Shown in pieces: positions 1 to 64,000 of a stretch of 64,000 nucleotides of DNA (the first letter of the stretch is position 1; every line of letters begins with the position of its first letter). The notes beneath the pieces are model-generated. The model saw only the letters and a list, made by a program, of their open reading frames with translations, had not been told where the DNA came from and ran no database searches. The DNA is taken from contig JAGLWT010000133.1 in the NCBI GenBank assembly GCA_023133295.1, positions 5,054 to 69,053 of the forward strand, in the 5' to 3' direction. The stretch comes from a bacterium (GTDB taxonomy: Bacteria; AUK180). Both the position numbers and the translations under genes were made by a program.

Positions 1-1428
1 GCCCCGATCGACACCTTATACCTTTCAAACCGCTCCTGCTGAGAGATGTCCAGCAATCCCAGATCGACCCCGTATCTACCAAGCCTTAGCATCGCTGTAT
101 CCTGCCGCAGCATTAACCGGTGCTCGGCCTGAGAGGTAAAGAGCCTATAGGGTTCATTAACGCCCTTCAGTACAAGGTCTTCCAGCAATACCCCTATATA
201 GGCCTCATCCCTATTCAGGATAAAGGCATCTCGCCCGGCAATCGATAGGCACGCATTGATGCCCGCCATCAATCCTTGCGCCGCAGCTTCCTCATACCCC
301 GATGTGCCGTTCACCTGGCCGGCAAAGTAAAGCCCCCTCACCTCTTTGGTCTCCATTGTCTTTTTCAGCTGCGTGGGAAGCACTACATCATATTCTACCG
401 CGTATCCGAATTTGGCGATCCTTGCTCTCTCTAATCCGGTTATGCTATGAATGAACTCCTCCTGGACTTCAGGCGATAGTGATGTAGAGATGCCGTTAGG
501 ATAAACGAGATCACTATTTATTCCCTCAGGTTCCAGAAAGATCTGATGCGAGTCTCTGTTTGAGAATTTCACTACCTTATCCTCGATCGAAGGACAATAC
601 CGCGGGCCTACACCGTCGATCATCCCGGAATACAACGGAGAGAACTTCAATCCCTTTCTTATGATATCATGCGTCTTTTCTGAAGTGAAGGTAATATGGC
701 ATGAGATCATATTTCTAATAAACTTATCGCTCCAGAATGAAAATGAATAGTCCTCATCATCGCCTTTCTGCTCATCTGTTTTACTCAGATCAATAGAATC
801 CTTGAATATCCTGGCAGGTGTGCCTGTTTTAAGCCGCGCCGTATTGAAACCGAGCCTTTGTATAGATAAGGAGAGTTCATTTGAAGGAGGATCGCCCAGC
901 CGTCCGCCGGGAGTAGATGCCAATCCGGTGAATAATCTCCCGCGAAGGAAGGTTCCCGTGGTTATAATGATCTTCTCTCCATAAATCTGAGTGCCGTCTT
1001 CAAGCTTGACACCGACAGCTCTATCGCTTTTTATTATGAGACCCGTCACTTCCGCTTTAATAAAATTTATCTCGGAGTTCTTTATCTTCTTCACAAAGAA
1101 CTTCTTATACTCTTCCTTATCTGCTTGAGCTCTTGGGCCCCATACTGCGGGCCCTTTCGATTTATTCAACATTCTGAATTGAATTCCCGTTTCATCAACA
1201 GCAATACCCATCATACCGCCCAGGGCATCTATTTCCCTTACCAGATGTCCCTTGGCAATACCTCCAATCGACGGATTGCATGGCATCTCACCCGCCTTTG
1301 AAAGAGACAGTGAGATCAAAGCACAGCTTTTTCCCATTTTTTCCGCGGCGAAGGCTGCCTCCAAGCCGGCGTGTCCGGCGCCCACTACTATTACTGAGAA
1401 TTTCTTTTTTTCATCCATTTTTCATATA
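1..1428 (-). CDS. mnmG: tRNA uridine 5-carboxymethylaminomethyl modification enzyme MnmG (GidA); 3' end runs off the window start
   Basis: Reverse translation from 1428 gives MDEKKKFSVIVVGAGHAGLEAAFAAEKMGK, the FAD-binding GxGxxG N-terminus typical of MnmG. The downstream part of the protein (toward coordinate 1) reads ...YRLFTSQAEHRLMLRQDTAMLRL..., also MnmG-like. The ORF has no stop inside the window. Confidence 0.8.
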
Positions 1429-2290
1429 CCTTGCCGAAAACCCTGTAAAGCAATGCTCCGAAAAGCAGTCCTGCTACCGTATCACTTATATAATGATATC
1501 TCAAATAAAATGTTGCAAGCGACATGAGAAAGAGAATTGTGAGATATGGTAAAAGGAGTTTCTTGAAAAATCGCCAGGCGTTCAAGGTTACTACGAGAGC
1601 TACAGCTATATGAGAAGATGGAAAGCAGCCGCTGTGTACCATTGCGCCCGCGGCCATTATCTTATTTTGAATGGGCACCAGAATATATCCGTTCACCGGA
1701 TCCGAGAAATGAGATAAAATAGGAGCGTATCTCCATGGTCCGTCCACCGGAAACAATACAAAGCACAGAAAGTGAATATAATAGCATGCCGCTACAGTAA
1801 AAATCAGGTGTCCAAAAGCATATCTATCCTTTTTCCAATAGAAGAGTATCAATGCCAAGACAGGAAGCATGGCATAATACGACATATACCCGAAATTCAG
1901 GAATTCCGCCAACCACCGATAATTAAGATGCTCTTCAAGCCACCATGTCGGGTGTGTTCCGAATATCATGAGTTCAAAATTAACGATCAAATGATCCTGC
2001 AATTCAGGAACTATCATAAATGCAAATTCCCCCAGCTCTTTGTAATTAGCAGCGAAAAACAAAAGCGGGTAGAAATTTCTCAAGAATTTTAAGAAGATAT
2101 TCTTTCTCTCTGGTGTGAAGAATCTTACAAGTAGATTTGCTGAAAGTAGAAATACCAGATTTCGGCCCAAATAGAACCAGATGTTATGGACCTTTCCAAA
2201 TCCAAAGATCAAAAGAAGCATGATAATAATTATATGATAGAGAGAAAACGCATAATCAAGAGGGCGGTATCTTTTAATTAGCTCTCTCAT
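1391..2290 (-). CDS. PAP2-family membrane phosphatase (phosphatidic acid phosphatase type 2-like)
   Basis: 299-aa polytopic membrane protein with the PAP2 signature blocks PSSHIAVA (PSGH-like) and YLRYHYISDTVAGLLFG (SRxxxxxHxxxD-like). Its 3' end overlaps the mnmG start by about 38 nt. Confidence 0.6.
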   Translation of the reverse strand: MRELIKRYRPLDYAFSLYHIIIIMLLLIFGFGKVHNIWFYLGRNLVFLLSANLLVRFFTPERKNIFLKFLRNFYPLLFFAANYKELGEFAFMIVPELQDHLIVNFELMIFGTHPTWWLEEHLNYRWLAEFLNFGYMSYYAMLPVLALILFYWKKDRYAFGHLIFTVAACYYIHFLCFVLFPVDGPWRYAPILSHFSDPVNGYILVPIQNKIMAAGAMVHSGCFPSSHIAVALVVTLNAWRFFKKLLLPYLTILFLMSLATFYLRYHYISDTVAGLLFGALLYRVFGKVYEKWMKKRNSQ

Positions 2291-4482
2291 CCCACGATCT
2301 CCAGAAATTCGCCAATCATAACCTTCTTACCATATTTATAAAATCTGACATCGACCTTGATCCTGCTGCCTGCGACATGCGAGCTTATCACCATGCCGAC
2401 ACCATAATCCGGATGCCTTACCTTGATCCCCTTTTTGAACGGATTCCCCGTAGCTGGGGAGAGGTCGGGAACATATGTGATCTCTTTGGGCAACGGTGTC
2501 GAGGGGCGGGACTTTTTGACTTCGCCCTTGCCTCTAAATAATGATTCTGTTGTCCATCTCTTGGAATATGTCTTATCTTCATATCTCATTTGTTCTCTCG
2601 GGATCATTTGAATAAATTCCGATTCTGAATTTTTAACGAATTCACCAAAGCGGAATCTTTCCTTGGCGCGTGTCAGAAACACCCTGTTCTTGCCCCTTGT
2701 GATCCCGACATACAGAAGCCGCTGCTCTTCTTTAAACTGCTCCGGGTGCTGCGAATTTGAATGGGGTAGTATGCCCTGTTCCACGCCGGTAATAAAAACC
2801 GTGTCGAACTCAAGCCCTTTTGAAAGATGCAGCGTCATAAGATTCACGGCACCCTTCTCCTGCTTCCACGAGTCAACCGAAGAGGATAGGGTCAAAATCT
2901 CCATGATCTCATGCAATGTTTCAAAGCCCTCGTCTTCGAGATGCTGTATCTCCCTGATAAGGTAATTAACATTGTCTATGCGGTCTTCATATCCCTCGTC
3001 ATCAAATTCCTTGAGATAATCGAAATAATCAAGCATCTCAACGAGCCGCATCAGCGCTTCCGACGGGGAAGAGATCATTTCACGGATCTCTTTCAGAACA
3101 TCCATTAGGGACCTTATCCCTTGAGCCTGACGCGCCGAAAATGCATTCTCCGCCAGAAGCTCTTCCGCGGCAGCTGAAAAAGGAAGCTCTCTTCTGCTGA
3201 TCTCGGCATTGAAGTTATCCACCGTCTTCTTTCCCAAGCCACGGCGGGGAATGTTTATGACCCTGTTCAAATTGACCGTATCTTTATCATTCAACACTAA
3301 TTTGATATAGGCAATAATATCCCTTATCTCCTTTCTTTCATAGAACTTCTGAGCGCCGACCACGACATATGGTATTCCATGATCACGAAAGTATGTCTCT
3401 AAGATACGAACCTGAAAATTCGTTCTGAAAAAAACCGCGATATCCGAGAAGTCCACTCCTTCCGCATTGACATTCTGCACACGGTCAACGATGTACTCCG
3501 CTTCGGCGCGGTCATTCTTCAAGATCGCATATCTGACCCTCTCGCCGCCGCGATGAGGATCGGCAGGCTCCAACTTGCCTGTTTTATAGGGATTATCAAA
3601 AGCCAGATGCGCAGCGACATCAAGGATCTGAGCGGTCGAACGATAATTTTTCTTCAATGTGAATATCTTGGACCCTTTGAAGTAATCCGGGAAATTCAGA
3701 ATATTCTCGACCTTTGCATTTCGGAATCCGTATATGGACTGATTCTCATCTCCGACCACAAAGAGCATCGGAGAATTATCATTGAACAGAAGTCCCTTCC
3801 AGAGAAGTTTTAAGATACGCAGCTGAGCGAGGTTGGTATCCTGGAATTCATCCACGAATACATATTTGATGCTCCTTGTAAATTCATTTAATATAACGGG
3901 CTCCTTCTCAAAGAGAACAATGGTTTTCTCCAGAAGATCTGAAAAATCCATCGCGTCGCTATTGCGAAGTTCTTTTTCGTAAGTCCGATAATACTTCTCT
4001 ATATCACTGTCGATCACCTCACCCGTTTCATGATAATTTTCTTTGAAAACGGATATCTTTTTCAATATCCGCTCCGGCTTATCTTCTTTGTGTTTATCTT
4101 TGGGTATTATGCGCTTCAATAAACGGACAGAATCATCCTCATCATAGATCGTGAAGGTCTCAGAGAATCCAAGATGCGATGCGTATTTTCTTAATATCCT
4201 CGAACATAGGGAATGAAAGGTGCCCAGCCATGGGAAGTAGACCTTCTCGTTCAATTGCTGAGATATCCTTTCCCGCAACTCGCCGGCCGCCTTATTGGTG
4301 AAAGTAGTAATAAAGAAATTATGAAACTCCGGCTGATCCTCAATGAGCAGATAGTAGATCTTGTATAAAAGAGTTCGCGTCTTTCCCGTCCCGGCTCCGG
4401 CAAAGATCAGATTTATCGGAGAACGCGCCTTTACAATATCGTATTGCTCCTGATTGAGGAATTCTTTGAATTTATCGTTCAT
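2287..4482 (-). CDS. pcrA: ATP-dependent DNA helicase, UvrD/PcrA/Rep family
   Basis: 731 aa. Walker A AGAGTGKT near the N-terminus, DEFQDTN (motif II), VGDENQSIYGFRNA, and LTLHLSKGLEFDTVFITG plus YVGITRGKNRVFL near the C-terminal helicase motifs. Confidence 0.85.
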   Translation of the reverse strand: MNDKFKEFLNQEQYDIVKARSPINLIFAGAGTGKTRTLLYKIYYLLIEDQPEFHNFFITTFTNKAAGELRERISQQLNEKVYFPWLGTFHSLCSRILRKYASHLGFSETFTIYDEDDSVRLLKRIIPKDKHKEDKPERILKKISVFKENYHETGEVIDSDIEKYYRTYEKELRNSDAMDFSDLLEKTIVLFEKEPVILNEFTRSIKYVFVDEFQDTNLAQLRILKLLWKGLLFNDNSPMLFVVGDENQSIYGFRNAKVENILNFPDYFKGSKIFTLKKNYRSTAQILDVAAHLAFDNPYKTGKLEPADPHRGGERVRYAILKNDRAEAEYIVDRVQNVNAEGVDFSDIAVFFRTNFQVRILETYFRDHGIPYVVVGAQKFYERKEIRDIIAYIKLVLNDKDTVNLNRVINIPRRGLGKKTVDNFNAEISRRELPFSAAAEELLAENAFSARQAQGIRSLMDVLKEIREMISSPSEALMRLVEMLDYFDYLKEFDDEGYEDRIDNVNYLIREIQHLEDEGFETLHEIMEILTLSSSVDSWKQEKGAVNLMTLHLSKGLEFDTVFITGVEQGILPHSNSQHPEQFKEEQRLLYVGITRGKNRVFLTRAKERFRFGEFVKNSESEFIQMIPREQMRYEDKTYSKRWTTESLFRGKGEVKKSRPSTPLPKEITYVPDLSPATGNPFKKGIKVRHPDYGVGMVISSHVAGSRIKVDVRFYKYGKKVMIGEFLEIVG

Positions 4483-4500
4483 TGAAGAGAAGGTGCATTC

Positions 4501-5670
4501 TTAAAAATCGGTGAAATCCTTATCGATCTTTTTGACTTCCTCTTCCTTTGTTTCCGCAACATCTGTGGCGACTTCTCCCGAAGCGCCCCCTTGGATCGAA
4601 AAACCCTTAAGAGCCAGATCAAGATCACTTGCCGAATTGGCGTTCTGCTTTGCGGCTTCCTGTGAGATCTTGCCCTCATTTACAAGACGGATAAGATGCT
4701 GGTCGAAGGTCTGCATACCATACTGGCCGCCTTCTTTCATCGCATCCTGGATCTCTCCTACACGATGAGGATCCTGTATGAGCTCCTTGATATTTTCATT
4801 TACTACCATCACCTCCAAAGCGGGAATACGGCTCTCCATATCAATTCGCGACAGGAGCCTTTGAGAAATAACACCCCTTAAAGTAAATGCTAATTGAACC
4901 CTGATCTGCTCTTGATGCGCAGGAGGGAAAAAATCAATTATTCTATTGATGGTCTGGAGTGCGTTCAATGTATGCAGGGTGCCGAATACCAGATGGCCGG
5001 TTTCCGCCGCTGAGATAGCAGCTCCGACGGTCTCTTCGTCCCTCATTTCTCCGACAAGGATAACATCGGGGTCCTGCCGGAGAACATATTTCAATGCATT
5101 GTGGAAATTCTTTGTGTCTATACCGATCTCCCGCTGAGTGATCGATGATAAGGAATCATTGTGGATAAACTCGATCGGATCTTCTATTGTAACGATATGT
5201 TTCTTGAAATGATGATTGATGTAATCGACCATCGCGGCAAGGGTTGTTGATTTTCCCGAACCTGTGGTTCCCGTAACAAGCACCAAGCCTCTTTCGTAAG
5301 AAGCGAGTTCTTTCAAGACCGGAGGAAGGTGCAGGGTCTTGAAGGAGGGTATGCTGATGGGGACATGCCTGATAACAGCGCCGATATTCCCCTTTTCAAA
5401 AAATACATTAATACGGAATCTGGCGACATCCGACTCTTCAAAGGCGATATCCATTTCCCTCTCTGAAATGAATTTATTATATTTTTCCTCGGTAACAGCG
5501 AAATATCTCGCGATCTTGTCCATTCCAGAAGCGGGGATGGCGGGAAAATTGGAAGTGACCAATTCTCCATTGATACGCATGACCGGCGGCTTTCCGGTTC
5601 GAAAATGCAGATCAGAAGCCTTCTTTTCAACCATTGTTATTAGAATATTTTTGATGGGATTAACAGCCAT
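4501..5670 (-). CDS. pilT: Type IV pilus retraction ATPase, PilT/PilU family, with an acidic C-terminal extension
   Basis: 389 aa. GLVLVTGTTGSGKSTTLAAMVDYINH (Walker A), DPIEF, LVGEMRDEET and GHLVFGTLHT match PilT. A Shine-Dalgarno GGAGAGGTG lies 5-6 nt upstream of the ATG. The last ~45 aa are acidic and low-complexity, unlike canonical PilT. Confidence 0.8.
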   Translation of the reverse strand: MAVNPIKNILITMVEKKASDLHFRTGKPPVMRINGELVTSNFPAIPASGMDKIARYFAVTEEKYNKFISEREMDIAFEESDVARFRINVFFEKGNIGAVIRHVPISIPSFKTLHLPPVLKELASYERGLVLVTGTTGSGKSTTLAAMVDYINHHFKKHIVTIEDPIEFIHNDSLSSITQREIGIDTKNFHNALKYVLRQDPDVILVGEMRDEETVGAAISAAETGHLVFGTLHTLNALQTINRIIDFFPPAHQEQIRVQLAFTLRGVISQRLLSRIDMESRIPALEVMVVNENIKELIQDPHRVGEIQDAMKEGGQYGMQTFDQHLIRLVNEGKISQEAAKQNANSASDLDLALKGFSIQGGASGEVATDVAETKEEEVKKIDKDFTDF

Positions 5671-5722
5671 AATGCACCTCTCCTATATTATAATGAATTT
5701 TTGCTAAAATGTAAAATATGCA

Positions 5723-5822
5723 GGGGACGGTGTTTCACTTCTTTCACTTAGCTATTATTCGCCACATATATTGAGGGCGGTAATCATCAAAAATACAAGG
5801 TAAAGATGCGATACCTTTTTTT
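5723..5822 (+). repeat. Copy A of a ~100-nt intergenic repeat family (core GGTGTTTCACTTCTTTCACTTA ... AAGGTAAAGATGCGATACCTTTTTTT)
   Basis: Direct sequence similarity to copies at 11417-11515, 12547-12640 and 13424-13475. Lies between the pilT start and the protease stop. The 3' end forms a short stem (AAGGTA/TACCTT) followed by a T-run. Confidence 0.7.
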
Positions 5823-8800
5823 CTATTTTATTACTGCAACTTTCTTTACCACACTTTTTCCAGACGCGGGCGTAATAATAATAATGTAAATTCCGGAGGC
5901 AACAGAAAAACCGCTATCATTTTCAAGATCCCATCTGAGAAAATCGTTTCCATCATTGTAATGCTTAACCGCATTCCTATACGTTGCAACGATCTCACCG
6001 AAAATAGTATATATTGTTATATCTTCGATATTTTCAATATCTCCGAAATGATCCATTATTACGAATGAATCCCCATTTGCCGAGGTACAGGGATTCGGGT
6101 ATAAGCGGAGCAGATCCGCATCATAATTCTTGCTGACAGTTTTATTGGTATTTACAAAAATTCCGTAATTACCGATACCTTCGATTCCGGCTATAATAAA
6201 TCCGCCGTCATACTTATCGTTGTCAGGATTTCCATCAATGTCATCTACACAATATGAATCTACATATTCCCATTTTCCATCGGTGTATCTTCTCAATTCA
6301 AGTTGTTCTTCGGAATAATCCATCACCTCTTCATAGGTGTAGTAGATCCGCAAGGTAAGTTTTTTCGGAAAATTTACCTCATCGACCTCACCCGGTATTG
6401 ATACCCGTCTGAATTCACCGATCGGGATCAAATTTGATTTATTAGAGTCAATGTGAGAAACGGATTGAATGGAAAACTCCGGATAGTGTGAAGCAATATC
6501 AAGTGGAATAGAGAGCTTTGTTCTTGAACTATCTTCAATAATCAAATAATCGCCATCGATTCTGAAATTCCCCTTTAAAAAACCGCCGACTGTTTCATCA
6601 TAAACTGTTTTCAAAGAGAAAAGCCCCGCGTTTTCATTTATAAAAGCGAAACGGTCCCCACCGCCGGAAGACCACTTTAAGAAGCCTTCATTGATCGTTT
6701 CACAATAACCGGATTGAGGATTATTATTTATATAGACATCAAAATTAGAATTTGAAACTTCAGAAATGGGATCAAACCGGAAGTTGCAATTATTAAAACT
6801 ATCCAGAACATCACAATTGTAGGCGATCTTTGAGCCGTTTATTGAAAATGAAGGAGAGTATTCGGGGTGAGTGGTGGTTCCAATAGAGATCAATCTTGTA
6901 TCACCCCAATCCCCGCCGGTGCCATCCCCATCCGGATCTCCGATAGGATTGCTTAACCCGGATATAATATCTTGAATATCCACAGCTTTCCATATATTGG
7001 TGTCTGCTACCTCATTATCTATACATGCGGGTCTTCTTACAAAAACGATCTCCGTATTGTCTCCATTCCAATGCGGCTGGAGTAATTTGTCTGTCTGGGA
7101 TAGATCCAAATACGGGTCTGAAAGATGGGTAATCCTTTTTAGTCCGCTGTCCGGATCAATGGTATTATTTGGTTCGTACACCCATATATCGCCAGATATT
7201 GAAGTGATTATCCGCTCTTTTTCATTGAACTGGTTTAACTTATCACCATAATCGGGATCAATGCATCGCCAATAGATGAGCGATGGCTGGAAAAGACTTG
7301 AATTTCCGGCTTCCGTGCCATCGGCTTTGATCTTTCTTATATGCAATTGTCCGTAAGAAGCAGTACTTGTAAAGACAACATAATTATCATCTGGGGTCCA
7401 CGAAATTTGAGAAAGGTGCGAAACAATATCCAGAGAATTTGTTATAGTGATCATTCCGGAGCCGTCATCATTTATTACCCTGATATTTGAAATTCCGCCG
7501 CTGTCTCTATGAATATAAGCAATTTTTCTCGGACTATTCTTCCATGACCATTCAGGATGGAATATCCCTGCCCCTGCTGAAGCAGAATCAAGGTCAATGT
7601 CAGACTGTGCATTAGAACATATTTCCAACTGCCACTCGTTAAGCGTTCCTGTATCACCACCACCGGTATCACTAACAAAAAGTTCCCAATTCCCAAATGC
7701 ATCTTCCCCGATAAAATCATCCATTGTACCCGGGCCACTCGGGGCAGTAGTTGAATCGTAAACAGTGTAAATATCATCATCACCAAATCCTGTTTTATTG
7801 TGGAGTCTTACAATTGTGTTTAATGGGGATGTTAATTCAACTATTAAGTCACCCTTATAAGTATGTGTGATATCAACAAGACAATTAATTTCCAATATAT
7901 CAATATGTTCAGTAATATTGATTATACTTGTAATTCCTGCAGGCTCACTATCAGGAATTGCAATTGGAGTATCAGTGGATACATACCAATCACATCCTGT
8001 CCCAGAAGGGTTGATAGTTACTATGAACGTATCAGACCAGGTTCCTTCATCTGAAGTAATATTCAAATCAAAGGTAACTTCATAATCCATCGGAAGCCCA
8101 CTATAAACATCAAATTGATACGGAGTCAGGCATTCACTTGTTTCGTCAAAAGATAGATCAAGATAACTTGCAGTATCATCGGAAAAAGTAATATATGTAC
8201 AACCGGTTGATAATACCGCGGAAATATTAGTCGCTTCTCCATACCAGATATTTCTTAAAGTCACGGACATATCGATCTGTTCACCAGATTCAGCTATTCC
8301 ATTATTATTTCCTCCGGTGCTGTCGTCAATAGCATGGGAATCATAGACAATTTCAGGTAAAGGTTGAGTACAAGTATCTAAATGAAGAATTACTGACCAT
8401 GAATTTAGTGTACCTATAGTAGCCCAGGAATCATGATCACTAACATGTAATTTCCACTCGCCTATAGAATTTTCACCATCAAAATCCGGCATTGACCCTG
8501 GCCCGTCCGGTACAGTTGTTGAATCATATATTGTATAGATATCATCTACTGTACCACCGCTTCTATCATGTAATCTTACAATCGTTCCAGTCGGTGAAGT
8601 TAATTCAACTACTAAATCGCCCGTATAATTATGTGCTATATCAACACTGACGAAAATATCAACGATATTGCAAGAATAAGGAACATTAATAATACTTTCA
8701 ATTCCAACTGCATCCCAAGCGGGTATGTTAATAGGTGTATCAGCAGAACTAACTATAAATTCGCTGACCACAACAGTAAAATTAATTTGATTTGTATATC

Positions 8801-11141
8801 CCGAATCAGCATTGATATCCAGAGTAAATGTAATTTCATGCCCTATGGGACAACCTGAATCAACTAAAAAAGCAAAGTTTGTCTCTGAAATTCCGGTATT
8901 GCTGAAAGGAATATCTGGATAAGTTGAATAATTTTGTGTTATTGTAACATTAGAATCCAGAGTTGATAAAGTTGCATTTACACCCGTTGCATCTGCATAG
9001 CCTTCATTTTGAAGAGTTATGGGCATTATAATGTTTTCACCGGGTTGTGCGACTCCATTGTCATTTTCAGCACTGTCATCAATAGAATGTGAATTATACA
9101 CAACAATTGGATATGGATCGGAACAATTACATGGTTCAATCTCAAGTGACCAGGAATTCAAAGTTCCCTCATCTCCTATCGCGGCATCATAAATATGTAA
9201 TTCCCAAATACCCCATGTCTTTTCACCGTTAAAATCATCCATTACACCGGGACCATCAGGTATAGTAATATTGTCATAAGTCGTAATAATATCATCGTCA
9301 CCACCACCGGTTCTATTATGTAAATAAACTGCAGTTCCCGTAGGAGAAACCAATTTAATGATCAGATCCATGATATATGTATGAGAAATATCTACGGATA
9401 CCAGGATATCGGCAATATCGCAAAATTCCGAAATATTGATTGTGCTTATAATTGTGTTCTTATCTGTAATTGGAATTGGAGTATCCATTGAAGAAGGGAC
9501 AATTTTACCTACCATTTCGGTAAATTCGTTTGTATTTGTGTAACCTGTATCTGCACTAATAGACAGGACAAATTCAATTTGATGACCTAAAGGACAACCT
9601 CCATCGATAGAGAATTCATAACTTGAATTAGAAGTCTCGCTTCCGTTGCTTGCAATATTTGGATAAGTAGAAGAGTTTTGGATCATGGTTACATATGTAT
9701 CTGTTGTAGATAATACAGCACTTACATTTGTTGCCCCGTCAGTTCCCATATTACTCATAGTAATATCCATTTTAACGGTCTCACCAGGATCAATAAAACT
9801 ATTATTATTTCCACCTACTGAATCATCGATTGTCCTTGATCTAAAAGTTATTAATAAGGGAACGGGACAACCATCACCCCTAAGGAAATTATTCCAAAAT
9901 GTAATAGGGGCGACATCTGTTCCATCATAAAGTGTGTCGTAAGGGTCTGTAGGATATTGATAATAAATGGCAGTCCCATGACAATCAGGATGATCAGAAC
10001 GGACAAAATTCCTTGAAACAGCTGCAATATAAGCAGTCTGGACATCTATTGCCGCGTTTTTCACACTCATTGGTAAATTTGATATGCCAATATTTAATGT
10101 TAAATCATACAGGTCAATTTGATTATACCATGGATAGGAAGTGTGCATTTCATACGTTGCAGCTCTAATATTATTGATTTCTACACCATAGCCTGATTCT
10201 CTGGCACACATCAGTTCCTGAGCAAGTGTATTGATTGTTGAGTTGAAAGCAGGGAGCAGTGAAAGGTCAACTGATGCGAGTGTATAGCCTGTGTTCGAAG
10301 GATCCGGAGCATTATTCCCGTCATCTCCATTTTCATAAGCTTCAACTATGTAGTCAGAAAGTTGTTTTGCTGTTAAATTGCCACTTGCCTGGTCCAATTT
10401 CTCTAAAAAGTACCAGTAACTCCAGCCATCGTTCCACTCAGGTCTCTCTGATGCAACAAAGAAATCGAAATAAGGTTCACTGGCAACCATGTTTTCCCAC
10501 ATGCCGACCAAACAAGCATCATAACCGACACCTGCCCATTTCCCAACACCGGCATAGGTGATTATCTCAGCAAAAGCGCCTTGAATATCACCATTACAGA
10601 AGTTTAAATAATATTGACTCATTGTCGTATCATCAGTGTCCGCAGGACCATCAAAATCATAACAGACTGCTTTGTCTCCTGTGTTATCATCGCCTACGGC
10701 TCTTTTAATACCTCTGGCTCTCCAACCTTCACCATGATCCCAGAGTATCAAGAAATAATTGTCGGCAGGATAGTTATCGTGAGTCCATTTACAGAAATCT
10801 ACAAGTATTTCCGGGTCTCCCATATTGGGCTCGCCGATATCAGAAACCTCATTACCTACGATCGGAGTCATTCCCTGGGTAATATGGAACCTTTTACAGG
10901 TTGTCCAATCACCATAATTGGTGGAATAGCCTGTACTACGGTCAAGTTGGACTACAATATCGAAGTCCGCAGTGGAACCAACGATCGCCATCTCAATAAA
11001 GTCATCAAGAGCAGCCGTTTCCAGGTCATTGTCTGCAGCCATATAGACCATTACTGTCCATTTTGCTGAATATGCATTGATACATAACAGTAGTGAAAAG
11101 ATAAGCAGTATGAATCTTGTTTTAGAATAGATCTTTTTCAT
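5823..11141 (-). CDS. Giant secreted multidomain cysteine protease: clostripain-like (peptidase C11) catalytic domain, CARDB/Ig-like repeats, three proprotein-convertase P-domains, TolB-like beta-propeller region, T9SS-type C-terminal sorting domain
   Basis: 1772 aa. Signal peptide MKKIYSKTRFILLIFSLLLCINAYSA. C11 hallmarks KWTVMVYMAADNDLE, His in LILWDHGEGW and catalytic Cys in GVGYDACLVGMWE. Three repeats of the P-domain motif (DLIIKLVSPTGTAVYLHNRTGGGDDDI, DLVVELTSPTGTIVRLHDRSGGTVDDI, DLIVELTSPLNTIVRLHNKTGFGDDDI). TolB-like WD40 stretch (ISWTPDDNYVVFTSTASYGQLHIRKIKADG). C-terminal ~80 aa resemble a T9SS CTD (LYPNPCTS...SGIYIIIITPASGKSVVKKVAVIK). Confidence 0.75.
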   Translation of the reverse strand: MKKIYSKTRFILLIFSLLLCINAYSAKWTVMVYMAADNDLETAALDDFIEMAIVGSTADFDIVVQLDRSTGYSTNYGDWTTCKRFHITQGMTPIVGNEVSDIGEPNMGDPEILVDFCKWTHDNYPADNYFLILWDHGEGWRARGIKRAVGDDNTGDKAVCYDFDGPADTDDTTMSQYYLNFCNGDIQGAFAEIITYAGVGKWAGVGYDACLVGMWENMVASEPYFDFFVASERPEWNDGWSYWYFLEKLDQASGNLTAKQLSDYIVEAYENGDDGNNAPDPSNTGYTLASVDLSLLPAFNSTINTLAQELMCARESGYGVEINNIRAATYEMHTSYPWYNQIDLYDLTLNIGISNLPMSVKNAAIDVQTAYIAAVSRNFVRSDHPDCHGTAIYYQYPTDPYDTLYDGTDVAPITFWNNFLRGDGCPVPLLITFRSRTIDDSVGGNNNSFIDPGETVKMDITMSNMGTDGATNVSAVLSTTDTYVTMIQNSSTYPNIASNGSETSNSSYEFSIDGGCPLGHQIEFVLSISADTGYTNTNEFTEMVGKIVPSSMDTPIPITDKNTIISTINISEFCDIADILVSVDISHTYIMDLIIKLVSPTGTAVYLHNRTGGGDDDIITTYDNITIPDGPGVMDDFNGEKTWGIWELHIYDAAIGDEGTLNSWSLEIEPCNCSDPYPIVVYNSHSIDDSAENDNGVAQPGENIIMPITLQNEGYADATGVNATLSTLDSNVTITQNYSTYPDIPFSNTGISETNFAFLVDSGCPIGHEITFTLDINADSGYTNQINFTVVVSEFIVSSADTPINIPAWDAVGIESIINVPYSCNIVDIFVSVDIAHNYTGDLVVELTSPTGTIVRLHDRSGGTVDDIYTIYDSTTVPDGPGSMPDFDGENSIGEWKLHVSDHDSWATIGTLNSWSVILHLDTCTQPLPEIVYDSHAIDDSTGGNNNGIAESGEQIDMSVTLRNIWYGEATNISAVLSTGCTYITFSDDTASYLDLSFDETSECLTPYQFDVYSGLPMDYEVTFDLNITSDEGTWSDTFIVTINPSGTGCDWYVSTDTPIAIPDSEPAGITSIINITEHIDILEINCLVDITHTYKGDLIVELTSPLNTIVRLHNKTGFGDDDIYTVYDSTTAPSGPGTMDDFIGEDAFGNWELFVSDTGGGDTGTLNEWQLEICSNAQSDIDLDSASAGAGIFHPEWSWKNSPRKIAYIHRDSGGISNIRVINDDGSGMITITNSLDIVSHLSQISWTPDDNYVVFTSTASYGQLHIRKIKADGTEAGNSSLFQPSLIYWRCIDPDYGDKLNQFNEKERIITSISGDIWVYEPNNTIDPDSGLKRITHLSDPYLDLSQTDKLLQPHWNGDNTEIVFVRRPACIDNEVADTNIWKAVDIQDIISGLSNPIGDPDGDGTGGDWGDTRLISIGTTTHPEYSPSFSINGSKIAYNCDVLDSFNNCNFRFDPISEVSNSNFDVYINNNPQSGYCETINEGFLKWSSGGGDRFAFINENAGLFSLKTVYDETVGGFLKGNFRIDGDYLIIEDSSRTKLSIPLDIASHYPEFSIQSVSHIDSNKSNLIPIGEFRRVSIPGEVDEVNFPKKLTLRIYYTYEEVMDYSEEQLELRRYTDGKWEYVDSYCVDDIDGNPDNDKYDGGFIIAGIEGIGNYGIFVNTNKTVSKNYDADLLRLYPNPCTSANGDSFVIMDHFGDIENIEDITIYTIFGEIVATYRNAVKHYNDGNDFLRWDLENDSGFSVASGIYIIIITPASGKSVVKKVAVIK

Positions 11142-11416
11142 TTTTTCCTCGCTGCGGAGATATTAATCATTAGTATAATTATACCATCCTCTGGATTATT
11201 ATTTGTGGATACGAAAAAAAGGGGGTACGACCGCATTACTGGATCATTTTTAAGAAATCTAAGGAAATTCTTTTCCATTTCTCCGTTAGAAAATGCCTCT
11301 CTTCTCCATACATTCCCATTCATTACACGGCGATACGGATTTCAGACATTAATCCTACTCCTTTGCTATTTGACTATATCATAAAAGAAAATAATATACA
11401 AATTTCTGCTGGGTAA

Positions 11417-11515
11417 GGGGACGGTGTTTCACTTCTTTCACTTACTTATTGCTCCTCACAAATATTGGGGCCGGTAGTCGTAACAAAGTAAAAAGTAAAA
11501 ATACGATACCTTTTT
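11417..11515 (+). repeat. Copy B of the ~100-nt intergenic repeat family
   Basis: GGGGACGGTGTTTCACTTCTTTCACTTACTTATTGCTCCTCACAAATATTGGGGCCGGTAGTCGTAACAAAGTAAAAAGTAAAAATACGATACCTTTTT. Located in the divergent region between the protease start and the lipoprotein gene. Confidence 0.7.
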
Positions 11516-11619
11516 AAGAAGAAAATATGTTATAATTCCTATGGATTTACTTCCGTGAAAAAAAATAGTTGAATGGGCAGTTGAATCATTTAAGACTGCC
11601 ATAAACCGAGGGAGGTTTT

Positions 11620-12483
11620 ATGAAACGATCTTATTTATTCCACAGTAGCAAAAGGGCGATCTCCCTTTTGATAATCATGCTGATCCTTACACTTTATTCC
11701 TGTTCCAATTTCGAAACCAAACAACCCGAGATCCTGACCTTTGAACAATTGCAGAAAATGGAGTATAAAACTCCCTATATTATTGACCTTCAGAAAGGGA
11801 AAAAGCATCTGATTTTTTATGGATCAGACCACACGAATGATCCTGCAAATCCAATGTTTGACGATATTGAAAAGCGATTTCTTGATATGCAGCCCGACAT
11901 TGCCTTTAATGAGGGGGGAGACCCGCCTTCACTTGATGATAGAAAGATAGCCATGGAAAAATTCGGAGAAGCGGGATTGCTCAAGCATTTGGGTAAGAAG
12001 CATAATGTCCCGGTCAAGAATGTCGAACCGACACTTCAAGATCAATTTGACTATTTTCTGAAGAAATATTCAAGAAATGATCTATTATTAATGTATTTTT
12101 GCCGGCAGATACTGCAAATACAGAGAATGAGCCAGACTATGGATGTTGATTTTAATAATTATATATACGGATTTTTAAAGCAGCTTCAAAAAGAAGGATT
12201 CCCCATTTCCGATGAAGAGGCAACCTTGAAATACGCAATCACCGTTTATGAGGATTTCTTTAAGGAGAAATTCGATTGGAAGACCTTTGACCGTAAGAAT
12301 ATTTCTCCTATGGGTAATGAGAGTGTTTTAAATGAAATATCTAGAGAGTCAGGTCAATTTCGTGATAAATATATAGTAAACTTAATTTCTGATGCTCTGA
12401 AGAAGTATGACAGGGTGTTTGTCGTCATGGGGTCGGGGCACGCAGTCAAGCAGGAACCTGTATTAAAAAGTTTTTTCAAATAG
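11620..12483 (+). CDS. Lipoprotein of the TraB/GumN/Tiki superfamily (GxxH ... GxGH motifs)
   Basis: 287 aa. Signal peptide with lipobox LTLYSCS. HLIFYGSDHTNDP ... PDIAFNEGG near the N-terminus and VFVVMGSGHAV near the C-terminus resemble the paired His motifs of the TraB/PrgY/GumN family. Confidence 0.45.
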   Translation: MKRSYLFHSSKRAISLLIIMLILTLYSCSNFETKQPEILTFEQLQKMEYKTPYIIDLQKGKKHLIFYGSDHTNDPANPMFDDIEKRFLDMQPDIAFNEGGDPPSLDDRKIAMEKFGEAGLLKHLGKKHNVPVKNVEPTLQDQFDYFLKKYSRNDLLLMYFCRQILQIQRMSQTMDVDFNNYIYGFLKQLQKEGFPISDEEATLKYAITVYEDFFKEKFDWKTFDRKNISPMGNESVLNEISRESGQFRDKYIVNLISDALKKYDRVFVVMGSGHAVKQEPVLKSFFK

Positions 12484-12546
12484 TATAAGGGGCCGGTGGT
12501 GGACAAAGTGGACATTTCCAAGGGAAATCCCAATATATTTTTAGAT

Positions 12547-12640
12547 ATGTTTCACTTTTTTCACTTATTTATTGTTCCTCACAGATATTGAAGCCAGTAA
12601 TCGGAAAAAGTAAAAGGTAAAGATACGATACCCTTTCCCT
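12547..12640 (+). repeat. Copy C (more diverged) of the intergenic repeat family
   Basis: ATGTTTCACTTTTTTCACTTATTTATTGTTCCTCACAGATATTGAAGCCAGTAATCGGAAAAAGTAAAAGGTAAAGATACGATACCCTTTCCC. Lies between convergent genes. A partial submotif GGGGCCGGTGGT also occurs just upstream at 12489-12500. Confidence 0.6.
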
Positions 12641-12658
12641 TTTCCTTTCTCTTTCTTT

Positions 12659-13270
12659 CTACCCGTACATTCTTCTGATATCCGGCAGCTCCAGTGTATA
12701 GTAATGTATCCAGACATAGGTATAATTGAATATCGCGAGCAGCAAGCCGGCAGACGAATTGAAAAGAAGCCCCGGAACCAGCAATATAAGCAATGCATAG
12801 GTGTACATCGCATTTTTACTGTATTTGAACATTCCACGCTTTTCAAACGGCAGGCTTCGATATGTTTCATCAAAATGATCCTGTCCTGTCGCTCTCAATA
12901 ATCCGAAATATTTATACACGGAATAGAATGCGTAAACCGCAGGGACGGTGACAATTGCGGCTAATATATACAAAATGAGAGAATTGAATCCAAGGGATCC
13001 TCTATTGGAAATAGCCAGAAGGAGAACCACTGCCATTCTTGCAAAGAATAAAAGAAAAAAGCCGGCGGCGTAAACATAAAATCCTGTCTTGGGCATAAGT
13101 TTAGTGATGAATCCTAAGTGCAGCTGCATTCTCCAGCAGAACCATACATATGTCTGATGGGCAAAGGCGGTGATAATGGAAATAATGAACCATGTCCTTG
13201 TAGCGATTCCAAAAAGCTCGCCGTCAAGAATGCCCTTGATCCCGGAGCCCAGATAAACCAAATACAGCAA
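12659..13270 (-). CDS. Membrane methyltransferase-like protein (isoprenylcysteine carboxyl methyltransferase / PEMT-like family)
   Basis: 203 aa with 4-5 TM helices. The C-terminal region KRGMFKYSKNAMYTYALL ... HYYTLELPDIRRMYG resembles the RHPxY ... EE..L..FG..Y motif region of ICMT/PEMT-family enzymes. Confidence 0.4.
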   Translation of the reverse strand: MLYLVYLGSGIKGILDGELFGIATRTWFIISIITAFAHQTYVWFCWRMQLHLGFITKLMPKTGFYVYAAGFFLLFFARMAVVLLLAISNRGSLGFNSLILYILAAIVTVPAVYAFYSVYKYFGLLRATGQDHFDETYRSLPFEKRGMFKYSKNAMYTYALLILLVPGLLFNSSAGLLLAIFNYTYVWIHYYTLELPDIRRMYG

Positions 13271-13423
13271 GACAGCCAGTAATGGATATAATATTAATTG
13301 TCCCTAGAATATCTTTTTCAGTTTGGATTCTTCGTGCTTATTTTGTTCATTATTCATTTCTTCATTCTCTTTTGTTCCACTGGGACACTGGTGCACTGGG
13401 TCCACTGCGAAGCGTGAGTAAAG

Positions 13424-13475
13424 GGAGGGTGTTTCACTTCTTTCACTTACTTAGTGTTCCTCATCCTTCAGTCTC
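13424..13475 (+). repeat. Copy D (5' half only) of the intergenic repeat family
   Basis: GGGAGGGTGTTTCACTTCTTTCACTTACTTAGTGTTCCTCA, then divergent sequence. An inverted copy of the submotif GGGGCCGGTGG lies nearby at 13531-13542. Confidence 0.55.
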
Positions 13476-13525
13476 TCTTTTTAATTTCTCTCTGCATCAA
13501 CCTTCAACCTGTAACTTTCAACTTT

Positions 13526-14089
13526 TCAACCACCGGCCCCATTTTTTGCCAAATACAGGAGCCGACAAGCATATTCCAGACGCTCAAGGTTTATATATGC
13601 GGATAAGAGGTCTTCGCCGAAAGCAATGGCTCCATGCCTATCAAGGATCATCGCCTTGATGCCGTCATATGCCGCCGAAGCGGCGGCGGCAGCCAGATCG
13701 GCGGAGCCGGCTGGATAATATTTCACAACGGGAACATCCCCAAGCATATCGCCGCCCTCGGGAATCTGTGTCAGATCGATCTCTACTCCCTTAAGCGTTA
13801 ATGCCGTTGTATGAACGGGATGCGCATGGATGATGGCATTGATATTCGGTAAAGCGGCGTACAGGCCGAGATGCATTGAAGTCTCCATCGACGGCGCTGC
13901 CGTACCCTTGATGACCCTCCCTTTTATATCCACGGTAATGATATTATCCTCCAGCACCATTGATTTTGGAATGCCGGAGGGAGTTATTTGAAAATGACCG
14001 CCCTGTATCCTTTGCGACAGATTTCCCTGATTCGATGTTACATATCCCCTTTCATAGATGAGTTTTGAAAATCGGACAATCGAGCTCAA
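13526..14089 (-). CDS. Class II aldolase/adducin-family protein (L-fuculose-phosphate aldolase / ribulose-5-phosphate 4-epimerase-like)
   Basis: 187 aa. RGYVTSNQGNLSQRI ... ITPSG near the N-terminus, metal-binding His-rich block AIIHAHPVHTTALT, and a C-terminal ILDRHGAIAFGEDL, all typical of class II aldolases. Confidence 0.7.
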   Translation of the reverse strand: MSSIVRFSKLIYERGYVTSNQGNLSQRIQGGHFQITPSGIPKSMVLEDNIITVDIKGRVIKGTAAPSMETSMHLGLYAALPNINAIIHAHPVHTTALTLKGVEIDLTQIPEGGDMLGDVPVVKYYPAGSADLAAAAASAAYDGIKAMILDRHGAIAFGEDLLSAYINLERLEYACRLLYLAKNGAGG

Positions 14090-16047
14090 TTAAGAAACTC
14101 CGGCCTCTCCACCTTGCCGCTATTGAGAAGGACTTCGAATTCCTCATCTGTGAGGCGTTTATCCATCGGCATTTTAAACTCATAATAATTGAATACCGGT
14201 CCGGCAAAAGCAACTTTTTCCCCTGCCTTCTCCACGGATAGCAGGATGGAAAAACCGCCGACTCCCTCTTCAAGCACCATTGATGAATTGCCATCGGTGT
14301 GAACATCGGCGATCAGAACGGCTTTTTTTGTTTTCTCGTCGATATTTTTAAAGATACGGCCGATAAGATCCGGGAATTTATAAAAATACTCACCGTCATT
14401 CTCGCTCAATACTCCTTTGTTCTCAAGTATTTCAAGCATGCGGGATGACATCTTGGAAAGAATGATGAATTTTTCGTGCATATCGTAGTCATCATTGAAA
14501 AAACCACCCGCCATATCAGTCAGCTTGAGAAAACGGGTCCAGAATTCAACATTATTTTCCGGAAATCCCGCAAGTAAATTCTTCTTAGGCCCCGGACGAG
14601 GTCTGAAAGATGTCGCCTTCATCGTATATGACTGCTTCACATAAAGAATCGTATCATGTCTCAATTCAGCCCAAGAACCAAGAAAGCTCCTCGCAATACG
14701 CTTCTCCCACTTTTTGTTTTTCGGAATATTATCCAAAAGAGCGGAGAGTGTATGTATCCATCCGGTATATACCGTGGAATACCACTCATCTTCCTTCATG
14801 GAAGAAAAGACCTTTCGCATCTTGTCCATCATTTCATCGTAGCCTTCATAATTTGAGTCCCCGGTAAGAGAAAGGACAGAGGCGGCGTAATCGAATCCCA
14901 GCACATTCAGAAGGTCCAATCCGCGGGGCATTCCTCGTACTCCGCCGGATAATGTGAACGGAGCGGGGGATTTTCCTTCATATTTGTCCACCCACGGAAA
15001 AACAAGGCGTGAGAATAAAAAGGAGTCCAGTACAAATCGCTGACCGAAGAAGCGCAGGCCTTTTGTTGCTTTGAGGTTTTCCTCCCCTTCCGCTTTATTC
15101 TCGGCGCTAAGGTCGCCAAGACCGGAATATATCATCGGCGCGGGAAGCTTGGCTACACCATTTCTGAAATTTACGACCTCGCTTTCCGATAGAGAATTGA
15201 AGCCGTTAACACCGGGATGCTGAAAACGCAAAGCGTCATAATGGGTCAGGATCAGATCATCCGAACGGCCGATCAAAAAAGAAATGGGGTCAAAGATCTG
15301 ATGCCATTTTTCGTTTAATACGGTATTGCCGACCACATTTACGGTCAGGATGATCGCGGCGGCGGTCTGCCGGTTCAATTCGTCCTCACTTACCTTTTTA
15401 TTCTGGGCAAGAAATGTCATTCTTCCCATATACATCATCGCCTTAAAATAATTCTTCAGTTCCTGCGTTCTCGTATAATGCCCGCGGGGTTTATATTGAG
15501 AATAATCCTCTTTGTATTTAAAGAGATGACTTTCCTCAAAACCGCTAGCTTCCGTAATAAGTTTCAACTCGCTTTTTTCTTTATTGTTCAGAACTATCGA
15601 AGAAGGCCCGTTGAGTAGAGCATATGACACTTTCAGATATGATATCAGGAGTTCAAGGCCGTCTCGTGATAATTGGGAGTGATATTCATGTTTTTCCACG
15701 GTCCTGATCGTATCTTTTAAAAGCTCCGACAGCGCGGGAATGAATTCATTGGTCTCTTTTCTCTGCAGCGACTTGTCAAAAAGGACATGGAAGATGTGTG
15801 TAACCGCGTCGGAAGTGATGAGGATCGGTATTTTCCTGTTTCTCAGATTTCGGTAAAATCTCTCCAGATCGGGTTCATACCCCTCAACGATAGCCCACCC
15901 TTCGATTCGGATGTCCTGAGGAAGCGTAAATGATTCTTCTATTTGTTTAAGGTTTACGGGTTCGAAACCTTTTTTTGCCTTGCGCATGCCAAACGGCACG
16001 CTGAGCAGCAGAACCACCATTATCAATACCAATATACTCTTTCTCAT
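14086..16047 (-). CDS. Hypothetical secreted protein (653 aa), unknown function
   Basis: Long ORF with an N-terminal signal peptide (MRKSILVLIMVVLLLSVPFG). No motif recognised with confidence; possibly a DUF3160-like protein. Its 4-nt overlap with the downstream aldolase gene suggests co-transcription. Confidence 0.5.
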   Translation of the reverse strand: MRKSILVLIMVVLLLSVPFGMRKAKKGFEPVNLKQIEESFTLPQDIRIEGWAIVEGYEPDLERFYRNLRNRKIPILITSDAVTHIFHVLFDKSLQRKETNEFIPALSELLKDTIRTVEKHEYHSQLSRDGLELLISYLKVSYALLNGPSSIVLNNKEKSELKLITEASGFEESHLFKYKEDYSQYKPRGHYTRTQELKNYFKAMMYMGRMTFLAQNKKVSEDELNRQTAAAIILTVNVVGNTVLNEKWHQIFDPISFLIGRSDDLILTHYDALRFQHPGVNGFNSLSESEVVNFRNGVAKLPAPMIYSGLGDLSAENKAEGEENLKATKGLRFFGQRFVLDSFLFSRLVFPWVDKYEGKSPAPFTLSGGVRGMPRGLDLLNVLGFDYAASVLSLTGDSNYEGYDEMMDKMRKVFSSMKEDEWYSTVYTGWIHTLSALLDNIPKNKKWEKRIARSFLGSWAELRHDTILYVKQSYTMKATSFRPRPGPKKNLLAGFPENNVEFWTRFLKLTDMAGGFFNDDYDMHEKFIILSKMSSRMLEILENKGVLSENDGEYFYKFPDLIGRIFKNIDEKTKKAVLIADVHTDGNSSMVLEEGVGGFSILLSVEKAGEKVAFAGPVFNYYEFKMPMDKRLTDEEFEVLLNSGKVERPEFLN

Positions 16048-16153
16048 AGTACTCTCCTATATGAAATATCATATAATTTTTCCACGGGAAAATCAATTAT
16101 TGTGAATTTGAATGTGAATTTGAAAAAGAACGGCGCTTATCCTATAATACACC

Positions 16154-16519
16154 ATGGGACACAGTATAATGGGCCAAAGTATCGTTTTGGAAGAGAAAGG
16201 ATCGAAATTTCTCGGAGTTACTTTTACTATTAATTCAAAGGAGGAGATCTCCGGGCTTATGAAGATGTTGAAAAAAACAAAGCCGTATTCGAAAGGGACG
16301 CATTATATGTACGCCTATCGGATCGAGGCGGGCAGCGGCATTGATGAGGGTAAAAGCGATGATGGGGAGTCCGGAAGCGGAATAAACATACTTCAGGTAT
16401 TGAAAACAAAAAATGCTAGCAATGTTATAACCTTTGTTATCCGCTGGTACGGCGGCAAGCACCTGGGCGGGAAACGCTTCCGTCTGATCAAACAAGCAGC
16501 GGTACTCTCTCTGATTTAG
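16154..16519 (+). CDS. IMPACT/YigZ-family (UPF0029) N-terminal domain protein
   Basis: 121 aa. EEKGSKFLGVTF ... THYMYAYRI ... SDDGESGSGINILQVL ... VIRWYGGKHLGGKRF matches the conserved blocks of the IMPACT N-domain. Confidence 0.6.
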   Translation: MGHSIMGQSIVLEEKGSKFLGVTFTINSKEEISGLMKMLKKTKPYSKGTHYMYAYRIEAGSGIDEGKSDDGESGSGINILQVLKTKNASNVITFVIRWYGGKHLGGKRFRLIKQAAVLSLI

Positions 16520-16576
16520 GGTATACAATTGGACATTTTCCATTTAATTAATTATAATTTTAATATGAGGTACCGG

Positions 16577-17413
16577 ATGAAAAAGTATATTATTTCTATA
16601 ATATTGATATTCTTTGCTGTTAATGGGAGCTCCAGCGAATTACAGATGGATGTATTTGACCTTGATAATAATTATCTGGGCTGGGATCAATATGCTGTCC
16701 ATAAAAACGCAAGCTACAGCTCAGGCAAGGATAATTTTCCGATCACTTATTATATTTTTTCAGCGGGGCGTTATCTGGAAAAACAGATCTTTTCAAAGAG
16801 AAAGATCTCATCCAAGGACGAAGGTGGCTCTAAATTTATCAGCGGACATTCCCAGGATTCGGATTTTGAATCGGATAATTATAAGACCAAAGAGAAGGCC
16901 GCATATTCCGAACCCGACCACCTCTATCAGGGGATGATAGTGATTGATGACAAGGGGAATTGCGTTTATTTCAGGTCAGAAGAGGCGTTGCCGGATAATC
17001 CCGAACAAAAAAGAGAAGTAAAGGTACAGTGGGTACCCGAAAAAAAGGGGTATATATTTTCCATTTGGGACCCCAACGCATTGGAAAGCGAGCAGGTCGA
17101 GAAAGGTTTTCTGAACACCGGGCATATGATGCCTGTTCTATCGGGCTTTCCTTTTCTTTTTGATATCTTCAATACCGCATCAGAGACCAAAGAAGGAGAG
17201 GAACTCGAATTCATCGACCCTTATCACCTGAAGATGATCATCATAACGAAAAGTATGGCGACCCGGGATTCATTGACCCTTGATCAGGAGACCGTACAGG
17301 AGCCTAAAGGGAATACGCGCTTCTATCCAATAGAGGTGAAGGTCCTGGATACCGTGCTGGACAAGGGAAATCCCACAGACAGCAGGTTCATGCTCAAATA
17401 TAAGTTCAGATAG
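16577..17413 (+). CDS. Hypothetical secreted protein
   Basis: The ORF begins at 16529. The likely start is MKKYIISIILIFFAVNG at ~16577 (signal peptide). No recognisable domain. Confidence 0.45.
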   Translation: MKKYIISIILIFFAVNGSSSELQMDVFDLDNNYLGWDQYAVHKNASYSSGKDNFPITYYIFSAGRYLEKQIFSKRKISSKDEGGSKFISGHSQDSDFESDNYKTKEKAAYSEPDHLYQGMIVIDDKGNCVYFRSEEALPDNPEQKREVKVQWVPEKKGYIFSIWDPNALESEQVEKGFLNTGHMMPVLSGFPFLFDIFNTASETKEGEELEFIDPYHLKMIIITKSMATRDSLTLDQETVQEPKGNTRFYPIEVKVLDTVLDKGNPTDSRFMLKYKFR

Positions 17414-17438
17414 GGTATAAAACGGTACACAAGTGCAC

Positions 17439-17470
17439 AAGGCATAGAAGATTGTTCAAATGTTCAAATG
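17439..17470. repeat. Short tandem repeat (TGTTCAAA)x3
   Basis: gattgttcaaatgttcaaatgttcaaggttca in the intergenic region. Confidence 0.5.
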
Positions 17471-17515
17471 TTCAAGGTTCATCATTCCCACGCCGTTATC
17501 CTGAGATTTTTACGA

Positions 17516-17571
17516 AGGATCCACCCGTTCTTTTTACACACCACACATCACACGCCAAAGGGTGGATCCAG
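17516..17571. terminator. Perfect 10-bp inverted repeat (GGATCCACCC ... GGGTGGATCC) with a 33-nt CA-rich loop, lying between convergent genes
   Basis: Seen directly at 17517-17526 and 17560-17569. No U-tract follows, so it is a stable hairpin candidate for a terminator or regulatory structure rather than a canonical intrinsic terminator. Confidence 0.35.
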
Positions 17572-17753
17572 TAAACCAAGGAACAAGGTTCAACGACCGA
17601 AACTTCAATTGACATTTTGTAGAGTTGCGAAGTATCATTCGGACATTATTTATAAGTAAATTGCATTTGCTCATAATTCAAGGAAATATTCCTGAAAGCA
17701 TGTTACTTTTTCACAAGTTCTCAGAAAAATAACAGAAAACTCACCAGTAAAGA

Positions 17754-19352
17754 TTAATTAAATATTTTTTTATTCCTAGCAAACCAGTGAATGATTTCAT
17801 ATGCTGGTTTAAATCTAATAATTTTATCTAAGTTTGGCAGGAGTGAAATTTTACACAAGTCTCTAGCGAAATTCACATCATAGATAAGAGGACATATAAA
17901 TATATCTCCTTGATCTATATCGGAAGCGTCAAAAATAAATTCGATTACTTTTCTTTCATGATATAATGCCGCAGCGCGCCAGATAAATTTCGGAAGTGGA
18001 TTAGTTAATAGATCTATCGTTATTTTATTTCTCTCGCAAAAAAGCTCTGTTTTAAATCTATTTGAAGGAGAAAGGTATATATCCCACTCAAATGCTTCAT
18101 TGAACCTTTCCTTAAATGGTCCTTCGAGAATTAATGGTCCGATTAGTTCTTCTATGCAAACAATTATCTCCTGAATAATTTCATATTGAATTCTGATTTT
18201 ATGATATAAAGGTATTTGTAATAGTAAGGGAATTGCTAGTACCTTATTGGGCTTATGACTATTATTGATCCAAGATGTTGTTAAGTTATAATATTCATTT
18301 GTATTATTAATTGCTTTACCATAGATCGATTTAATCCTAATTGTTTGATTTCCAAATTCCATTCGAGCAAATGGACCAATCTGATCATCATGTACAAATA
18401 TTTTATTTATTCTAGAAGCTCGAAGTTTGATAGTTTTGCTATATGCATCAGGTTTTTTATCACTTAAATTGTAACCAGTTATTGCAACGCCATGACTCCC
18501 AAAGACATCATTAATATTACTGTCAATATTTATTAGTTGCATCCCTAAAAATAAAGGAATGTTGCATTTGATATATGCATATAGATTACTTTTCAATATG
18601 AAAGGGTCATTTTTTACTTTAATGGAGAAAGGTTCTAAATTTACCTTCTTGATTGCGTGTGCAATTTGTTCACCATTAAGTCCTTTATTTGGAAAAGTCC
18701 GAGTTTCCATTGGAGAAAGAGAGGTTGCAGATTCGGTTATCTTAACCGGAGAAGGAATCTCATGATGAAATAATATTCCAGTACCATGGAATACTGACCA
18801 CAGTGCACTCGTTGCACACGCTGCAACAATTCGATCCTGTTCTTGAAAAGCAAGACTCTCAATAATAAGGTTAATGCCAAAAAGATTTACCTTATATTCT
18901 CTTATAATTGGATAGAATCTATTTTGTTTCTTTGGATATGTTACTAAACATGTTCTACCAAAGATTGTATCTGGTAAGGGTTTAATTACAATGAAACCCA
19001 GATAATGCTTTTGTAGCTTCTTTTGAGTAATTATTTTATCATCCCCAGAAAGAAAATTCATAAATTGGTCTTTTGTAAAAGATATTTTTTTAAAAAAGTG
19101 AATTCTTCGACACCGTCGCTCATAGAGTTTAAAACACCTAACGTAATAAGATGAATAATCTTCTAAATAGTCTTTATCAATATAAACGTTTTCAACAATC
19201 ATAGTCTTAGAATTGACTTTACTGAAATACTCTCGAAAATATCCCCAAATATATTTATTTATAAGAAGTCTCTTATTTACGGTAGTGTCTTTTGAAATTA
19301 AATTCCTTAATTTCTCAATTGAAAATTTTTCAACGTTTAAGATCGAATCCAA
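17754..19352 (-). CDS. Hypothetical protein (532 aa) with a possible papain-fold (C39-like / BtrH_N-like) peptidase domain
   Basis: Strongly AT-rich ORF. Candidate catalytic Cys in DRIVAACATSALWSVFHG and candidate His in GSHGVAITGYN ... IFVHDD, spaced as in C39/BtrH_N-like cysteine peptidases. Assignment is tentative. Confidence 0.35.
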   Translation of the reverse strand: MDSILNVEKFSIEKLRNLISKDTTVNKRLLINKYIWGYFREYFSKVNSKTMIVENVYIDKDYLEDYSSYYVRCFKLYERRCRRIHFFKKISFTKDQFMNFLSGDDKIITQKKLQKHYLGFIVIKPLPDTIFGRTCLVTYPKKQNRFYPIIREYKVNLFGINLIIESLAFQEQDRIVAACATSALWSVFHGTGILFHHEIPSPVKITESATSLSPMETRTFPNKGLNGEQIAHAIKKVNLEPFSIKVKNDPFILKSNLYAYIKCNIPLFLGMQLINIDSNINDVFGSHGVAITGYNLSDKKPDAYSKTIKLRASRINKIFVHDDQIGPFARMEFGNQTIRIKSIYGKAINNTNEYYNLTTSWINNSHKPNKVLAIPLLLQIPLYHKIRIQYEIIQEIIVCIEELIGPLILEGPFKERFNEAFEWDIYLSPSNRFKTELFCERNKITIDLLTNPLPKFIWRAAALYHERKVIEFIFDASDIDQGDIFICPLIYDVNFARDLCKISLLPNLDKIIRFKPAYEIIHWFARNKKIFN

Positions 19353-19382
19353 TTGTTTCTCAATTTACCAATGGTTACGTAC

Positions 19383-19559
19383 CTAAATATTTAGAACCTC
19401 TGTAAGATTCTTTTTGTTTGGACGACTCATTATCTTTATTTTATTTAGCATCTCTGTTGAATGTTTTCTTGATTGCTTTAATGCTTTCTTTCCTTCCTTT
19501 GATAATATCCATTCTCGAGCTTTTTCCCCTAAATCCTTACTTGCAATTTTTCTCACCAT
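19383..19559 (-). CDS. Small basic hypothetical protein (58 aa), absent from the ORF track
   Basis: MVRKIASKDLGEKAREWILSKEGKKALKQSRKHSTEMLNKIKIMSRPNKKNLTEVLNI. A GAGGAA Shine-Dalgarno-like sequence sits 5 nt upstream of the ATG. Lies between the C39-like gene and the IS element. Confidence 0.2.
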   Translation of the reverse strand: MVRKIASKDLGEKAREWILSKEGKKALKQSRKHSTEMLNKIKIMSRPNKKNLTEVLNI

Positions 19560-19599
19560 AATTTCCTCAATTAATTTCCTAGTGAATTATAGATTAATT

Positions 19600-20792
19600 T
19601 ATTCAATTAGTCAAGCCTGTGATTGATGCCATAACATATTGGACTTTTGCGTCCGATCCATAAAGTTCTCCATATAATACTCCATCGGAGACATTTTTGC
19701 AAGGCCTGAATGTGGTTTCTCTGTATTGTACCATATGAGATATTCCATCAAGCCCACATTGAATTCCTCAACGTCCTCAAGCTCATCCAGATGAGGATAA
19801 ATATACTGACTGCTGATCGTTTTGTTATAGCTTTCGATATATGCGTTCATCTTAGGTCTTCTCGGGTAGTTGTAATAGTGTATCATTTCTGTATCGCTGA
19901 TATATTTTGCGAAGTACTTCATGAACTCACTGCCGTTATCCGTTTGTATTCTTTTGATCTCAAAGGGAAAAGCTCTTTGGAGTTTGATAAGAAAGTCTTT
20001 TGCCTGTGCGGAACTTTTGCTTCTGTATGCGAAGGCGAAAGCGATTCGTGTTTTAAGGTCAACAGCGGTAATGACATATCTTTTCAACCCGAAAACAAAG
20101 CGTTCCACCGTATCCATCTGAACAAGATCTCCGGGCTTCTCAGGCTGATATTTTCCTCTTCTGAGCTTCTTTTTCTTTTTTGATAGCCTTTTATTCACTT
20201 TCATCGTTTTTGCGTTATATGTGAGTTTTGTATGATGATCAGCAAGACGGCCTGATTCTTTCAGATCCCTGATCAACCTGGCTATCGTGGAAGTCGACAG
20301 CAGCTTTGATCCGTTTTCTCCACAATACTTGTCCAGTCCTTTTTTAACGGCATCCTGGCAAACTCCGGGGTGGGCACGGCGATATTCAAGAATGAATTGC
20401 ATGACTTCAGGCGGGCATTCTCTTTTTCTTCTGTTTTTCGGCGCACGGGAACCCGGAGCAAGGGCGATCAGCCTGCCGCTGGAATCTTCTAATTTCTTTT
20501 TCCATTGATAGAATGTGGACCTGGAAATATGGAAGGCATCCAGAGTAGCATCAAGACCATGACGGGAACGAAAGTTCAGTATCTCCAGACGGCGGTCTAT
20601 TTCTGCTTTTTCCGAATGACTTACATACTCGTGATAGTCTGATTGATACCATAACCTATTGGACTTTTGCTTCCGATCCATAGAGTTCTCCATATAATAC
20701 TCCATCAGAGACATTTTTACTCGCCCCGAAGGGAGTTTCTCCGTATTGCACCGTATGAGACATTCTGTCAAGTCGATATAGAATTTTCCCAA
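19600..20792 (-). mobile_element. IS481-family insertion sequence (DDE transposase), preceded by a duplicated copy of its own 3' end
   Basis: The ORF 19611-20792 encodes an N-terminal HTH (LDAFHISRSTFYQWKKK) and an rve DDE integrase core (RIQTDNGSEFMKYF ... YIESYNKTI ... LIWYNTEKPHSGL). A ~135-nt segment at 19612-19745 (the C-terminus) is repeated at ~85% identity at 20636-20772, in frame at the 5' end. Confidence 0.75.
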
Positions 20793-21324
20793 AATCTGTA
20801 GTTATTAGCAAACCCTTACTATCTCATATACAGGGACAAAATTGTCCCTTTTTGGAGGTTCCATGAAAACAACATCTTGTTTTTTACTTGCTGCCTCAGA
20901 GATAGCTGAGGCATTTTGCACAGCCACTAAAGTATATGGCTTTATTGAGAATTTTGGAGAAACGAAGGATAAACCGTTGCGAATATGGCTTGAGGCTCTT
21001 GAGATCATTTGTAGCTTAATCAGTCTCATCCCCGCCTATGAAGATTCAAAATAGCCGCAGTTCTGCTCTCAATACTTAAGGAGGTGTATCTTGTGAAATT
21101 TTGGCTAGATGTCTGATAGACAATCCTTATTTCCCCGGAGGAAATATTGTATTCATTGCATTCTTTCTTATGATGATTAAATTATTAGTGCGGGCGCCTT
21201 TAATGTTAGCAAACTGATTTAATAGATCTAGAGGAACATACTTATGCGACGGAATCCATCGCATCATTTATGCGGTATATCTGAAGAGAAATGTGCGATC
21301 TCTGAGATTGCAGTATTGAAAATA

Positions 21325-22905
21325 CTATGTTACCCACTTTAAATTGATATTCCAATCACCTTCATTATAATTTAAATGTTTATTTCCACTTGGATAAATG
21401 CAGATACTAGGCCAATTCGCACATATTTTGAATCTTGGGGAAGTATTAAATGGAAATTTTTGATTTCTTTCTTCAAGATCAGAATTCCGCACTTTCTCAA
21501 TCTTGATACCGCAGAAGTCCCCACTAATCAAATTTCTAAACAAGACTCCCTCTACTTCAAGCCAGTAAATATAGCCCCCTCCTCGTATATTCATACATAA
21601 TGGTAATGAAAACTTTCTAAATTCTTCTCCAATGTTTTTATCAGAAATCTTGTCTAAGACAAATCCCCAACCGTTGAATAAAGAAATATTTTTATTTAAT
21701 TGGCTAAGAATGCGTAATGACTGTAAATCCTCCTCACACGAATCCTTAAGTTCCCATAATGATGGATTCAAGCATTCAAAATGTTTAAGATCTTTTAAAT
21801 ATTTTACTAACCACCCATACGCCTGCAAATTGAATGAATCTGTGGGTAATGTGTACTTCTCAACTCCAAATTGAATTTTTGATTCTCCTATGCAGTTTTC
21901 TAAAAAAGCACACAATTTAGGATATTTCAATATTGGAGTGTCTGCTTTTTCATCTATTTGACTTCTTGTGGTATGAACATATTCACCATCATGTAACTCA
22001 CGATTTGATATTACTAATGCTAGTCCAGATTGATGGTAATATCCAAAATGTGTTTTAGTCCTTCTATACATAAAATCACATCCTACTTCTTTCTCGCCAT
22101 TATTAGAAGTTAATTTTACAATTTTTCCTGTTTCAAAACTCGGCGCAGTTATTAACACTTTTGTTGGGAGATATTCAAATGCAGTCAATAGGTCATCTTT
22201 GAGTGGTAATTTCTGTAACCTACGTGATATTAAAGCGGGCTTCCCAAAAGCAGCTTTCATTATAACTTCTTCAACTTTGGGGAGGTGAGTATTATATTGA
22301 TCTTCCCAATTAGCCAGTTGAATAATTGAATATGTTTGATCTGGATTTTGGATTATTTGTAATCTTGATTCAGGAATAGCATATTGCAAATAGTATTTTC
22401 GAATATTCATTTTTATATTATCCAAATATTCAGGTTCTTTCATTCTAGATATCTCATTTTTAATTATATTTATGTCGCTAATACAATTTTTAAAGCTTAT
22501 CCTTTTAGTTTCTCTATCGCTATTAATAAAATTTATAATTTCTTTAATAAAACCATCAGTTTGAAATCTAAAAGCTACACAGTAATCTTTTTTTGGGTGT
22601 TTATAAAGTAAAACCAATATGAAAGGAAAATCACAAGTTAAAAATAGTTTTGCATCAGCCTTATTAATTTCAGCATAAGGATTTTTTTTATTCAAAGTTG
22701 AACGAACAAAAAAGGCAACGAATTTCGGAGGAATTTTTTTTATTCCTGGTGAAATTTCTTTTCCGATTATTTGACATATAAAATCTATCCCAAAATCATT
22801 AGTTAATTTTTCTGCTAAAAGATTTAATTCACTAGATGCAAAATACCGAATATAATGTTCAGCATCAATCCCTAATTTTTGACTTGCAGTAATTTTCTTT
22901 TCCAT
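21325..22905 (-). CDS. DUF4365-like (restriction-endonuclease-fold) N-terminal domain protein with a ~400-aa C-terminal region of unknown function; candidate defence protein
   Basis: Start chosen at MEKKITASQ (22905), which has a perfect Shine-Dalgarno AAGGAGG 9 nt upstream. The N-terminal ~130 aa carry the DUF4365 pattern NDFGIDFICQII ... KFVAFFVRSTLNKKNPY ... KLFLTCDFPFILVLLYK (compare D-Y-G-I-D ... v.vQ.KS in DUF4365). AT-rich. Confidence 0.5.
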   Translation of the reverse strand: MEKKITASQKLGIDAEHYIRYFASSELNLLAEKLTNDFGIDFICQIIGKEISPGIKKIPPKFVAFFVRSTLNKKNPYAEINKADAKLFLTCDFPFILVLLYKHPKKDYCVAFRFQTDGFIKEIINFINSDRETKRISFKNCISDINIIKNEISRMKEPEYLDNIKMNIRKYYLQYAIPESRLQIIQNPDQTYSIIQLANWEDQYNTHLPKVEEVIMKAAFGKPALISRRLQKLPLKDDLLTAFEYLPTKVLITAPSFETGKIVKLTSNNGEKEVGCDFMYRRTKTHFGYYHQSGLALVISNRELHDGEYVHTTRSQIDEKADTPILKYPKLCAFLENCIGESKIQFGVEKYTLPTDSFNLQAYGWLVKYLKDLKHFECLNPSLWELKDSCEEDLQSLRILSQLNKNISLFNGWGFVLDKISDKNIGEEFRKFSLPLCMNIRGGGYIYWLEVEGVLFRNLISGDFCGIKIEKVRNSDLEERNQKFPFNTSPRFKICANWPSICIYPSGNKHLNYNEGDWNINLKWVT

Positions 22906-22974
22906 GATATTATTCCTCCTTTTAGTAGATTCGTCGCGATTGCTTTTTATACCCATAAGCACCTCCTTAAGTTA

Positions 22975-23334
22975 TTATTTGTTGTTTATGAATGATAATA
23001 AATTATCCAGCATCAGCCTTGCTTCCTCTATATCAACTGAGGTAACTTTTCTCAGGAAATTTATTGCCTTCAGGCATTCGAGGATCGCTTTCTCTTTGTC
23101 TTCCGCGGTCAGGATCTTTTCAAGACACTTGATCGCATTGGATATATGGTGACTTTCCTTTTTATCAACATCAAGGTCATTCAGCATTTCAATAATATCC
23201 GAGTTCAAGGTTTCAGGATCATATGATACCGACTCAGTGAACTCAAAAGGTTCTTCTTGTTCATAAATCTGCTCCTCAATATCTTCACTGTCGCTAACTG
23301 TAGAATCAGTCTCCTTTCTCATCGTTGCTTTCAC
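22975..23334 (-). CDS. Small acidic hypothetical protein (119 aa); its 5' end duplicates an internal segment of the upstream RHS gene
   Basis: Begins MKATMRKETDSTVSDSEDIEEQ... The first ~20 codons and the ~30 nt upstream (23300-23365) match RHS gene 25773-25830 (YNEDNRIVKATMRKET) before diverging. The remainder is highly acidic. Confidence 0.45.
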   Translation of the reverse strand: MKATMRKETDSTVSDSEDIEEQIYEQEEPFEFTESVSYDPETLNSDIIEMLNDLDVDKKESHHISNAIKCLEKILTAEDKEKAILECLKAINFLRKVTSVDIEEARLMLDNLLSFINNK

Positions 23335-23424
23335 TATCCCGTTATCTTCATTATACCTAAATAATCATATTCGTAATTACTCTCAATACCGTCCTCATCG
23401 ATCATTTTTACTCTATTCCCAGGA

Positions 23425-24690
23425 CTATCTATGTTTGTCGTAAAATTCTTCTAATTTATATATGCGACACTTGTCAGTTCCGAAGAGAATAACTTGTTCG
23501 TCGGTTGTCATCACCCGCTCAACCTTATAATCAAAATCAAAAACCTTTTCCTCGCCATCTTCGAGGCGGTAAGTATAAATTTTATTCTCTAAGATCAGGA
23601 AGATCCTATCTTTGTAGATAAAGTCCGCCTCGTCGCGAAAAGATACCGGCGGTATTTCTTTCTGCCATAAAAGCCTACCATTTTTCAAATTGAAAACTTC
23701 ATAGCATTGCTTGGTGATCTTGTTATAATGTGCAGTAGCAACTCCGGTCCATTCTTCATCCGCTTTAAATCTTCTTTGAATTATCTTATTTCCAATAATA
23801 TCTGTTGTTGCAATTCCGTCCTTGTTCTTGCTCGGATATAAGTCCAGCTTCTGTTTTCTGTCGAATAGGAGCTTCCGCTTTTTCAGATCATAGACTGAAA
23901 AATGGGCAATGGGCACTCCGTCTTTCTTCTTATCAGGAGATTGAATCACATGTACCAAGTAGTGTGAAATTACATCAATAATTCCCTCTCTGTGATTAGA
24001 GTAGCCAATTTTCTTTAAATACCTTTTTAACTTAGGATTTGCAAAGTTCCGGATTTCCCAATTTTCCATATCAATCATTGTGGTTTGAAAATCATTTCGG
24101 AATTGATACAACCATATTATTTCCTCATTTTCTACACCAAGCCGCCAATAAGCAACTAATTTCTGGAAAAGTATATTAAAATCAACATCGGTAATAATTA
24201 ATTTTGAATATAGATGAGAAAAAATAATTTTATCTAAATGTTTCTGATAACCACCGTAATAGCCGTTTAAGAGTTTTGAAATATGAGAAGTATTGTCCAA
24301 TTCAAATTTCTTTGTCTCTTCATTAAAGGTATAAATTTCTAAATTCGTTTGTCTTTCTATTCTCCCTTCTTTAGGTGGTATATACAAGATCCTATTAGAG
24401 TCTGCAAAATTAAAGTTACTGGTTTTCTTCCCCTTACTTCCCTTAAAGTCCATGAGGATATTTTGAGGCATGGATAACCTTATTCTTTCAGGAAGAAGAA
24501 TCCAGTTCTTGGATCCTTCAAAGTTGATTTTTACGAAAGCGGCTTGACTCTGATTCTGTGAAGTTATGGATCCTCTTGGCTGAACCAATTTATACTCACT
24601 ATAGGTAATTTCGTCATATGAGTATATGTTACATGTAATTAAAAAGATAATAACAAACAAAGGTATTCTCTTATTCATCTCTTTCCTCAT
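23425..24690 (-). CDS. Secreted hypothetical protein (~420 aa); candidate immunity or partner protein of the RHS toxin
   Basis: Signal peptide MNKRIPLFVIIFLITCNIYS. The ORF as drawn (to 24708) overlaps the RHS stop at 24671, suggesting translational coupling. No recognisable catalytic motif. Confidence 0.5.
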   Translation of the reverse strand: MRKEMNKRIPLFVIIFLITCNIYSYDEITYSEYKLVQPRGSITSQNQSQAAFVKINFEGSKNWILLPERIRLSMPQNILMDFKGSKGKKTSNFNFADSNRILYIPPKEGRIERQTNLEIYTFNEETKKFELDNTSHISKLLNGYYGGYQKHLDKIIFSHLYSKLIITDVDFNILFQKLVAYWRLGVENEEIIWLYQFRNDFQTTMIDMENWEIRNFANPKLKRYLKKIGYSNHREGIIDVISHYLVHVIQSPDKKKDGVPIAHFSVYDLKKRKLLFDRKQKLDLYPSKNKDGIATTDIIGNKIIQRRFKADEEWTGVATAHYNKITKQCYEVFNLKNGRLLWQKEIPPVSFRDEADFIYKDRIFLILENKIYTYRLEDGEEKVFDFDYKVERVMTTDEQVILFGTDKCRIYKLEEFYDKHR

Positions 24691-27600
24691 AGAATTCATC
24701 GCTATCAATTATAACAGGATTCTGTGGATCGTCAAGTTGAATATTTACCAATCCCTCTATTTCCTTAACGTATTTTTTATAGTGGTGAGTATTTTCACTC
24801 TCATTGGCTCTTGCTTCAGCTTCTAAACCTTCCATATTATCGAGATAATACCTACCAAAAATATTTCGCATCTCTTTCGTAATCTCAGCTCGCTTTTCTT
24901 CATCTGACAAATCATCACGAGCCTGTATATCTTGAATTATCCTGAAAATCTGATTCTCATACTCTTCCAAATACTTAATAAACTGAATTACATGCGTTAA
25001 TTCATGTGAAGCTGTTGATTTCATTTCCTTTTGAAGAGTAAATATATAAAAGTCAAAAACGATTTCCCCTTCAGTATTAACTTGTGCTGTGAAATCAGTT
25101 TGCCCAAGCATCTTCGAATTGGAATCAAATATCTCCCCGATGGAACTTTCTCCGGTTAAAGCTAACTCAACTGTGTTATCGGAAAGATAAATATCTGCAT
25201 AATCCCTGTATAAAGAATATACTAGATATTCTCGCAATCCATCAAGATCAATGTATCTCAAAGGATTGTTCAATACATATATCCACCTGTTCAGACTCTG
25301 CGGGTTTTTCAAATTTAGGCTTGCCCTGTCCTTGCTCATCCACCTCCCGATCCTCTGGTCCAGATATCTCGCATTGGCATAATGGAGGTTAGTTTCCTCA
25401 TCATACTCATGTCCTGTGTACCCGTCCTTGTTCTTGTACTTCTCTTTCGCCTTGATGATATTCCCGAACGGGCCGTACTTATACGTATTCTCGATGCTTC
25501 CCATGGTGTCCGTTACCACTACAGGAGAACCTAAGACATCATAGTGGTAGTAGTGAGTGCCGTTTTTGTCCTTCTTCATGATCTTCTTGTTTCCAAAGTA
25601 ATAATTCACTTCACGATCTCCCGCCTCCAATTCGGCAAGAACTTTACCATTCATTCCCCGGAAATAGAAACCTTCCGTTTTTTCCCCATTGATGAGTTGC
25701 TTTAATTTATACACTCTAAGACCTCTGAAATCATATTGATAGTTTAGCTCAAGCGTTGCTGCCTTTTCAACTCCAGTCTCCTTTCTCATCGTTGCCTTCA
25801 CAATCCGGTTATCTTCATTATACACGAAATCAACGGAGTTTTGCAAGGTATCATTACCCAAAGTCTCCTTTCTTATTATGTTGCTGAAGTCATCATATGT
25901 ATAATTATGGCGCTTTTTAACATTGTCAACCCATGACAAGAGTCTGTTGGAAGTGTGTGCAATATTGTATGAATGTGTGTGAAAAGGACTCTGATACGAT
26001 AGGCGATTTCCGGTAGAATCATAGTTGTACTCCGTATTGAAAGGCGTTTTGTCATCATTGAACCAGGAATACATGGGACCGGTAACATTGTTGAGTCTCC
26101 CGAGTCGGTCGTATCCGTATTCCGTTTCGATATTATCTTCATCGATAAGTTTAATTCTGTTACCGTTTTTATCGTACTCATATGAATTTGTGTATATAAT
26201 ATTATTGTTACCTAAATTCATAATATCAATTTTTAATATTTCATTTAGTGGAGAATAGGCGTATTCTGTTGTCTCTGAAATTCCCGTAGGATACTTCGTT
26301 ACTGTACAACTTGAAAGCCTGCCGAAAGTATCGAAATGATTCTCAACACTAAAAAGCGGAATTCTAAGCCCCCCTAAAGATTCAGAGAAGCCGGATTTCA
26401 ATTTCCCTGAAAACTCTTCATAGGCGAAACCACTCTTTTGATCCAGGATGCCGTCATTTTCAAAATCGTACCAGAGATTGTTTAGCCGGTTTCGATTATT
26501 ATCATATCCATATGTGAATGACATCATATTTCCATTTAGGTCTATGGTCTTCTTGGTTATCCTGTCCAGACCGTCATATTCGTAGGTGTAAGTATTTCCG
26601 TTTAGATCATCAGTTTCCTTTAATACATTCCCCATTAAATCATAGTTTATTGTTTTTATATTTTGTGTTATTTGTGAAATGCTACTCTCGATTTTGCCCA
26701 GACGACCGAGTGTATCATAACTATAGTTTTTTGCTACCTGGGCAGAATTTTGATATCCTAATACATTGCCCGCAAGATTATTTTCATATTCTTCCCAACT
26801 CCCATCAGATTCAATTTTATTCACTAGCTGCGATAGGTAGTTATATTGAAATTGTGACTGATTACCCCGGCTATCAGTTACCAGAGTAAGGTTTCCAAGT
26901 GCATCGTAGTCATACGAAGTTTCATAAATCGCAGCATCATTGTACTCTTTGACCATAATCAGTCCATCTTCAACATCATAGAGATATTCCATATTCGGAT
27001 CTCCTGATTTATCAGCTTTGGGGCTCCAAATTTTCTCACTTCTGAAAACTCCATTTTCATTGTTAAAGTAGAGATGCTCTGATTTTGAAATCCGAATATC
27101 ACCGTCCTTTGATAATCTGGTTTCAATAACCCTGTCAATTTGATCATATTTGAATTCAGTTGAAATTCCTGAAGGCGAGATCTTGCGGATCAAATTATCA
27201 AAATCGTTGTATTCGTATCTTGTCTCAAAGAATTCCGAGGGATCTAAGGCTGTATTACCATTCTTATCGAAGAATTGCCACTCCTTCTCAATCCTAAAAA
27301 AGCTGTCAAAGTGGTATTTCGCGTTTGCCACTACTGCTCCGTCAAGGTATTCCGTGGAGGCTGTAATTGTTCTAAGTGTATCGTCATAACCATATAAGCT
27401 CTGTGGAAGATCTTGCTTGCCTACCTTGGTTAATCTTCCATAAATATCATATTCGTATGCAGTATTTCTTCCCATGGGATCAATATAGGTTTCTAAAAAC
27501 AATTCATCATTGTAATCGGCAAAAGCCATTAGAGTATAGGCGCCATCGATTTCTCCATCCACATATTTGTTCGAGTCTACTTTTACTCCGGTCAGAAGGG

Positions 27601-29821
27601 AGTTCCCGAAAGAGTATCCACTCAGAGTATCCCATGAGAAATCAACCCGCGGCCAATAGTGATAATCATATGCCGCCGAAGAATTGGCTTCTGTATAACC
27701 GTAATTAAGGAATACCCTACGCCTTTCACTCCCATTTATGTATTGATCTATCATCAAAGGTTTACCGTACCAATCCACAGCGACTACTTCTGACAGCAAT
27801 GTCCATGAGTTGTCCTCTGTATTGAATAAGTGCTCCCTTACCGGAACTCCGGATGGATCAAATTCTTTTTTAAAATGGCTGACCAGGGAAGCACTCTGGT
27901 AAAGTTTTTTCTCTGATCGTGCAATTATATTCGTAAAAAAGCTATAAGGCAGATCTTCTACAACCCTGATGTCTTGGTAGTAATTATATTCACGTATCTT
28001 CCCAAGTGGGAGATACTCTTTACTTAAGTATCCAAGAGTATTATATTCGTACGAAAATTCCACAGGAACATCATCCATAGTCTTTGTGATCTTGACGGGC
28101 CTGTAAATTTCATCTCTATTTGAATATACGCCAGATTCGTTAAGGAAAGGAGATATAATGTTAAGTTTCTCGTATTCATAGTCAGTCTTATATCCATTTG
28201 GTAGTCGATCTCGTATCTTTAATACAAGATTATTCCATTTCCAATCAGACGGGACAAGGTAAATGTATTCCCCTCCATTTTCTTGGACATCCAAGTAATT
28301 CAGATATATCCAATGATCAATATTGCTGTGTATCAAATACCGGGATTGATAAATACGCTGATCTACAATGGCTCCATCCACTATATCATTAACAATCTTC
28401 TCAACCATGTGTAATCTCCAGTCAGGTTCATTCGAATCCTGCTGTTGATATATGTATGATATGGTTGGAGGGAAATTGTCAGCTGAAACATTATTTTCAC
28501 CGATCCTTTTAATTGATTTTAGAGATCTAAACTTAAAGTCATTGACTCTCGTTATCCAACCAGAATATTGCATGGGGTTCCAGTTGGAATTATACTCTTC
28601 AAATTCAAACCGCAATTTCTCCCCACTTGTGGAGATATAGTCCCAGTCATTTGGATCTAATCTAAATCCACAAATTTGTTCACCATACTTATAAATGAAT
28701 TCGGGATTTGAAAGAAAAGATTTTGTATATGAATTTAAAATACTAAAGCTCACAGAGCCCGTATTCGCCCCGGATAAATAATTACTCTCATAGGCAGAAT
28801 AATCCATCAATGAAGATTCAAATGACTCGCCGACAAAGAATGAAATTATGTCTGCAATGGAATCATAACTGATTAATCTATATGTCTTCCCCGATACTTC
28901 AAGAGTACTGCCACTTACATTTACCGAGTATAACGGCAAATAACTATCCCCTGCACCAGCCTCCTTTGAGTATACAGTGAATGATTCATCTCCGGGTTCA
29001 TCTTCCGAATACTTCATCATCTTTCCATTCGAAAAGTAGAATTCAGGTTTTGTCTCATTATCGGGATCATGAGGAGATGATTTACTTAAGATATTGTATG
29101 GAGACTCCTGATTAGATGTAAGGCTTAGATACTTCAGATCGTTGTCTGGAGAGTCAATGGTTTGATTATAATAATCTCTTACTATTCTTTTACAAATGGC
29201 CCAACTGCCGACATCATTTACATAACCGGATACTTCGTGGATATCAACATCCTCCTTTATATACTCACACCTTCGTGTATAATATTCATGATGAGAATGA
29301 GGATTTGCGAAATTTGCTTCATATACTCCATTTTTTTCTAATTTGAAAATCTTGACGGCTACTCCATCAATACTGAGAATCCAAGCGTGTTCATATGAGC
29401 ATTGATAATCAATTGATCCACGATACGTCATCTTGGGTGGAGCCTCGAAAGAATCGCTTTCCAGCGGCCAGTTGTTATTAATATTCTTGACTAGCTTCAA
29501 TTTAACATCCGCTGTACTTCCATCCTTCAAAGGAAATGTCTTTAGGGTACGAGAAAGAATAACATTCCCTGAAAAATCATCCACAGAGCATGAAAAATCA
29601 ACGGTGCTGTAAGTGCTTTTATCAAATGATACGGTATTGAAATAAGATGCAATATCAAAGATCCCACTATCCTCTTCATCTCCGGCGGACATTGTACGCA
29701 TTATTGTATTTGAAGCTTCATCTTTATTCAGTTCAGAAGAAAGTCTAGAATTCGTTTCAGAGAATGTCCTCATCGAAAAAAGAATACATGCTATTAAAAA
29801 GAAGAATTTGACTGATTTCAT
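24671..29821 (-). CDS. RHS/YD-repeat polymorphic toxin (1716 aa) with Sec signal peptide and a C-terminal HExxH metallopeptidase-like toxin domain
   Basis: Signal peptide MKSVKFFFLIACILFSMRTFS. Many YD repeats (YEYDIYGRLTKV, YDYDALGNLTLV, YTYEYDGLDRITK, YGYDRLGRLNNV, YDVLGSPVVV). RHS core end GHEYDEETNLHYANARYLDQRIGRWMSKD ... NRWIYVLNNPLRYIDLDGL (the DPxGL-type boundary). A 187-aa tip follows, containing HELTHV. Confidence 0.85.
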   Translation of the reverse strand: MKSVKFFFLIACILFSMRTFSETNSRLSSELNKDEASNTIMRTMSAGDEEDSGIFDIASYFNTVSFDKSTYSTVDFSCSVDDFSGNVILSRTLKTFPLKDGSTADVKLKLVKNINNNWPLESDSFEAPPKMTYRGSIDYQCSYEHAWILSIDGVAVKIFKLEKNGVYEANFANPHSHHEYYTRRCEYIKEDVDIHEVSGYVNDVGSWAICKRIVRDYYNQTIDSPDNDLKYLSLTSNQESPYNILSKSSPHDPDNETKPEFYFSNGKMMKYSEDEPGDESFTVYSKEAGAGDSYLPLYSVNVSGSTLEVSGKTYRLISYDSIADIISFFVGESFESSLMDYSAYESNYLSGANTGSVSFSILNSYTKSFLSNPEFIYKYGEQICGFRLDPNDWDYISTSGEKLRFEFEEYNSNWNPMQYSGWITRVNDFKFRSLKSIKRIGENNVSADNFPPTISYIYQQQDSNEPDWRLHMVEKIVNDIVDGAIVDQRIYQSRYLIHSNIDHWIYLNYLDVQENGGEYIYLVPSDWKWNNLVLKIRDRLPNGYKTDYEYEKLNIISPFLNESGVYSNRDEIYRPVKITKTMDDVPVEFSYEYNTLGYLSKEYLPLGKIREYNYYQDIRVVEDLPYSFFTNIIARSEKKLYQSASLVSHFKKEFDPSGVPVREHLFNTEDNSWTLLSEVVAVDWYGKPLMIDQYINGSERRRVFLNYGYTEANSSAAYDYHYWPRVDFSWDTLSGYSFGNSLLTGVKVDSNKYVDGEIDGAYTLMAFADYNDELFLETYIDPMGRNTAYEYDIYGRLTKVGKQDLPQSLYGYDDTLRTITASTEYLDGAVVANAKYHFDSFFRIEKEWQFFDKNGNTALDPSEFFETRYEYNDFDNLIRKISPSGISTEFKYDQIDRVIETRLSKDGDIRISKSEHLYFNNENGVFRSEKIWSPKADKSGDPNMEYLYDVEDGLIMVKEYNDAAIYETSYDYDALGNLTLVTDSRGNQSQFQYNYLSQLVNKIESDGSWEEYENNLAGNVLGYQNSAQVAKNYSYDTLGRLGKIESSISQITQNIKTINYDLMGNVLKETDDLNGNTYTYEYDGLDRITKKTIDLNGNMMSFTYGYDNNRNRLNNLWYDFENDGILDQKSGFAYEEFSGKLKSGFSESLGGLRIPLFSVENHFDTFGRLSSCTVTKYPTGISETTEYAYSPLNEILKIDIMNLGNNNIIYTNSYEYDKNGNRIKLIDEDNIETEYGYDRLGRLNNVTGPMYSWFNDDKTPFNTEYNYDSTGNRLSYQSPFHTHSYNIAHTSNRLLSWVDNVKKRHNYTYDDFSNIIRKETLGNDTLQNSVDFVYNEDNRIVKATMRKETGVEKAATLELNYQYDFRGLRVYKLKQLINGEKTEGFYFRGMNGKVLAELEAGDREVNYYFGNKKIMKKDKNGTHYYHYDVLGSPVVVTDTMGSIENTYKYGPFGNIIKAKEKYKNKDGYTGHEYDEETNLHYANARYLDQRIGRWMSKDRASLNLKNPQSLNRWIYVLNNPLRYIDLDGLREYLVYSLYRDYADIYLSDNTVELALTGESSIGEIFDSNSKMLGQTDFTAQVNTEGEIVFDFYIFTLQKEMKSTASHELTHVIQFIKYLEEYENQIFRIIQDIQARDDLSDEEKRAEITKEMRNIFGRYYLDNMEGLEAEARANESENTHHYKKYVKEIEGLVNIQLDDPQNPVIIDSDEFYEERDE
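24674..25234 (-). other. Variable C-terminal toxin tip of the RHS protein (HExxH zinc-metallopeptidase-like), downstream of the DPxGL-type core boundary
   Basis: Residues after ...YIDLDGL: REYLVYSLYRDYADIYL ... STASHELTHVIQFIKYLEEYENQ ... The HExxH motif is followed by a Glu-rich helix. Confidence 0.55.
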
Positions 29822-30411
29822 TCTGCAACCCCTTCCAAGAGGAATTCAATCCGGTTCATGTTGAAGCTCGCTGTCCTTATAAACCGATATTCCGGATAAT
29901 TTTCCACTATCTCTTGATAGATTGCGTGCGCTGCTTTTAGATTACCGATATTTTCATAGGATTTAGCTTTATTGTGTTTGACTTCGGCAATATATTTGCT
30001 GCCGGGATATGCTGCTTCAAAGGCTTGATACTCTGAAATTGCTTCTGAATATCTAAGTGCAAAGAAGTAGCAATCGGCTACCCATTTCGCTGCTGTATCA
30101 GCGGTGGCTAAGATATTACAATTCGCCGCCTGTCTAAATGTATTAATTGCCTTCTCGATGGGATATTGCCTGAATTGTACTTTTAAGGCATTTTCCTTGT
30201 CCCAAAGATAGTAAAGGGCAATTCCTTTCTCTAGAAGAATCTCTGACATTGAATCCCCTGAAGATGAAATAAGGAGCTCGCACATGGAGACCGCCTCTTC
30301 AAATTTCCCTTTTGAGATGAGTTCTTTAACATCTGCAAGGCTCGTGTCAGCTGATACAATGCCGCAGAATAAAACAAAGATACAAATAATATATGTAAAT
30401 CGTTTTTTCAT
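29818..30411 (-). CDS. TPR-repeat exported protein/lipoprotein, translationally coupled to the RHS gene
   Basis: 197 aa. Signal peptide MKKRFTYIICIFVLFCGIVSA. TPR-like helical repeats (EAVSMCELLI, AINTFRQAANCN, AISEYQAFEAAYPGSKYIAE, AHAIYQEIVENYPEY). ATGA overlaps at both ends (30408-30411 and 29818-29821). Confidence 0.6.
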   Translation of the reverse strand: MKKRFTYIICIFVLFCGIVSADTSLADVKELISKGKFEEAVSMCELLISSSGDSMSEILLEKGIALYYLWDKENALKVQFRQYPIEKAINTFRQAANCNILATADTAAKWVADCYFFALRYSEAISEYQAFEAAYPGSKYIAEVKHNKAKSYENIGNLKAAHAIYQEIVENYPEYRFIRTASFNMNRIEFLLEGVAE

Positions 30412-33400
30412 TTTGTCACCTCCTTGTACATGGATTCATAATAAAGAAGAAGTCCATCAAGAAGCCTTCTGCTCCTATCGGTATCAATATCTTCGATTGC
30501 GACAAGGTTGTTGATGGTTTTTACAATATCCAGTATTGCCTTGTCAAGCTCTTCAATGTTCACAAAAGAGTCATCTAAGCCCTCAAATGTTTTTATTGCT
30601 TTTCTGATCCGGTTTGAATATTCAGTCTCGATTGAGATTTCGTATAATATCTCGGAAATAGCGGCTTTTATTTCTGAAATGTCCATTGCCATATAGATTG
30701 TCCTTTCAATCTCTTCCGTGTCAAACCAGATAACTGTGGCTTTGTAGGATGTTCTAGTGATAAAATTAAGCTCTCCCGAATAATCAGGCAGTCTTATTAA
30801 ATACTTCACGGTAACTTCCTTTTTTCCCTCTGGGAATTCAAAAGTGATAGAACCGTCTTCCACCACCCCTCCGTCATACACCTTAATAATTTCGACATTT
30901 TCTGGTAATATCTCAGTGATCCTAATAGGCACGGTAATATCCGCGATAACTTTGGTTTCAAGGGCGATTACCATCCCCGGAAGGTGTTCCTCTGGAATTC
31001 CGGGGGTTATCGCCCTGATATTGTCTGAAACGATCTCGGAAAGGTTGACATTTACTGCATTATACAATAGATCAAAACCATAGTATGCTGTCTTTCCCCA
31101 TCCATAGGGATTCAGTGTAATCACCGGTGAAGCAGGATTATTCGAAACAGATATAGTTCCAACAGAGACTAAATTAGAAGAAATGCCAAGCAGTTCAAGT
31201 CTTTGAACCCAACCCTCGATTGGGATGATTCCCGCGCTGCTTATACTCGTATCAGTTATGTCAATGAAATAATCATTTTCTGGATATTCCCCTATGGATT
31301 TCAAATTGAACATCCCAGGAGAACCCCCTTCAGAAATCATATGGATATATCCCGAAGATATCAGCCCAAAGCCACTGTAAACATGCTCCCGCATTTCTTC
31401 TGCGGTATGTCCGGGAAGATTATCATCTTTCTCATTGATCCAATAGACATTAAACCGGCCTGTTCTCATTTCATCAACAAAGTCGTTTATATTGTCAACT
31501 ATCGCATGGTCCGCAAGATTATTAAGCAGCATAAAATTATCAAGGTCCTGAGCCCCCTCACCATTGAGAATAAGTACCCTTTCAAAAGCAGTTCCATTAA
31601 CCGAAGTTTCAACTGCGGGGGCTAGGATTACCTCTTTGATATATACTTCGCTCTCATTGTCAACATTGTCTGTCGTCTTATACGAAATGATATACCTACC
31701 CGGTGCACTGAAAGGAAGCGTAAATGCATCTAAATAGTTCATCCAACCAGTATCATTCTGATCTGATACGCTTTCGATCCTGTATTGATAGTATTTCACT
31801 CCACTTTGACTATCGCTTCCCGAAAAAGTGAAAAAAGTTCCAAGATATACCAGAGTATTATTCTCGATTTGCCTAAAGGGAGAGTATGCCAAACTCACAT
31901 GTGGAGCTGTTTGATCTACAATGAACATTTGAGTTTCAGATATTTCCCTATTACATGCAGAATCGATACTTAAAAATGATAGAGTTATATCACTCTGGTC
32001 AAACTCTGATCCAGAAATAGCAGAAGTGTATTCGAGTGATTCAGAATTGTTAATGGAGTACTCGATTTTGTTCACACCAGATTGATAGAGGCCGCTATCG
32101 AAAGCACTTATAGAGATATTGGAATCCTCTGATATATATGTTAACCCATTATTTATATACTGGCTTCCTTCAATGTCAATATTAGAAATCGGTGCTACGG
32201 TATCGATCATAAATTGAGAATAATAGAACTCGCTTTGAAGTCCTTCTACATCAGTCCCCTGTAATTTAAATGCGTATAACCCATCGGGTAGTGTTTCGCC
32301 GATGTTTGAGCTTGCATCCCATATATGTGAAGATATGCCATCAACATTTGAATAGAATTGTGTCTTAAATACTTCTTCGCCGGAGTCACTTATCACGGCA
32401 AGGTCAATCAATGAAAATTCTGAAACGGAAAAAGTGATTTCAATAAAATCAAGGCAGTTATTGGAATCAGGACTGAGATAATAAGAACTTATACTTAAAT
32501 CAGCAATCTCGGGTTGAGTATAATCGCCAAAGTATCCTGAAAGAACATAGTATCCTTCAAGCGATTGTATTTCTACTGTTAATACATTGCTCACCGTGTC
32601 TCTATGGACCCTGGTTTCGTCCGGCTGGGCAACATGCCACATATTTGAGTCGGTATTGTATGCCCATACCTGCAGCTTACTTTCATCTAGCCCCTGAACC
32701 TTCTCATCAGAATAGGTAAAGGCAATTTCAATAAAATCGGTGAAATACTCTTGACCTGAAAGAAGTCTAATATCGTACACATTTGATAAAATCGGTTCGA
32801 TGTCATCTTGATTGGTCCCTTCTGATGGAATACTCTGCTGGGGAACAGAACTTATCATCAAAGTGTCAAATGTTGAAAGAATATCATTCTCGTTAACAGT
32901 GGCTATAACATTGCTTTCAATATTTTCGACATTACCAGGAACATTTCCTGCGATATTCTGACATTCGGAATATTCGGTTAGTGAGATTATGTTTAAATCA
33001 GCTCTGTTTTCAGAAATATATTGCGAGATGATTATTTTGTTTTCCGAATATGAATAAAATGGGAATGACGGAATGCCATTAGAGTCGGAAACTGAAAGAA
33101 TATTATTGGCGAAAAGGTCGTCCTCCCCACCCATTGAATCTACTCTCCCCAAAGAGATATTCATGTAATCGGGGGTTCCAGGTAATAATTTGGGTTGGGT
33201 ATTTCCAAAGGGATCTTCTCTCAAAGAAAATGCAAATCTACAATCAGTACCCTCAATGAAATTCCCACCGGAATAATAAATATACCTGCTATTATTATCC
33301 CAATCCATAAGCATCACAGAGTCGTAGTTGGAATTTGGGAACCTAGTTAACTCAATAGTTTGAGCATATTCCCCATAAGGGTCTAAATAAGCCACTTTTA

Positions 33401-35765
33401 CTCCAAGGGAAAAAGAATCAGCATCCAAAAAAGCTATTGCACTTGAATCATGTGAAATAACCGGTTGCCAACAAGTATTAATGCATTCTATCGTTGAATA
33501 CTCATCTATATAATACTGGTTTTGTGACCCATCAGGCATTATCAATATTTGAATTCTGTTACTAGGTTCAGCTATCGAGTCTCTAGCAGTTCCATGAAAG
33601 GCTAATAATGTACCGTCATCACTCCAGTCAATTCCATATATATATCCGAATATTTCAAATTGCCAAATAGTACTAGCGCTATTGACATCGTAGCATTTAA
33701 TGACGGTTTTATTTTCATCATTGCGGTAAATGTATGCCAAGGTATCTGAATTTCCCGCCCAAACGAAATCATCCCCCCATACTATATCGGGAAGAATTGA
33801 AATATTAGAGTTTTCTGTATCTACAATATGAATGTTGAAGCTCCTTAAAAATGCTACATATTTCCCTGACTTGGATATTTTATTAAACTTTGTAGGGCTG
33901 GGGTTCCACGAAGAATAAGGAGGTAATACAGAAGGTCTGGGGATACTGGAGACGAGTTGATAATAATTCGTACCATCGGTATTTAATCGATAAATACCAG
34001 AGTTTTCACTTAAATCATACGGACAAGTATTTCCCGGAATTTGAGCTACACTACATTTACATCCTCCTGAATATTCAAAATAATACAGCTGCGAACCCTT
34101 AATGAATGGCTGAAATGCGTAGGAATTTGATTCGAATTCCACGCGCTCAATACCTGAAATCGCAACTTTAGTTCCGGTTTCAATTTTAAATCTACCCGAC
34201 AAAGACTTTGAAGCAATTGAATAAATGTCTACAACATCAATATGGTAAAAGTATTCGCCATCCGGATAAATATTTCCATATTGATCACGCCCATCCCAAC
34301 TGATAACAACCTCATCTGAAGAAACAACTTCAGAGAATACAATTGTCCCATCTATATTTTTGATCTTAAAAATCCATGGGGATATCAGAGTTAAGTTCCC
34401 AACGCATGCGTCAAAATTAATCATTTCATTACAATTATCATCATTTGGAGAAAGAACATCACTTGAGACTACAATATTGACATCAATTGTGTTAATCTCA
34501 ATTTCTTTCACTTGACTGGCCAACATATTCCCTTGAAGATCCTCATATATAATTTCAATCAGATATTCACCTTCTGGAATAGTTTCTGTGGTAATAGTAC
34601 CTTCCAGCAAATAATCATTAAATGGTTTCGCGGAAAAACTTGAATAATATGTCTCGATAACAATTCCATTCAGATCCTTTAAGTGTATTTGTAACCTCGC
34701 CTCACTCTTTGAATAAAAAGAAGTGGAAAAAGTAATCTCGGCATATTTATGGGAATAATAATTTCTATTGAGCTCGAATTTAATTATTCTGAATGAATCA
34801 GATGGAACATGGTGAAATTCCCCTGCAATAGACCTCTCATTGTTGGAAATTTCGTAAATTTTTGAGTTATTATTAGTGTATATTGGTGTAGTTCCCAAGT
34901 GACTTGTTGAAAGAAATGGAGATGAAAATACATCGTCCAAACTTGACCAAATACTCTTATCAAGACCCATTTGCCAAATAGCGGAAGAAACACTGCTAAC
35001 ATCAGTAAAAGTAGGCCCGTTATATGCGATCAATTCAAATTGCCCCTGATTATTAACAAAAATCTCTGTTTGAAAATTCTCAGTAATAACTGAAATATCC
35101 TTATTTCCATCGCCATTGTAATCAAATACACCTGTTATTTCCTTTATACTACTGTTTAAATCCTGATCAAGATCCGAATTACAATTGAAACCAGTGGATG
35201 AGCTGCTGTATATGGTCAGGTTCCCTGTTTGGGAAAGAAATAAGAGCCAATAACTTGTATCGCCAGAAAAAAGACCAATGGTGGATTCCACACTTGGATT
35301 TAAAATAGGAATATCAATTTCCTGCACTATGCAAGGGTTAAGAATATCTTCATATACCTGAAACTTAGATCCCGACAAAAATCCAAATTCCAACCTTTGA
35401 TTATTGTTATAGTCGTCAAATAACTGTATATCCGAATCTACTGATTGAACGCCTGCCAACAACATTTGGAATATGAGGTCAAAATCATCGTCAAGAACAT
35501 TGTAATAATACTTGCCCTCGCAATTTGATAAAAAAATGATCTCAAATTCGTCATTTTCTTCTACTATTTCTAAATTTGATATGATTTGTTCTCCGTAACG
35601 AGTCAAATATGTGCCTAATAAGTACATATCTTTAAATCCAATAACGCTTCCCTGGCCTTCTTCCACACAGAAAACATAGTCCTGATATTGAACGGGAGCC
35701 CACTTAATATGCGCATAACTTGTTAATGCAATAATACACATCACCATTATAAAGGCCTTTTTCAT
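30408..35765 (-). CDS. Giant exported surface protein (~1785 aa) with FlgD-Ig-like domains, a TolB-like beta-propeller region and a C-terminal ~400-aa region of unknown fold; no T9SS CTD
   Basis: Start taken at MKKAFIMVMCIIALTSYA, with Shine-Dalgarno AAGGAGA 9 nt upstream. FlgD-Ig-like segments (LSPNDDNCNEMINFD ... ISWDGRDQYGNIYPDGEYFYHIDV; LSPDSNNCLDFIEITF ... LPDGLYAFKLQGTD). TolB-like repeats (KSGKYVAFLRSFNIHIVD, WSDDGTLLAFHGTARD). The C-terminus ends ...LLLYYESMYKEVTK with no sorting signal. Confidence 0.7.
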   Translation of the reverse strand: MKKAFIMVMCIIALTSYAHIKWAPVQYQDYVFCVEEGQGSVIGFKDMYLLGTYLTRYGEQIISNLEIVEENDEFEIIFLSNCEGKYYYNVLDDDFDLIFQMLLAGVQSVDSDIQLFDDYNNNQRLEFGFLSGSKFQVYEDILNPCIVQEIDIPILNPSVESTIGLFSGDTSYWLLFLSQTGNLTIYSSSSTGFNCNSDLDQDLNSSIKEITGVFDYNGDGNKDISVITENFQTEIFVNNQGQFELIAYNGPTFTDVSSVSSAIWQMGLDKSIWSSLDDVFSSPFLSTSHLGTTPIYTNNNSKIYEISNNERSIAGEFHHVPSDSFRIIKFELNRNYYSHKYAEITFSTSFYSKSEARLQIHLKDLNGIVIETYYSSFSAKPFNDYLLEGTITTETIPEGEYLIEIIYEDLQGNMLASQVKEIEINTIDVNIVVSSDVLSPNDDNCNEMINFDACVGNLTLISPWIFKIKNIDGTIVFSEVVSSDEVVISWDGRDQYGNIYPDGEYFYHIDVVDIYSIASKSLSGRFKIETGTKVAISGIERVEFESNSYAFQPFIKGSQLYYFEYSGGCKCSVAQIPGNTCPYDLSENSGIYRLNTDGTNYYQLVSSIPRPSVLPPYSSWNPSPTKFNKISKSGKYVAFLRSFNIHIVDTENSNISILPDIVWGDDFVWAGNSDTLAYIYRNDENKTVIKCYDVNSASTIWQFEIFGYIYGIDWSDDGTLLAFHGTARDSIAEPSNRIQILIMPDGSQNQYYIDEYSTIECINTCWQPVISHDSSAIAFLDADSFSLGVKVAYLDPYGEYAQTIELTRFPNSNYDSVMLMDWDNNSRYIYYSGGNFIEGTDCRFAFSLREDPFGNTQPKLLPGTPDYMNISLGRVDSMGGEDDLFANNILSVSDSNGIPSFPFYSYSENKIIISQYISENRADLNIISLTEYSECQNIAGNVPGNVENIESNVIATVNENDILSTFDTLMISSVPQQSIPSEGTNQDDIEPILSNVYDIRLLSGQEYFTDFIEIAFTYSDEKVQGLDESKLQVWAYNTDSNMWHVAQPDETRVHRDTVSNVLTVEIQSLEGYYVLSGYFGDYTQPEIADLSISSYYLSPDSNNCLDFIEITFSVSEFSLIDLAVISDSGEEVFKTQFYSNVDGISSHIWDASSNIGETLPDGLYAFKLQGTDVEGLQSEFYYSQFMIDTVAPISNIDIEGSQYINNGLTYISEDSNISISAFDSGLYQSGVNKIEYSINNSESLEYTSAISGSEFDQSDITLSFLSIDSACNREISETQMFIVDQTAPHVSLAYSPFRQIENNTLVYLGTFFTFSGSDSQSGVKYYQYRIESVSDQNDTGWMNYLDAFTLPFSAPGRYIISYKTTDNVDNESEVYIKEVILAPAVETSVNGTAFERVLILNGEGAQDLDNFMLLNNLADHAIVDNINDFVDEMRTGRFNVYWINEKDDNLPGHTAEEMREHVYSGFGLISSGYIHMISEGGSPGMFNLKSIGEYPENDYFIDITDTSISSAGIIPIEGWVQRLELLGISSNLVSVGTISVSNNPASPVITLNPYGWGKTAYYGFDLLYNAVNVNLSEIVSDNIRAITPGIPEEHLPGMVIALETKVIADITVPIRITEILPENVEIIKVYDGGVVEDGSITFEFPEGKKEVTVKYLIRLPDYSGELNFITRTSYKATVIWFDTEEIERTIYMAMDISEIKAAISEILYEISIETEYSNRIRKAIKTFEGLDDSFVNIEELDKAILDIVKTINNLVAIEDIDTDRSRRLLDGLLLYYESMYKEVTK

Positions 35766-36250
35766 GAGCATATCTCCTTTCTTGTGATTATGATATAATC
35801 CCGAAATAGAATCATTTCATCCCCTTGCCAGCTATATCGGAAGTTTATCTTTTCTCTCAATAATCCCTATTGGACATGATGCAAAGCCTTGTTGCGACTA
35901 CACATTTTAAAATTAAAAAGCTATCACATAACGAAAGCGTTTCATGCAGGAGCAGCCTTGAAGGTTGAAATCATCAATTGCATTCTTCGGTTACCCTTCC
36001 TTTGTGAGGAATTCTCTAACTAATTGTAATAGAAATATGCCAAAATGTCAAGTATATGATTATACCTCTTAGCCCATGTGGCATGTCGCGGTGATGGGGA
36101 GAAAGAGGAGATACTACACATTCAAAAAATGCAGTACTGAGTACAAAGGTGAGGTTATAAAGCAACCGATAAGCTGTTATTTCGTACACCCTTTTAATAT
36201 AGTTCTCTTTTCTTTCATTTTTCGTAAATATTTGGTAAAATCTTTAGACA

Positions 36251-37348
36251 ATGAGCAGATACTTTTTTAAACGGCTGAGGGATGAGTTCAGAAGACGCCT
36301 GCCCTTTGACCGTGCCTTATTAAAAGGCTACTCACTTCCTCCACTTAGAATAGACATTGAGCTTACGCACAATTGCAATTTGAAGTGCACGATGTGCTCA
36401 TTTGTGGATGGAAATGAGATCAATAAATATTTCTCAAATCCCAAGAGATCAAAGCATGAGTCAGCTGAGGAATTCCCCTCTATTAAAAGGTGGAAGAGAT
36501 TCATAGACGATATCTCTTCTTTCAACCCGACAATCAACCTTTCAGGCGGAGAGCCCCTGATCTACCCCCATCTATGGGAATTGTTGGATCTTCTGAAAGA
36601 AAAAAGATTTATTACCACGATGACAACCAATGCCTCTCTGATAACCGAAGATGTTGCGGAGAAATTGATCCGCTCAGATATCGATGCTTTGGTCATTTCT
36701 ATCGACGGCGATCGTGAAACACATGACAGGATAAGGGGCGTTGACGGTAGTTTTGACAAAGCCTTGCAAGGTATCAAAAATATTAAAGCGGTAAAGACGG
36801 CGCTGGCTTCCAAAACTCCGCGACTTGTTATCAATTCCACTATCTCGTGGGAGAACTACTCCGACCTATCCTTTGTAAAGAAGCTTTTTGCTGAAATACG
36901 GCCTTATAAATGGAATATATCTCATTTATTCCTGGGTAATGGCGATATGGCTTTGAAAGACCTCTCGGTCTTATATAATGAACGCGATGACATCAAGCCC
37001 TTAAAAGATATCTACGGCAGAATAGATACCGCTGCGCTTGGCAAAGAGATACGGGTACTAAGGTCAGCATCCCTGCCCATCTCATTTCTTCCATCTATTG
37101 AGGGCGAAAAATTGAAAACCTTCTATGAGGACCCCGCAAAGACCCTGCGAAATAAATGTTCATATCCATATTTCTCAGTGGGGATACAAGGTGACGGGAC
37201 CATTATCACTTGTATGTACACACCGATGGGAACAATAGATGATGATTTCAGAAGTATTTGGAATTCCGACCGTTATAAAGAATTCCGGCAAATGCTGAAC
37301 GGGAAACTCTTTTCAAAATGTTCGAGGTGCTGCGGGCTATATGAATAG
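36251..37348 (+). CDS. Radical SAM / SPASM-domain protein
   Basis: CxxxCxxC cluster in ELTHNCNLKCTMCSF, followed by the NLSGGEPLIYP Gly-rich SAM motif. The C-terminal Cys-rich region (CSYPYF ... ITCMYTP ... KCSRCCGLYE) is consistent with a SPASM/twitch auxiliary cluster. Overlaps the next gene by 8 nt. Confidence 0.7.
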   Translation: MSRYFFKRLRDEFRRRLPFDRALLKGYSLPPLRIDIELTHNCNLKCTMCSFVDGNEINKYFSNPKRSKHESAEEFPSIKRWKRFIDDISSFNPTINLSGGEPLIYPHLWELLDLLKEKRFITTMTTNASLITEDVAEKLIRSDIDALVISIDGDRETHDRIRGVDGSFDKALQGIKNIKAVKTALASKTPRLVINSTISWENYSDLSFVKKLFAEIRPYKWNISHLFLGNGDMALKDLSVLYNERDDIKPLKDIYGRIDTAALGKEIRVLRSASLPISFLPSIEGEKLKTFYEDPAKTLRNKCSYPYFSVGIQGDGTIITCMYTPMGTIDDDFRSIWNSDRYKEFRQMLNGKLFSKCSRCCGLYE

Positions 37349-38672
37349 GCGGAACATTTTCCTTTTATTTCTCGATCTTGTGACCGCATTCCTGATAGTA
37401 TTCTTCATTTACCGCATCAGATTCGGATTTGAGATACCCGCGTCACATAAGCTGACATTCATCCTTCTTATCACATCACCTCTTCTATTGATCACCTTCG
37501 GTCTGCTGATGGGGAATTACACAAAGAAGAACAGTATTGATCTTGAGATCGCGGGAAATCTTTTTCTTTCCGGGTTAATAACTTATTTCATCTTTTTCCT
37601 GGCATTAATGATCATCAGGATCTATCTGAAGAGTTTGGAATTTTCCGCGCCGGTACTTATTCTATTTTCCCTGGCGATACCACTTGTGCTCTTGATACTC
37701 CATATATTGGCGGGAAGATTCGCATCGAGAGCCAAATATAAAGAAACGCTGCTAATAGTCGGCTACAAAAAAAGCGATCGCAACACATTGGACAAGTACC
37801 TCAATGATATCCGAGGCATATACAATATAGTCGGCACCGTCGGGGATGAACTTCAGGGGGTGCCCGCCTTTGCAAAAGACAGAGATATCTTCTCGCTCAT
37901 CGAGCAGTACAATGTCAGCAATATATTGTTTGCCCGGTCTGTAGATCATTCACTTATTGAAAAGCTTGTACTTTCCAGATCACTCTTTACTACATCTTTG
38001 CTCTTCACTCCTGAATTATACGAGGAATTCAACCGTTGGGGCAAGGTGCGGCCATATCCCCGATTGCCGCTTTTTGAACTTGATATTAATCCCATACGGG
38101 GCGGAAACCAATTATTTAAAAGGATCTTTGATATTCTTTTCAGCATTGTAGGGCTTGTTGTCTTCCTTCCATTCGGAATGATAATTGCCCTGCTGATATT
38201 GGCTGATTCGCCGGGTAAGGTATTCTTCACACAGATACGGCTGGGGATCTATGCGAAACCGTTCAAGGTGATAAAATTCAGGACCATGTTCAGGAACGCG
38301 GAAAAGGAGTCCGGGCCTAAGTGGACAGAGCCCAATGATACCCGGATCACCAAGACCGGAAGGATATTAAGGCGATTGAGCCTGGACGAGATCCCGCAAT
38401 TATTGAATATCTTAACGGGACAGATGTCACTTGTGGGCCCGAGGCCTGAAAGGCCGTTCTTCGTGGAAAAACACTCCGCTCTCAAGGGGATAAGGATGCT
38501 GGTCAAACCGGGGTTAACGGGACTGGCACAGATCAACGGAAGATATGAGCTCACTCCCGAGGAGAAGGCGGCATTCGATCTACAATTTATTAATAGTTTT
38601 TCTCTTTCCATGTACTTTTCCATAATTATACGCACGGTAATCATTATTATTGGCGGTAAAGGGGTTAGATAA
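37341..38672 (+). CDS. Polyprenyl-phosphate glycosylphosphotransferase (bacterial sugar transferase, WbaP/EpsL family); the priming enzyme for polysaccharide synthesis
   Basis: 443 aa. N-terminal TM helices and a C-terminal catalytic domain with KRIFDILFSIVGLVVFLP, GKVFFTQIRLG, KFRTM, DEIPQLLNILTGQMSLVGPRPERP and GLTGLAQINGR. Confidence 0.8.
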   Translation: MNRRNIFLLFLDLVTAFLIVFFIYRIRFGFEIPASHKLTFILLITSPLLLITFGLLMGNYTKKNSIDLEIAGNLFLSGLITYFIFFLALMIIRIYLKSLEFSAPVLILFSLAIPLVLLILHILAGRFASRAKYKETLLIVGYKKSDRNTLDKYLNDIRGIYNIVGTVGDELQGVPAFAKDRDIFSLIEQYNVSNILFARSVDHSLIEKLVLSRSLFTTSLLFTPELYEEFNRWGKVRPYPRLPLFELDINPIRGGNQLFKRIFDILFSIVGLVVFLPFGMIIALLILADSPGKVFFTQIRLGIYAKPFKVIKFRTMFRNAEKESGPKWTEPNDTRITKTGRILRRLSLDEIPQLLNILTGQMSLVGPRPERPFFVEKHSALKGIRMLVKPGLTGLAQINGRYELTPEEKAAFDLQFINSFSLSMYFSIIIRTVIIIIGGKGVR

Positions 38673-39574
38673 TGAAAAAAATAACGGTCATTTCCTTGGT
38701 TATTGCTATTGCATTTGCTATGGTCTTCATGCTCATTACGGGGGCAAAGGATATGAAGCTGCAGATACGCTCCACCTTTATTCCCCAACTCTCGATCTCC
38801 TATTTAAAAACCCTGAACGGGGCACAATTCTACGGTCAGAAGGATTTCAATATTCAGACCTATGGGGAGATACTCACGAGAGGCACTGTATTGGAAGATA
38901 TCAACAAGGCCTTGCCCGGGATAAAAGCCACCGGCATCTCCTACGACCGCAGAGAGGACTCCAAGATACTCGATATCACGATAGTCGTATCGGCAAAGGA
39001 TGTCGAGAATCCCGGATTGGTCGGAGTTGTGATCGAAAATTATTTCGAAATTCTACTGTCAAAAATGAGCGAAAGATCTCATCTGATGATCAAAGAGCAG
39101 GTGGGCATTCTCATGGCTAAATTAGAAGAACTGGAGAAAGGGCTGAAGAGCGATATCGAAAAGGGTACACATGAAAAATTCGGCAGGTTCTTCAGAAAAT
39201 ACAGGGTGAATTACGGCAATGCCCCCATACCCGGGGATGTGATGCTGCATGGCCAGGGATATTCCGCTTCTACCCTCATACTTGACCAGTTAAAGACCAT
39301 CGACCCCGGCAAAGGCCCTGCATTTGATACGGAATTAACGGATTATATCAAGAGATTGAACCGATACAATCAATCCTTCTCGGACGCGATGAGATTGGAG
39401 AGCATAGAAAATGAGATCGCATTTTTATCCATGGCAAAGATCTCACCCTTGTATCATATCGGGTCACATAAGATCACCGGGTCGTGGAAAAGGATATTAA
39501 TTAAGGCATTTGCGGTCTTTCTCGCCTTGTTTCTGATAATTTTTACAATACTCTATGTTGCAAAAAAAGATTGA
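38672..39574 (+). CDS. Polysaccharide chain-length determinant-like (Wzz-like) bitopic membrane protein
   Basis: 300 aa. An N-terminal TM (ISLVIAIAFAMVFMLI), a periplasmic/coiled-coil-like middle region and a C-terminal TM (ILIKAFAVFLALFLIIFTILYV). Its position and topology fit a Wzz/PCP-type protein. No strong motif was found. Confidence 0.4.
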   Translation: MKKITVISLVIAIAFAMVFMLITGAKDMKLQIRSTFIPQLSISYLKTLNGAQFYGQKDFNIQTYGEILTRGTVLEDINKALPGIKATGISYDRREDSKILDITIVVSAKDVENPGLVGVVIENYFEILLSKMSERSHLMIKEQVGILMAKLEELEKGLKSDIEKGTHEKFGRFFRKYRVNYGNAPIPGDVMLHGQGYSASTLILDQLKTIDPGKGPAFDTELTDYIKRLNRYNQSFSDAMRLESIENEIAFLSMAKISPLYHIGSHKITGSWKRILIKAFAVFLALFLIIFTILYVAKKD

Positions 39575-40835
39575 CGGAGCCCTGCCCTTACTGATATTAC
39601 CACTTCTGATCCTGGATGACAGATTATTTCTCCTTGCCTGCATTGCCGTCTTTGTCTATCTGATGATAAGAAATAATGACGCGGTCATGCTGATACCTCT
39701 TCTGCTGATATTCACAGAATCCAATCCGATCGCATTACCCGGGCCGGACCTGACACTCTCCAAATGGGGCTTTGCCTTCCTTCTTATGATATACCTAAGG
39801 AAACGGCCGAAATTCTCTTTTTCCCCCGTCTTCATTCCCGTCTCTGTTTTCCTGGGCGGATTCCTGTTATGGACCGCAGTCGCTGCTGATGCGGTGATAC
39901 TGAGATGGACAGTGACCATGACGGCGAATATTCTTTTTTTCTTCCTGGTGTTCCAGCTTCTCAAGGATAAGCAGATGCAAAAGCAGATAGTCAGGGGGCT
40001 CCTTTTCGCCCTTGTAATTAACGCATCTTTAGGAATATTTCAATTTATCTCTGGCGGGCGGACGCTTCTGTATTTCGGCATGAACAATGAGAAAATGTGT
40101 TTTGAGCATTGGGGGAATTTCGTTCGGAGTTCCGGATTATTTCAGAACACGAACCTTTTTGTTTCCTTTTTAATACCACTTTGCCTGATCTTATTTCCCT
40201 TAATAAAAAAGGAGCACCGATATCTGTTCATACCTGTTATATTCGGCGTTCTATTCACCTTTTCGCGCGGAGCATGGGTAGCGGTGATCGCGGCTTTGCT
40301 GATCTTTCTTCTGCGCAGGGGAAAGAAATATTTCCCTCTGCTGATACCCATCATCCTTCTGATCCTTTTCACGCCATTTGGACAACGGTTCTATAGAAAA
40401 GCTCAGGACCATTCAGTATACTATTCCGATATGGGAAGAAAGGCCTCATTTGAAGTTGGCGCGGAATTCATCTCCAGAAATGTTTACACAGGGATAGGGC
40501 CGGGAAAATTCTATACGGAGTTCGCGAGATATGCGCCCGATAATCTGCCCTGGTCCAACTTCTATCCGCACAATGCTTTTATTGCCACTCTTGGGGAGAC
40601 CGGGATCGCAGGGTTCTTCTCCTTACTCGCGATCTTCTATATTCTTCTTGCCGCTCTTGCCAAAGAAAAAAGAAGGCCCGGACTGCATTGGATGATGGGA
40701 AGCATCTTCTCTTTATTCATACTTTCTAATTTCTACGATCTTCATACCGAACCGCAATTCTGGATAATCATTGCCATTGCCGCGGGAATTCAGCATTTCG
40801 AGCCAGGGAGGGAAATATCCGTTTTTCCATTATAA
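39555..40835 (+). CDS. O-antigen ligase/polymerase-family (Wzy_C) membrane protein
   Basis: 426 aa polytopic membrane protein carrying the Wzy_C hallmark TFSRGAWVAVIAALLIF. Confidence 0.65.
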   Translation: MLQKKIDGALPLLILPLLILDDRLFLLACIAVFVYLMIRNNDAVMLIPLLLIFTESNPIALPGPDLTLSKWGFAFLLMIYLRKRPKFSFSPVFIPVSVFLGGFLLWTAVAADAVILRWTVTMTANILFFFLVFQLLKDKQMQKQIVRGLLFALVINASLGIFQFISGGRTLLYFGMNNEKMCFEHWGNFVRSSGLFQNTNLFVSFLIPLCLILFPLIKKEHRYLFIPVIFGVLFTFSRGAWVAVIAALLIFLLRRGKKYFPLLIPIILLILFTPFGQRFYRKAQDHSVYYSDMGRKASFEVGAEFISRNVYTGIGPGKFYTEFARYAPDNLPWSNFYPHNAFIATLGETGIAGFFSLLAIFYILLAALAKEKRRPGLHWMMGSIFSLFILSNFYDLHTEPQFWIIIAIAAGIQHFEPGREISVFPL

Positions 40836-40882
40836 TCCCTTATTTTTCACACTTTGAGGTCCTTTCTGACTATCTTGATACA

Positions 40883-41692
40883 TTGCAGGAACAGTCATTC
40901 TCTGATTTTGAGGTCATAATCGTAAACGATGGCGAACAGAGCATGCCGCAAAAATACAGCAAGCTCTCTGTGACATATCTCAACAATAAGCTAAATTCCG
41001 GGTACTCCGCCTCATTAAATAACGGGGCTGCGATTGCCAAGGGAGAATGGCTGATACTTTCCAATACGGATATACTCTTGCAGTGCAATGCCTTGAAGGA
41101 TTTAGACCGCTTGATCCGAAACCGGGACAGCCAAATGATACAGCCCCTGCTTATTGACCGCAAAGGCATTCCAGACCCCTTCAGCGCAAGGGCATTGCCT
41201 CCTTCGTGGGGATTTCTTTACTGGCCCTTCCGTTCTCAGAATTTCAATTTTCCCGTAAAATACCTGCTCAAAAGGACAAGTGGCGGAAGCATTAATTGCG
41301 CAAAAGGAGCATTTCTCGCTATCAAAAAAGACATCTTTATAGAACTCGGTGGAATGGATGAGCAATTCTGGATGTTCTGGGAGGATGTGGACCTCAGTAA
41401 ACGCTTAACTGCCAACGGGTACAGTATTTATTTTGCACCCTCGCTCAGAATAACTCATTTGGGTTCACAGACCATAAGACATATTTCCGTGAAAGCCGAT
41501 CTTGGGGAAATTGATTCACGCGCCGGCTACTTTCGCAAACATCACAGAATTCCCGTATTTCTGACGGTATTTTTTGAACTGAAAGGCGCTATGCTAAGAT
41601 ATTTTACCGCCTTGTTCCTCGGAAAACCCTCAGCAAAGAACTATTATCCCGATTATCTTCGAGGCCTGAAGGCCAGGTTATTCAGATGTTGA
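40883..41692 (+). CDS. Glycosyltransferase family 2; the annotated start is non-canonical (TTG), and the conserved N-terminal GT2 motif lies upstream in-frame without an ATG/GTG/TTG
   Basis: DFEVIIVNDGEQS (the DxD-region lead-in) and LSNTDILL are GT2-like. In the same frame upstream (from 40769), the translation reads ...NIRFSIIIPYFSHFEVLSDYLDTLQEQSF, i.e. the GT2 SIIIPxYN block. This overlaps the 3' end of the ligase-like gene in another frame. Confidence 0.55.
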   Translation: MQEQSFSDFEVIIVNDGEQSMPQKYSKLSVTYLNNKLNSGYSASLNNGAAIAKGEWLILSNTDILLQCNALKDLDRLIRNRDSQMIQPLLIDRKGIPDPFSARALPPSWGFLYWPFRSQNFNFPVKYLLKRTSGGSINCAKGAFLAIKKDIFIELGGMDEQFWMFWEDVDLSKRLTANGYSIYFAPSLRITHLGSQTIRHISVKADLGEIDSRAGYFRKHHRIPVFLTVFFELKGAMLRYFTALFLGKPSAKNYYPDYLRGLKARLFRC

Positions 41693-42747
41693 TATATGTT
41701 CTCAACAGATATCCTTATTATTCTCAGACATTCATAAAAGATGAAATAGAGCATTTCAAACGCTTAACAAAGACCGTCGTCTTTTCTCTAAATGATTTCC
41801 GGCATCTGCCGGAGATGATCCCGTCCTCATCCAGAGAGCTCTCTGTTCTGCTCAAGCTGGGAATGAAAACTATAACAGGATCTGTCTCCCTGCGCGAACT
41901 CCTGCTTTCGCTCTACTCCATATTTTTCGGGATCTATCTCTCAAAGAATATATGTAAAAATGATATTCTGCGGGTTCACCTGCCGAAATTCAACGGATTG
42001 GCCGCATTGACCGCTATTATGATAAAGGGGGCCTCATTGATACCGGTATTTCACTCCTTTGCTCTATTTACACATAACACTTTTATCAAAGAGATATGTG
42101 AGAAGAGTAAAAGCGTTGAGACCATTTCAGAATACAATGTGAAGAAGCTCACAAGGTTCACAAAAGGAAAGATCGCTCTGATACGCTGTGGTATCGATAC
42201 GGAAAAAATAGTACCCGTAAAAACAATAAAAAGAGATCATCTCATATTTGTCGGAAGAATGCACCCCACGAAAGGGATCGTACGGCTATTTCGCATGCTC
42301 TCAGACACGGCGATACCCATCAAATTGGTGGGCGGTGGAAATATCAGAAAATATAAGAAACTAGCGGAGAAATTAAATGTCTCCGCCAAATTTACAGGAG
42401 CATTGCCCCATGACGATGTACTCGAATTAATTAAGAGGTCAGCCGGATTGATCCTGCTCGCGCAAATAGCGTCTGACGGCGACAGGGACGGGATACCGAT
42501 AGTGTTGATGGAAGCGATGGCAATGGGCATTCCTGTTATTGCAACCGCTCTTTCAGGGATCCCCGAATTGGTGGAAAATGGCGTTTCCGGTTTCCTTTTT
42601 GATACCGTCGAAGAGGGGAGGAAGGTATGCCTGAATGTTTTTAACAACGGCGTGCCCAGCAGCATCATATCCAATGCCAGAGAAAGGATATTGAGGGAGT
42701 TTCACGGGAATGCTAATTTGAAGAAGAAGGAGAGGGATCTGCTGTGA
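41686..42747 (+). CDS. Glycosyltransferase family 4 (GT-B, glycosyl transferases group 1)
   Basis: 353 aa. C-terminal GT4 block GIPIVLMEAMAMGIPVIATALSGIPELVENGVSGFLF. Confidence 0.7.
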   Translation: MLIYVLNRYPYYSQTFIKDEIEHFKRLTKTVVFSLNDFRHLPEMIPSSSRELSVLLKLGMKTITGSVSLRELLLSLYSIFFGIYLSKNICKNDILRVHLPKFNGLAALTAIMIKGASLIPVFHSFALFTHNTFIKEICEKSKSVETISEYNVKKLTRFTKGKIALIRCGIDTEKIVPVKTIKRDHLIFVGRMHPTKGIVRLFRMLSDTAIPIKLVGGGNIRKYKKLAEKLNVSAKFTGALPHDDVLELIKRSAGLILLAQIASDGDRDGIPIVLMEAMAMGIPVIATALSGIPELVENGVSGFLFDTVEEGRKVCLNVFNNGVPSSIISNARERILREFHGNANLKKKERDLL

Positions 42748-43766
42748 AAGTACTTTTTGTTATTGACTCATTATCCATCGGCGGCGCGGAAAGAGTCGTT
42801 ATCAATCTCGCTCAATATTTCAAAAAGAAAGGCGACGAACCCATTATAATCACATTGAGGCCAGAGAATCACTTCTCTCGGGAATTGGGTGATATTCGTG
42901 TTTATTGCTTGAATAAAAAACACCGAGTCGATCTTGGCTTCTTTTTTCAACTCAAGAAACTCATAAAGGAACTCACGCCTGATATCATCAACGCTCACCT
43001 CTTCACCTCCGCATTGTGGACCAGAGCGGCCATCACAGGGATGAAAAATGCGCCGCCGGTCTTCGTTACATATCACAATGTCCTGTGGAATGAAAAATGG
43101 TACACGCCGATCCACAAAGCCGCAAATAAATTTCTACATAGAAAAACACGGGAGCATATATTCGTTTCCGAGGATGTCCGATCATTTTATCGTAAAGCCG
43201 AAGGGCTGGAAGGGAAAGTAATATATAATGGAATAGATACCGATAAATACTCTTTCACCTCGGATGCGAAGTCCGGGAAAAAATTACTCTTTGTCGGAAG
43301 ACTGATAGAGCGAAAAGGGGTGAGGGATCTCTTTGAGATATTCAAGCGACTGCCGGAGGAATATTCACTCACCATTTGCGGCGTTGGGCCTATGGAAAAA
43401 CTCGTGCGGGAAAAAACCGGCGCGAGGATCGCATTTTTCTCAACGCAGGAAACAGCAAAGCTTTATCATGAACATGATATACTCCTTCTGCCGTCGTACT
43501 GGGAGGGATTTGCCCTGGTCGTGCTTGAGGCCATTTCTTCCGGGCTGCCGGTAACCGCATATCACGCCCCGGGGCTTATCGACCATCCCCTGAAAGAGTT
43601 CATCTCCTTTGTGAAAGTGGGAGACATTGAGGGATTTGTTGAAAATATTCTTCGTTTCGGGTACAATAAAGAACTTGCAGAGAAGGGAAGGGAATTGATA
43701 TCACGAGATTTTTCGATCGCTACAATGGGCAAGAATTATCGGGAGCTGTTTATATATAAATGTTGA
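42744..43766 (+). CDS. Glycosyltransferase family 4
   Basis: 340 aa. N-terminal GGAERVV and C-terminal EGFALVVLEAISSGLPVTAYHAPGL blocks. 4-nt overlap with the preceding gene. Confidence 0.7.
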   Translation: MKVLFVIDSLSIGGAERVVINLAQYFKKKGDEPIIITLRPENHFSRELGDIRVYCLNKKHRVDLGFFFQLKKLIKELTPDIINAHLFTSALWTRAAITGMKNAPPVFVTYHNVLWNEKWYTPIHKAANKFLHRKTREHIFVSEDVRSFYRKAEGLEGKVIYNGIDTDKYSFTSDAKSGKKLLFVGRLIERKGVRDLFEIFKRLPEEYSLTICGVGPMEKLVREKTGARIAFFSTQETAKLYHEHDILLLPSYWEGFALVVLEAISSGLPVTAYHAPGLIDHPLKEFISFVKVGDIEGFVENILRFGYNKELAEKGRELISRDFSIATMGKNYRELFIYKC

Positions 43767-44854
43767 CCATACTGTTTTTCATCTTTCTTTTTCCTGTTTT
43801 TCACCATTATGCGGGATTCCCGCTCTCTATGCTGATCCTGAACATACTGAAAAAAGAGAAGAACTGGAAAAAGCTTAATTACATTCCAAGTGTTTCTATC
43901 ATCGTGGTTACAAGAAACGGTGAAGCATCCATCGCCCCGAGAATAGAAAATATTTTAGCATCAGATTATCCTGAGGATAAAATAGAAGTGATCGTCATGT
44001 CGGACAACTCCGAAGACAATACCGTCGAGATATTGAAAAAATACCCAAAGGTCAGAAGCTTCCAGTCAAACAAGCGCGTCGGCAAAGCAGCATTACTGAA
44101 TAAGGCCGTCAAGACAGCAACGGGAAAGATCCTGGTATTCACGGATGACAATACCGAGTTTGACAAAGAGAACATCAGAGAACTGGTCAAACCTTTTTAT
44201 TACCATGACATCAGCGCGGTATGCGGAAAGCTTATTCTGAAGGGCAAAAATCATTTCGAAGCGCTCTATTGGAACATGGAATCATTTTATAGATCCGTTG
44301 AAGGGAAGTTCAACTGCGTTATCGGGGCTAACGGCGCGAACTATGCCGTCAGAAGAGAGATCTACACCCCGCTTCCGGAAGACCGCCTTATCATGGATGA
44401 CTTTATCAATACCATGAATATTCTTTCCCAAGCCGGGAACATGGTATATAACCGAGCTGCCTTTGCTTTCGAAGAGCACGGTTCCGGGCTGTCAAGGGAA
44501 TTTGAACGAAAAGCCCGTATAGGGCGCGGAAATGCCAATGCATTGCCATATATATGGAAGATGTTGCGGGGAAGTAAAAAGATCCTGGCGGCGTATTTCA
44601 TGATCTCTCATAAGATACTGCGCTGGTTTATGCCGCCAATTCTCATTATTCTCTTTATTATCAGCGGACTGTTCTCCATGGAAGAGTTTGATCTGATTAC
44701 ACTCTTTTTTCTACTCCAGGCAACTGCTTATATATTTGGAGGTGTCGTTTACTTTATGAAGAAGCCTATTTCCATTATTTTCTGGAGCAGCTTCGCGCTG
44801 TTTTTTGGAATGATCGTAAATCCGAAAAAGAAAGTTCCCTATTGGGATGTGTGA
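43760..44854 (+). CDS. Glycosyltransferase family 2 with C-terminal transmembrane segments
   Basis: 364 aa. SIIVVTRNGEASIAPRIENIL ... DKIEVIVMSDNSEDNT (GT2 N-terminus), a DDN/DxD region (VFTDDNTEF), and 3-4 C-terminal TM helices. Confidence 0.7.
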   Translation: MLTILFFIFLFPVFHHYAGFPLSMLILNILKKEKNWKKLNYIPSVSIIVVTRNGEASIAPRIENILASDYPEDKIEVIVMSDNSEDNTVEILKKYPKVRSFQSNKRVGKAALLNKAVKTATGKILVFTDDNTEFDKENIRELVKPFYYHDISAVCGKLILKGKNHFEALYWNMESFYRSVEGKFNCVIGANGANYAVRREIYTPLPEDRLIMDDFINTMNILSQAGNMVYNRAAFAFEEHGSGLSREFERKARIGRGNANALPYIWKMLRGSKKILAAYFMISHKILRWFMPPILIILFIISGLFSMEEFDLITLFFLLQATAYIFGGVVYFMKKPISIIFWSSFALFFGMIVNPKKKVPYWDV

Positions 44855-46162
44855 TCATTTCTCTGAAATAGTACTTTTGACCCCTTTTGCGCTGAGCTCT
44901 TCTTTAAGCTGAGCGGCGGGCGTCTTATCTTCAAAATTAAAGGTCATTTTGTATCCGGCAGGTGTTTCAAGAATATTTCCGCCATGTTTTTCCATAAGAG
45001 GCTCGAGAACTCCCAATTGATCATCATTCAGGACAGCTGTCTCAACCACAAATTCCTTTTTTGTCATATCTCCGAGAATATCATCCTTATCGGTTGAGAA
45101 AAGATCGTCAAGATCAATATCTTCTTTATCAGTTTCTTTTCCTTTCTCTATTTCTTTTTCTTTTTTAGGAACCTTATCATCACCCACCACCGTTTTTTTG
45201 TAAATGAAGAAATAATATGAAGCAGCGGCAGCAACGATAACGATGGAAATTATCAATATCGCGGCAAGAGGTGATCTTTTCTTCTTAATTTGATCGATTT
45301 CGTCATATTCCTCTTCTGTCTCTTCCTCTAGGTCTTCTTCAAGATCAGCGTCTTCCAATACTTCTTTCTCATATTCTTCGGTGAGGGTCGGCGTAAGTTC
45401 TTGATTAGCCGTCGACAAGCCGTCCTCAATAGCGGAAGGAGGTGGCTCTATCTCTCCCGTCTCTTCCTGTGGAATGGGTTGTGGGGCGGGAGTGTTCTCC
45501 ATATGTGCCATTTCATCTTCAAAACTCGAAGCTATCGTATCCTCTTCTTCCTTAGGCTCTTCCGGAGGCTCAGGAGGTAGGTCGGATTCCACGGTTGCCT
45601 CATAGAGGTCTTCCTGGCCATCCTCAATGAGAACGCCCCACGAAGAGGTTACACCCTGGTCATCTCCTTCAGGGGAATCTTCCAGAATCGCTGTGGGTTC
45701 ATTGCCGGTTTTTGCGACATCCACGGGGTCGGGGTCTTCCTCAGCACCCGCGGGAGCCATCACTTCGGTTTGAGTATCTTCTTCAACATCAAATTCTGTC
45801 TCATAGGGCTTGGTCTCGCCCCCGGCTCCACCATCGCCTTCAGCCCCTTCAATAAGATCATACCATTTGGATTCCGTGGCGACCTTCCCGCCGATCTGAA
45901 TGACGATGCGAATCTCACAGGGGAAATCACCGCCGATGGGAACCTCCAATGGAATAATAAATTCATTTTCTTTATTTGCCCCGATAAATAATTCGAAGTC
46001 CTGCGTTAGAAGGTTCTGTCCATCCTTCTCGCGGAAGATCAGGGAGACGGTTGCGTCCTGGCCCTTTTTATCCTTGTTTTTCAGTGTAACACCCACCTTA
46101 TCCACTTCCAGGACTTCCTGATTGGAATAAATGGGATTAACCTTCAGAACTTCTATCATCAT
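44855..46162 (-). CDS. Bitopic membrane protein with a long acidic low-complexity linker and a C-terminal SPOR-like (peptidoglycan-binding) domain
   Basis: 435 aa. A central E/D/P-rich linker, one TM (LAAILIISIVIVAAAASYYFFIY), and a C-terminal ~75 aa (KEFVVETAVLNDDQLGVLEPLMEKHGGNILETPAGYKMTFNFEDKTPAAQLKEEL) resembling SPOR domains of FtsN/DedD-like proteins. Confidence 0.45.
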   Translation of the reverse strand: MMIEVLKVNPIYSNQEVLEVDKVGVTLKNKDKKGQDATVSLIFREKDGQNLLTQDFELFIGANKENEFIIPLEVPIGGDFPCEIRIVIQIGGKVATESKWYDLIEGAEGDGGAGGETKPYETEFDVEEDTQTEVMAPAGAEEDPDPVDVAKTGNEPTAILEDSPEGDDQGVTSSWGVLIEDGQEDLYEATVESDLPPEPPEEPKEEEDTIASSFEDEMAHMENTPAPQPIPQEETGEIEPPPSAIEDGLSTANQELTPTLTEEYEKEVLEDADLEEDLEEETEEEYDEIDQIKKKRSPLAAILIISIVIVAAAASYYFFIYKKTVVGDDKVPKKEKEIEKGKETDKEDIDLDDLFSTDKDDILGDMTKKEFVVETAVLNDDQLGVLEPLMEKHGGNILETPAGYKMTFNFEDKTPAAQLKEELSAKGVKSTISEK

Positions 46163-46200
46163 ACCTCTATTTTACATTTTATCAAATTTCAATACACTAA

Positions 46201-47994
46201 TCAAAAAACAAAGTCTTTTATGGAAGAGAGTTCGTCCTTGAACGAATTGACAATGTATTCCCTTACATCAAGGGAAGACTCTAATTCCAGGATCAATGGA
46301 AGATGGTCAGCTATATTCTTCAATTCCATCGATGAGATCAATTTTTTGATTACCGGGATCTTCCAGGGCACCATGGAGAATATCCGCATGCCCAGGATCA
46401 GAAGAACGATGAACTCGATTGGGTTCGATGCCATTTCCCCGCAGACAGAGACCTCGACATCTTTGTTTTCAACATTGTCTGCAAGAAGCTTCAGGATTTT
46501 CAAGACAGACGGTTCTAATCCGGAATACAAATAGCTTACCTTCTCATTTCCCCTGTCCACCGCCAATGTGTACTGTATCAGGTCATTTGTCCCAACAGAG
46601 AAAAAATCAACATATTTGGCCATTTTATCCGCAAGAAGCACCGCAGAAGGGATCTCTATCATAATGCCGAATCTATATTTTTGCAGTTCGACGCCGGCGT
46701 CAATTAATTCCTTTTCGAGATCTTTCAGAATGTCTTTGATCCTCTTTATCTCATCAATATTTGTGATCATAGGGATCAGAATGGAAAGATTTCCACTGCA
46801 ATTCGCCTTCAACGCTGCTTTCAATTGAATGCGAAGCAAGGATTCATTAGCCAGCTGGAAACGTATAGCGCGCCAGCCCAGAAATGGGTTATCCTCCTTT
46901 CTCAATTCGATCTCATTTATCATTTTGTCGCCGCCGACATCAAATGTTCGAACGGTCACCGGTAAATTCTCATTTGCTGACAGTACCTTTCTGTAGTAAT
47001 TGAATTGTTTCTTTTCCGTTGGAAATGCAGCGGACGTATCTACCAAGAACTCGGTTCTGAAAAGTCCGATCCCTTCGGCATTGTATTTTTTCACAAGAGG
47101 AAGTTCTTCCACTATCTCTATATTGGCTTGTATCCCGATCTTGACCCCGTCCTTTGAGATCGGCTTACATTCATTTAATTTGTCAAGGAGTTTAAGGCGG
47201 TGTTGAAAAAGCTCATACTCCTCCTCGTAGATCTTCCTGATCTTATCGGAGGGAGTGAATATGCAGTACCCGCGGAGGCCGTCTAGTATAAGCAGATCAC
47301 TGCTCTTGATCCGATTATGTGCGTCCGTTACCATACTGACCGCGGGAATATTCAATGATCTGGCGACGATCGCCGCATGTGATGTATATCCGCTTCGCGA
47401 TATGACAAACCCGAGAACCTTCTCTTTATCAAGTCGGGCCAGATCGGTGAGTGTTAGAAATTCAGCCACTATGATAACCGGATCCAAAAGGCAAAAATCT
47501 TCGCCGGACCCCAGTTCAGCCAAGCCGTCTATTATTAGATGCGCGGCCTCATAGATATCATTTGCGCGCTCTGAAATATACAAATTGCGGATCTTTGAGA
47601 GTTTGATCTTCCAATTATTCGCGGTAACTTTGATGGAATATTCTGCATTCACTCTTTTCAATTTTATATTATCCACTATTTCTCCGATAAAGAGCGGGTC
47701 GGTAAGCAGAGCGGATTGTGCGTCAAAGATCTGTAATGTTTCCATATCTAGATTTTCATTGAGATTTTCTTTCATTTCCACGACCTTTTTCTTGGCATTA
47801 TCCAAGGCATGGTAGAATCTGTCGATCTCATCTGATATTTCCTCATAATTAAGCTTACGGGCAAAGTTGTTTTCTTCCGATTTGACCAGTACATATGCTC
47901 TTCCCGTAGATATACCCGGAGATATTGCAAGGCCTTTTATTACTTGCTCTGTTTTCAAGTGCTCATCAATATTCATTCTACTCCTCTTTTGCAA
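46201..47994 (-). CDS. ptsI: Phosphoenolpyruvate-protein phosphotransferase (PTS enzyme I)
   Basis: 597 aa with an N-terminal HPr-binding/phosphohistidine domain and a C-terminal PEP-utilising domain (GLFRTEFLV, VRTFDVGGDK, KPLSICGEMA-type motifs, here VSVCGEMASNP). Confidence 0.85.
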   Translation of the reverse strand: MQKRSRMNIDEHLKTEQVIKGLAISPGISTGRAYVLVKSEENNFARKLNYEEISDEIDRFYHALDNAKKKVVEMKENLNENLDMETLQIFDAQSALLTDPLFIGEIVDNIKLKRVNAEYSIKVTANNWKIKLSKIRNLYISERANDIYEAAHLIIDGLAELGSGEDFCLLDPVIIVAEFLTLTDLARLDKEKVLGFVISRSGYTSHAAIVARSLNIPAVSMVTDAHNRIKSSDLLILDGLRGYCIFTPSDKIRKIYEEEYELFQHRLKLLDKLNECKPISKDGVKIGIQANIEIVEELPLVKKYNAEGIGLFRTEFLVDTSAAFPTEKKQFNYYRKVLSANENLPVTVRTFDVGGDKMINEIELRKEDNPFLGWRAIRFQLANESLLRIQLKAALKANCSGNLSILIPMITNIDEIKRIKDILKDLEKELIDAGVELQKYRFGIMIEIPSAVLLADKMAKYVDFFSVGTNDLIQYTLAVDRGNEKVSYLYSGLEPSVLKILKLLADNVENKDVEVSVCGEMASNPIEFIVLLILGMRIFSMVPWKIPVIKKLISSMELKNIADHLPLILELESSLDVREYIVNSFKDELSSIKDFVF

Positions 47995-48235
47995 AGAATT
48001 CTTCCAATTGTTCGAAAAATTTCTCCTCGTCGATCCCGGAAAGACGGATCTTTACCCTGGCGCCGCTTTCGATTCCCAGGGACAGCAATCCCAGAATTGA
48101 CTTCGCGTTGACCTCAATATCATCTTTTACCAGGAGGACCTCGCCTTTAAATACACTGGTCAATTTGACAAATTCGGTGGCTGGCCGAAGATGAAGACCG
48201 TGTTGATTCATTACAGTGAACATTCTTTCATTCAT
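47978..48235 (-). CDS. ptsH: Phosphocarrier protein HPr
   Basis: 85 aa. The active-site His is in GLHLRPATEF. The regulatory Ser region KSILGLLSLG (a target for HprK) is present. Confidence 0.85.
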   Translation of the reverse strand: MNERMFTVMNQHGLHLRPATEFVKLTSVFKGEVLLVKDDIEVNAKSILGLLSLGIESGARVKIRLSGIDEEKFFEQLEEFFAKEE

Positions 48236-48993
48236 ATTATTCCCCAGGTTACTAGTAATACCGCGACGGCCAGATTAAACAGAAATACCGCCCATTCCCT
48301 TCTTATGTATTTGATCACAAGGTAATCCGCGATCATAAAAAATATAAAGATATAGAACCAGATAGATGTTTTGACATCGGTCATCTCAAATACCTTGGAA
48401 AGAACAAGTGAAAAGGACACAACAAAGAGCAAATATGACGAGTAATTAAGTGTTTTCTCGAAAAAATAGAACTTTTTTGTAAATTTGAACGCCAGTCGGC
48501 CATGGCGAAAAGTTCTTTTGAATCCGCCCATTCTATAATAAAAGTGTACATAATTAAAGAATGCCAATCCGATGGCCAGAGCGACAAAGACCGTCCCTTT
48601 GAAACCCTCGACCAAGAGTGCTACAGATAGCGTGCAGAATGCAATAAGGAATGTTCGGAGATTGAACCAGAAAAAGGAATCACCAATGGAAGCGAGAGGG
48701 GCCATCAGTGAATTTCTCATTGAAACGATCTTTGCTTCATCCTCATTGAGAAGAAGCATTTTTGAGTGGAGAGCCAATATATACGAACTCATATAGGGTT
48801 GAGTGTTGAAATAGCTCCATTCCTTTATCAATCTTTGTTTCATTTCTTCCTTACCGAAGAGGAATCTATATACAGGTATGATCGCATAAAGGTAGCCGTA
48901 TAATTGCATGTATTTGTAGCTCCAGAGATTTTGGACGGAAAGCATTCTCCTCACAACCTTTTTCAATACACGGTTGAGCCCGATCTTACCCAT
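48232..48993 (-). CDS. PTS mannose/fructose/sorbose-family IID component
   Basis: 253 aa. WSYKYMQLYGYLYAIIPVYRFLF ... EWSYFNTQPYMSSYILAL matches the IID N-terminal signature (W.fErmQ ... fFNThP). Confidence 0.65.
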   Translation of the reverse strand: MGKIGLNRVLKKVVRRMLSVQNLWSYKYMQLYGYLYAIIPVYRFLFGKEEMKQRLIKEWSYFNTQPYMSSYILALHSKMLLLNEDEAKIVSMRNSLMAPLASIGDSFFWFNLRTFLIAFCTLSVALLVEGFKGTVFVALAIGLAFFNYVHFYYRMGGFKRTFRHGRLAFKFTKKFYFFEKTLNYSSYLLFVVSFSLVLSKVFEMTDVKTSIWFYIFIFFMIADYLVIKYIRREWAVFLFNLAVAVLLVTWGII

Positions 48994-49792
48994 TCCTCAC
49001 TCCTTTGCCTTCTTTTATCAAAAACACAATAAATAAGAGTACTGTCAATAGATTCCAAAGAGGACTTATCCCGGACAACAGTGTTAATATTATGAGAAGC
49101 AGGGCCGGATATATGGGAAGATCGTTCCTTCTCAATTTTCTGAAAATATTCAAAGCTATCTTCGCGACAAAACCCACGATGAAGATAATAAATATCAGAT
49201 TCAACTCGCTTCCGGGTTCAATAAAAGACAGTATTTGTTTAGAAAACAGCACCATCAGAAAAAAGTAGGAATAAAGCTGAATAAAATTTAACGAGAAAAA
49301 GAGAATAAAACCCCATTTGGCCACGGATTCAAAGGTCTTGAACTCCCCTGACAATATATACCTCTTGCTATATTCAACAAGGTAAGAATTGAACTTCCGC
49401 AAGAGAATGTCAAAATATGCGCTTACGAACGATACTAGGATAGCAAGTGATAGAAGCAATACCAAAGAGGTTGCCCAGTTATTTCCATTTATCACGAAAC
49501 CCTGTTTTTTAAGAAAGAGAAGCGCAACTATAAGGAAGTTACCCGAAAGCACTTGATTAGGGACATAGCTGCTTCCGATCGGAAGGGAGAAAAGATAGAA
49601 AAGTTCTAAAACGACAGCGCCGGTAAGGAGGAAGTATCTGAATTCGGGCGGAAGATCAAAGAAAATGGTCAAGATCAGGACGGCAAGGGGAATAAAGATA
49701 ATTGGACGGGACAGCATGAATTGCCCCCATATCAAATTCTCTATTGCCAGCAGGCCGGAAATCAGGGAAAAGACCGTTAATGTGATCATCAT
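48986..49792 (-). CDS. PTS mannose-family IIC component
   Basis: 268 aa polytopic membrane protein. The N-terminus AIENLIWGQFMLSRPIIFIPLAVL resembles the IIC-Man start (m.sRPivvgpl.G). Confidence 0.55.
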   Translation of the reverse strand: MMITLTVFSLISGLLAIENLIWGQFMLSRPIIFIPLAVLILTIFFDLPPEFRYFLLTGAVVLELFYLFSLPIGSSYVPNQVLSGNFLIVALLFLKKQGFVINGNNWATSLVLLLSLAILVSFVSAYFDILLRKFNSYLVEYSKRYILSGEFKTFESVAKWGFILFFSLNFIQLYSYFFLMVLFSKQILSFIEPGSELNLIFIIFIVGFVAKIALNIFRKLRRNDLPIYPALLLIILTLLSGISPLWNLLTVLLFIVFLIKEGKGVRNG

Positions 49793-51705
49793 ATATTAAT
49801 TTCGTACTCTCCCTCATTTATGAAAATATTCACAGAAATCCCCTGAAGAATTTCTTCCACACCGGATTCGGAATTAGAAACAGTGCGTATGGGGTAAGTG
49901 ATCACCCGCCAATCTTCGGGAAATGTAAATTTCAGGGACATGTCAAACGGCTTGTCAAAGAGAATGAGTTTATTTGTGAACAGGTCAGATGTGGCTCCGC
50001 AACAATATACTTCATTCGAAGGAAGAACTTTGATCTTCTCGTCTTCCGAAGATATCGCTACATTCCATTGTTGTACCAATTCCTTACTTTTATCGAGTAT
50101 CTCGTTATTTATTTTAAACCCATCGGATGATACCTTTATTGTTTTTCTTAAAATATCCTCAAGGGAAAACACCAATTCCGAATCACCGATAATTGAACTT
50201 CCATATTTCTCCGAGCCGTAATTGTTTAATATCTTCTCATTTCTGTACATCTCAGCCGCGGTTATACCCGGCGTCACCGAAAGATCCAAGAGAGAGAAGC
50301 GTGGATGGTCGTCATATAGCAATTCTACTTTTTTATCCTTGAGGTAATACCCGTCGTGTATCGTTTTCACGCCGGAGGTATCTGACATATCTATTCGTTT
50401 GTGATAATATTCCTCTTTTCTTGTCATCACAGAAAGAATATTTCTGTTCATCTTGGAGATATCCCATTCATAAATGGTTCCTCCTGATAGTGAGAAATAT
50501 GCAGCGGATCCGACTTTTTCACAGATGATGTCCTTTTCGCCCGGGTTCAGATGTCTTCGTTGATAAATAGTATCTCCAAACTCGGACTGTTTGATAAGGT
50601 ACTCAAAGATCGCATGCCGCAGATGCGGGATGTAAACTCCTCCGAAAACGCCGTGCCAATATGAGCAATTACACTGAGCTCGAAACAGGTCCATCTTTTC
50701 TTCAGGCGGATACTCCTTAAACTTCCGGCTAATTTGCAGCATTCTTCTGAGCATGATATTGATCTCAGGGTACTTCACCGAGAAATTTGACCAGAAGCCG
50801 CCCTTGATGTAGACCTTCTGCTCTTCACCAACATGGTCTTTGAGCTCTCCTAATGCGTCCTGGCCCGAGGGGGAAAGGACCCACTCCATCATTTCCGGAT
50901 AAGAACAGGCGGGAATATTTATCCTTCCCATATTATCCGTATCATTGCTTTGCCCAAAATGGACGGTCTCCAGATCATCAGATTCCCGCAAGGCCGTCAA
51001 GAAATTCCGGAGCCACCCCTTATCGTAGACGAGTTCATGCGTCCCCGGCCAAAGTCCGAACTTTTCACCATCATCCGCCATCGTAATGAGTTTCCCGGGG
51101 AAACGCTTCAGAAACTCCATGACTTCTTCTACCGGGTGAAATGGCATCAGATACCGCAGGGTTTTTGAAATAGGAAATGACTCCACATTTGAATCCAGAT
51201 GTTCCGCATAGAATTTTCCGAAAAGGTCCACCCTGTCAAGGCCTGCGTATTGGAAATGGTACTCATCCAAAGGGATTTGTTTTATTCCTGCAGCCGAAAG
51301 TATTTCAGGGAAATGTGGTTCCCAAACCCTTTCAGCAAGCCAGGCGGCGGATGATACCTTTCCAAAAGTATCTTCCAGTTTTTTACGGTAAAGTGTTATT
51401 TGATCGATCGCATCCTGCCTGGGTATGTTTGAAATTATGGGTTCGTAGTAGGCACCGTTAATGATCTCGACATTTCCTGAATCCACCAGTGCGCGTATAT
51501 CAGAAATATATGACGGCACATGCTTTTCCAGCCATTCGAGCAAGTATCCGCTGAAGTGAAGTGAAAATTTGATTTCCGGAAAGCTGCCCAAGACCTCGAC
51601 CAACGGGCCATAGCTTTTCTCAAAAGCTTCTTTCAGCACAAAGCTGAAATTACCCACCGGCTGATGATTATGAAAGCAAAGGATCAGACGGGTCTTCATG
51701 TGCAA
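49789..51705 (-). CDS. Glycoside hydrolase family 57 protein (alpha-amylase / 4-alpha-glucanotransferase / branching-enzyme-type)
   Basis: 638 aa. An N-terminal CFHNHQPVGNF block (the GH57 HQP motif) and the catalytic region around WLAERVWEP ... are consistent with GH57. Confidence 0.65.
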   Translation of the reverse strand: MHMKTRLILCFHNHQPVGNFSFVLKEAFEKSYGPLVEVLGSFPEIKFSLHFSGYLLEWLEKHVPSYISDIRALVDSGNVEIINGAYYEPIISNIPRQDAIDQITLYRKKLEDTFGKVSSAAWLAERVWEPHFPEILSAAGIKQIPLDEYHFQYAGLDRVDLFGKFYAEHLDSNVESFPISKTLRYLMPFHPVEEVMEFLKRFPGKLITMADDGEKFGLWPGTHELVYDKGWLRNFLTALRESDDLETVHFGQSNDTDNMGRINIPACSYPEMMEWVLSPSGQDALGELKDHVGEEQKVYIKGGFWSNFSVKYPEINIMLRRMLQISRKFKEYPPEEKMDLFRAQCNCSYWHGVFGGVYIPHLRHAIFEYLIKQSEFGDTIYQRRHLNPGEKDIICEKVGSAAYFSLSGGTIYEWDISKMNRNILSVMTRKEEYYHKRIDMSDTSGVKTIHDGYYLKDKKVELLYDDHPRFSLLDLSVTPGITAAEMYRNEKILNNYGSEKYGSSIIGDSELVFSLEDILRKTIKVSSDGFKINNEILDKSKELVQQWNVAISSEDEKIKVLPSNEVYCCGATSDLFTNKLILFDKPFDMSLKFTFPEDWRVITYPIRTVSNSESGVEEILQGISVNIFINEGEYEINI

Positions 51706-52199
51706 CTGCCTTTGACTTTTTCAATAAACTCCGTATCGATCATGATCTTCGCGGAATTACAGGTCAATTGAAGACACAATTTGATCCCCTTATCTATCAT
51801 CTTTTCAAATATCTGTATATCCGAAGTTGATAAGAAGAGATAAGGAAATATCTCCCTTGAATCCTCGCTATAATGCAGGCCGCCGACATTGATCTTTGAA
51901 AAGCACATTCCGCACCCGCTTAAGAGAGCGAAACAATCTTCAACCGAACGGACAAGAAGCATCGAATCGTTCAGATCCAACGAGGGAAGTTTGCTTCTGA
52001 ATTGTTCGTGAGAGAATATATTCAGATGTGTTCCCGGCGGAATAGACATATCCCACAATGATTTTGTAAGAAAATCATTATTTGAGCGATCATCCACAAT
52101 GTACACATTCTTTTTATTAAGCGGCTGCAACCAACCGACATTAACCTGCCCGTGGATCAGTCTGTCGTCAATTCGCAGAGTAAAATTCTTTAATTCCAT
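51696..52199 (-). CDS. PTS mannose/sorbose-family IIB component
   Basis: 167 aa. RIDDRLIHGQV near the N-terminus carries the phosphorylatable His of IIB-Man/Sor. Confidence 0.7.
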   Translation of the reverse strand: MELKNFTLRIDDRLIHGQVNVGWLQPLNKKNVYIVDDRSNNDFLTKSLWDMSIPPGTHLNIFSHEQFRSKLPSLDLNDSMLLVRSVEDCFALLSGCGMCFSKINVGGLHYSEDSREIFPYLFLSTSDIQIFEKMIDKGIKLCLQLTCNSAKIMIDTEFIEKVKGSCT

Positions 52200-52593
52200 C
52201 TTTCCCCGCTATAATAAGATTTTTCACAAGCTCCTCAAATCCATCATCATTCAGCGATGCCGCAAGTATTTTTATGACCATAGGGACATTTACTCCAGAG
52301 ACACAGGCACCTTTAATACCCTGCATAAGAAGTGTCCGAGCTGTATTATCGGGCGTTCCGCCGGCGATATCCGTAAGAAAAAGACAGGTGTTGCCTTCTG
52401 CAATATCTTTTACAGATCGCAGATAATCTTTCGGATTCATACTCGGACTAAGCTGTACCGCTTTCATTCGAACAGGCGGGTCTCCGGCAAGATAAAGAAA
52501 GAACTCCTTGAGTTTTTCACAAAGCTCACCGTGAGTTAAGATCAACACAAGCATGTCTTTATTCATTATCAGCAATAAAATAAAAAGAATCAA
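52168..52593 (-). CDS. PTS mannose-family IIA component (probable start MNKDM at ~52566)
   Basis: VLILTHGELCEKL carries the active-site His of EIIA-Man, and GGTPDN lies downstream. Confidence 0.65.
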   Translation of the reverse strand: MILFILLLIMNKDMLVLILTHGELCEKLKEFFLYLAGDPPVRMKAVQLSPSMNPKDYLRSVKDIAEGNTCLFLTDIAGGTPDNTARTLLMQGIKGACVSGVNVPMVIKILAASLNDDGFEELVKNLIIAGKDGIKEFYSAN

Positions 52594-53572
52594 TATAACT
52601 GAGATCCTTTTTCCCCTGTTTTTTCTTCATCGACAATTTTTCATTGATGGTATTAATGGGATTCTCCCCCATAATGTTCGCAACATGAGATAGGCCTATC
52701 AGCTCTATTATATTCGCCAAATTCTTTGATGAGGTAACAGGGATCGTGTATTTCGGTATCTTTATTCCGAGAAGTCTCTCAAATTGTATATCCATTCTCA
52801 ATCTGTCGAATTTCTGATAATCTATATCTTCTCCCTTAACGAATTCCACAATTATTTCTACCCTCTTCTTATGTCGTATAGATTGAACGCCAAAGAGGGT
52901 TTTAACATCTATCAATCCTACTCCACGAGCTTCAACATGATAGGAAAACGGACTGTTCATCCCATAACCGATCAAGAATTCATATTGTTTGTGGATCACA
53001 ACAAGGTCATCGGAGACAAGACGATGGGAATCTGCTAAAAGCTCCAGAGCAACTTCACTTTTTCCGATGCCGCTTTCACCCTTGATAAGGATCCCAACAC
53101 CGTAAATATCCATTAAAACACCATGGACATGCGCCTTTGCAGCAAAAACGAAGTTGAGATACCTTTCAACCTTCTGAATGGTCTCCCTGCGGGAAGCAGC
53201 AGAATAGAGTAAGGTTATATGGTATTTTTTAAAGAGGTCGATCTCTCTTTTCGGGAGCCTTTTGCCGCAGATGATAATTGTGGGAATACGCAGGTCCTGC
53301 ACCGATGCCAAGAACTTATCCTTTTCGGGAAATGACAAATTGGAATAGTAGGATCTCCTATCATTTTCAATAATATACATCTGGCCTTTCTGCACATTCT
53401 TAAAATATTTCAGAAAGAGCAGGCCCAATTGGCCGAATTCTGAAACCCGGATCTTTCTACTCAACCCGTGCGGAGTTTTTGTAAGATCTTCTAAAAGAAG
53501 AAAGCCCTGAAGGTCCTTCAAGAAGGTTTTTACTGTTATTCCTTCATTTGTTCTTTTTGATGTAGAGGCCAT
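52559..53572 (-). CDS. hprK: HPr kinase/phosphorylase
   Basis: 337 aa. HGVLMDIYGVGILIKGESGIGKSEVALELLADSHRLVSDDLVVI (P-loop and signature) is a textbook HprK. Confidence 0.85.
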   Translation of the reverse strand: MASTSKRTNEGITVKTFLKDLQGFLLLEDLTKTPHGLSRKIRVSEFGQLGLLFLKYFKNVQKGQMYIIENDRRSYYSNLSFPEKDKFLASVQDLRIPTIIICGKRLPKREIDLFKKYHITLLYSAASRRETIQKVERYLNFVFAAKAHVHGVLMDIYGVGILIKGESGIGKSEVALELLADSHRLVSDDLVVIHKQYEFLIGYGMNSPFSYHVEARGVGLIDVKTLFGVQSIRHKKRVEIIVEFVKGEDIDYQKFDRLRMDIQFERLLGIKIPKYTIPVTSSKNLANIIELIGLSHVANIMGENPINTINEKLSMKKKQGKKDLSYIDSFYFIADNE

Positions 53573-54059
53573 AATTCCCGTCTTTTCTCTTGAATATCAC
53601 ATTAACCTCTCCCCTGTCTTCATTAAGGAAAGGATAGAAGTCAAGATCCTCTTCTTCAAGGATCAGGATCGCTTCATCAGCGGTGAGGGGCTTAATGTTG
53701 ATGTGAAAAAGAAAGATCTCCTTTGCGTCTTTGTCATTTTCCTCTATGATCTGGTCTTTTACACTGGAAAAACCCTTTTTCCCTTTTACGATATTTTTGT
53801 GTTTCACGATCTTTCTCTCGAGTTTATCGATCAAGAGGTCGATCACTTCAAGCGGTTGGTCTCCCCGTTCTTTCAAATGGAAGGTTTTTTTTCCTGAAAA
53901 CAAAGTAAGCTCAATGGAGTACCCGTTCCCCTCATGAGTAATGTTTGCCTGAGAAGAAGAGGGGGGATCGATCACTTTATCGATCTTGTCCATCTTTTTT
54001 TCAAGATAGTTCTTGATGTGATTTGTTACATGAAAATTTCCAACGATCTTTAGTTCCAT
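53544..54059 (-). CDS. hpf: Ribosome hibernation promoting factor (long-form HPF/RaiA)
   Basis: 171 aa. N-terminal MELKIVGNFHVTNHIKNYLEKKMDKI is sigma-54 modulation-protein-like. The C-terminal extension is typical of long HPF. Confidence 0.75.
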   Translation of the reverse strand: MELKIVGNFHVTNHIKNYLEKKMDKIDKVIDPPSSSQANITHEGNGYSIELTLFSGKKTFHLKERGDQPLEVIDLLIDKLERKIVKHKNIVKGKKGFSSVKDQIIEENDKDAKEIFLFHINIKPLTADEAILILEEEDLDFYPFLNEDRGEVNVIFKRKDGNYGLYIKKNK

Positions 54060-54068
54060 ACGAACCTC

Positions 54069-55493
54069 CTATGACATCCTTTTTCTAATAGAGGCGGTTG
54101 GGATGTTCAAAACGCCCCTATACTTGGCAACAGTTCTTCTTGCTACAGCAATATTATATTTTTTTGTTATCAAATCGGATATTACCTGATCGCTCAAGGG
54201 CTTCTCGGCAGGCTCAGCATCGATCAATTCCTTGATATATTCTTTCACCACCTTTGATGAAACGCTTTCTGAATCATCGTAAGTATCGAGCTTTGAAGAG
54301 AAGAAATATTTGAGCTGAAAGATCCCGTCGGAAGTCTGAATGTATTTATTTCTGGTTATTCTGCTTATTGTGGATTCATGCATTTCTACTTTCTCCGCAA
54401 TCTCTTTCAATGTGAGGGGTTTCAGCCCCAGGATCCCTTGAATCAGAAATGCTTTCTGAACTTGAAAGATCGATTTTGTTATCAAATATATGCTTCTTCT
54501 GCGCTGATAAATACCCTTGATAAGGAACATCGCATTCTCGTATTTTGACTTCATCCTTCTGATCTCTTTGTCAGTAAATAGTTTTTCATTATTAACTTCT
54601 TCGTAATAACCGGTGTTTAATTTGTACTTAGAGATCCCCATGTCATTTAAAACGATGATCACTTCCTGTTTCTCATTTAAGAATACGATCGCGTCGGGAA
54701 CGATCGAGGTATTCCCTGATTCCTTGTACTGACGGCCCGGGTATAACTCCAGGGTCTTGATAAATTCTACCGCTTCCTTTATTTCCTCAAAGGAAATATC
54801 CTCTTCCTTTGCGATCTCCTCATATCTCAATTTCAGGAAATCACTCCAGTACTTCTCGATTATTCGGCATGCCAAAGACGACGGTCCCATCTGCTGCTGG
54901 ATCTGGACCTGAAGCACTTCCTGTATGGAGTAAGCCCCGACACCGATCGGGTCAAGCAGCATGAATCTTCTTCTGATCGCTTCTATCCGTTTCAGATCTA
55001 TATGAGTAAATTCTTTTTTGATAGTCAGCTCTATATCGAAGGAGGATAATTGAAGGAATCCGTCTTCGTCCAGATTGCCGGCCATATATGTTGCAAGCCA
55101 TCGTTCATCACTCTCTTCAAAAAGGATTTGTATCTGTTTCACTAAATGCTCTTCAAGAGTTTCAGGATAGGTCAAGGTATTTTCTATTACATTATCCTCA
55201 TTACGTTCCGGCCTGCTCATCTCATCACCGAACATATTATCAACATAATAGTCAATATCTACATCGGGAGCATCCTTATCCTTGCGTTCATCGGTCTCTT
55301 CTTTGTTCTGATACTGCTCTTCCGATTTGAGAAAAGGATTCGTGCTCCACTCTTCTTCTAACTTTTCCTTCAATTCCAATGTAGACAGCTCCATGAGCTT
55401 CATGGTCTGTATAAGAGCGGGTGTAAGCCTCAATTCCTGCCTTAACTTATTCTTTAATTGGAGATTCAGGCTTAAATTCTTATCTGCACTCAT
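54069..55493 (-). CDS. rpoN: RNA polymerase sigma-54 factor
   Basis: 474 aa. Gln/Leu-rich N-terminus (LRQELRLTPALIQTMKLMELSTLEL), HTH, and the C-terminal RpoN box ARRTVAKYR. Confidence 0.9.
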   Translation of the reverse strand: MSADKNLSLNLQLKNKLRQELRLTPALIQTMKLMELSTLELKEKLEEEWSTNPFLKSEEQYQNKEETDERKDKDAPDVDIDYYVDNMFGDEMSRPERNEDNVIENTLTYPETLEEHLVKQIQILFEESDERWLATYMAGNLDEDGFLQLSSFDIELTIKKEFTHIDLKRIEAIRRRFMLLDPIGVGAYSIQEVLQVQIQQQMGPSSLACRIIEKYWSDFLKLRYEEIAKEEDISFEEIKEAVEFIKTLELYPGRQYKESGNTSIVPDAIVFLNEKQEVIIVLNDMGISKYKLNTGYYEEVNNEKLFTDKEIRRMKSKYENAMFLIKGIYQRRRSIYLITKSIFQVQKAFLIQGILGLKPLTLKEIAEKVEMHESTISRITRNKYIQTSDGIFQLKYFFSSKLDTYDDSESVSSKVVKEYIKELIDAEPAEKPLSDQVISDLITKKYNIAVARRTVAKYRGVLNIPTASIRKRMS

Positions 55494-56242
55494 ATATCAA
55501 ACGCACTGCCCAGATAGGTGCTTTTAACCGCTTCATTGTTTATCAGCTCATCGCAAGTTCCCCGGGTAAGTATCGCCCCATCGAACATTATATACGAATA
55601 TTCTGTAATTTTCAATGTTTCCCTGACATTGTGGTCTGTTATGAGTATTCCAATATTTCTATCTTTAAGCTGTACTATTATCTCTTGCAAGTCCTCTATG
55701 GACTTCGGATCTACACCCGTAAAAGGTTCATCCAAAAGGATGAAGGCCGGATCTGAAGCGAGAGCACGGGCGATCTCAACCCTCCGGGTTTCGCCTCCGG
55801 AAAGCTGATACCCTTGATTATTGCGAACCTTGGTCAGGCCGAATTCCTCAAGTAGTCGGTCCGTCTCTTCGTTCATTTTCACCTTAGATGCCAACTTATA
55901 TTGAAGTATGGAGAGAATATTTTCGGAAACAGTAAGGTTTCGGAAAATGGATTTTTCTTGGGGAAGGTATGTTATTCCAAGGCGACCCCGTACATGCATA
56001 GGAAGATTTGAAATATCGCGGTCATCAATAAATATCTTACCTGAACGAGGGCGGATCATGCCGACTATCATATAAAAACTAGTGGTCTTGCCTGCACCGT
56101 TCGGGCCTAAGAGTCCTACTATACTCCCCCTTTTGACCTCGATCGATACGTCTTTGACAACTTCTCTCTTCTTATAGACCTTCTTCAGATGCTCTGCTTT
56201 CAGTATCAAAGAATCTCTATCTGAATAACTCACTGTTATCAA
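55490..56242 (-). CDS. lptB: LPS export ABC transporter ATP-binding protein LptB
   Basis: 250 aa. Walker A GPNGAGKTT, LSGGETRRVEIARAL, and DEPFTGVDP. Sits in the conserved position upstream of rpoN. Confidence 0.85.
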   Translation of the reverse strand: MITVSYSDRDSLILKAEHLKKVYKKREVVKDVSIEVKRGSIVGLLGPNGAGKTTSFYMIVGMIRPRSGKIFIDDRDISNLPMHVRGRLGITYLPQEKSIFRNLTVSENILSILQYKLASKVKMNEETDRLLEEFGLTKVRNNQGYQLSGGETRRVEIARALASDPAFILLDEPFTGVDPKSIEDLQEIIVQLKDRNIGILITDHNVRETLKITEYSYIMFDGAILTRGTCDELINNEAVKSTYLGSAFDI

Positions 56243-56741
56243 CCTCCAAAGACATCTTGTCTATCCTCTCTATATAAATTTTAATGAAATTATTTTCGCT
56301 TGTCAAATAATGCCCCTCAATTGTCCTTCCCTCCTCGATAATAATGAACTTAAAGTCCCCGGGTACAAGTATCTTATCCCCGGGAATATCGTAATGCAGC
56401 CGGGAGCACATGAGAAGATGATCCCCATCCTCATACTTCACATTACCCGATAGGATCATCGACACATCCATGGTGAGGGTTCCCGAATCTCCGGTAACAC
56501 GACTCCGGCCGGAAGCCAGCCGGAATTCCACATCACAATGCTTACCCGAGATATCATTACCTTCTATCAGTATATCCTTGCCTTTGAAATGCCAAAGATA
56601 TTCACCCGAACTGCTGGAGTGCAAGGATAATGTTTTGATCGAGTAATCCCCCTGAAAGTCCCGAAACACCGACTTTCCGCCCTTGGCGCAACCGGGTAGG
56701 ATGATCAATAACAGAAGAAATATTAAGTTAAACCTACTCAT
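56217..56741 (-). CDS. OstA-like LPS transport periplasmic protein (LptA/LptC family)
   Basis: 174 aa with a signal/anchor sequence and beta-jellyroll-type sequence. Assigned from its position between kdsC and lptB. Confidence 0.5.
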   Translation of the reverse strand: MSRFNLIFLLLLIILPGCAKGGKSVFRDFQGDYSIKTLSLHSSSSGEYLWHFKGKDILIEGNDISGKHCDVEFRLASGRSRVTGDSGTLTMDVSMILSGNVKYEDGDHLLMCSRLHYDIPGDKILVPGDFKFIIIEEGRTIEGHYLTSENNFIKIYIERIDKMSLEVDNSELFR

Positions 56742-57204
56742 CCAGAATAATATCTATCAGCTCTCTTACCGCCCCAGCGCCACCGGGCTTAGACATGACC
56801 ATATGGGCATTTTCCTTGACCTTGTAATGAGCATCCCTGGGGACAGTAAAATAGCCCACATAGGGCAGGACGGAAAGGTCGGGAATATCATCCCCGATAA
56901 ATACAGAATTCTCCTTGGAAATATTCAACTCTGCCAATATTTTCTGAACCGCGACGCTCTTATCTTCACCGTCAACAAAGCTCACGGGACATCCTAATTC
57001 CTTTGCGCGCTTTTGCGTAGCAGGATCTTTTCGACCGGTAATCCAGTAGATATGAATTCCCGCCTGAATGGCTTTGATGATACCGTATCCATCCTTTGTA
57101 TTAAAACTTTTGGAATAACTTCCGTCATTTGAAATAAGGAGATTGCCGTCGGTCAATACACCGTCAACATCGCAAAAAATTATCTCGATGGTCTTTGGGA
57201 TCAT
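56734..57204 (-). CDS. kdsC: 3-deoxy-D-manno-octulosonate 8-phosphate phosphatase (HAD family)
   Basis: 156 aa. [13 protein letters not shown] (HAD motif I), ITGR, and FIGDDIPDL (motif III). Confidence 0.8.
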
Positions 57205-58307
57205 ACAATGGTTGCCTCGGTGTCGATGTCAAAGAAATGTATCGATTCCATATCGACGACTACATCGATCTTGTCTCCTATTTTGACCCTGAGCTTGGGA
57301 GAAAATCTTCCGGTAAAGGTCGTATTCTCAACCTTGAAATATATATATATTTCGGATCCCATCGGTTCGATGACATCGGCGGTCGATTTCAATGTAGTGA
57401 AGGGTTTTGCATCAGATACAAAGATCTTGTCCTCAACATGTTCGGGCCGGAACCCCAGAACAACATTCTTATCGACATACTTTTCCATTATCTTCTGATG
57501 TTCCTTGAAAACGACTAATTTCACCGATTTGCCGTAAACAAAATAAAGATTACTCCCCTCGGAAACGATCTTTCCTTCTAAGAAGTTCATCGAAGGAGAA
57601 CCTATGAAACCCGCGACGAACTTATTCACGGGATGATTATACATGCGTATCGGTGAATCCACCTGCACAATATCGCCATCCTTCATAATTACGATACGAT
57701 CACCCATCGTCATGGCTTCCATCTGGTCATGTGTAACATATATCATCGTTGTTTTGAGCCGATTATGGAGTTTCTGAAGCTCAGCCCGCATCTGTACACG
57801 GAGTTTTGCGTCAAGATTGGAAAGGGGTTCGTCAAAAAGGAACACCGTGGGCTTTCTGACAATGGCGCGGCCTACTGCCACACGCTGACGCTGGCCTCCG
57901 GAAAGCATACTTGGCTTCCTATCCAAAAGATCTGTAATCCCCAGTATCTCGGAAGCATCCGTTACACGTTCTTCAATCGCCTTCTTCGGGTATTTTCGAA
58001 GTTTCAAACCGAATGACATATTATCATATACTGTCATATGAGGGTACAATGCGTAGTTCTGAAATACCATGGCAATATCGCGGTCTTTTGGAGAAACATG
58101 ATTTATGACCTTGTCTCCGATGAAGATCTTGCCTTCTGTGATATCTTCAAGCCCCGCGATCATCCTGAGAGTGGTGGTCTTTCCGCAGCCGGACGGGCCA
58201 ACTATAACGGTAAATTCCTTGTCCGGAATAGTAAGATTTACCTTCTTAACTGCAACAAAGCCATTATCGTATTGTTTAACAACATCTTTTAAGATAACTT
58301 CAGCCAT
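57201..58307 (-). CDS. ABC transporter ATP-binding protein, MalK/UgpC-type (sugar or glycerol-phosphate importer ATPase)
   Basis: 368 aa. [48 protein letters not shown], and a C-terminal TOBE-like regulatory domain. Confidence 0.75.
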
Positions 58308-59569
58308 ATTTTCTCCTTCAAAAAATCGCCTAACAGGTATAAAGAACCTGTGACCATCAGCATATCACCCTTTTTAAGATGAATACTTTGCATTATTGCT
58401 TCAGGTCTTCGTATTATTGTATATTTTTTTGCATATTTTTCCAAATATTTGATGTATGAATCTACACTTCTCGCGCGCACAGAATCAAATCCTGTGACGA
58501 CAACATGATCAAAGAGCGGAAATAATATTTGAGATACATGGTAAAGGGGTTTTTTCTTGACCATGCCGAAGAGAAGAACCCTCTCCCCTTTTACCGAATT
58601 CAGTTTTTTCCTCAATGTTTCTTTAAGCCCCAAGGCGCCGCTTTTATTGTGGCAGCCGTCGATCACTACATATGGAACGCGGGAAAGGACGGAAAGCCGA
58701 CCAAGCCAATTCACCTTTGATAATCCTTTTCTTAAAATATTCTCATCGGGAGTACCGAAAAGTAATGCGTCAGCCCGCAATGCCAAATGCAGATTGGCCA
58801 ATTGATGGCTGCCTCCCAATGAGAACGCCAGGCGTGAATACCTTTGGCCCTTCAAAGTTATTGACACCACTGATCCGCCAAGCTCCATGGTATCGGGCTC
58901 TATCTGTATTTTATCTTCTATCGGGCAAATACCATGCCTCTTCTTTCCTTCCTCCATTATCACTTTCCTGATCCTCGGTGAAGGTTCTTCTGTCAGAAAA
59001 GGCCGGCCGCTCTTAATAATCGCGGCCTTCTCTTTAGCGATCAGCGTTTTACTCTTTCCCAGAAGGCGGCGGTGATCATAATCGATCATCGTGATCAGAG
59101 ACAATTCCGGTATCACAATATTAGTAGCGTCCAACCGACCGCCGAGCCCGACCTCCAGAATGGCCCAATCAACCTTCTGATCCCGGAAATATAAGAAGGC
59201 GGCCATTGCGGATATCTCAAAGAAAGACGGATCTATCCCTGCCTTTTTTGAGCGGCGAACAATTGTTCTTAAATAACGCTTAAGGGGTTTGTCAGCGATC
59301 TCTGCTTTATTTATACGAAAGCGCTCATTATAATTCACAAGGTGAGGTGATGTGAACAATCCTGTTTTCAATCCCCTGGCGCACATCAGCGACTCCAATA
59401 TGGCGCAGGTCGAACCTTTGCCGTTGGTTCCTGTAACATGTACGATCTTTAATTCTTTTTCAGGATTATCAAAAAGATCTGCAAGGGCGGTAATATTGTT
59501 AAGGTCGTATTTGATTTCATTTTGTTTTTTTTTGTAGATCGATTCCAAAAAGGCGGAATCAATTGCCAT
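58289..59569 (-). CDS. folC: Bifunctional folylpolyglutamate synthase / dihydrofolate synthase
   Basis: 426 aa. Mur-ligase P-loop [12 protein letters not shown] and the FolC-like architecture. Confidence 0.75.
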
Positions 59570-60404
59570 CTACATATCCGAGTATCTTAAATAGGGTATC
59601 TTTGAAATCCTTTCTTTTGACGATCGCATCAACCATCCCGTGTTCCATTAAGAATTCAGATTTTTGAAAGCCCTCAGGGAGTTCCTGTTTTATCGTCTGC
59701 TGTATCACTCGCGCACCCGCAAAGCCTACCAGGGCATTGGGTTCAGCGATATTAATATCACCGAGCATTGCAAATGATGCCGTCACGCCGCCGGTCGTTG
59801 GGTCAAGGAGAACACTGATATAAGGCAGACCCTCTTTTTCCAATTGAGCGAGCATCGCCGAGGTCTTCGCCATCTGCATCAGGGAGTAGATCGATTCCTG
59901 CATTCGGGCACCGCCGGAAGATGAAACTATGATAAGGGGCAATTTATTTTCTATGGCATGTTCAATAAGGCGGGCTATCTTCTCGCCTTCTGCGGAGCCG
60001 AGCGACCCCCCCATGAACTCAAAATTGAGAAATCCGATAGCGACAGATATACCGTTGATCAGTGCGGAACCACAGATAAAAGCCGATTTCTGAGATGTCT
60101 TGCTGATGGCTTTCTGAATGCGTTTTTTATAGGGCAAAGAATCTTTGAAATCCAGGGGGTCAAGGCACGATATGTCAGGAAATATCTCCGAAAAGGAATT
60201 CTCGTCAGTGAAGAATCTTAACTTCTCAGCAAAATTCAACCGGAAGTGATAGCCGCAACTGGTGCAAACATAATCCACTTCGATAAGATTCTTCTTCCAG
60301 ATTATCTCACCGCATTGGGGACACTTACTCCATACTTCTTTCTTAATATCTACCGGACTGTTCTTGGCTTTGTTCGGCTTATTTTTTCTTGAAAACCACC
60401 CCAT
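59559..60404 (-). CDS. accD: Acetyl-CoA carboxylase carboxyltransferase subunit beta
   Basis: 281 aa. N-terminal Zn-ribbon CPQCGEIIWKK ... CTSCGYHFRL, and the carboxyltransferase domain (GGSLGSAEGEKI, SGGARMQES). Confidence 0.85.
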   Translation of the reverse strand: MGWFSRKNKPNKAKNSPVDIKKEVWSKCPQCGEIIWKKNLIEVDYVCTSCGYHFRLNFAEKLRFFTDENSFSEIFPDISCLDPLDFKDSLPYKKRIQKAISKTSQKSAFICGSALINGISVAIGFLNFEFMGGSLGSAEGEKIARLIEHAIENKLPLIIVSSSGGARMQESIYSLMQMAKTSAMLAQLEKEGLPYISVLLDPTTGGVTASFAMLGDINIAEPNALVGFAGARVIQQTIKQELPEGFQKSEFLMEHGMVDAIVKRKDFKDTLFKILGYVDGN

Positions 60405-60415
60405 GGTCCACCTCT

Positions 60416-61180
60416 TTAAATCTCAATTATCTCATCTTCATACAGCAGCTGCAGAGCAAGGTCAACATCTTTGGGAAAAAGATCCTGAACGATGTCATCA
60501 ATGAACATCGGTTTGATGTGATATATATAGATATCCGTCTCCTGATGCTTGAGTTTCTTGAGTTCCTCACGCAATAACGAGGGACAAAGATGTTTGGATA
60601 CCTTAGCGATATTCAGCAAGCGGTCAGGGAACGATACCTCGATTATCATTGCGTCAAGATAATCAAGTTTATTTACATAGTCCCACATTTCCGGCGCTTC
60701 TATCATATCGCCTGTATAGAGGAAATTCTTCCCATCCTGCTTGATATGAAATCCGGAAGACGGCACGATATGATTCGTTGGCAGCGGAGTGATCTCAACT
60801 CCACCAACATCCATTGTCTCATAATATTCGATAGTGGCAAAATCGATCCGCGGTGTTCCTGAATCGGGCAATTTCGTAAAGTCAACCCATACATCTGAAT
60901 TGAAAAGATGATCTCTAATGGCCTTGATGACAGGTGGGATCGCATGTAAGTGAATGGTCTTGTCTGTCAATGAAAAAATATTGTCGATGAAGAACGCTAT
61001 TCCGGTTATGTGGTCAAGGTGCGCATGCGTGATAAATATGTGATCTATATTCAGCTGCTCTTCGAGATCCATTCTGTTCAAGGACCCCGCATCAAGAGCG
61101 ATATTATCGTTCAATATGAAAGTTGTCAGATGATATCCGCTAAGCGCAGCGCCGTATGCACCCACTACCTTTATTTTCAT
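60416..61180 (-). CDS. Metallo-beta-lactamase-fold hydrolase
   Basis: 254 aa. HIFITHAHLDHITG (the HxHxDH motif) and later His/Asp ligands. Possibly a class II cyclic-nucleotide phosphodiesterase or RNase Z-like. Confidence 0.6.
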   Translation of the reverse strand: MKIKVVGAYGAALSGYHLTTFILNDNIALDAGSLNRMDLEEQLNIDHIFITHAHLDHITGIAFFIDNIFSLTDKTIHLHAIPPVIKAIRDHLFNSDVWVDFTKLPDSGTPRIDFATIEYYETMDVGGVEITPLPTNHIVPSSGFHIKQDGKNFLYTGDMIEAPEMWDYVNKLDYLDAMIIEVSFPDRLLNIAKVSKHLCPSLLREELKKLKHQETDIYIYHIKPMFIDDIVQDLFPKDVDLALQLLYEDEIIEI

Positions 61181-61306
61181 AGTTTGATTTTACTATAAAG
61201 AAGAACAAAAATCAAGGTGAATCCGTGCGATGCCTGATGTGGGAAGATCGCGAACGGATAGCGGTCTAAGGGTGTAGAGGGAATTATATCAGATGCTGGA
61301 ATTAAT

Positions 61307-62422
61307 ATGCCTCTGTGGTATAATGCGATACATGGAAATCAATGGAAGGAAAGTGATATGAAAAAGGGAATTTTAAGAGGCATTTTGATTGTTGCCGGAA
61401 CTGCGTTTACTTGTTCGAAACAAAAGAAGGCAGCATCCAATAAATTCGGATTCTACAAGGTAGATGGTAAAAAATCTTTGACCATAGCAAGTGGAAAAAG
61501 ACTTGAGGATCCAAATGATCGCCTGACGGATAATGAAATTGAAGCAGTAATTATCGAAAGAACAAGAATGATTGAGGAAAAACACAGCACCAAAATATAC
61601 ATCGATTGGAGGGAGAGACATACTGAATTTTTAGTCAAGGAGGGAGATAGAATAATCCCTTTTCTTGAACCACTATTGAGTAGTTCAAACCAGTACCATA
61701 AAGCTTATGCAATGGATTTACTGCTAAGAATCAACTCAGATGAGAGTATGACAGCAGCGTATGATAAAATAAATGGTTTTTATAACAATGAACACCATTG
61801 GTTACTTGATTATATTATTCGGATATTTTTAGAGAACGACGAAAAAGATTTGTATATTAGTAGTATCTGTGAGAAAATAGTCACCCGCAATGATTCTAAA
61901 TTATCCGTATTGGCAACCAGGTATCTATGGAAAAATCATGGAGCTAAGTATATGGATAGATTTTTGAGGTTTTCTACAATGGATACTACGGATGAAATAT
62001 TTATTGCATTTCTAAATGAGCTGCTTCATATAGTGGACATAGATGGAACGGATAAATATGATGGATTTATTGACTTCCGAATTAAATTCAGAGAACGCGC
62101 GATTAAACTTTCTGAGGAGGAGTCTCCTAGTTGGGAAGCTATTTATCCTATAATGTTATATTTATCTACGGTGGAAGAAAAATGGTTTGCAAGTAATTGG
62201 GTAAAATTATATAAGAACTCGGCATCTGACCGTAGCGGCAATGACAAAAAGGTTGCAGTCAGAAGGGGAGTTGTCAGAAATGATATGGCTTACAGCAGGA
62301 TTGAAGAATTGAAAACGCTCGTTTCAAATGAACAGTACGAGAATATTATATATTTCCTTGATAAGGAAAGGAAAATATTGCTTCAATCAAGGAAAACTGG
62401 GGACGATAGTTCACAAAATTAA
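61307..62422 (+). CDS. Hypothetical lipoprotein with HEAT/ARM-like helical repeats (probable start MKKGILRG at ~61358)
   Basis: Signal peptide with lipobox (AGTAFTCSK). The remainder is alpha-helical repeat-like with no catalytic motif. Confidence 0.4.
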   Translation: MPLWYNAIHGNQWKESDMKKGILRGILIVAGTAFTCSKQKKAASNKFGFYKVDGKKSLTIASGKRLEDPNDRLTDNEIEAVIIERTRMIEEKHSTKIYIDWRERHTEFLVKEGDRIIPFLEPLLSSSNQYHKAYAMDLLLRINSDESMTAAYDKINGFYNNEHHWLLDYIIRIFLENDEKDLYISSICEKIVTRNDSKLSVLATRYLWKNHGAKYMDRFLRFSTMDTTDEIFIAFLNELLHIVDIDGTDKYDGFIDFRIKFRERAIKLSEEESPSWEAIYPIMLYLSTVEEKWFASNWVKLYKNSASDRSGNDKKVAVRRGVVRNDMAYSRIEELKTLVSNEQYENIIYFLDKERKILLQSRKTGDDSSQN

Positions 62423-62439
62423 TATTCCACTATGCTGTT

Positions 62440-62473
62440 AGTACTTTCGTATTTAGCTAAATACGAAAGTACT
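62440..62473. promoter_or_regulatory. Perfect 34-bp palindrome AGTACTTTCGTATTTAGCTAAATACGAAAGTACT; candidate bidirectional terminator hairpin and/or ArsR-type operator
   Basis: Seen directly between the convergent lipoprotein and arsR-like genes. A near-identical copy lies at 62821-62848. Confidence 0.6.
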
Positions 62474-62478
62474 ATAAG

Positions 62479-62778
62479 TCAATCTCTTTCTATGCATTTC
62501 AAACTGTCCTCTATTATTTTACCAAGACATTTCTTTTTGATCTTGTAGAAAATATTGTTATCTTCCGTTCTGAAAGTCAGAAGATCAAGTTCATGCAGGA
62601 ATCTCAAATGTCGTGATACCGTAGGCATGCTCCTGCCCGCTAATTCAGTAAGAGATGTCACATTCGCTTCACCATGAAATAAATGACGGATAATTTTATA
62701 CCTCGTAACATTTCCCATCATCTTGAAAAGCTGAATAACTCTTTTTTCCTGATCACTAATCATATCCCCTCCCCGCAT
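62479..62778 (-). CDS. ArsR/SmtB-family transcriptional regulator
   Basis: 99 aa winged-HTH protein: ...FKMMGNVTRYKIIRHLFHGEANVTSLTELAGRSMPTVSRHLRFLHELDLL... Confidence 0.7.
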   Translation of the reverse strand: MRGGDMISDQEKRVIQLFKMMGNVTRYKIIRHLFHGEANVTSLTELAGRSMPTVSRHLRFLHELDLLTFRTEDNNIFYKIKKKCLGKIIEDSLKCIERD

Positions 62779-62848
62779 TTAGCGATTAATCTAAATACGA
62801 TTCTTCCTGGTATAATGTTCACTTTCGTATTTAGCTAAATACGCAAGT
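62774..62848. promoter_or_regulatory. arsR-like promoter/operator region containing a second palindrome (ACTTTCGTATTTAG|CTAAATACGCAAGT, 14-bp arms with 1 mismatch) plus extra half-sites (GCATTTAGCG, CTAAATACGA), and a TGgTATAAT extended -10 on the + strand
   Basis: Seen directly. The half-site TATTTAG/CTAAATA recurs three or more times within 75 bp immediately upstream of the regulator gene. Confidence 0.5.
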
Positions 62849-62852
62849 ACCA

Positions 62853-63740
62853 TCACACATCTCTTCCGATTTCTGCAGAATATATTTCGCGGGCATCCCC
62901 GATAAGATAAATTTCGTTCACAATACCATTTGAAATATCGATCTCTATTGTCAAGACAATTCCGCTTTTTGTTGTAACATGGACCGGAGATTTCACATCT
63001 TCATTTTGTATAGCGATAAGAGCACACGCTACCGCCCCTGTACCGCAGGCGAGAGTTTCATTTTCCACTCCCCTTTCATATGTTCTGATATTAATGGAAT
63101 TTTTTCCCGTTGCTTCATACCAGTCAACATTTGTTCCCTGCGGTGCGAATGTCTCATGATGTCGAAAGAAATTCCCGGCACTTATGATCTCCCCTTTGGG
63201 TAATCCCTTGATAACATAATGAGGTACTCCTGTGTTTATATACTCTCCAGAAATATTTATATCTTTATACATTATCGTATACCCTTCCGATGCCTCCGCC
63301 GTGACAAGTTTCAATCGCACCTGGTCTCCCTGAATAACTGAATAGTATTTTCCGGAAGCCGTAACAAAAGACATATCTTTTCCCGCAATGCCTTCACGGT
63401 AGGCAAACATCGACACACATCTCCCGCCATTACCGCACATATCGGCAGCGCTGCCGTCCGCATTGAAGTAAAGCATTTCAAAATCCGCATCGGGCGACGG
63501 CTGAATAACGATCAGCCCGTCCGCACCCGCAGATAGCGCGCGCGGACAAAGGGTTTTTGCCAACCCTCCCCAATTCTCCTTATACTGTATGGTATAATTA
63601 TTTATCATTATAAAATCATTGCCCGCGCCTGAATACTTAGTAAATTTCACTGCTTTTCCCATTCTTATAACTCCATCCACTTTTTCAATAGGGATTCTTT
63701 CACGCTCTCGCTCAATGGACACGCCTTTCGCCGGGAGCAT
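62853..63740 (-). CDS. dapF: Diaminopimelate epimerase (probable true start MGKAVKF at ~63662)
   Basis: FTKYSGAGNDFIMINNY near the N-terminus, the first catalytic Cys in MCGNGGRC, and the second in ACGTGAVA. Confidence 0.85.
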   Translation of the reverse strand: MLPAKGVSIERERERIPIEKVDGVIRMGKAVKFTKYSGAGNDFIMINNYTIQYKENWGGLAKTLCPRALSAGADGLIVIQPSPDADFEMLYFNADGSAADMCGNGGRCVSMFAYREGIAGKDMSFVTASGKYYSVIQGDQVRLKLVTAEASEGYTIMYKDINISGEYINTGVPHYVIKGLPKGEIISAGNFFRHHETFAPQGTNVDWYEATGKNSINIRTYERGVENETLACGTGAVACALIAIQNEDVKSPVHVTTKSGIVLTIEIDISNGIVNEIYLIGDAREIYSAEIGRDV

Positions 63741-64000
63741 ATCTCCGTGAGCATCATTCCAACCGACACGGAAACATTGAGCGATTGTGAGAATCCCATA
63801 GGATCTATGATCACATTTCCCGAAGCGGCTGCGATAATGTCTTTTTCCTTAAATCCCAGGCCTTCGCTGCCGAAGCCGAATATTAATTTACCATCAACCA
63901 CGGTCGTTCTGAAGGAATGAGCGTCCTCGGACAACATAGTCAGATAGAGTTTATAGCCGTTCTCTTCCACCCAGATCAAATATTCCTCGGTCTGCTCATA
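63665..64000 (-). CDS. SpoU/TrmH-family RNA 2'-O-methyltransferase; N-terminus lies beyond the window end
   Basis: C-terminal SPOUT motifs: LIFGFGSEGLGF ... IDPMGFSQSLNVSVSVGMML. The ORF remains open at the window end. Confidence 0.65.
   Translation of the reverse strand, partial: YEQTEEYLIWVEENGYKLYLTMLSEDAHSFRTTVVDGKLIFGFGSEGLGFKEKDIIAAASGNVIIDPMGFSQSLNVSVSVGMMLTEICSRRKACPLSESVKESLLKKWMEL

Follow-up and report, generated by a model that had tools for sequence, protein, structure and literature searches.

A variant DREN/DUF4365-type module joined to an orphan C-terminal domain in a candidate single-gene defence protein

Does an AT-rich gene in an AUK180 bacterium encode a nuclease-armed defence protein, and if so, what might control the nuclease? 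The gene lies in a window of 64,000 nucleotides, which is the whole stretch analysed here (assembly GCA_023133295.1, contig JAGLWT010000133.1, positions 5,054 to 69,053). The original prediction, made from the letters of the DNA, took its product for a DUF4365-like protein with a large uncharacterised C-terminal part. To our knowledge, the mechanism of DREN/DUF4365 modules is understood so far only for the Argonaute-controlled effector of SPARDA, which is assembled into tetramers to cut DNA. Should the prediction be true, the same effector would be at work without Argonaute or APAZ, which would show that DREN can be recruited and controlled by other sensors. The candidate sensor would be a well-folded domain of ~320 aa without detectable relatives, and a compact one-gene candidate would be added to the defence repertoire.

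The gene is confirmed to be real and intact, as attested by three full-length homologues (37-45% identity) and ~270 more distant ones. The frame is open without interruption from 21325 to 22962 on the minus strand. As random codons at ~30% GC include ~8% stops, a 526-codon open frame would occur by chance with a probability of ~1e-19. An identical protein is on record at NCBI (MCK4643913.1, 'hypothetical protein KAU32_09825'). The perfect Shine-Dalgarno sequence that had been predicted is indeed present upstream of the ATG from which the protein starts MEKKITASQ (Table 1). A second AAGGAGG (22968-22962) precedes another in-frame ATG (22956) by 5 nt, and one public gene call uses that codon, which yields 543 aa. 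We prefer the ATG at 22905, because all homologues begin at the position equivalent to MEKK and K3 is kept in 92 of the 97 family members. The AT-rich codon usage was also correctly described: the gene has a GC content of 0.303, against 0.405 for the window, and a GC3 of 0.216, against ~0.5 for housekeeping neighbours, 0.37 for the nearby RHS gene and 0.425 for a small acidic ORF of 119 aa. This composition points to a foreign origin. A promoter and terminator scan of the region detected nothing above shuffled expectation.

Table 1. Positions in the window of the gene, its parts and neighbouring features
Feature	Positions	Strand	Basis or remark
Complete gene, 526-aa protein	21325..22905	minus	ORF and translation; full-length alignment with three homologues confirms start and end
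Shine-Dalgarno sequence AAGGAGG	22915..22921	minus	Exactly 9 nt before ATG 22905; read from the sequence
DREN/DUF4365-type PD-(D/E)xK core (predicted), residues 1-130	22516..22905	minus	Pfam sub-threshold match, relatives' DUF4365 matches, 9qbq_A, Foldseek
Helical and beta-hairpin extension, residues 131-205	22291..22515	minus	Goes with the nuclease core as one N-module
Family-specific C-terminal domain, residues 206-526 and stop	21325..22290	minus	AF2 model; no detectable relatives
DDE (rve) transposase ORF	19611-20792		
Degenerate 146-nt duplicate of transposase 3' end	20640-20785		
RHS gene, intact, 1716-aa protein	24671-29821	same as the 526-aa gene	With probable immunity gene

As for the N-terminal part, the three motifs on which the original prediction was based are all found, at residues 37-47 (DFGIDFICQII), 61-70 (KFVAFFVRST) and 88-102 (FLTCDFPFILVLLYK). 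The protein by itself matches Pfam PF14280 (DUF4365) over residues 16-111 with E=0.018 and 15.6 bits, below the gathering threshold of 24.3 bits. The assignment to DUF4365 nevertheless holds through the family: 59 of 92 members match DUF4365 at E<=0.1, the best with E=3.1e-8, and they support the homology of our protein transitively. The family profile also hits a solved 'DUF4365 domain-containing protein' in the PDB (9qbq_A, E=0.004, positions 2-108), with the family residues E16, D37 and D41 aligned with its E16, E37 and D41, and the DxGxD motif falling onto its E/G/D. An AlphaFold (AF2) model of the full protein (pLDDT 95.1, pTM 0.87) gave as its best 12 Foldseek matches in the PDB nothing but SPARDA DREN-APAZ chains (E 1.9e-7 to 2.2e-4, probability 1.0), which were also its sole significant matches there. 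Their TMq values (0.19-0.23) roughly agree with a superposition of ~130 of the 526 residues. We consider the homology of the N-domain to DREN, in sequence and in predicted fold, to be solid.

The model places the secondary structure elements of the core at H7-26, E29-33, E42-46, E62-70, H82-90 and E95-103, and those of the extension at E133-137, H145-154, H158-176, E181-186 and E191-196. Core and extension appear to form a unit, since in proteins built otherwise (TPR with or without PIN, Zn-ribbon) the profile match is confined to positions 2 to ~207. The N-module with the same xVRST variant thus also heads giant TPR(+PIN) proteins and one Zn-ribbon protein.

The putative active site is where the family departs from its models. 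The core residues are E16, the DxGxD motif on beta-2 (D37-F-G39-I-D41), then Q45, and then F66-V67-R68 where the QxK of DUF4365/DREN is expected on beta-3; QxK is absent from our protein and mostly replaced by x-V-R across the family. D37, G39 and D41 are invariant in the 97 members and E16 is kept in 94 of them. By contrast, position 66 is unconstrained (Q in 29%, otherwise S/N/C/F/A), and position 68 holds Arg in 78% of the members and Lys in 22%. In SPARDA DREN, E37 and D41 are catalytic (bioRxiv 10.1101/2025.04.08.647717; PMC12205087), Q60 coordinates Mg and K62 takes part in catalysis (NbaSPARDA numbering), and a TmuRE Q62A/K64A mutant is inactive (PMC10810196, PMC12205087). Likewise, most single substitutions of D42/D46/Q66/K68 abolish the toxicity of EAT16 (PMC11297309). 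The description as a PD-(D/E)xK-like module holds for the fold and DxGxD, but not for the catalytic QxK. Since the latter reads F-V-R, nuclease activity should not be taken for granted, and an Arg-type site may be inactive or act otherwise. In the reading that we favour, the variant site (D37, D41, R68; no Q) would cleave DNA, and the conserved Lys-to-Arg, Gln-free arrangement makes it a test case for what PD-(D/E)xK sites tolerate.

The remaining ~320 residues had been said to hold no recognisable motif, and we found them to match neither a housekeeping family nor anything else searched: there was no hit in Pfam, NCBIfam or PADLOC, and none with the domain profile against PDB sequences. The structure prediction suggested for this part gave a confident fold (pLDDT 92.5 for residues 198-526 modelled alone), for which Foldseek returned nothing at E<=0.001 in the PDB and BFVD, the best PDB match having E=0.06. 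Weak matches of LolB/RseB type (probability 0.08-0.10) were not counted as evidence. The C-domain is thus a confidently modelled orphan of apparently new fold. It is seen only in this architecture, its net charge is near neutral, and it evolves faster than the N-module, with a mean pairwise identity of ~20% against 34% for the nuclease core, where conservation is highest. A conserved patch comprises H291, G294, S300 and H311; F334, P435, N439, G466 and P490 are also conserved. Outside the N-domain, no polar residues other than H291, S300 and H311 are strongly conserved. An APAZ identity was considered for the C-domain, as the full-length model aligned to SPARDA DREN-APAZ over ~400 columns, which suggested an APAZ-like C-terminus. 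We rejected it, because residues 198-526 modelled alone lose every SPARDA match and the full-length TM-scores equal those expected of the ~130-residue nuclease core alone. The domain may serve as a sensor or regulator.

SPARDA DREN-APAZ resembles our protein in its layout, a DREN fold followed by a larger non-catalytic C-terminal region, and in its defence-related setting. Our protein is nevertheless ~100 aa longer, its C-domain is not APAZ and, modelled alone, matches no SPARDA chain, QxK has become x-V-R/K in the family (F-V-R here), and no short pAgo (MID-PIWI) gene lies beside it in the window or beside its relatives in ~12 loci. PF14280 proteins, which include the eCIS toxin EAT16 and the integron-cassette defence protein 'Divona', share DxGxD and the fold, and DUF4365 has been described as the part that damages DNA in conflict systems (PMC11297309; bioRxiv 10.1101/2024.07.02.601686). 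Unlike them, our protein scores below the gathering threshold, lacks the Q and K of the DxGxD...QxK signature, and has a C-terminal partner that is neither a Holliday-junction-resolvase-like domain nor Mrr plus crr6. The TPR(-PIN) giants (~1420-1470 aa, e.g. P0124, P0134, L026 and L027; PF20698, 'PIN domain associated with the TPR-GreAB-C-PIN system') carry the same N-module of ~205 aa, with both its xVRST variant and its helical/hairpin extension. They differ in having their own TPR repeats and PIN-like region, followed by a partner gene for ~683 aa, and in lacking the ~320-aa orphan domain. Mrr-type Type IV enzymes and the Cap4/Mrr-headed LmuA of Lamassu likewise combine a nuclease head with a specific tail and occur in defence islands. 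However, none of the family members searched with PADLOC has an LmuA match, an LmuB-like neighbour occurs in only one of the ~12 loci (L010), and Foldseek found no solved structure to which the tail of our protein is related.

The family is rare and patchily distributed, with 273 clusters at 50% identity among 1.84 billion representatives. It is unnamed and missed by current catalogues (Pfam, NCBIfam, PADLOC v2), and even if its members were inactive or non-defensive, they would still mark an orphan family that those catalogues have overlooked. None of the PADLOC v2.0.0 HMMs matched any of five members (our protein and four other full-length ones); an extended member, P0113, gave a weak Ago-associated REase match over the nuclease core only. 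A search for homologous proteins with the 97-member profile returned the same 4 proteins and no others, and a scan of genome contigs gave 2 loci. No relative was found in viral contigs or by tblastn in phage genomes. Among 72,556 plasmids, tblastn identified one copy, apparently split and annotated as hypothetical, on a Paenibacillus plasmid.

The neighbourhoods of relatives are largely defence-island or mobile-element contexts, as the original prediction anticipated. Of ~12 informative loci, at least 8 have defence-type genes only a few genes away from the family member, a raw count uncorrected for genomic background. The types counted were R-M, McrBC, TIR/ThsB-like, LmuB-like, PDC-S06, PDC-S39, HNH/REase, NERD, DUF4062 and Gabija-like genes. 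Individual loci combine PDC-S06/AAA_13 with RE_Bsp6I; an Eco57I-type MTase with McrB and McrC; a Type I R-M system with Schlafen-ATPases and a UvrD/OLD pair; or Vsr with a TIR (ThsB-like) protein, IS110 and a caspase-like peptidase. Others hold an HNH/REase-like gene, PDC-S39, an integrase and a NERD protein, an Eco57I MTase and DUF4062, or IS66, and in L010 an Eco57I-type MTase accompanies the LmuB-like protein. A methyltransferase of Eco57I/MmeI type is thus present in 3 loci, where it may be a true associate. Two contexts were uninformative, namely a response regulator/kinase with DUF5677 and the Paenibacillus plasmid, where the neighbours are hypothetical genes. No neighbour protein is common to the window and the relatives' loci, and there is thus no conserved partner gene.

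In the window itself, our gene is surrounded by an IS, by two genes that form a module of uncharacterised kind and by the locus of an RHS toxin; no classical defence gene adjoins it, and the window was found to hold no tRNA gene. The flanking IS element had been correctly recognised, whereas what had been called RHS orphan material is an intact gene. The small acidic ORF immediately upstream had been bundled with our gene, a pairing that we do not retain. It was considered as a partner or immunity protein and rejected, because no homologue of it was found near the relatives and it differs from our gene in composition.

Since relatives sit among anti-phage genes, we regard this as a credible candidate for a new defence gene, with a function suggested by association. 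Three checks proposed at the outset (the DUF4365 HMM, a housekeeping match of the C-terminal part, and the relatives' neighbourhoods) were all run, and none spoke against this. The reading that we favour, in which we have about equal measures of confidence and doubt, is that of a horizontally acquired, stand-alone, single-gene protein for defence against mobile elements, with the N-module as effector and the C-domain as regulator. The N-terminal ~205 residues would be a DREN/DUF4365-type PD-(D/E)xK nuclease with the fold of the DNA-degrading effector of SPARDA, and the C-terminal ~320 residues would fill the role of APAZ and Argonaute. The C-domain would hold the nuclease inactive until it senses a cue from an invader; a conformational or oligomeric change might then assemble the active nuclease, which would degrade DNA, in direct restriction or abortive infection. 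DREN alone is monomeric and inactive and needs to assemble into tetramers (PMC12205087; bioRxiv 10.1101/2025.04.08.647717), and by analogy activation might proceed through oligomerisation. The likely benefit would be protection against phages or plasmids. A bolder version, which we advance somewhat more tentatively, is that of an undescribed single-gene immune system, in which a portable Arg-variant DREN (DxGxD...xVR) is coupled to an infection-sensing domain of new fold that replaces the guide-RNA/Argonaute/APAZ sensing of SPARDA, the same module also arming at least two more uncharacterised architectures of conflict, namely the TPR-PIN giants and the Zn-ribbon protein.

The protein might instead be a stand-alone Type IV (modification-dependent) or Mrr-like restriction endonuclease, with the C-domain as a novel reader of DNA or modified bases and no separate step of sensing or activation. 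A single gene without a cognate methyltransferase, as in most of the loci, is typical of Type IV enzymes; relatives lie inside or beside R-M and McrBC loci, and the pTM of 0.87 suggests that the two domains are held rigidly together, as they are in nuclease-plus-reader enzymes. DUF4365 has moreover been placed in the Mrr subfamily of RecB-like nucleases (bioRxiv 10.1101/366930). We still find this unlikely: Pfam, the PDB profile search and Foldseek detected no DNA-binding or base-flipping fold (SRA, winged helix) in the C-domain, whose near-neutral charge also speaks against it, and the variant active site gives as much cause to doubt activity as in the case of the defence effector that we favour. 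If this doubt were justified and the DREN-like module dead, it could be a DNA-binding or oligomerisation scaffold, with the activity residing in the C-domain (e.g. at H291/S300/H311) or the whole protein being a non-enzymatic regulator. The loss of the Mg-ligand Gln and the change of Lys to Arg in most members fit this idea, as do the conserved H291, S300 and H311, which could together make up a site for catalysis or ligand binding. However, the conservation of D37/G39/D41 and E16 would be difficult to account for in a module devoid of a metal or active site, the N-core is the best conserved part of the protein, a minority of members keep Lys or Gln, and the structure searches with the C-domain recognised no catalytic fold. 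This makes a dead module distinctly improbable.

The genetic context has inspired two further readings. IS elements, integrases, a large FtsK/SpoIIIE protein and XerS occur near several members, and PD-(D/E)xK resolvases such as RecU are among the weak fold matches (rank 32), as might be expected of a resolvase-like maintenance or recombination nuclease of IS elements, ICEs or plasmids that serves the element and not host defence. No single type of mobile element recurs, though, defence genes are commoner as neighbours, the RecU-type matches are far weaker than those to DREN, and the family is missing from the phage genomes and viral contigs, with only the one apparently split plasmid copy; we therefore rate this role as highly improbable. 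Still less credence, indeed next to none, goes to the gene being part of an RHS polymorphic-toxin locus, as an orphan toxin cassette or immunity-type gene with the acidic ORF as its immunity or antitoxin partner. It is true that our gene lies two genes downstream of the RHS gene on the same strand, immediately next to that small ORF, and that DUF4365 domains can be delivered toxins, e.g. EAT16 (PMC11297309). Yet the nuclease helix stands at the very start of the protein, which has neither a trafficking N-terminus nor one derived from an RHS core, the GC3 values of the three genes differ sharply, and the annotated or scanned neighbours in the ~12 relatives' loci include no RHS gene and no homologue of the acidic ORF or of a 427-aa ORF.

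Finally, the ORF of 532 aa downstream of our gene was considered as a displaced short pAgo or a paralogue, and both were rejected (hhalign probability 0.2%). It belongs to a separate, unrelated large family with papain-like Cys/His motifs and has its own small upstream partner gene.

An uninterrupted minus-strand ORF spans 21325..22962, and the ATG at 22905 yields a 526-aa protein (N-terminus MEKKITASQ) that contains the motifs quoted in the original prediction of a DUF4365-like defence gene (residues 37-47, 61-70 and 88-102). The predicted Shine-Dalgarno sequence is present at 22921-22915 (AAGGAGG, exactly 9 nt 5' of the ATG). Another AAGGAGG (22968-22962) lies upstream of an in-frame ATG at 22956, the start used in one public gene call (543 aa). 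Every homologue begins at the equivalent of MEKK, and 92 of 97 members keep K3, so the coordinates 21325-22905 stand. The gene is indeed AT-rich, with a GC content of 0.303 (window, 0.405) and a GC3 of 0.216 versus ~0.5 in housekeeping neighbours. Since ~8% of random codons are stops at such composition, a 526-codon open frame is no chance event; full-length homologues also confirm the gene.

Among 5.8 billion proteins, a word-indexed search retrieved only three relatives (37-45% identity, 525-533 aa). When 1.84 billion cluster representatives were searched exhaustively with a profile, 273 proteins matched at E<=1e-3, of which 109 reached E<=1e-30; almost every one is 515-545 aa long and aligns end to end. 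The family is thus real, rare and unnamed, its members being called 'hypothetical protein' wherever sources name them. Its distribution is patchy, including a Streptosporangium genome, a Syntrophobacteraceae MAG, a Paenibacillus plasmid and many metagenomes. In a 97-member alignment, G12, D37, G39, D41 and G294 are invariant, and K3, G15, E16, F19, V67, D84, S300, H311, F334, G466 and P490 are more than 90% conserved. The window protein retains every invariant residue and most near-invariant ones, and thus looks functional by residue conservation. The sole plasmid-borne relative (25% identity; Paenibacillus polymyxa p-YT9A, NZ_CP133769.1, locus positions 12001-13530) adjoins a XerS recombinase gene, and its annotation divides it into neighbouring hypothetical CDSs of 54 and 453 aa; this copy may be disrupted.

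The DUF4365 assignment holds for the family, but the target alone falls below the Pfam threshold for PF14280 (E=0.018, 15.6 bits vs a cut-off of 24.3, residues 16-111) and matches no PADLOC v2 model. DUF4365 is matched by 59 of the 92 members scanned (best 3.1e-8), among which no second Pfam family recurs. Searched against PDB sequences, the family profile has one match, 9qbq_A, a 'DUF4365 domain-containing protein' (E=0.004, positions 2-108). The AlphaFold2 model of the target (97-sequence alignment; mean pLDDT 95.1, pTM 0.87) significantly matches only twelve PDB chains, all DREN-APAZ proteins of SPARDA systems (E 1.9e-7 to 2.2e-4, probability 1.0). Together, these three independent lines establish that the predicted N-terminal domain is homologous to DUF4365/DREN, and its modelled fold and DxGxD motif place the target in the DUF4365 superfamily. 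The DREN nuclease of SPARDA is non-specific and depends on Mg/Mn; its monomer is inactive, and activation comes once Argonaute filaments join four copies (PMC12205087; bioRxiv 10.1101/2025.04.08.647717; PMC10810196).

The active site departs from the DUF4365 signature DxGxD...QxK (PMC11297309). Catalytic residues of DREN domains include D41, Q60 and K62 in NbaSPARDA, with Mg bound by D41 and Q60 (PMC12205087), E37 in XauSPARDA (bioRxiv 10.1101/2025.04.08.647717), and Q62 and K64 in TmuRE (PMC10810196). The target has D37-x-G39-x-D41, invariant across the family, and the conserved E16, but F66-V67-R68 replaces the QxK triplet. Position 66 is unconstrained across the family (Q 29%, then S, N, C, F and A), and position 68 is Arg (78%) or Lys (22%). 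N-modules in other architectures share the xVRST variant, so these proteins form a DREN clade of their own, and the site is not a case of decay in a single lineage.

That N-module (profile positions 2 to ~207) comprises the core and a helical/hairpin extension. In proteins of 1423-1470 and 775 aa, it is followed by TPR repeats and a PIN-like region of the TPR-GreAB-C-PIN conflict system, and a 393-aa protein that it also heads has a topoisomerase-type zinc ribbon at its end. Such portability is how effector modules behave in conflict systems. At two metagenomic loci, a ~683-aa partner with no Pfam match is encoded after the TPR giant, suggesting that the two genes form a conserved conflict system; one pair (L027) adjoins a gene for a Type I HsdR-Schlafen fusion.

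The original prediction had recognised no motif beyond the N-terminus, and the C-terminal ~320 residues indeed match nothing in Pfam (every member scanned), NCBIfam, PADLOC or PDB sequences. The alignment of the full-length model to DREN-APAZ chains spans ~400 columns, which prompted a test for likeness to APAZ. Residues 198-526 modelled alone fold confidently (pLDDT 92.5, pTM 0.89) and have no PDB match at E<=0.001 (best LolB, E=0.06, probability 0.08); the top PDB matches include no SPARDA chain, and a viral structure library gave no match. The TMq of the full-length matches (0.19-0.23) is that expected from superposing the ~130-residue nuclease core only. APAZ was therefore rejected, and the C-domain is an orphan whose fold is predicted with confidence. 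The model comprises helices (209-243), a beta-rich block (249-317), a helical region (329-410) and three long antiparallel strands (425-480), then an extended tail. The sole strongly conserved patch is H291-x2-G294-x5-S300, then H311. Mean pairwise identity is ~20% in this domain and 34% in the nuclease core, so the domain evolves more quickly; among the best 150 profile matches, it is limited to one architecture.

No gene is conserved beside family members at related loci, and BLAST of the window neighbours (119-, 427-, 58-, 532- and 294-aa ORFs) against all related-locus ORFs found nothing. The surroundings of relatives appear defence-rich at most of their tabulated loci (R-M, McrBC, TIR, PDC, Gabija-like), and such variable contexts are typical of single-gene defence systems. 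At three independent loci, an Eco57I/MmeI-type (Type IIG/PglX-like) methyltransferase gene lies 1-3 genes 5' of the family member, reflecting either functional linkage or mere co-residence in defence islands.

Features of the window and of loci encoding relatives or other N-module proteins
Locus	Feature or neighbours	Position	Strand	Remarks
Window	532-aa ORF	17754-19352	minus	
Window	58-aa ORF	19383-19559	minus	precedes 532-aa ORF
Window	rve/HTH transposase ORF	19611-20792	minus	393 aa as listed
Window	acidic 119-aa ORF	22975-23334	minus	29 D+E vs 14 K+R
Window	427-aa ORF	23425-24708	minus	overlaps RHS gene; lipoprotein-like signal sequence
Window	RHS protein	24671-29821	minus	intact, 1716 aa
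L001	PDC-S06/AAA_13, RE_Bsp6I			
L003	response-regulator kinase, DUF5677			
L006	HNH/REase-like			
L009 (Streptosporangium)	Eco57I/MmeI-type methyltransferase	2506-6594		intervening genes differ; also McrB, McrC
L010	Eco57I/MmeI-type methyltransferase	2-3313		intervening genes differ; also LmuB-like SMC ATPase
L013	Vsr, DUF6339, ThsB-like TIR, IS110, caspase-like peptidase			
L015	IS66			
L016	FtsK/SpoIIIE, SfsA, PDC-S39			
L017	split HsdM, HsdR, two Schlafen-ATPases, UvrD + OLD-TOPRIM (Gabija-like)			
L022	integrase, NERD protein			
L023	Eco57I/MmeI-type methyltransferase	144-2531		intervening genes differ; also DUF4062
L026	TPR giant (~1465 aa) + ~683-aa partner	7986-14409		N-module DREN-like
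L027	TPR giant (~1465 aa) + ~683-aa partner	2752-9181		N-module DREN-like

The best-supported reading, to which we give about an even chance, is that of a stand-alone defence nuclease. The modelled effector is closest to the SPARDA DREN, but the target has neither defining feature of that system, an APAZ domain or an adjacent pAgo gene. The DREN-like N-module would be the effector, and the orphan C-domain would replace APAZ and Argonaute in restraining it; upon an invader cue, the C-domain would release or assemble the nuclease, which would then degrade DNA and might thereby protect the cell. Homology, architecture, genomic context and the lack of a partner gene are shown by the data, and catalysis, sensing, activation by oligomerisation and protection itself are inferred. 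A restriction enzyme of a Type IV-like kind, with direct reading of DNA by the C-domain, is a possible but distinctly less probable alternative; restriction genes near relatives speak for it, and the lack of any recognisable DNA-binding fold in the C-domain (Pfam, PDB profile and Foldseek searches) speaks against it. It is rather unlikely that the nuclease fold is dead and that activity or ligand binding resides in the C-domain: the missing QxK and the conserved C-terminal patch are compatible with it, but strict conservation of both aspartates argues for a functional metal site. Integrase or IS genes near some relatives could fit a mobile-element recombination nuclease, which we deem improbable, as no one type of mobile element recurs and defence genes are commoner neighbours. 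The proximity of the RHS locus might indicate RHS cargo, a very improbable origin that both composition and the surroundings of relatives contradict. In a full-text literature search, DREN/DUF4365 was discussed mainly in Argonaute systems, with further contexts (an eCIS toxin, an integron cassette) whose partner domains differ from the target's. As a stand-alone defence nuclease, the target is a solid, testable candidate with an unusual active site and an orphan domain, in one of many uncharacterised defence-island families.

In the window, no classical defence gene adjoins the target, which sits between an rve-type IS and the tail of an RHS locus. The IS had been correctly predicted, but the RHS material is not 'orphan', since the RHS protein is intact and the 427-aa ORF, which has no family match, is probably its immunity gene. 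Beyond the DLDGL junction, the RHS tail has an HExxH motif (HELTHVIQ), suggestive of a metallopeptidase-type toxin. The acidic 119-aa ORF has no family match, and none of the target's relatives has a homologue of it nearby. Its GC3 of 0.425 is unlike that of the target, and it may belong to the RHS/immunity region. The transposase ORF continues in frame out of a degenerate 146-nt duplicate of its own 3' end (84% identical; repeats 19620-19765 and 20640-20785). A second IS-copy remnant therefore abuts the intact copy, and the listed ORF is probably longer than the true transposase.

Separated from the target by the IS alone, the 532-aa and 58-aa ORFs share its foreign composition (GC 0.303, GC3 0.227). 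The 532-aa protein matches nothing in Pfam, NCBIfam or PADLOC and bears papain-like Cys/His motifs (AACATSALW ... SHGVAITGY). At least 1903 homologues with ~45% identity, every one 'hypothetical', were found in different phyla. In two other contigs, homologues also follow a weakly similar ORF of 57-64 aa, one of them between a Prok-E2/JAB/ThiF cluster and a Type I R-M system. The two ORFs seem to form a conserved module and may be a second uncharacterised system, for defence or of the toxin-antitoxin type.

What the first reader, a model, noticed from the sequence alone, without database searches (positions are those of the whole stretch)
22975..23365. Orphan ORF whose 5' end is a duplicated internal fragment of the RHS gene: footprint of RHS cassette recombination
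Nucleotides ~23300-23365 (minus strand) match RHS gene 25773-25830 nearly base for base. They encode (F)YNEDNGIVKATMRKET versus the RHS (F)VYNEDNRIVKATMRKET, and the similarity begins immediately after an in-frame TGA. Downstream the ORF diverges into a 119-aa highly acidic product.

RHS loci classically carry orphan fragments created by homologous recombination that swap C-terminal modules. Here the homology block lies ~125 aa upstream of the DPxGL boundary, not at it, which is atypical. The acidic product could be an orphan immunity-like protein or a remnant of an alternative tip.
Basis: seen in the sequence. Interest (0 to 1): 0.6.

Follow-up and report, generated by a model that had tools for sequence, protein, structure and literature searches.

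The report
Chimeric gene-remnant scar beside RHS toxin
The small "orphan" gene next to this bacterial toxin gene is a patchwork of leftovers, made of two scraps of the toxin gene's shell region joined to the tail end of an unrelated giant surface-protein gene, so it is an ordinary recombination scar rather than a new immunity or toxin gene.

Summary
Window 23307-23356 matches RHS 25774-25823 at 47/50 nt, with none expected by chance.

The stretch 23429-22975 (minus strand) is a composite of four pieces:
1. A diverged RHS core scrap (like aa 1220-1241) that starts 5 nt after the stop of the gene following the RHS.
2. The near-identical 50-nt scrap (aa 1334-1349), in another reading frame, with about 90 core codons missing between the two scraps.
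3. 48 nt of filler that matches nothing.
4. The last 94 codons of a giant secreted-protein gene.

Piece 4 is 85% nt-identical to the 3' end of a full-length gene in an Atribacteria MAG. It is 30% aa-identical to the C-terminus of the 1787-aa protein that heads this RHS operon.

In 1.84 billion representative proteins this roughly 95-aa domain closes proteins of up to 5736 aa. It is acidic, predicted to be a four-helix bundle, and absent from Pfam. The "acidic orphan product" is therefore a truncated C-terminal domain, not an immunity protein or an alternative RHS tip. The scar has no DPxGL-type motif, no toxin domain and no convincing ribosome-binding site.

The most likely origin is RHS C-terminal displacement followed by deletions. 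Interest is low. The unnamed giant-protein C-terminal module is a modest side finding.

The parts
24671..29821 (-). Full-length RHS/YD-repeat toxin gene (1716 aa). The core-end motif PLRYIDLDGL is at aa 1520-1529. The C-terminal tip carries an HELTH (HExxH) motif.
   Evidence: Pfam RHS_repeat E 1.7e-29. NCBIfam YD_repeat_2x E 2.5e-26 and Rhs_assc_core E 1.6e-18 at aa 1449-1529. Motif position. The tip has no homologue at E<=1e-3 and only weak zincin-like Pfam hits.
25774..25823 (-). Master copy of the 50-nt direct repeat ("block 2"), encoding RHS aa 1334-1349 (YNEDNRIVKATMRKET).
23425..24708 (-). Gene immediately after the RHS. It is 427 aa from the TTG start, or 417 aa from ATG 24678 as called in the public assemblies. 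It has a signal-peptide-like N-terminus and overlaps the RHS stop. It is inferred to be the cognate immunity or accessory gene of the current tip.
   Evidence: ORF list. Gene call in L002. No family or structure hit. The role is inferred from position only.
23355..23420 (-). RHS core remnant "block 1": GNRVKMIDEDGIESNYEYDYLG, homologous to RHS aa 1220-1241. It is 14/22 aa identical and about 62% nt identical by hand count. It sits in a different frame from the ORF and begins 5 nt after the stop of the 427-aa gene.
   Evidence: tblastn E 5.4e-4. Specificity and shuffle test. Frames.
23307..23356 (-). RHS core remnant "block 2": the 50-nt copy (47/50) of RHS aa 1334-1349. It supplies the ORF's possible start codons (GTG 23334, ATG 23322). 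About 90 core codons (aa 1242-1333) are missing between blocks 1 and 2, and the junction shifts the frame.
   Evidence: blastn-short returned only 9-14-nt chance matches. Global alignments to L006, L007 and L008 fall to random similarity upstream of 23258.
22978..23258 (-). 3'-terminal fragment (last 94 codons) of a giant secreted-protein gene, encoding a predicted acidic four-helix-bundle C-terminal domain. Stop codon is at 22975-22977.
   Evidence: 86% nt identity to L006 17361-17560 with a sharp onset at 23258. 85% nt identity to L007 over 87 codons. BLASTP to p1787 aa 1684-1777, E 2e-9. Profile census. Structure model pLDDT 76.6 with four helices.
22975..23334 (-). The annotated ORF itself: 119 aa from GTG 23334, or 115 aa from ATG 23322 as in the NCBI and ENA gene calls. 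It is a chimera of block 2, the filler and the giant-gene tail.
   Evidence: No Shine-Dalgarno-like motif before either start.
30408..35771 (-). 1787-aa secreted giant protein at the head of the RHS operon. It is a paralogue of the gene from which the ORF's tail derives, and its own C-terminus carries the same domain.
   Evidence: It aligns to P0121, P0124 and P0126 over hundreds of residues.
21325..22956 (-). Next gene downstream (543-545 aa), low GC, with a strong AAGGAGG ribosome-binding site 18 nt after the ORF's stop. It marks the start of a variable, IS-containing stretch. It is not part of the scar but sets its right-hand boundary.
   Evidence: No family or relatives found.

Best explanation
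Window 23429-22975 (minus strand) is a composite recombination scar, and the annotated 115/119-aa ORF is an accidental reading frame across it.

Shown (anatomy). In 5'-to-3' order the scar contains:
1. Two collinear scraps of RHS core: one like aa 1220-1241 and diverged, one like aa 1334-1349 and near-identical. About 90 codons are missing between them, and the junction shifts the frame.
2. A 48-nt filler.
3. The last 94 codons of a giant secreted-protein gene from the same family as the operon's first gene.

Inferred (history).
- The present RHS 3' end (late core, toxin tip and the 427-aa gene) was installed by recombination within the core. This is the C-terminal displacement model of Jackson et al. 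2009, which invokes circular intermediates carrying a core fragment. It left a duplicated core fragment directly after the incoming cassette.
- The 50-nt block is either the crossover island or a later short gene-conversion patch. Either would explain why it is 94% identical while the neighbouring scrap is only about 62% identical.
- One or more illegitimate deletions then removed the middle of the core fragment. They also removed everything between RHS codon 1349 and the last 94 codons of a nearby giant gene, with filler DNA inserted at the joint.

Consequences.
- The ORF's start codon comes from the RHS scrap and its body from the giant-gene tail.
- It is probably not a functional gene.
- The two direct repeats could still mediate a deletion of the toxin tip and the 427-aa gene. 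That would leave an in-frame 1459-aa RHS::tail fusion.
For: Repeat and RHS scraps:
- The repeat is real and non-random.
- The second RHS scrap is specific to one particular YD repeat and collinear with the first.
- RHS-like sequence starts 5 nt after the stop of the 427-aa gene.
- The closest database relatives of this RHS core are only 34% identical. A 94% nt block must therefore come from this gene or a very close paralogue.
- Block 2 positions are less conserved among 115 RHS homologues than block 1 positions (25% against 36% identity to the query). Selection therefore does not explain its high identity.

Giant-gene tail:
- The tail shows a sharp onset of 85-86% nt identity to full-length genes at 23258.
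- The domain lies at the extreme C-terminus of proteins up to 5736 aa. It ends a >=1349-aa ORF that runs to the contig edge in L007 and a 2785-aa ORF in L008.
- The domain is the last part of a conserved C-terminal module of about 370 aa.
- None of the 96 newly retrieved hit proteins has YD repeats.

Context:
- No Shine-Dalgarno-like motif precedes either start codon, whereas the next gene has an 8-mer match.
- The scar abuts a low-GC stretch containing an IS.
- The literature has precedents for silent, frameshifted core fragments and for core fragments without a tip (PMC2935791, section read; PMC3150448).
- Two assemblies agree.
Against: - The order and number of events cannot be reconstructed from one genome. 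No close relative of this RHS locus was found.
- The ORF is intact over 119 codons and keeps all 14 invariant residues of the small family alignment.
- dN/dS against full-length relatives is 0.20-0.24, no higher than between full-length genes at 0.34-0.47. There is therefore no positive sign of decay.
- The RHS frame of block 2, the filler and the tail are all in one frame. That is roughly a 1-in-7 coincidence under a pure-scar model.
- About half the genes in this window also lack an obvious Shine-Dalgarno motif.
Confidence: 0.7

Rival explanations
1. The truncated four-helix C-terminal domain has been domesticated as a stand-alone small protein. It might, for example, modulate, cap or compete with the C-terminal module of the giant surface proteins. 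The RHS scrap would merely provide its start codon.
For: - The ORF is intact and its conserved residues are kept.
- dN/dS is 0.10-0.24 against all relatives.
- Two other 5'-truncated stand-alone copies exist in different contexts. One of them (L004 689-919) has its own AGGTGA motif and ATG.
- Gene callers of two public assemblies call the ORF.
Against: - The three stand-alone copies have three different 5' breakpoints and different neighbours. They are therefore independent truncations, not one conserved small gene.
- The low dN/dS can be inherited from the time spent inside full-length genes.
- The window copy has no ribosome-binding motif.
- In full-length proteins the domain is the tail of a module of about 370 aa.
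Confidence: 0.12
2. One reading: the ORF is an orphan RHS module, meaning an orphan immunity-like protein or the remnant of an alternative RHS C-terminal tip swapped by cassette recombination.
For: - It lies downstream of a full-length RHS and its follower gene, in the same orientation, and starts with RHS core sequence.
- The product is small and acidic, like many immunity proteins.
Against: - No DPxGL-type motif, Rhs_assc_core or toxin domain follows the core scraps.
- The body of the ORF is homologous to the C-terminus of giant non-RHS proteins.
- Acidity is a family trait of that domain, with pI 4.3-5.0 in full-length members.
- None of the 96 newly retrieved hit proteins has YD repeats.
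- No hit in the defence, immunity or phage libraries.
Confidence: 0.04
3. Block 2 is not a remnant of a displaced core at all. It is a short templated patch copied from the nearby RHS gene during break repair or template switching, in the same event that created the filler and the deletion joint.
For: - Block 2 is far more similar to the main gene (94% nt) than block 1 (about 62%).
- It sits next to 48 nt of untemplated-looking filler.
- It is not a conserved part of RHS cores.
Against: - It is collinear with block 1 in the RHS order, which a random patch need not be.
- It differs at 3 of 50 positions, so it is not very recent.
- Crossover at an island of identity, or short-tract gene conversion, explains the same facts.
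Confidence: 0.12
4. The feature is a metagenome assembly chimera or a chance match.
For: - The contig comes from a metagenome-assembled genome.
- Repeats can mislead assemblers.
Against: - No matches occurred in 100 shuffles.
- The longest exact run is 22 nt, shorter than typical final assembly k-mers.
- The ENA re-assembly (92-kb scaffold) is 100% identical to the window over 20,348 nt. The window extends beyond that scaffold's end, so it comes from a different contig.
Confidence: 0.02

Closest known systems
Dissociated rhs core fragments and "tips" created by C-terminal displacement (Jackson et al. 2009, PMC2935791); orphan rhs-CT/rhsI modules (Poole et al. 2011, PMC3150448)
   Same: - It lies directly downstream of a full-length rhs and its follower gene, in the same orientation.
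- It carries partial core sequence that forms a direct repeat with the upstream gene.
- It lacks a proper translation start and carries a frameshift, like the silent, degenerate fragments described in Serratia.
- Jackson's Figure 5 legend also records core fragments "without any obvious associated tip".
   Different: - The retained core is tiny (22 + 16 codons) and internally deleted.
- It ends about 175 aa before the core-end motif.
- No tip or immunity gene follows.
- It is fused to the tail of an unrelated giant-protein gene.
- The two scraps differ greatly in divergence (about 62% against 94% nt), unlike the near-identical core repeats of enterobacterial loci.
Chimeric ORFs across deletion joints (gene-remnant fusions, as commonly annotated "hypothetical protein" in variable regions)
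   Same: - The start codon comes from one gene remnant and the body from another.
- Filler DNA sits at the joint.
- An IS and low-GC island DNA lie adjacent.
   Different: Both remnants derive from gene families that belong to the same operon (giant protein, TPR protein, RHS), which hints that a second copy of that gene set once lay here.
C-terminal sorting or anchoring domains of giant bacterial surface proteins (for example the T9SS C-terminal domain, PF18962)
   Same: The roughly 95-aa domain is always at the extreme C-terminus of very large, signal-peptide-bearing, multi-domain extracellular proteins.
   Different: - It is predicted to be an acidic four-helix bundle, not a beta-sandwich.
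- It has no Pfam or NCBIfam model and no significant structural neighbour.
- Its function is untested.

Membership tests
Orphan rhs-CT/rhsI module (dissociated RHS tip) | [quoted passage not shown] | tested here: met
   The order on the minus strand is RHS 29821-24671, then the 427-aa gene to 23425, then the scar from 23420.
Orphan rhs-CT/rhsI module (dissociated RHS tip) | Retains 3' core-coding sequence homologous to the upstream rhs gene | tested here: met
   There are two collinear scraps, matching aa 1220-1241 (14/22 aa) and aa 1334-1349 (47/50 nt).
Orphan rhs-CT/rhsI module (dissociated RHS tip) | Contains the core-end motif (PxxxxDPxGL type) and the Rhs-associated core domain | tested here: not met
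   The main gene has PLRYIDLDGL at aa 1520-1529 and TIGR03696 at aa 1449-1529. The scar stops at aa 1349. No further RHS similarity appears in any frame and there is no Pfam hit.
Orphan rhs-CT/rhsI module (dissociated RHS tip) | Has a variable C-terminal toxin domain after the motif, followed by a small cognate immunity gene | tested here: not met
   After the core scraps come 48 nt of filler and the tail of a giant-protein gene. The next gene is a 543-aa low-GC ORF with no family.
RHS / YD-repeat toxin (the neighbouring 1716-aa gene) | YD repeats, the Rhs-associated core domain and a variable tip | tested here: met
   PF05593 E 1.7e-29. TIGR01643 E 2.5e-26 and TIGR03696 E 1.6e-18. The tip is unique, with no homologue at E<=1e-3.
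C-terminal four-helix domain of giant secreted proteins (unnamed; p1787 / P0121 family) | Sequence homology to the family's C-terminal domain | tested here: met
   BLASTP to p1787 gives E 2e-9. It is 71% aa identical to P0121 and 85% nt identical to L007. A profile search returned 98 representatives at E<=1e-3.
C-terminal four-helix domain of giant secreted proteins (unnamed; p1787 / P0121 family) | Located at the extreme C-terminus of a large multi-domain protein, preceded by the rest of the conserved module of about 370 aa | tested here: not met
   In the window only the last 94 codons are present. Homology stops sharply at 23258, and RHS scraps and filler lie upstream. The window copy is therefore a truncated fragment.
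Polymorphic-toxin immunity protein | Neutralises a cognate toxin; usually encoded directly after the toxin domain | not testable with these tools
   No toxin domain precedes it. There are no hits in PADLOC, PHROGs, Pfam or NCBIfam. A functional assay would be needed.

The most novel reading that the evidence does not exclude
The truncated C-terminal four-helix domains of giant surface proteins may be recurrently retained as functional mini-proteins. Copies occur here, in L004 with its own ribosome-binding site, and in L003. They might act as decoys or regulators of whatever partner recognises the giant proteins' C-terminal module. In addition, the 50-nt direct repeats may allow switching between a toxin-armed RHS and an in-frame RHS::four-helix fusion that lacks the toxin and its follower gene.
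Probability: 0.08. Interest if true: 0.55.

Novelty: new member of a known kind. Interest (0 to 1): 0.22.

Why it matters
This result mainly prevents a mis-annotation. The "hypothetical protein" here should not be counted as an RHS immunity or tip candidate.

It also gives a clean example, outside the Enterobacteriaceae, of the degenerate end-state of RHS C-terminal displacement. The example comes from an uncultured lineage that has relatives among Atribacteria-like MAGs. It shows a tip-less, frameshifted core scrap fused to another gene's tail.

The more useful by-product is a conserved but unnamed C-terminal module that closes giant secreted proteins of up to about 5700 aa. One such protein heads this RHS operon. 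If that module is a sorting or anchoring signal, it would be relevant to how these organisms display or export very large proteins and possibly the RHS toxin.

Tried and rejected
- Exact-protein look-ups of the 119-aa and 427-aa ORFs failed because public gene calls use other start codons.
- Pfam, NCBIfam, PADLOC and PHROGs gave nothing for the ORF, the 427-aa gene or the 545-aa gene.
- A PDB sequence search with the domain profile gave only insignificant hits to designed TPR and helical proteins.
- Foldseek of the AF2 model against the PDB gave no match better than E 0.47, only generic helical bundles. The afdb50 library was unavailable.
- Looking for relatives of the 545-aa downstream gene, to recover an ancestral "giant gene then 545-aa gene" arrangement, found none in genome contigs or metagenome contigs.
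- A degenerate 33-nt pattern of block 2 found nothing in JGI metagenomes.
- The RHS core search returned only relatives at 34% identity or less, and did not list the RHS itself. No donor of block 1 could be identified.
- The toxin tip has no homologues, so I could not test whether the tip and the 427-aa gene travel together as a cassette.
- I rejected the idea that an RHS ending in the four-helix domain is a natural architecture. None of the 96 newly retrieved hit proteins matches the RHS or has YD motifs.
- I rejected a generic YD-repeat explanation for block 1. The best alignment score is 84 at aa 1220, against 45 elsewhere.
- The filler has no source in the window or in any fetched locus.
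- Rfam and tRNA scans of the window were empty.
- Promoter and terminator scans showed nothing above shuffle expectation near the scar.
- dN/dS comparisons cannot separate a recent pseudogene from a functional fragment.

Full report
**1. The observation**

On the minus strand, 23356-23307 reads GTATAATGAAGATAACGGGATAGTGAAAGCAACGATGAGAAAGGAGACTG. It matches 25823-25774 inside the RHS gene at 47 of 50 positions. A search allowing three mismatches finds only these two copies in 64 kb, and 100 dinucleotide-preserving shuffles gave none.

The two copies are direct repeats 2467 nt apart. Their three differences are one R>G change and two synonymous changes, and the longest exact run is 22 nt.

The ORF at 22975-23334 exists. 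Both public assemblies call it as a 115-aa hypothetical protein starting at ATG 23322. The product is acidic, with pI 4.4.

One number needs correcting. The block ends at RHS residue 1349 and the core-end motif PLRYIDLDGL is at 1520-1529. The block therefore lies about 175 residues upstream of the boundary, not about 125.

The ENA re-assembly is identical to the window over 20,348 nt. The window extends past that scaffold's end, so two contigs support the arrangement.

**2. What else is there**

A tblastn search of the RHS protein against the window found a second RHS-like piece directly upstream of the block, in another reading frame. It runs from 23420 to 23355 and encodes GNRVKMIDEDGIESNYEYDYLG.

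- It aligns specifically to RHS residues 1220-1241 at 14/22 identity.
- The alignment score is 84, against 45 for the next-best YD repeat. The maximum in 2000 shuffles was 55.
- It begins 5 nt after the stop codon of the 427-aa gene that follows the RHS.

The two pieces are collinear with the RHS. About 90 core codons (1242-1333) are missing between them, and the joint shifts the frame.

By my codon-by-codon count, block 1 is about 62% nt-identical to the main gene. Block 2 is 94% identical.

**3. The body of the ORF is not RHS-related**

A homology search with the ORF returned four relatives.

- Two of them (P0003 and P0005, on L001 and L005) are the C-terminal ends of larger proteins cut by a contig edge or a scaffold gap.
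- L005's two halves align collinearly to residues 1538-1635 and 1670-1779 of the 1787-aa protein encoded at 30408-35771. That protein is the first gene of the RHS operon.
- The ORF itself aligns to residues 1684-1777 of that protein at 30% identity, E 2e-9.

A profile of the domain was searched against 1.84 billion representative proteins.

- It gave 98 hits at E<=1e-3.
- In the long hits the domain is always at the extreme C-terminus. Examples are 2453-2544 of 2545, 3914-3996 of 3998 and 5561-5642 of 5650.
- These proteins carry NHL, Ig-like, FlgD-Ig, PD40, laminin-G and thioester-type domains. No Pfam model covers the tail.
- The domain is the last part of a conserved C-terminal module of about 370 aa.

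At the DNA level the homology to full-length genes is strong and begins sharply.

- Window 23258-23059 is 86% identical to the 3' end of the full-length 2545-aa gene in L006, with homology starting at 23258.
- Identity over 87 codons is 85% to L007, an Atribacteria MAG, and 77-79% to L006 and L008. L007's ORF is at least 1349 aa and runs to the contig edge. L008's is 2785 aa.
- Upstream of 23258 the alignments collapse.
- The 48 nt between the RHS block and 23258 match nothing.

The AF2 model of the domain is a four-helix bundle with pLDDT 76.6. It has no significant PDB neighbour. Acidity is a family trait, with pI 4.3-5.0 in full-length members.

**4. Anatomy**

Reading 5' to 3' on the minus strand:

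| Coordinates | Feature |
|---|---|
| 23427-23425 | Stop codon of the 427-aa gene |
| 23420-23355 | RHS block 1 |
| 23356-23307 | RHS block 2; contains the ORF's GTG and ATG starts |
| 23306-23259 | 48-nt filler |
| 23258-22978 | Giant-gene tail |
| 22977-22975 | Stop codon of the ORF |
| 22956 | Start of the next gene, 18 nt further on, after a strong AAGGAGG site |

The next gene is low-GC. A stretch follows that holds an IS with a partial duplicate of its own end.

**5. How it most likely arose**

The steps below are inferred.

Jackson et al. (PMC2935791) proposed that new RHS tips arrive on circular intermediates carrying a core fragment. These recombine within the core, so the old 3' end is displaced downstream behind a direct repeat of core sequence. 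They describe such fragments as mostly lacking start sites and often frameshifted. They also note core fragments with no associated tip. Poole et al. (PMC3150448) describe orphan modules with retained core sequence that contains in-frame stops.

The present locus fits this model in several ways.

- The duplicated core begins right after the follower gene of the current tip.
- It is a direct repeat of the main gene.
- Its best-matching island (block 2) is what would be expected of a crossover site or a short conversion tract between otherwise diverged alleles.
- Block 2 is not a conserved part of RHS cores. Among 115 homologues its identity to the query is 25%, against 36% for block 1.
- The nearest database cores are only 34% identical. 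Recent exchange with this very gene is therefore the only reasonable source.

Displacement alone does not explain the missing 90 codons, the absence of everything from codon 1350 onward, or the fusion to a giant-gene tail through filler DNA. These need one to three illegitimate deletions. Such deletions are plausible beside an IS-bearing, low-GC variable stretch. An alternative order is that the cassette integrated into an RHS already truncated onto the giant-gene tail. I cannot distinguish the two orders.

Both remnants belong to gene families of the same operon (giant protein, TPR protein, RHS). This suggests that a second giant gene once lay downstream. Giant genes also occur in tandem in L006.

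**6. Is the ORF functional?**

Evidence against:

- There is no Shine-Dalgarno-like motif before either start codon, whereas the next gene has an 8-mer match.
- The N-terminal 25 residues are RHS scrap and filler.
- The domain normally sits at the end of a large module.

Evidence for:

- The frame is open and the conserved residues are intact.
- dN/dS is 0.10-0.24 against relatives.
- Two other stand-alone truncated copies exist, in L003 and L004. The L004 copy has its own AGGTGA motif and ATG.

Those copies have different 5' breakpoints and unrelated neighbours: an HATPase_c_3 gene and an ion-channel gene. They are therefore independent truncations. The low dN/dS can be inherited from life inside full-length genes. 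Full-length pairs give 0.34-0.47, so the test has no power here. I put about 0.12 on a functional mini-protein.

**7. Comparison with known systems, and verdict**

The main gene is a bona fide RHS toxin.

The scar fails the membership test for an orphan rhs-CT/rhsI module. It has no core-end motif, no tip and no immunity gene. It does fit the degenerate, tip-less core fragments already described.

The tail belongs by homology to an unnamed C-terminal domain family of giant secreted proteins, but it is a truncated copy.

The feature is therefore a real but ordinary recombination scar. The immunity or alternative-tip idea is not supported.

A practical consequence concerns the two 50-nt repeats. 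Recombination between them would delete the toxin tip and the 427-aa gene. It would leave an in-frame 1459-aa fusion. Read-level data could test this.

Noticed in passing
window 23425-35771 (minus strand): This looks like a four-gene operon with 4-8-nt start/stop overlaps. It encodes a 1787-aa secreted giant protein, a 197-aa TPR protein, the 1716-aa RHS with a Sec-type N-terminus, and a 417/427-aa signal-peptide protein. No PAAR, VgrG or T6SS signature was seen among the proteins scanned. The RHS tip (aa ~1530-1716) has an HELTH motif, only weak zincin-like Pfam hits, and no homologue at E<=1e-3.
   Followed up: partly
window 30411-31520 (p1787 aa ~1415-1787); P0121-P0216; L006-L008: A conserved, unnamed C-terminal module of about 370 aa closes giant secreted proteins of 1000-5736 aa with very diverse upstream domains. 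Its last ~95 aa are predicted to be an acidic four-helix bundle. The search gave 98 cluster representatives. The module has no Pfam or NCBIfam model and no structural neighbour. It could be a sorting or anchoring module.
   Followed up: partly
L004 689-919; L003 100-354; P0122: Other 5'-truncated, stand-alone copies of the same C-terminal domain occur at unrelated loci, each with a different breakpoint. L004's copy has its own AGGTGA motif and ATG, and lies between a T9SS-tail protein and an HATPase_c_3 gene. P0122 has an unrelated 66-aa N-terminus.
   Followed up: partly
window 19611-20792, and 20640-20760 vs 19620-19740: An rve-family IS transposase gene is preceded by a 121-nt copy (105/121 identical) of its own 3' end. 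This looks like a remnant of a second IS copy or of a tandem insertion.
   Followed up: partly
window 17754-22962: This is a low-GC stretch (29-34% against a window mean of 40.5%). It holds two large ORFs (545 and 532 aa) that have no hit in Pfam, NCBIfam, PADLOC or PHROGs. The 545-aa ORF also has no PDB hit and no relatives in the genome or metagenome scans. The stretch is probably laterally acquired island DNA that sets the right-hand edge of the scar.
   Followed up: partly
L006 ~17290-17310, L007, L008, L001 (upstream of the breakpoint); window 23320-23307: Full-length relatives carry (R/K)LP(E/D)TG(E/D)EF about 25 residues upstream of the point where the window copy is truncated. RHS block 2 ends in RKETG. 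This may be microhomology at the original joint, and it incidentally resembles an LPXTG motif. Neither idea was tested.
   Followed up: no
window 5823-11141 (minus strand): A 1772-aa protein combines a clostripain-type C11 peptidase domain, three proprotein-convertase P-domains, a PD40 repeat and a weak T9SS-type C-terminal sorting domain. It is unrelated to the finding.
   Followed up: no
(database behaviour): The word-indexed homology search with RHS aa 1151-1530 returned only proteins of 665 aa or less and did not list the 1716-aa RHS itself. Long RHS relatives may therefore have been missed, and "no close relative" is a weak negative.
   Followed up: no

Follow-up and report, generated by a model that had tools for sequence, protein, structure and literature searches.

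A probable Sec-type RHS/YD-shell polymorphic toxin operon on a strain-specific genomic island of an uncultured hydrothermal bacterium

Introduction

RHS loci are recombination hotspots. A protein with a cleavable Sec signal peptide cannot at the same time be loaded onto a T6SS spike in the cytoplasm. In Bacillus and Streptococcus, WapA is a Sec-dependent YD-repeat CDI toxin of monoderms, which acts in a contact-dependent and T6SS-independent manner.

RHS toxins with a signal peptide are a described class (PMC3482391, PMC13018210), and the toxin type is not new. In 2012, Zhang et al. (PMC3482391) described signal-peptide RHS toxins that carry Tox-MPTase tips and were placed in a 'T2SS/Sec-dependent' pathway. 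Raoelijaona et al. (2026; PMC13018210; PDB 9ifo and 9pt5) described Sec/SPII bacterial teneurin-like YD-shell toxins (TLPs), with SPII predicted in Myxococcota. The gene for such a Sec-exported YD-shell toxin is followed by an immunity gene, and no machine that delivers the toxin is known. An earlier sequence-only reading of the DNA studied here had stated that RHS toxins of diderms are usually T6SS cargo or Tc-toxin components. They are not restricted to these two, as this class and the T9SS-tailed shell relatives found here show. Here we analysed a 64-kb stretch of DNA (the window) from an uncultured hydrothermal bacterium, which harbours an RHS operon on an 18.7-kb island. We consider the locus a probable divergent member of the Sec-type RHS/YD-shell polymorphic toxins, independent of T6SS and carried by an island that is strain-specific and was acquired horizontally.

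Results

Organization of the operon

The module consists of four minus-strand genes arranged head to tail, encoding a giant protein, a TPR protein, the RHS protein and a 417-aa protein (Table 1). Direct reading of the sequence revealed overlaps at all three gene junctions, of which two are ATGA overlaps and the third is 8 nt long. The ATGA at 30408-30411, which is preceded by AAGGAGG, contains the giant stop and the TPR start, and the ATGA at 29818-29821 contains the TPR stop and the RHS start. The RHS gene, with its stop codon TAA at 24671-24673, shares 8 nt (ATGAATAA) with the fourth gene. For this last gene a start at TTG 24708 and a length of 427 aa had been proposed; since the ATG at 24678 overlaps the RHS stop and is preceded by GAGGAAAGAG, it is most likely the true start, and public gene callers also give 417 aa. 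The four genes, as supported by these overlaps and in agreement with the sequence-only reading, form a single translationally coupled operon. All four proteins begin with a signal peptide, in which a positively charged n-region is followed by a hydrophobic h-region. A common mRNA, which might start from the promoter-like site (36051-36023), would couple the synthesis of the four proteins, and Sec would then export them all.

Table 1. Features of the island and the RHS operon (window coordinates).
Feature	Position	Strand	Remarks
Strain-specific genomic island	17557..36208	.	18,652 bp; blastn against relative L006
p532, orphan protein at far island end	17754..19352	-	GC 0.303
IS481-family transposase	19611..20792	-	NF033577 E=2.5e-49; rve domain
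p543, cytoplasmic orphan protein	21325..22956	-	GC 0.305
p115, acidic chimeric ORF, 115 aa	22975..23322	-	5' end is rhs remnant; C-terminus giant-tail-like; no signal peptide
Decayed, frameshifted rhs shell remnants	23308..23429	-	Equal RHS aa 1217-1241 and aa 1332-1349
Predicted exported 417-aa protein	23425..24678	-	Basic, pI 9.1; signal peptide; 8-nt overlap with RHS stop
Putative RHS/YD-shell polymorphic toxin, 1716 aa	24671..29821	-	RHS_repeat E=1.7e-29
C-terminal RHS tip, aa 1530-1716 (187 aa)	24674..25234	-	HELTH at aa 1606-1610 (nt 24992-25006), read from sequence
RHS-associated core, aa 1449-1529	25235..25477	-	TIGR03696 (Rhs_assc_core) E=1.6e-18; YD_repeat also matched
Detectable YD-repeat shell, aa 771-1448	25478..27511	-	RHS_repeat and YD_repeat matches
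50-nt direct repeat	25774..25823	-	Inside RHS gene; partner 23307-23356, 94% identical, 2467 nt apart
RHS signal peptide (aa 1-21) and orphan N-terminal region (aa 22-770)	27512..29821	-	
Predicted exported TPR protein, 197 aa	29818..30411	-	TPR_6/TPR_14/TPR_2; ATGA overlaps at both ends
Predicted exported giant multidomain protein, 1787 aa	30408..35771	-	Gene callers: 1785 aa; signal peptide aa 1-20
Giant helical C-terminal tail, aa 1684-1777	30441..30722	-	Paralogue in p115; helices in low-confidence AF2 model
Promoter-like site TTGACA-17-TACAAT	36023..36051	-	Consensus scan only; 11/12 matches; ~250 nt upstream of giant gene

The genomic island and its host

The island is strain-specific and probably horizontally acquired. 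As shown by blastn, it is cleanly missing from the collinear relative L006, which is 92-94% identical and in which ~22 bp are found instead between flanks that are collinear and 91-94% identical. Its GC content is 0.362, compared to 0.431 for the shared backbone, and neither a tRNA gene nor flanking repeats were found. In addition to the IS481-family transposase, the island contains the remnant of a second IS481 copy, and p543 is probably cargo unrelated to the module. The giant, TPR and RHS genes have a similar GC content (0.37-0.40), and both GC and GC3 are alike for the giant gene, the TPR gene and the part encoding RHS aa 1-1332. Elsewhere in the window (5823-11141), a second strain-specific giant surface protein is encoded, with no toxin attached.

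We searched 56 ORFs of the window (all of at least 120 aa, except three short ORFs nested inside larger genes) and found no Pfam match to Hcp, VgrG or TssB/C, as the sequence-only reading had noted, and none to PAAR; nor is there a T6SS gene in the 10 kb past the right end of the window. The ABC ATPase gene that adjoins rpoN-hpf-hprK is read by its position as lptB, and a KdsC-like HAD hydrolase is also present. This gene context indicates a diderm host with LPS export.

The RHS protein

The RHS protein matched RHS_repeat with E=1.7e-29, and divergent RHS repeats probably continue further upstream of aa 771. In the AF2 model the shell is built of beta-hairpin repeats with pLDDT values of 70-88 in parts, and its best Foldseek matches are Rhs cores (E~1e-34), although the predicted structures are of low quality (pLDDT 35.7 and 50.9). 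Some of the nearest shell relatives are RHS proteins that end in a T9SS sorting tail. A residue-level alignment to RhsP (8h8a) showed that the aspartyl autoprotease residues of the core are kept (SKDRAS; IDLDGL), including the conserved Asp and Arg. The shell would close round the tip and the core would cut after DLDGL.

For aa 1-770, an exhaustive phmmer search against 1.84 billion cluster representatives returned the protein itself alone; likewise, no Pfam family above noise and no plasmid match were found for the N-terminal region. The string FLIAC (Cys12) is the sole canonical lipobox among the four module proteins. Because this cysteine is located unusually near the N-terminus, we keep both SPI and SPII as possible types of the signal peptide. 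Family searches detected no PAAR, DUF4280, DUF6531, SpvB, TcdB_mid, FG-GAP propeller or T9SS tail, and the description of a Sec signal peptide on an RHS protein lacking PAAR thus stands.

The tip harbours an HExxH motif and gave matches below threshold only (SprT-like, E=0.0096; Peptidase_M8, E=0.086), with no PDB match and no curated family threshold reached. It is a candidate zincin-type metallopeptidase toxin, and such a peptidase might attack neighbouring cells at a target in their envelope or periplasm. A target of this kind would explain why the 417-aa protein, the candidate periplasmic immunity protein, carries an export signal. It is large for an immunity protein; no family or homologue was found for it, and searches of JGI metagenome contigs and of plasmids gave no close relative.

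The 50-nt repeat pair encloses the shell end, the tip and the 417-aa gene. Right past the 417-aa stop codon lie one repeat copy and the rhs remnants, which share 64% and 89% amino-acid identity (tblastx) with 26173-26099 and 25828-25775, respectively. In Rhs loci, such a pattern of repeats and remnants marks displaced tips after replacement of a tip/immunity cassette. The tip and the 417-aa gene, bracketed by decayed rhs fragments and the repeat, show the typical signature of a toxin/immunity cassette that has been swapped.

The giant and TPR proteins

The giant protein has FlgD_ig/CHU_C matches at aa 437-513 and about 1098-1182, which bears out the FlgD-Ig-like modules recognized earlier, followed by OmpL47-type barrels at aa 1187-1377; an FG-GAP-like match at aa 217-262 is weak. 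A TolB-like beta-propeller had also been suggested, and propeller-type matches are faint only (precomputed Tricorn_2nd; Beta-prop_EML_2, E=0.03). The orphan C-terminus (aa 1381-1787, ~400 aa) gave no match to Pfam, NCBIfam or PDB sequences, as had been supposed; for the protein as a whole there is no PDB sequence match, and a search of 5.8 billion proteins gave no homologue over its full length. Hydrophobic segments and matches to OMP, TcA (VRP1, TcA_TcB_BD) or TpsB families are absent, in line with the view that it is not TcA-like. The tail resembles p115 (BLASTP, 30% identity over 105 columns, E=3e-11). No homologue backs any assignment of the giant C-terminus, RHS aa 1-770, the RHS tip or the 417-aa protein.

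The TPR protein shows a weak likeness to the envelope scaffolds YbgF/CpoB, BamD and PorW, and no close relative of it turned up in JGI metagenome contigs. It had been called a TPR lipoprotein; the repeats were recovered, but a lipoprotein is unsupported because the signal peptide lacks a lipobox and has a signal peptidase I-like cleavage site (VSA↓D).

Discussion

Routes to the cell surface

By its sequence, the locus is very probably neither T6SS-type nor Tc-type: a Sec signal peptide heads the RHS protein, which lacks PAAR/DUF4280, SpvB/TcdB and a T9SS tail, and the giant has no TcA match. The last two steps of the mechanism we propose are its weakest. A general pathway, either T2SS or lipoprotein-type exposure via FLIAC Cys12, may take the RHS protein to the cell surface or into the medium. 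The giant, with its Ig-like, barrel and FG-GAP-like modules, could be an adhesin that joins producer and target or tethers the shell, and the small TPR protein could be a periplasmic chaperone or scaffold.

Alternatively, the giant and TPR proteins might be independent of the toxin, as an adhesin/surface-layer pair that happens to be co-transcribed with an RHS/immunity cassette because the latter was inserted behind it. We regard this as unlikely. The island is indeed a mosaic, with IS481 and its second-copy remnant, genes of GC 0.30 beside those of 0.37-0.40, rhs remnants and a chimeric ORF; recombination is common at RHS loci, and the other strain-specific giant in the window has no toxin. 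On the other hand, recent random juxtaposition would hardly produce the 4-nt ATGA overlap that links the TPR gene to the RHS gene, GC and GC3 are alike from the giant gene to RHS aa 1332, and p115, which joins an rhs remnant to a copy of the giant tail, hints at a shared history.

The sequence-only reading had suggested a new surface-display or contact-dependent delivery route. It is more doubtful still that the beta-rich giant and the TPR protein form such a dedicated apparatus at the outer membrane to display or deliver the Sec-exported RHS shell, which would add a fourth route to T6SS, Tc and T7SS. The three genes are tightly coupled through ATGA overlaps, have a similar GC content within one island and all encode export signals; the TPR protein weakly resembles envelope scaffolds, and delivery of Sec-exported YD-shell toxins is left unexplained in PMC13018210. 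However, the arrangement is a single occurrence. Co-occurrence of the giant and TPR genes with RHS genes in relatives was not borne out: the giant and the RHS N-terminus are orphans, not one of five examined loci from distant RHS relatives has the TPR plus giant pair, and L006 lacks the island. At one unrelated locus (L005), a protein of >2000 aa with CARDB and PKD domains is encoded 33 bp upstream of the RHS gene, but it is not homologous to the giant. Moreover, the giant has no predicted membrane-embedded or pore module, and its detectable domains are generic adhesin modules. The comparison with relatives gave no positive result, and a dedicated delivery role would thus be deduced from gene order and coupling in one genome.

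Finally, a disguised Tc (ABC) toxin with the RHS protein as TcB/TcC-like cocoon on a TcA-like giant, or T6SS cargo loaded by machinery encoded elsewhere, is hardly tenable: the RHS core aligns with the TccC3 and YenC2 cores and with T6SS Rhs cores, but that protein starts with a cleavable Sec signal peptide and has no SpvB, TcdB_mid, FG-GAP propeller, PAAR, DUF4280 or DUF6531 match, the giant lacks VRP1 and TcA_TcB_BD, and neither the window nor the 10 kb to its right contains a T6SS gene.

Comparison with known systems

The probable Sec-type RHS toxin locus resembles the Sec/'T2SS' RHS toxins of Zhang et al. (2012) in its signal peptide, RHS repeats, core and variable HExxH tip, and in its downstream candidate immunity gene and remnants of cassette replacement. 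It differs in that the tip falls outside the curated families, the 750 aa past the signal peptide are a complete orphan and the candidate immunity protein is large and predicted to be exported; coupling to an upstream giant and TPR gene is outside the described pattern.

In its predicted features it agrees with the TLPs as a Sec-exported diderm YD-shell toxin with an autoproteolytic DPxG-type core and a polymorphic CTD, an immunity gene directly downstream and no known dedicated secretion machine, and its core aligns with 9pt5 and 9ifo (E~5e-6). In contrast to TLPs, RHS aa 1-800 have no FN-plug, NHL or TIP domain by Pfam, T6SS-type Rhs cores outscore TLPs in both sequence and 3Di searches, and TPR/giant partners are not reported for TLP loci.

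The nearest shell relatives found, the T9SS-tailed proteins P0063 and P0070, are T6SS-independent RHS proteins of diderms with ~25% shell identity, and P0070 has a >2000-aa beta-rich protein encoded directly upstream. Both carry a DUF6531 N-terminus and a Por_Secre_tail C-terminus, whereas the RHS protein of the window has neither and ends in a toxin-like tip.

The best sequence and 3Di matches to shell and core are T6SS Rhs effectors (RhsA 7q97, RhsP 8h8a, Tse5 8cp6 and Tse15 8uy4), which share the conserved autoprotease residues. Here, however, a signal peptide replaces the PAAR, the prePAAR transmembrane segment and the VgrG-binding N-terminus, and VgrG, Hcp, Eag or adaptor genes are not found nearby. 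Tc (ABC) toxins are alike in the RHS cocoon, the autoproteolytic core and a very large adjoining partner gene, but the locus lacks SpvB/TcdB, the partner has no TcA match, and the gene order and TPR gene differ. WapA likewise combines a Sec signal peptide, YD repeats, a polymorphic tip and a downstream immunity gene; it is anchored to the monoderm cell wall, whereas the host of this locus, judged from the LPS-export/rpoN context, has an outer membrane.

Gene organisation of the RHS module

The four minus-strand open reading frames that the sequence-only reading had described were all found, encoding a giant protein, a TPR protein, an RHS protein and a 417-aa protein (p417). The ATGA overlaps at 30408-30411 and 29818-29821 are seen in the junction sequences, with a purine-rich, Shine-Dalgarno-like stretch 5′ of each. 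The claimed overlap of the RHS stop codon with the next start could also be located, as the TAA overlaps the ATG at 24678 by 8 nt (ATGAATAA). For the fourth gene, the end at 23425 was retained, whereas a start at TTG 24708, giving 427 aa, was not. Because the public gene calls use ATG 24678 (417 aa), this start is preferred.

Features of the RHS module and of a promoter-like site, in window positions
Feature	Coordinates	Strand	Product	Remark
Giant	30408-35771	minus	1787 aa	
TPR protein	29818-30411	minus	197 aa	
RHS protein	24671-29821	minus	1716 aa	
Fourth ORF (p417)	end at 23425, ATG at 24678	minus	417 aa	public gene calls
Promoter-like site	36051-36023	minus		11/12 matches, consensus match only

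The module lies on an island that is absent from a close relative

Contig JAGLGN010000005.1 of a relative MAG (L006) aligns collinearly with the window at 91-94% nucleotide identity, apart from two stretches. In the first, window 17557-36208 (18,652 bp) is replaced by ~22 bp in L006, and this insertion/empty-site pair cleanly delimits an island. On the minus strand, the island carries the giant, TPR, RHS and p417 genes, followed by p115 (115 aa), p543 (543 aa), an IS481-family transposase gene and p532 (532 aa). No tRNA gene, integrase or flanking direct repeat was found at its boundaries. The GC content of the island is 0.362 vs 0.431 for the shared backbone; the module genes range from 0.34 to 0.40, and p543 and p532 are at 0.30 (GC3 0.22). 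Judged from its clean absence in L006 and its low GC content, the module is accessory and horizontally acquired, and the spread in GC content marks the island as a mosaic.

The other ORFs of the island gave nothing in PADLOC. p543 (21325-22956) and p532 (17754-19352) are cytoplasmic orphans with no Pfam, NCBIfam or PADLOC match, and are probably of different origin from the toxin module. The IS481-family transposase gene (19611-20792) has its own 3′ end (146 nt) repeated at its 5′ end (19620-19765 vs 20640-20785, 84% identical), which suggests that a second, neighbouring IS copy has left a remnant here.

The second strain-specific insertion spans window 5767-13559 (7.8 kb, GC 0.386), where L006 has ~16 bp instead. 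It carries three genes: a TraB-like gene, a PEMT-like gene and a gene encoding an exported protein of 1772 aa (5823-11141) with a clostripain C11 domain, three P-domains, PD40 and a C-terminal T9SS-type sorting tail slightly below the cut-off. A sequence of ~43 nt, at 5724-5766 and 11418-11460, flanks the C11 gene. Adjoining the island, a DUF3160 protein (14086-16047) has full-length relatives of 29-30% identity in Desulfurococcales archaeal MAGs. Two bacterial MAGs and one archaeal MAG among its matches have sample names of the same AUK / PB_MBMC type, and the distribution may reflect inter-domain transfer. Among housekeeping genes, a metallo-beta-lactamase-fold protein (60416-61180) has precomputed Anti-Pycsar_Apyc1, PDEase_II and Lactamase_B matches.

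Regarding the host, the window holds an ABC ATPase gene adjoining rpoN-hpf-hprK, which we take to be lptB from its position, together with a KdsC-like gene and an O-antigen-type polysaccharide cluster. Read from these genes, the host is a diderm with LPS. Its housekeeping proteins cluster with MAG proteins at 90% identity, and one of these MAG proteins carries the label Candidatus Calescamantes (Calescibacteriota). The host represents an uncultured, thermophile-associated lineage that is possibly part of the Calescibacteriota.

The RHS protein combines a signal peptide, an orphan N-terminal region and an RHS shell

The N-terminus of the RHS protein (MKSVKFFFLIACILFSMRTFS, then E) is a signal peptide, read directly from the sequence without a dedicated predictor. 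This agrees with the earlier claim of a signal peptide in place of a PAAR- or T6SS/T7SS-type N-terminus, as profile searches of the protein gave no family match for PAAR/DUF4280, DUF6531, SpvB/TcdB, TPS, LXG, WXG, FN-plug or NHL. A lipobox-like FLIAC is present at Cys12. In an exhaustive phmmer search of 1.84 billion cluster representatives, residues 1-770 had no relative at E<=0.001 except the protein itself, and tblastn gave no plasmid match for the N-terminus.

The first detectable RHS repeats appear at ~aa 778, and multiple repeats were recognised in the profile search (PF05593, E=1.7e-29; TIGR01643, E=2.5e-26). An AF2 model of aa 517-1716, built from an 11-sequence alignment (pLDDT 50.9) and credible for the repeats only, shows beta-hairpin repeats. 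With this model, Foldseek matched Rhs cores at E~1e-34 at a global TM-score of only 0.15, the model not being closed. The plug region (pLDDT<50 for aa 517-766) and the C-terminal tip are uninterpretable in it, such that Foldseek re-confirms an RHS shell and nothing further. The best PDB sequence matches of the protein were T6SS Rhs effectors, Tc TccC cores and a recently solved bacterial teneurin-like protein (TLP).

The shell is followed by an RHS-associated core at aa 1449-1529 (TIGR03696, E=1.6e-18) with the catalytic Asp pair and Arg of a PxxxxDPxGL-type autoprotease. When aligned to RhsP (ARYYDP..GR, QQDP, IDPTG), the core reads ARY..GR, SKD and IDLDG. The protein thus keeps the Arg and the two catalytic Asp residues, and both prolines are replaced. 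Since these three catalytic positions are conserved, autoproteolysis of the core is plausible.

A repeat and rhs remnants suggest that the tip and p417 form a cassette

The 187-aa tip begins after DLDGL (aa 1525-1529) and contains HELTH at aa 1606-1610. Its family scores were sub-threshold only (SprT-like, M8), and no PDB sequence matched it. The overlapping downstream gene encodes p417, with a signal peptide, a pI of 9.1 and a relaxed LITC at Cys16. Tip and downstream gene are both in place, neither with a family match, and for p417 there was also no relative in PDB, among plasmids (tblastn) or in JGI metagenome contigs. A BamB-like/PQQ-propeller assignment of p417, based on motifs such as 'NGRLLWQKE', had no statistical support and was dropped.

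A 50-nt stretch of the RHS gene (25774-25823), which codes for YNEDNRIVKATMRKET (aa 1334-1349), recurs as a direct repeat at 23307-23356 with 94% identity. The 2467 nt between the two repeats comprise exactly the shell end, the core, the tip and p417. Directly after the p417 stop codon, the 'intergenic' DNA contains frameshifted remnants of an rhs shell, namely DSPGNRVKMIDEDGIESNYEYDYLG, 64% identical to RHS aa 1217-1241, and FRYNEDNGIVKATMRKET, 89% identical to RHS aa 1332-1349. Displaced 3′ fragments in Rhs loci have this appearance once recombination has brought in a new tip/immunity cassette. The pattern of repeat and remnants supports the reading of tip and p417 as such a cassette, and this scar is the best evidence at hand for an association of p417 with the tip. 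It is a textbook-like cassette-replacement scar found outside Proteobacteria, in a little-known phylum.

The next ORF, p115 (22975-23322), starts inside the rhs remnant and encodes an acidic protein of 115 aa with no signal peptide. Its last 70 aa resemble the giant's helical tail (aa 1684-1777; window 30441-30722) at ~30% identity, with a match over ~100 aa (pairwise E=3e-11). p115 looks like a chimeric ORF, as both its 5′ end and the DNA preceding it consist of rhs remnants. Given this chimeric appearance and the rhs remnant at its 5′ end, a second immunity protein was rejected as its primary reading.

The giant and the TPR protein

Profile searches of the giant revealed a weak FG-GAP-like repeat, two FlgD_ig/CHU_C-type Ig modules and OmpL47-type barrels. 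Of the FlgD-Ig and TolB-like modules proposed from the sequence, the former were therefore recovered, and the 'TolB-like' propeller received faint support only. The last ~400 aa, which had matched nothing recognised, indeed gave no match by family profile or PDB sequence search, and an AF2 model of the C-terminal 407 aa made with no alignment was unusable (pLDDT 35.7). Other matches to the giant cover <=20% of it via the Ig modules and are mostly giant OmpA-family proteins of Spirochaetota; the only full-length match among 5.8 billion proteins is the giant itself.

The second product was described previously as a TPR lipoprotein. It does show TPR matches, along with weak YbgF/CpoB/BamD/PorW-like scores that fall well short of the cut-offs. 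Its N-terminus (MKKRFTYIICIFVLFCGIVSA, then D), on the other hand, has no lipobox ([LVI][ASTVI][GAS]C) and the appearance of an SPI substrate, so that the lipoprotein assignment is unsupported. PDB sequence searches returned nothing significant for either the giant or the TPR protein.

Loci of RHS relatives lack the giant/TPR/RHS triplet

Conservation of the triplet in relatives, which the sequence-only reading had put forward as a check, was not found: neither the giant (5.8 billion proteins) nor the RHS N-terminus (1.84 billion representatives) had a homologue in the collections searched, and the TPR protein, like p417, had no close relatives in JGI metagenome contigs. The nearest RHS shells are ~25% identical over ~44% of the protein. 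At one of their loci (L003/L004), a DUF4280-PAAR RHS gene adjoins a VgrG gene. Two other RHS proteins, P0063 and P0070, have a C-terminal T9SS sorting tail. P0070, with a DUF6531 N-terminus and a C-terminal Por_Secre_tail, is encoded in L005 (GCA_965188455.1, CBCZEB010000276.1, 2-11877), where its gene follows that of a CARDB/PKD-rich protein of >2000 aa at a distance of 33 bp. In L005, too, a giant and an RHS protein are paired, but its giant is not homologous to that of the window. L013 contains a lectin/PKD RHS gene behind agr-like genes, and L014 and L015 contain no TPR plus giant pair. With an orphan giant, an orphan RHS N-terminus and relatives whose loci are devoid of the triplet, there is no comparative support for it. 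The only support for a functional link of the giant and the TPR protein to the RHS protein is their translational coupling in one island.

Possible function of the module

We favour, with moderate confidence, an RHS polymorphic toxin of the Sec type whose immunity protein is also exported. It would be expressed together with the giant and the TPR protein. As a Sec-type toxin is paired here with an exported candidate immunity protein, the zincin-like tip would act on an envelope or periplasmic target. The giant would serve as an adhesin-like partner and the TPR protein as a periplasmic helper, two roles that we infer.

We regard it as quite unlikely that the giant and the TPR protein are the first seen parts of a dedicated envelope apparatus that brings a Sec-exported RHS cocoon to the cell surface and presents it to target cells. 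Gene order speaks for such an apparatus, and nothing beyond it. In that case, the orphan 750-aa RHS N-terminus would be a docking module and the helical tail of the giant, of which p115 is a free paralogue, an interaction element. If true, the apparatus would explain the delivery of T6SS-independent YD-shell toxins such as Sec-type RHS and teneurin-like proteins. How Sec-signal YD cocoons cross the diderm envelope to reach a target is explicitly called unresolved in PMC13018210. By coupling a Sec-type toxin stoichiometrically to two exported partners, the operon offers a concrete candidate for this question.

At present, the locus counts as a further divergent polymorphic-toxin island, from an uncultured lineage. 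Of most interest are the pair of occupied and empty island sites, the scar left by cassette replacement in a little-known phylum, and the unusual partners to which the toxin is coupled. The orphan regions (RHS aa 22-770, giant aa 1381-1787 and p417) add to its value, as single-sequence structure methods could address them.

Comparison with known systems

T9SS cargo has a terminal Por_Secre_tail/CHU_C sorting domain, which neither the RHS protein nor the giant possesses. T9SS export was rejected for the RHS protein, which ends in the tip, and for the giant, whose CHU_C/FlgD_ig-like modules are internal (aa 437-513 and 1098-1182) and whose C-terminus is the helical orphan tail.

The statement that the module is neither T6SS cargo nor a Tc component held in our searches. 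T6SS Rhs effectors have a PAAR/DUF4280 or VgrG-interacting N-terminus and are encoded close to vgrG, chaperone or further T6SS genes. The RHS protein has no such N-terminus, and no T6SS family match was obtained in a Pfam scan of 56 ORFs of the window (all of >=120 aa except three short nested ones) or in the 10 kb past its right end, as had been claimed for the window. Tc (ABC) toxins pair a cocoon protein bearing TcB-type SpvB and mid domains and a beta-propeller with a pore-forming partner of the TcA type. At the sequence level, the RHS protein is devoid of PF03534, PF12256 and PF12255, and the giant of any TcA family match.

Bacterial TLPs are Sec-exported YD-shell toxins that have an immunity gene downstream and 'no obvious delivery machinery' (Raoelijaona et al. 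2026, PMC13018210), and are SPII lipoproteins in Gram-negatives (PMC13018210). Their superfold combines an FN-plug, an NHL beta-propeller and the YD shell, usually together with a TIP domain. The RHS protein shares the YD shell, but judged by profile searches it differs from TLPs in that FN-plug, NHL and TEN family matches are absent from aa 1-800 even at E<=1.

Zhang et al. 2012 (PMC3482391) grouped signal-peptide RHS toxins as 'T2SS/Sec-dependent', a class that includes RHS repeats and several tips of the HExxH Tox-MPTase type. Having a signal peptide and no T5, T6, T7 or PVC leader domains, the RHS protein fits this class.
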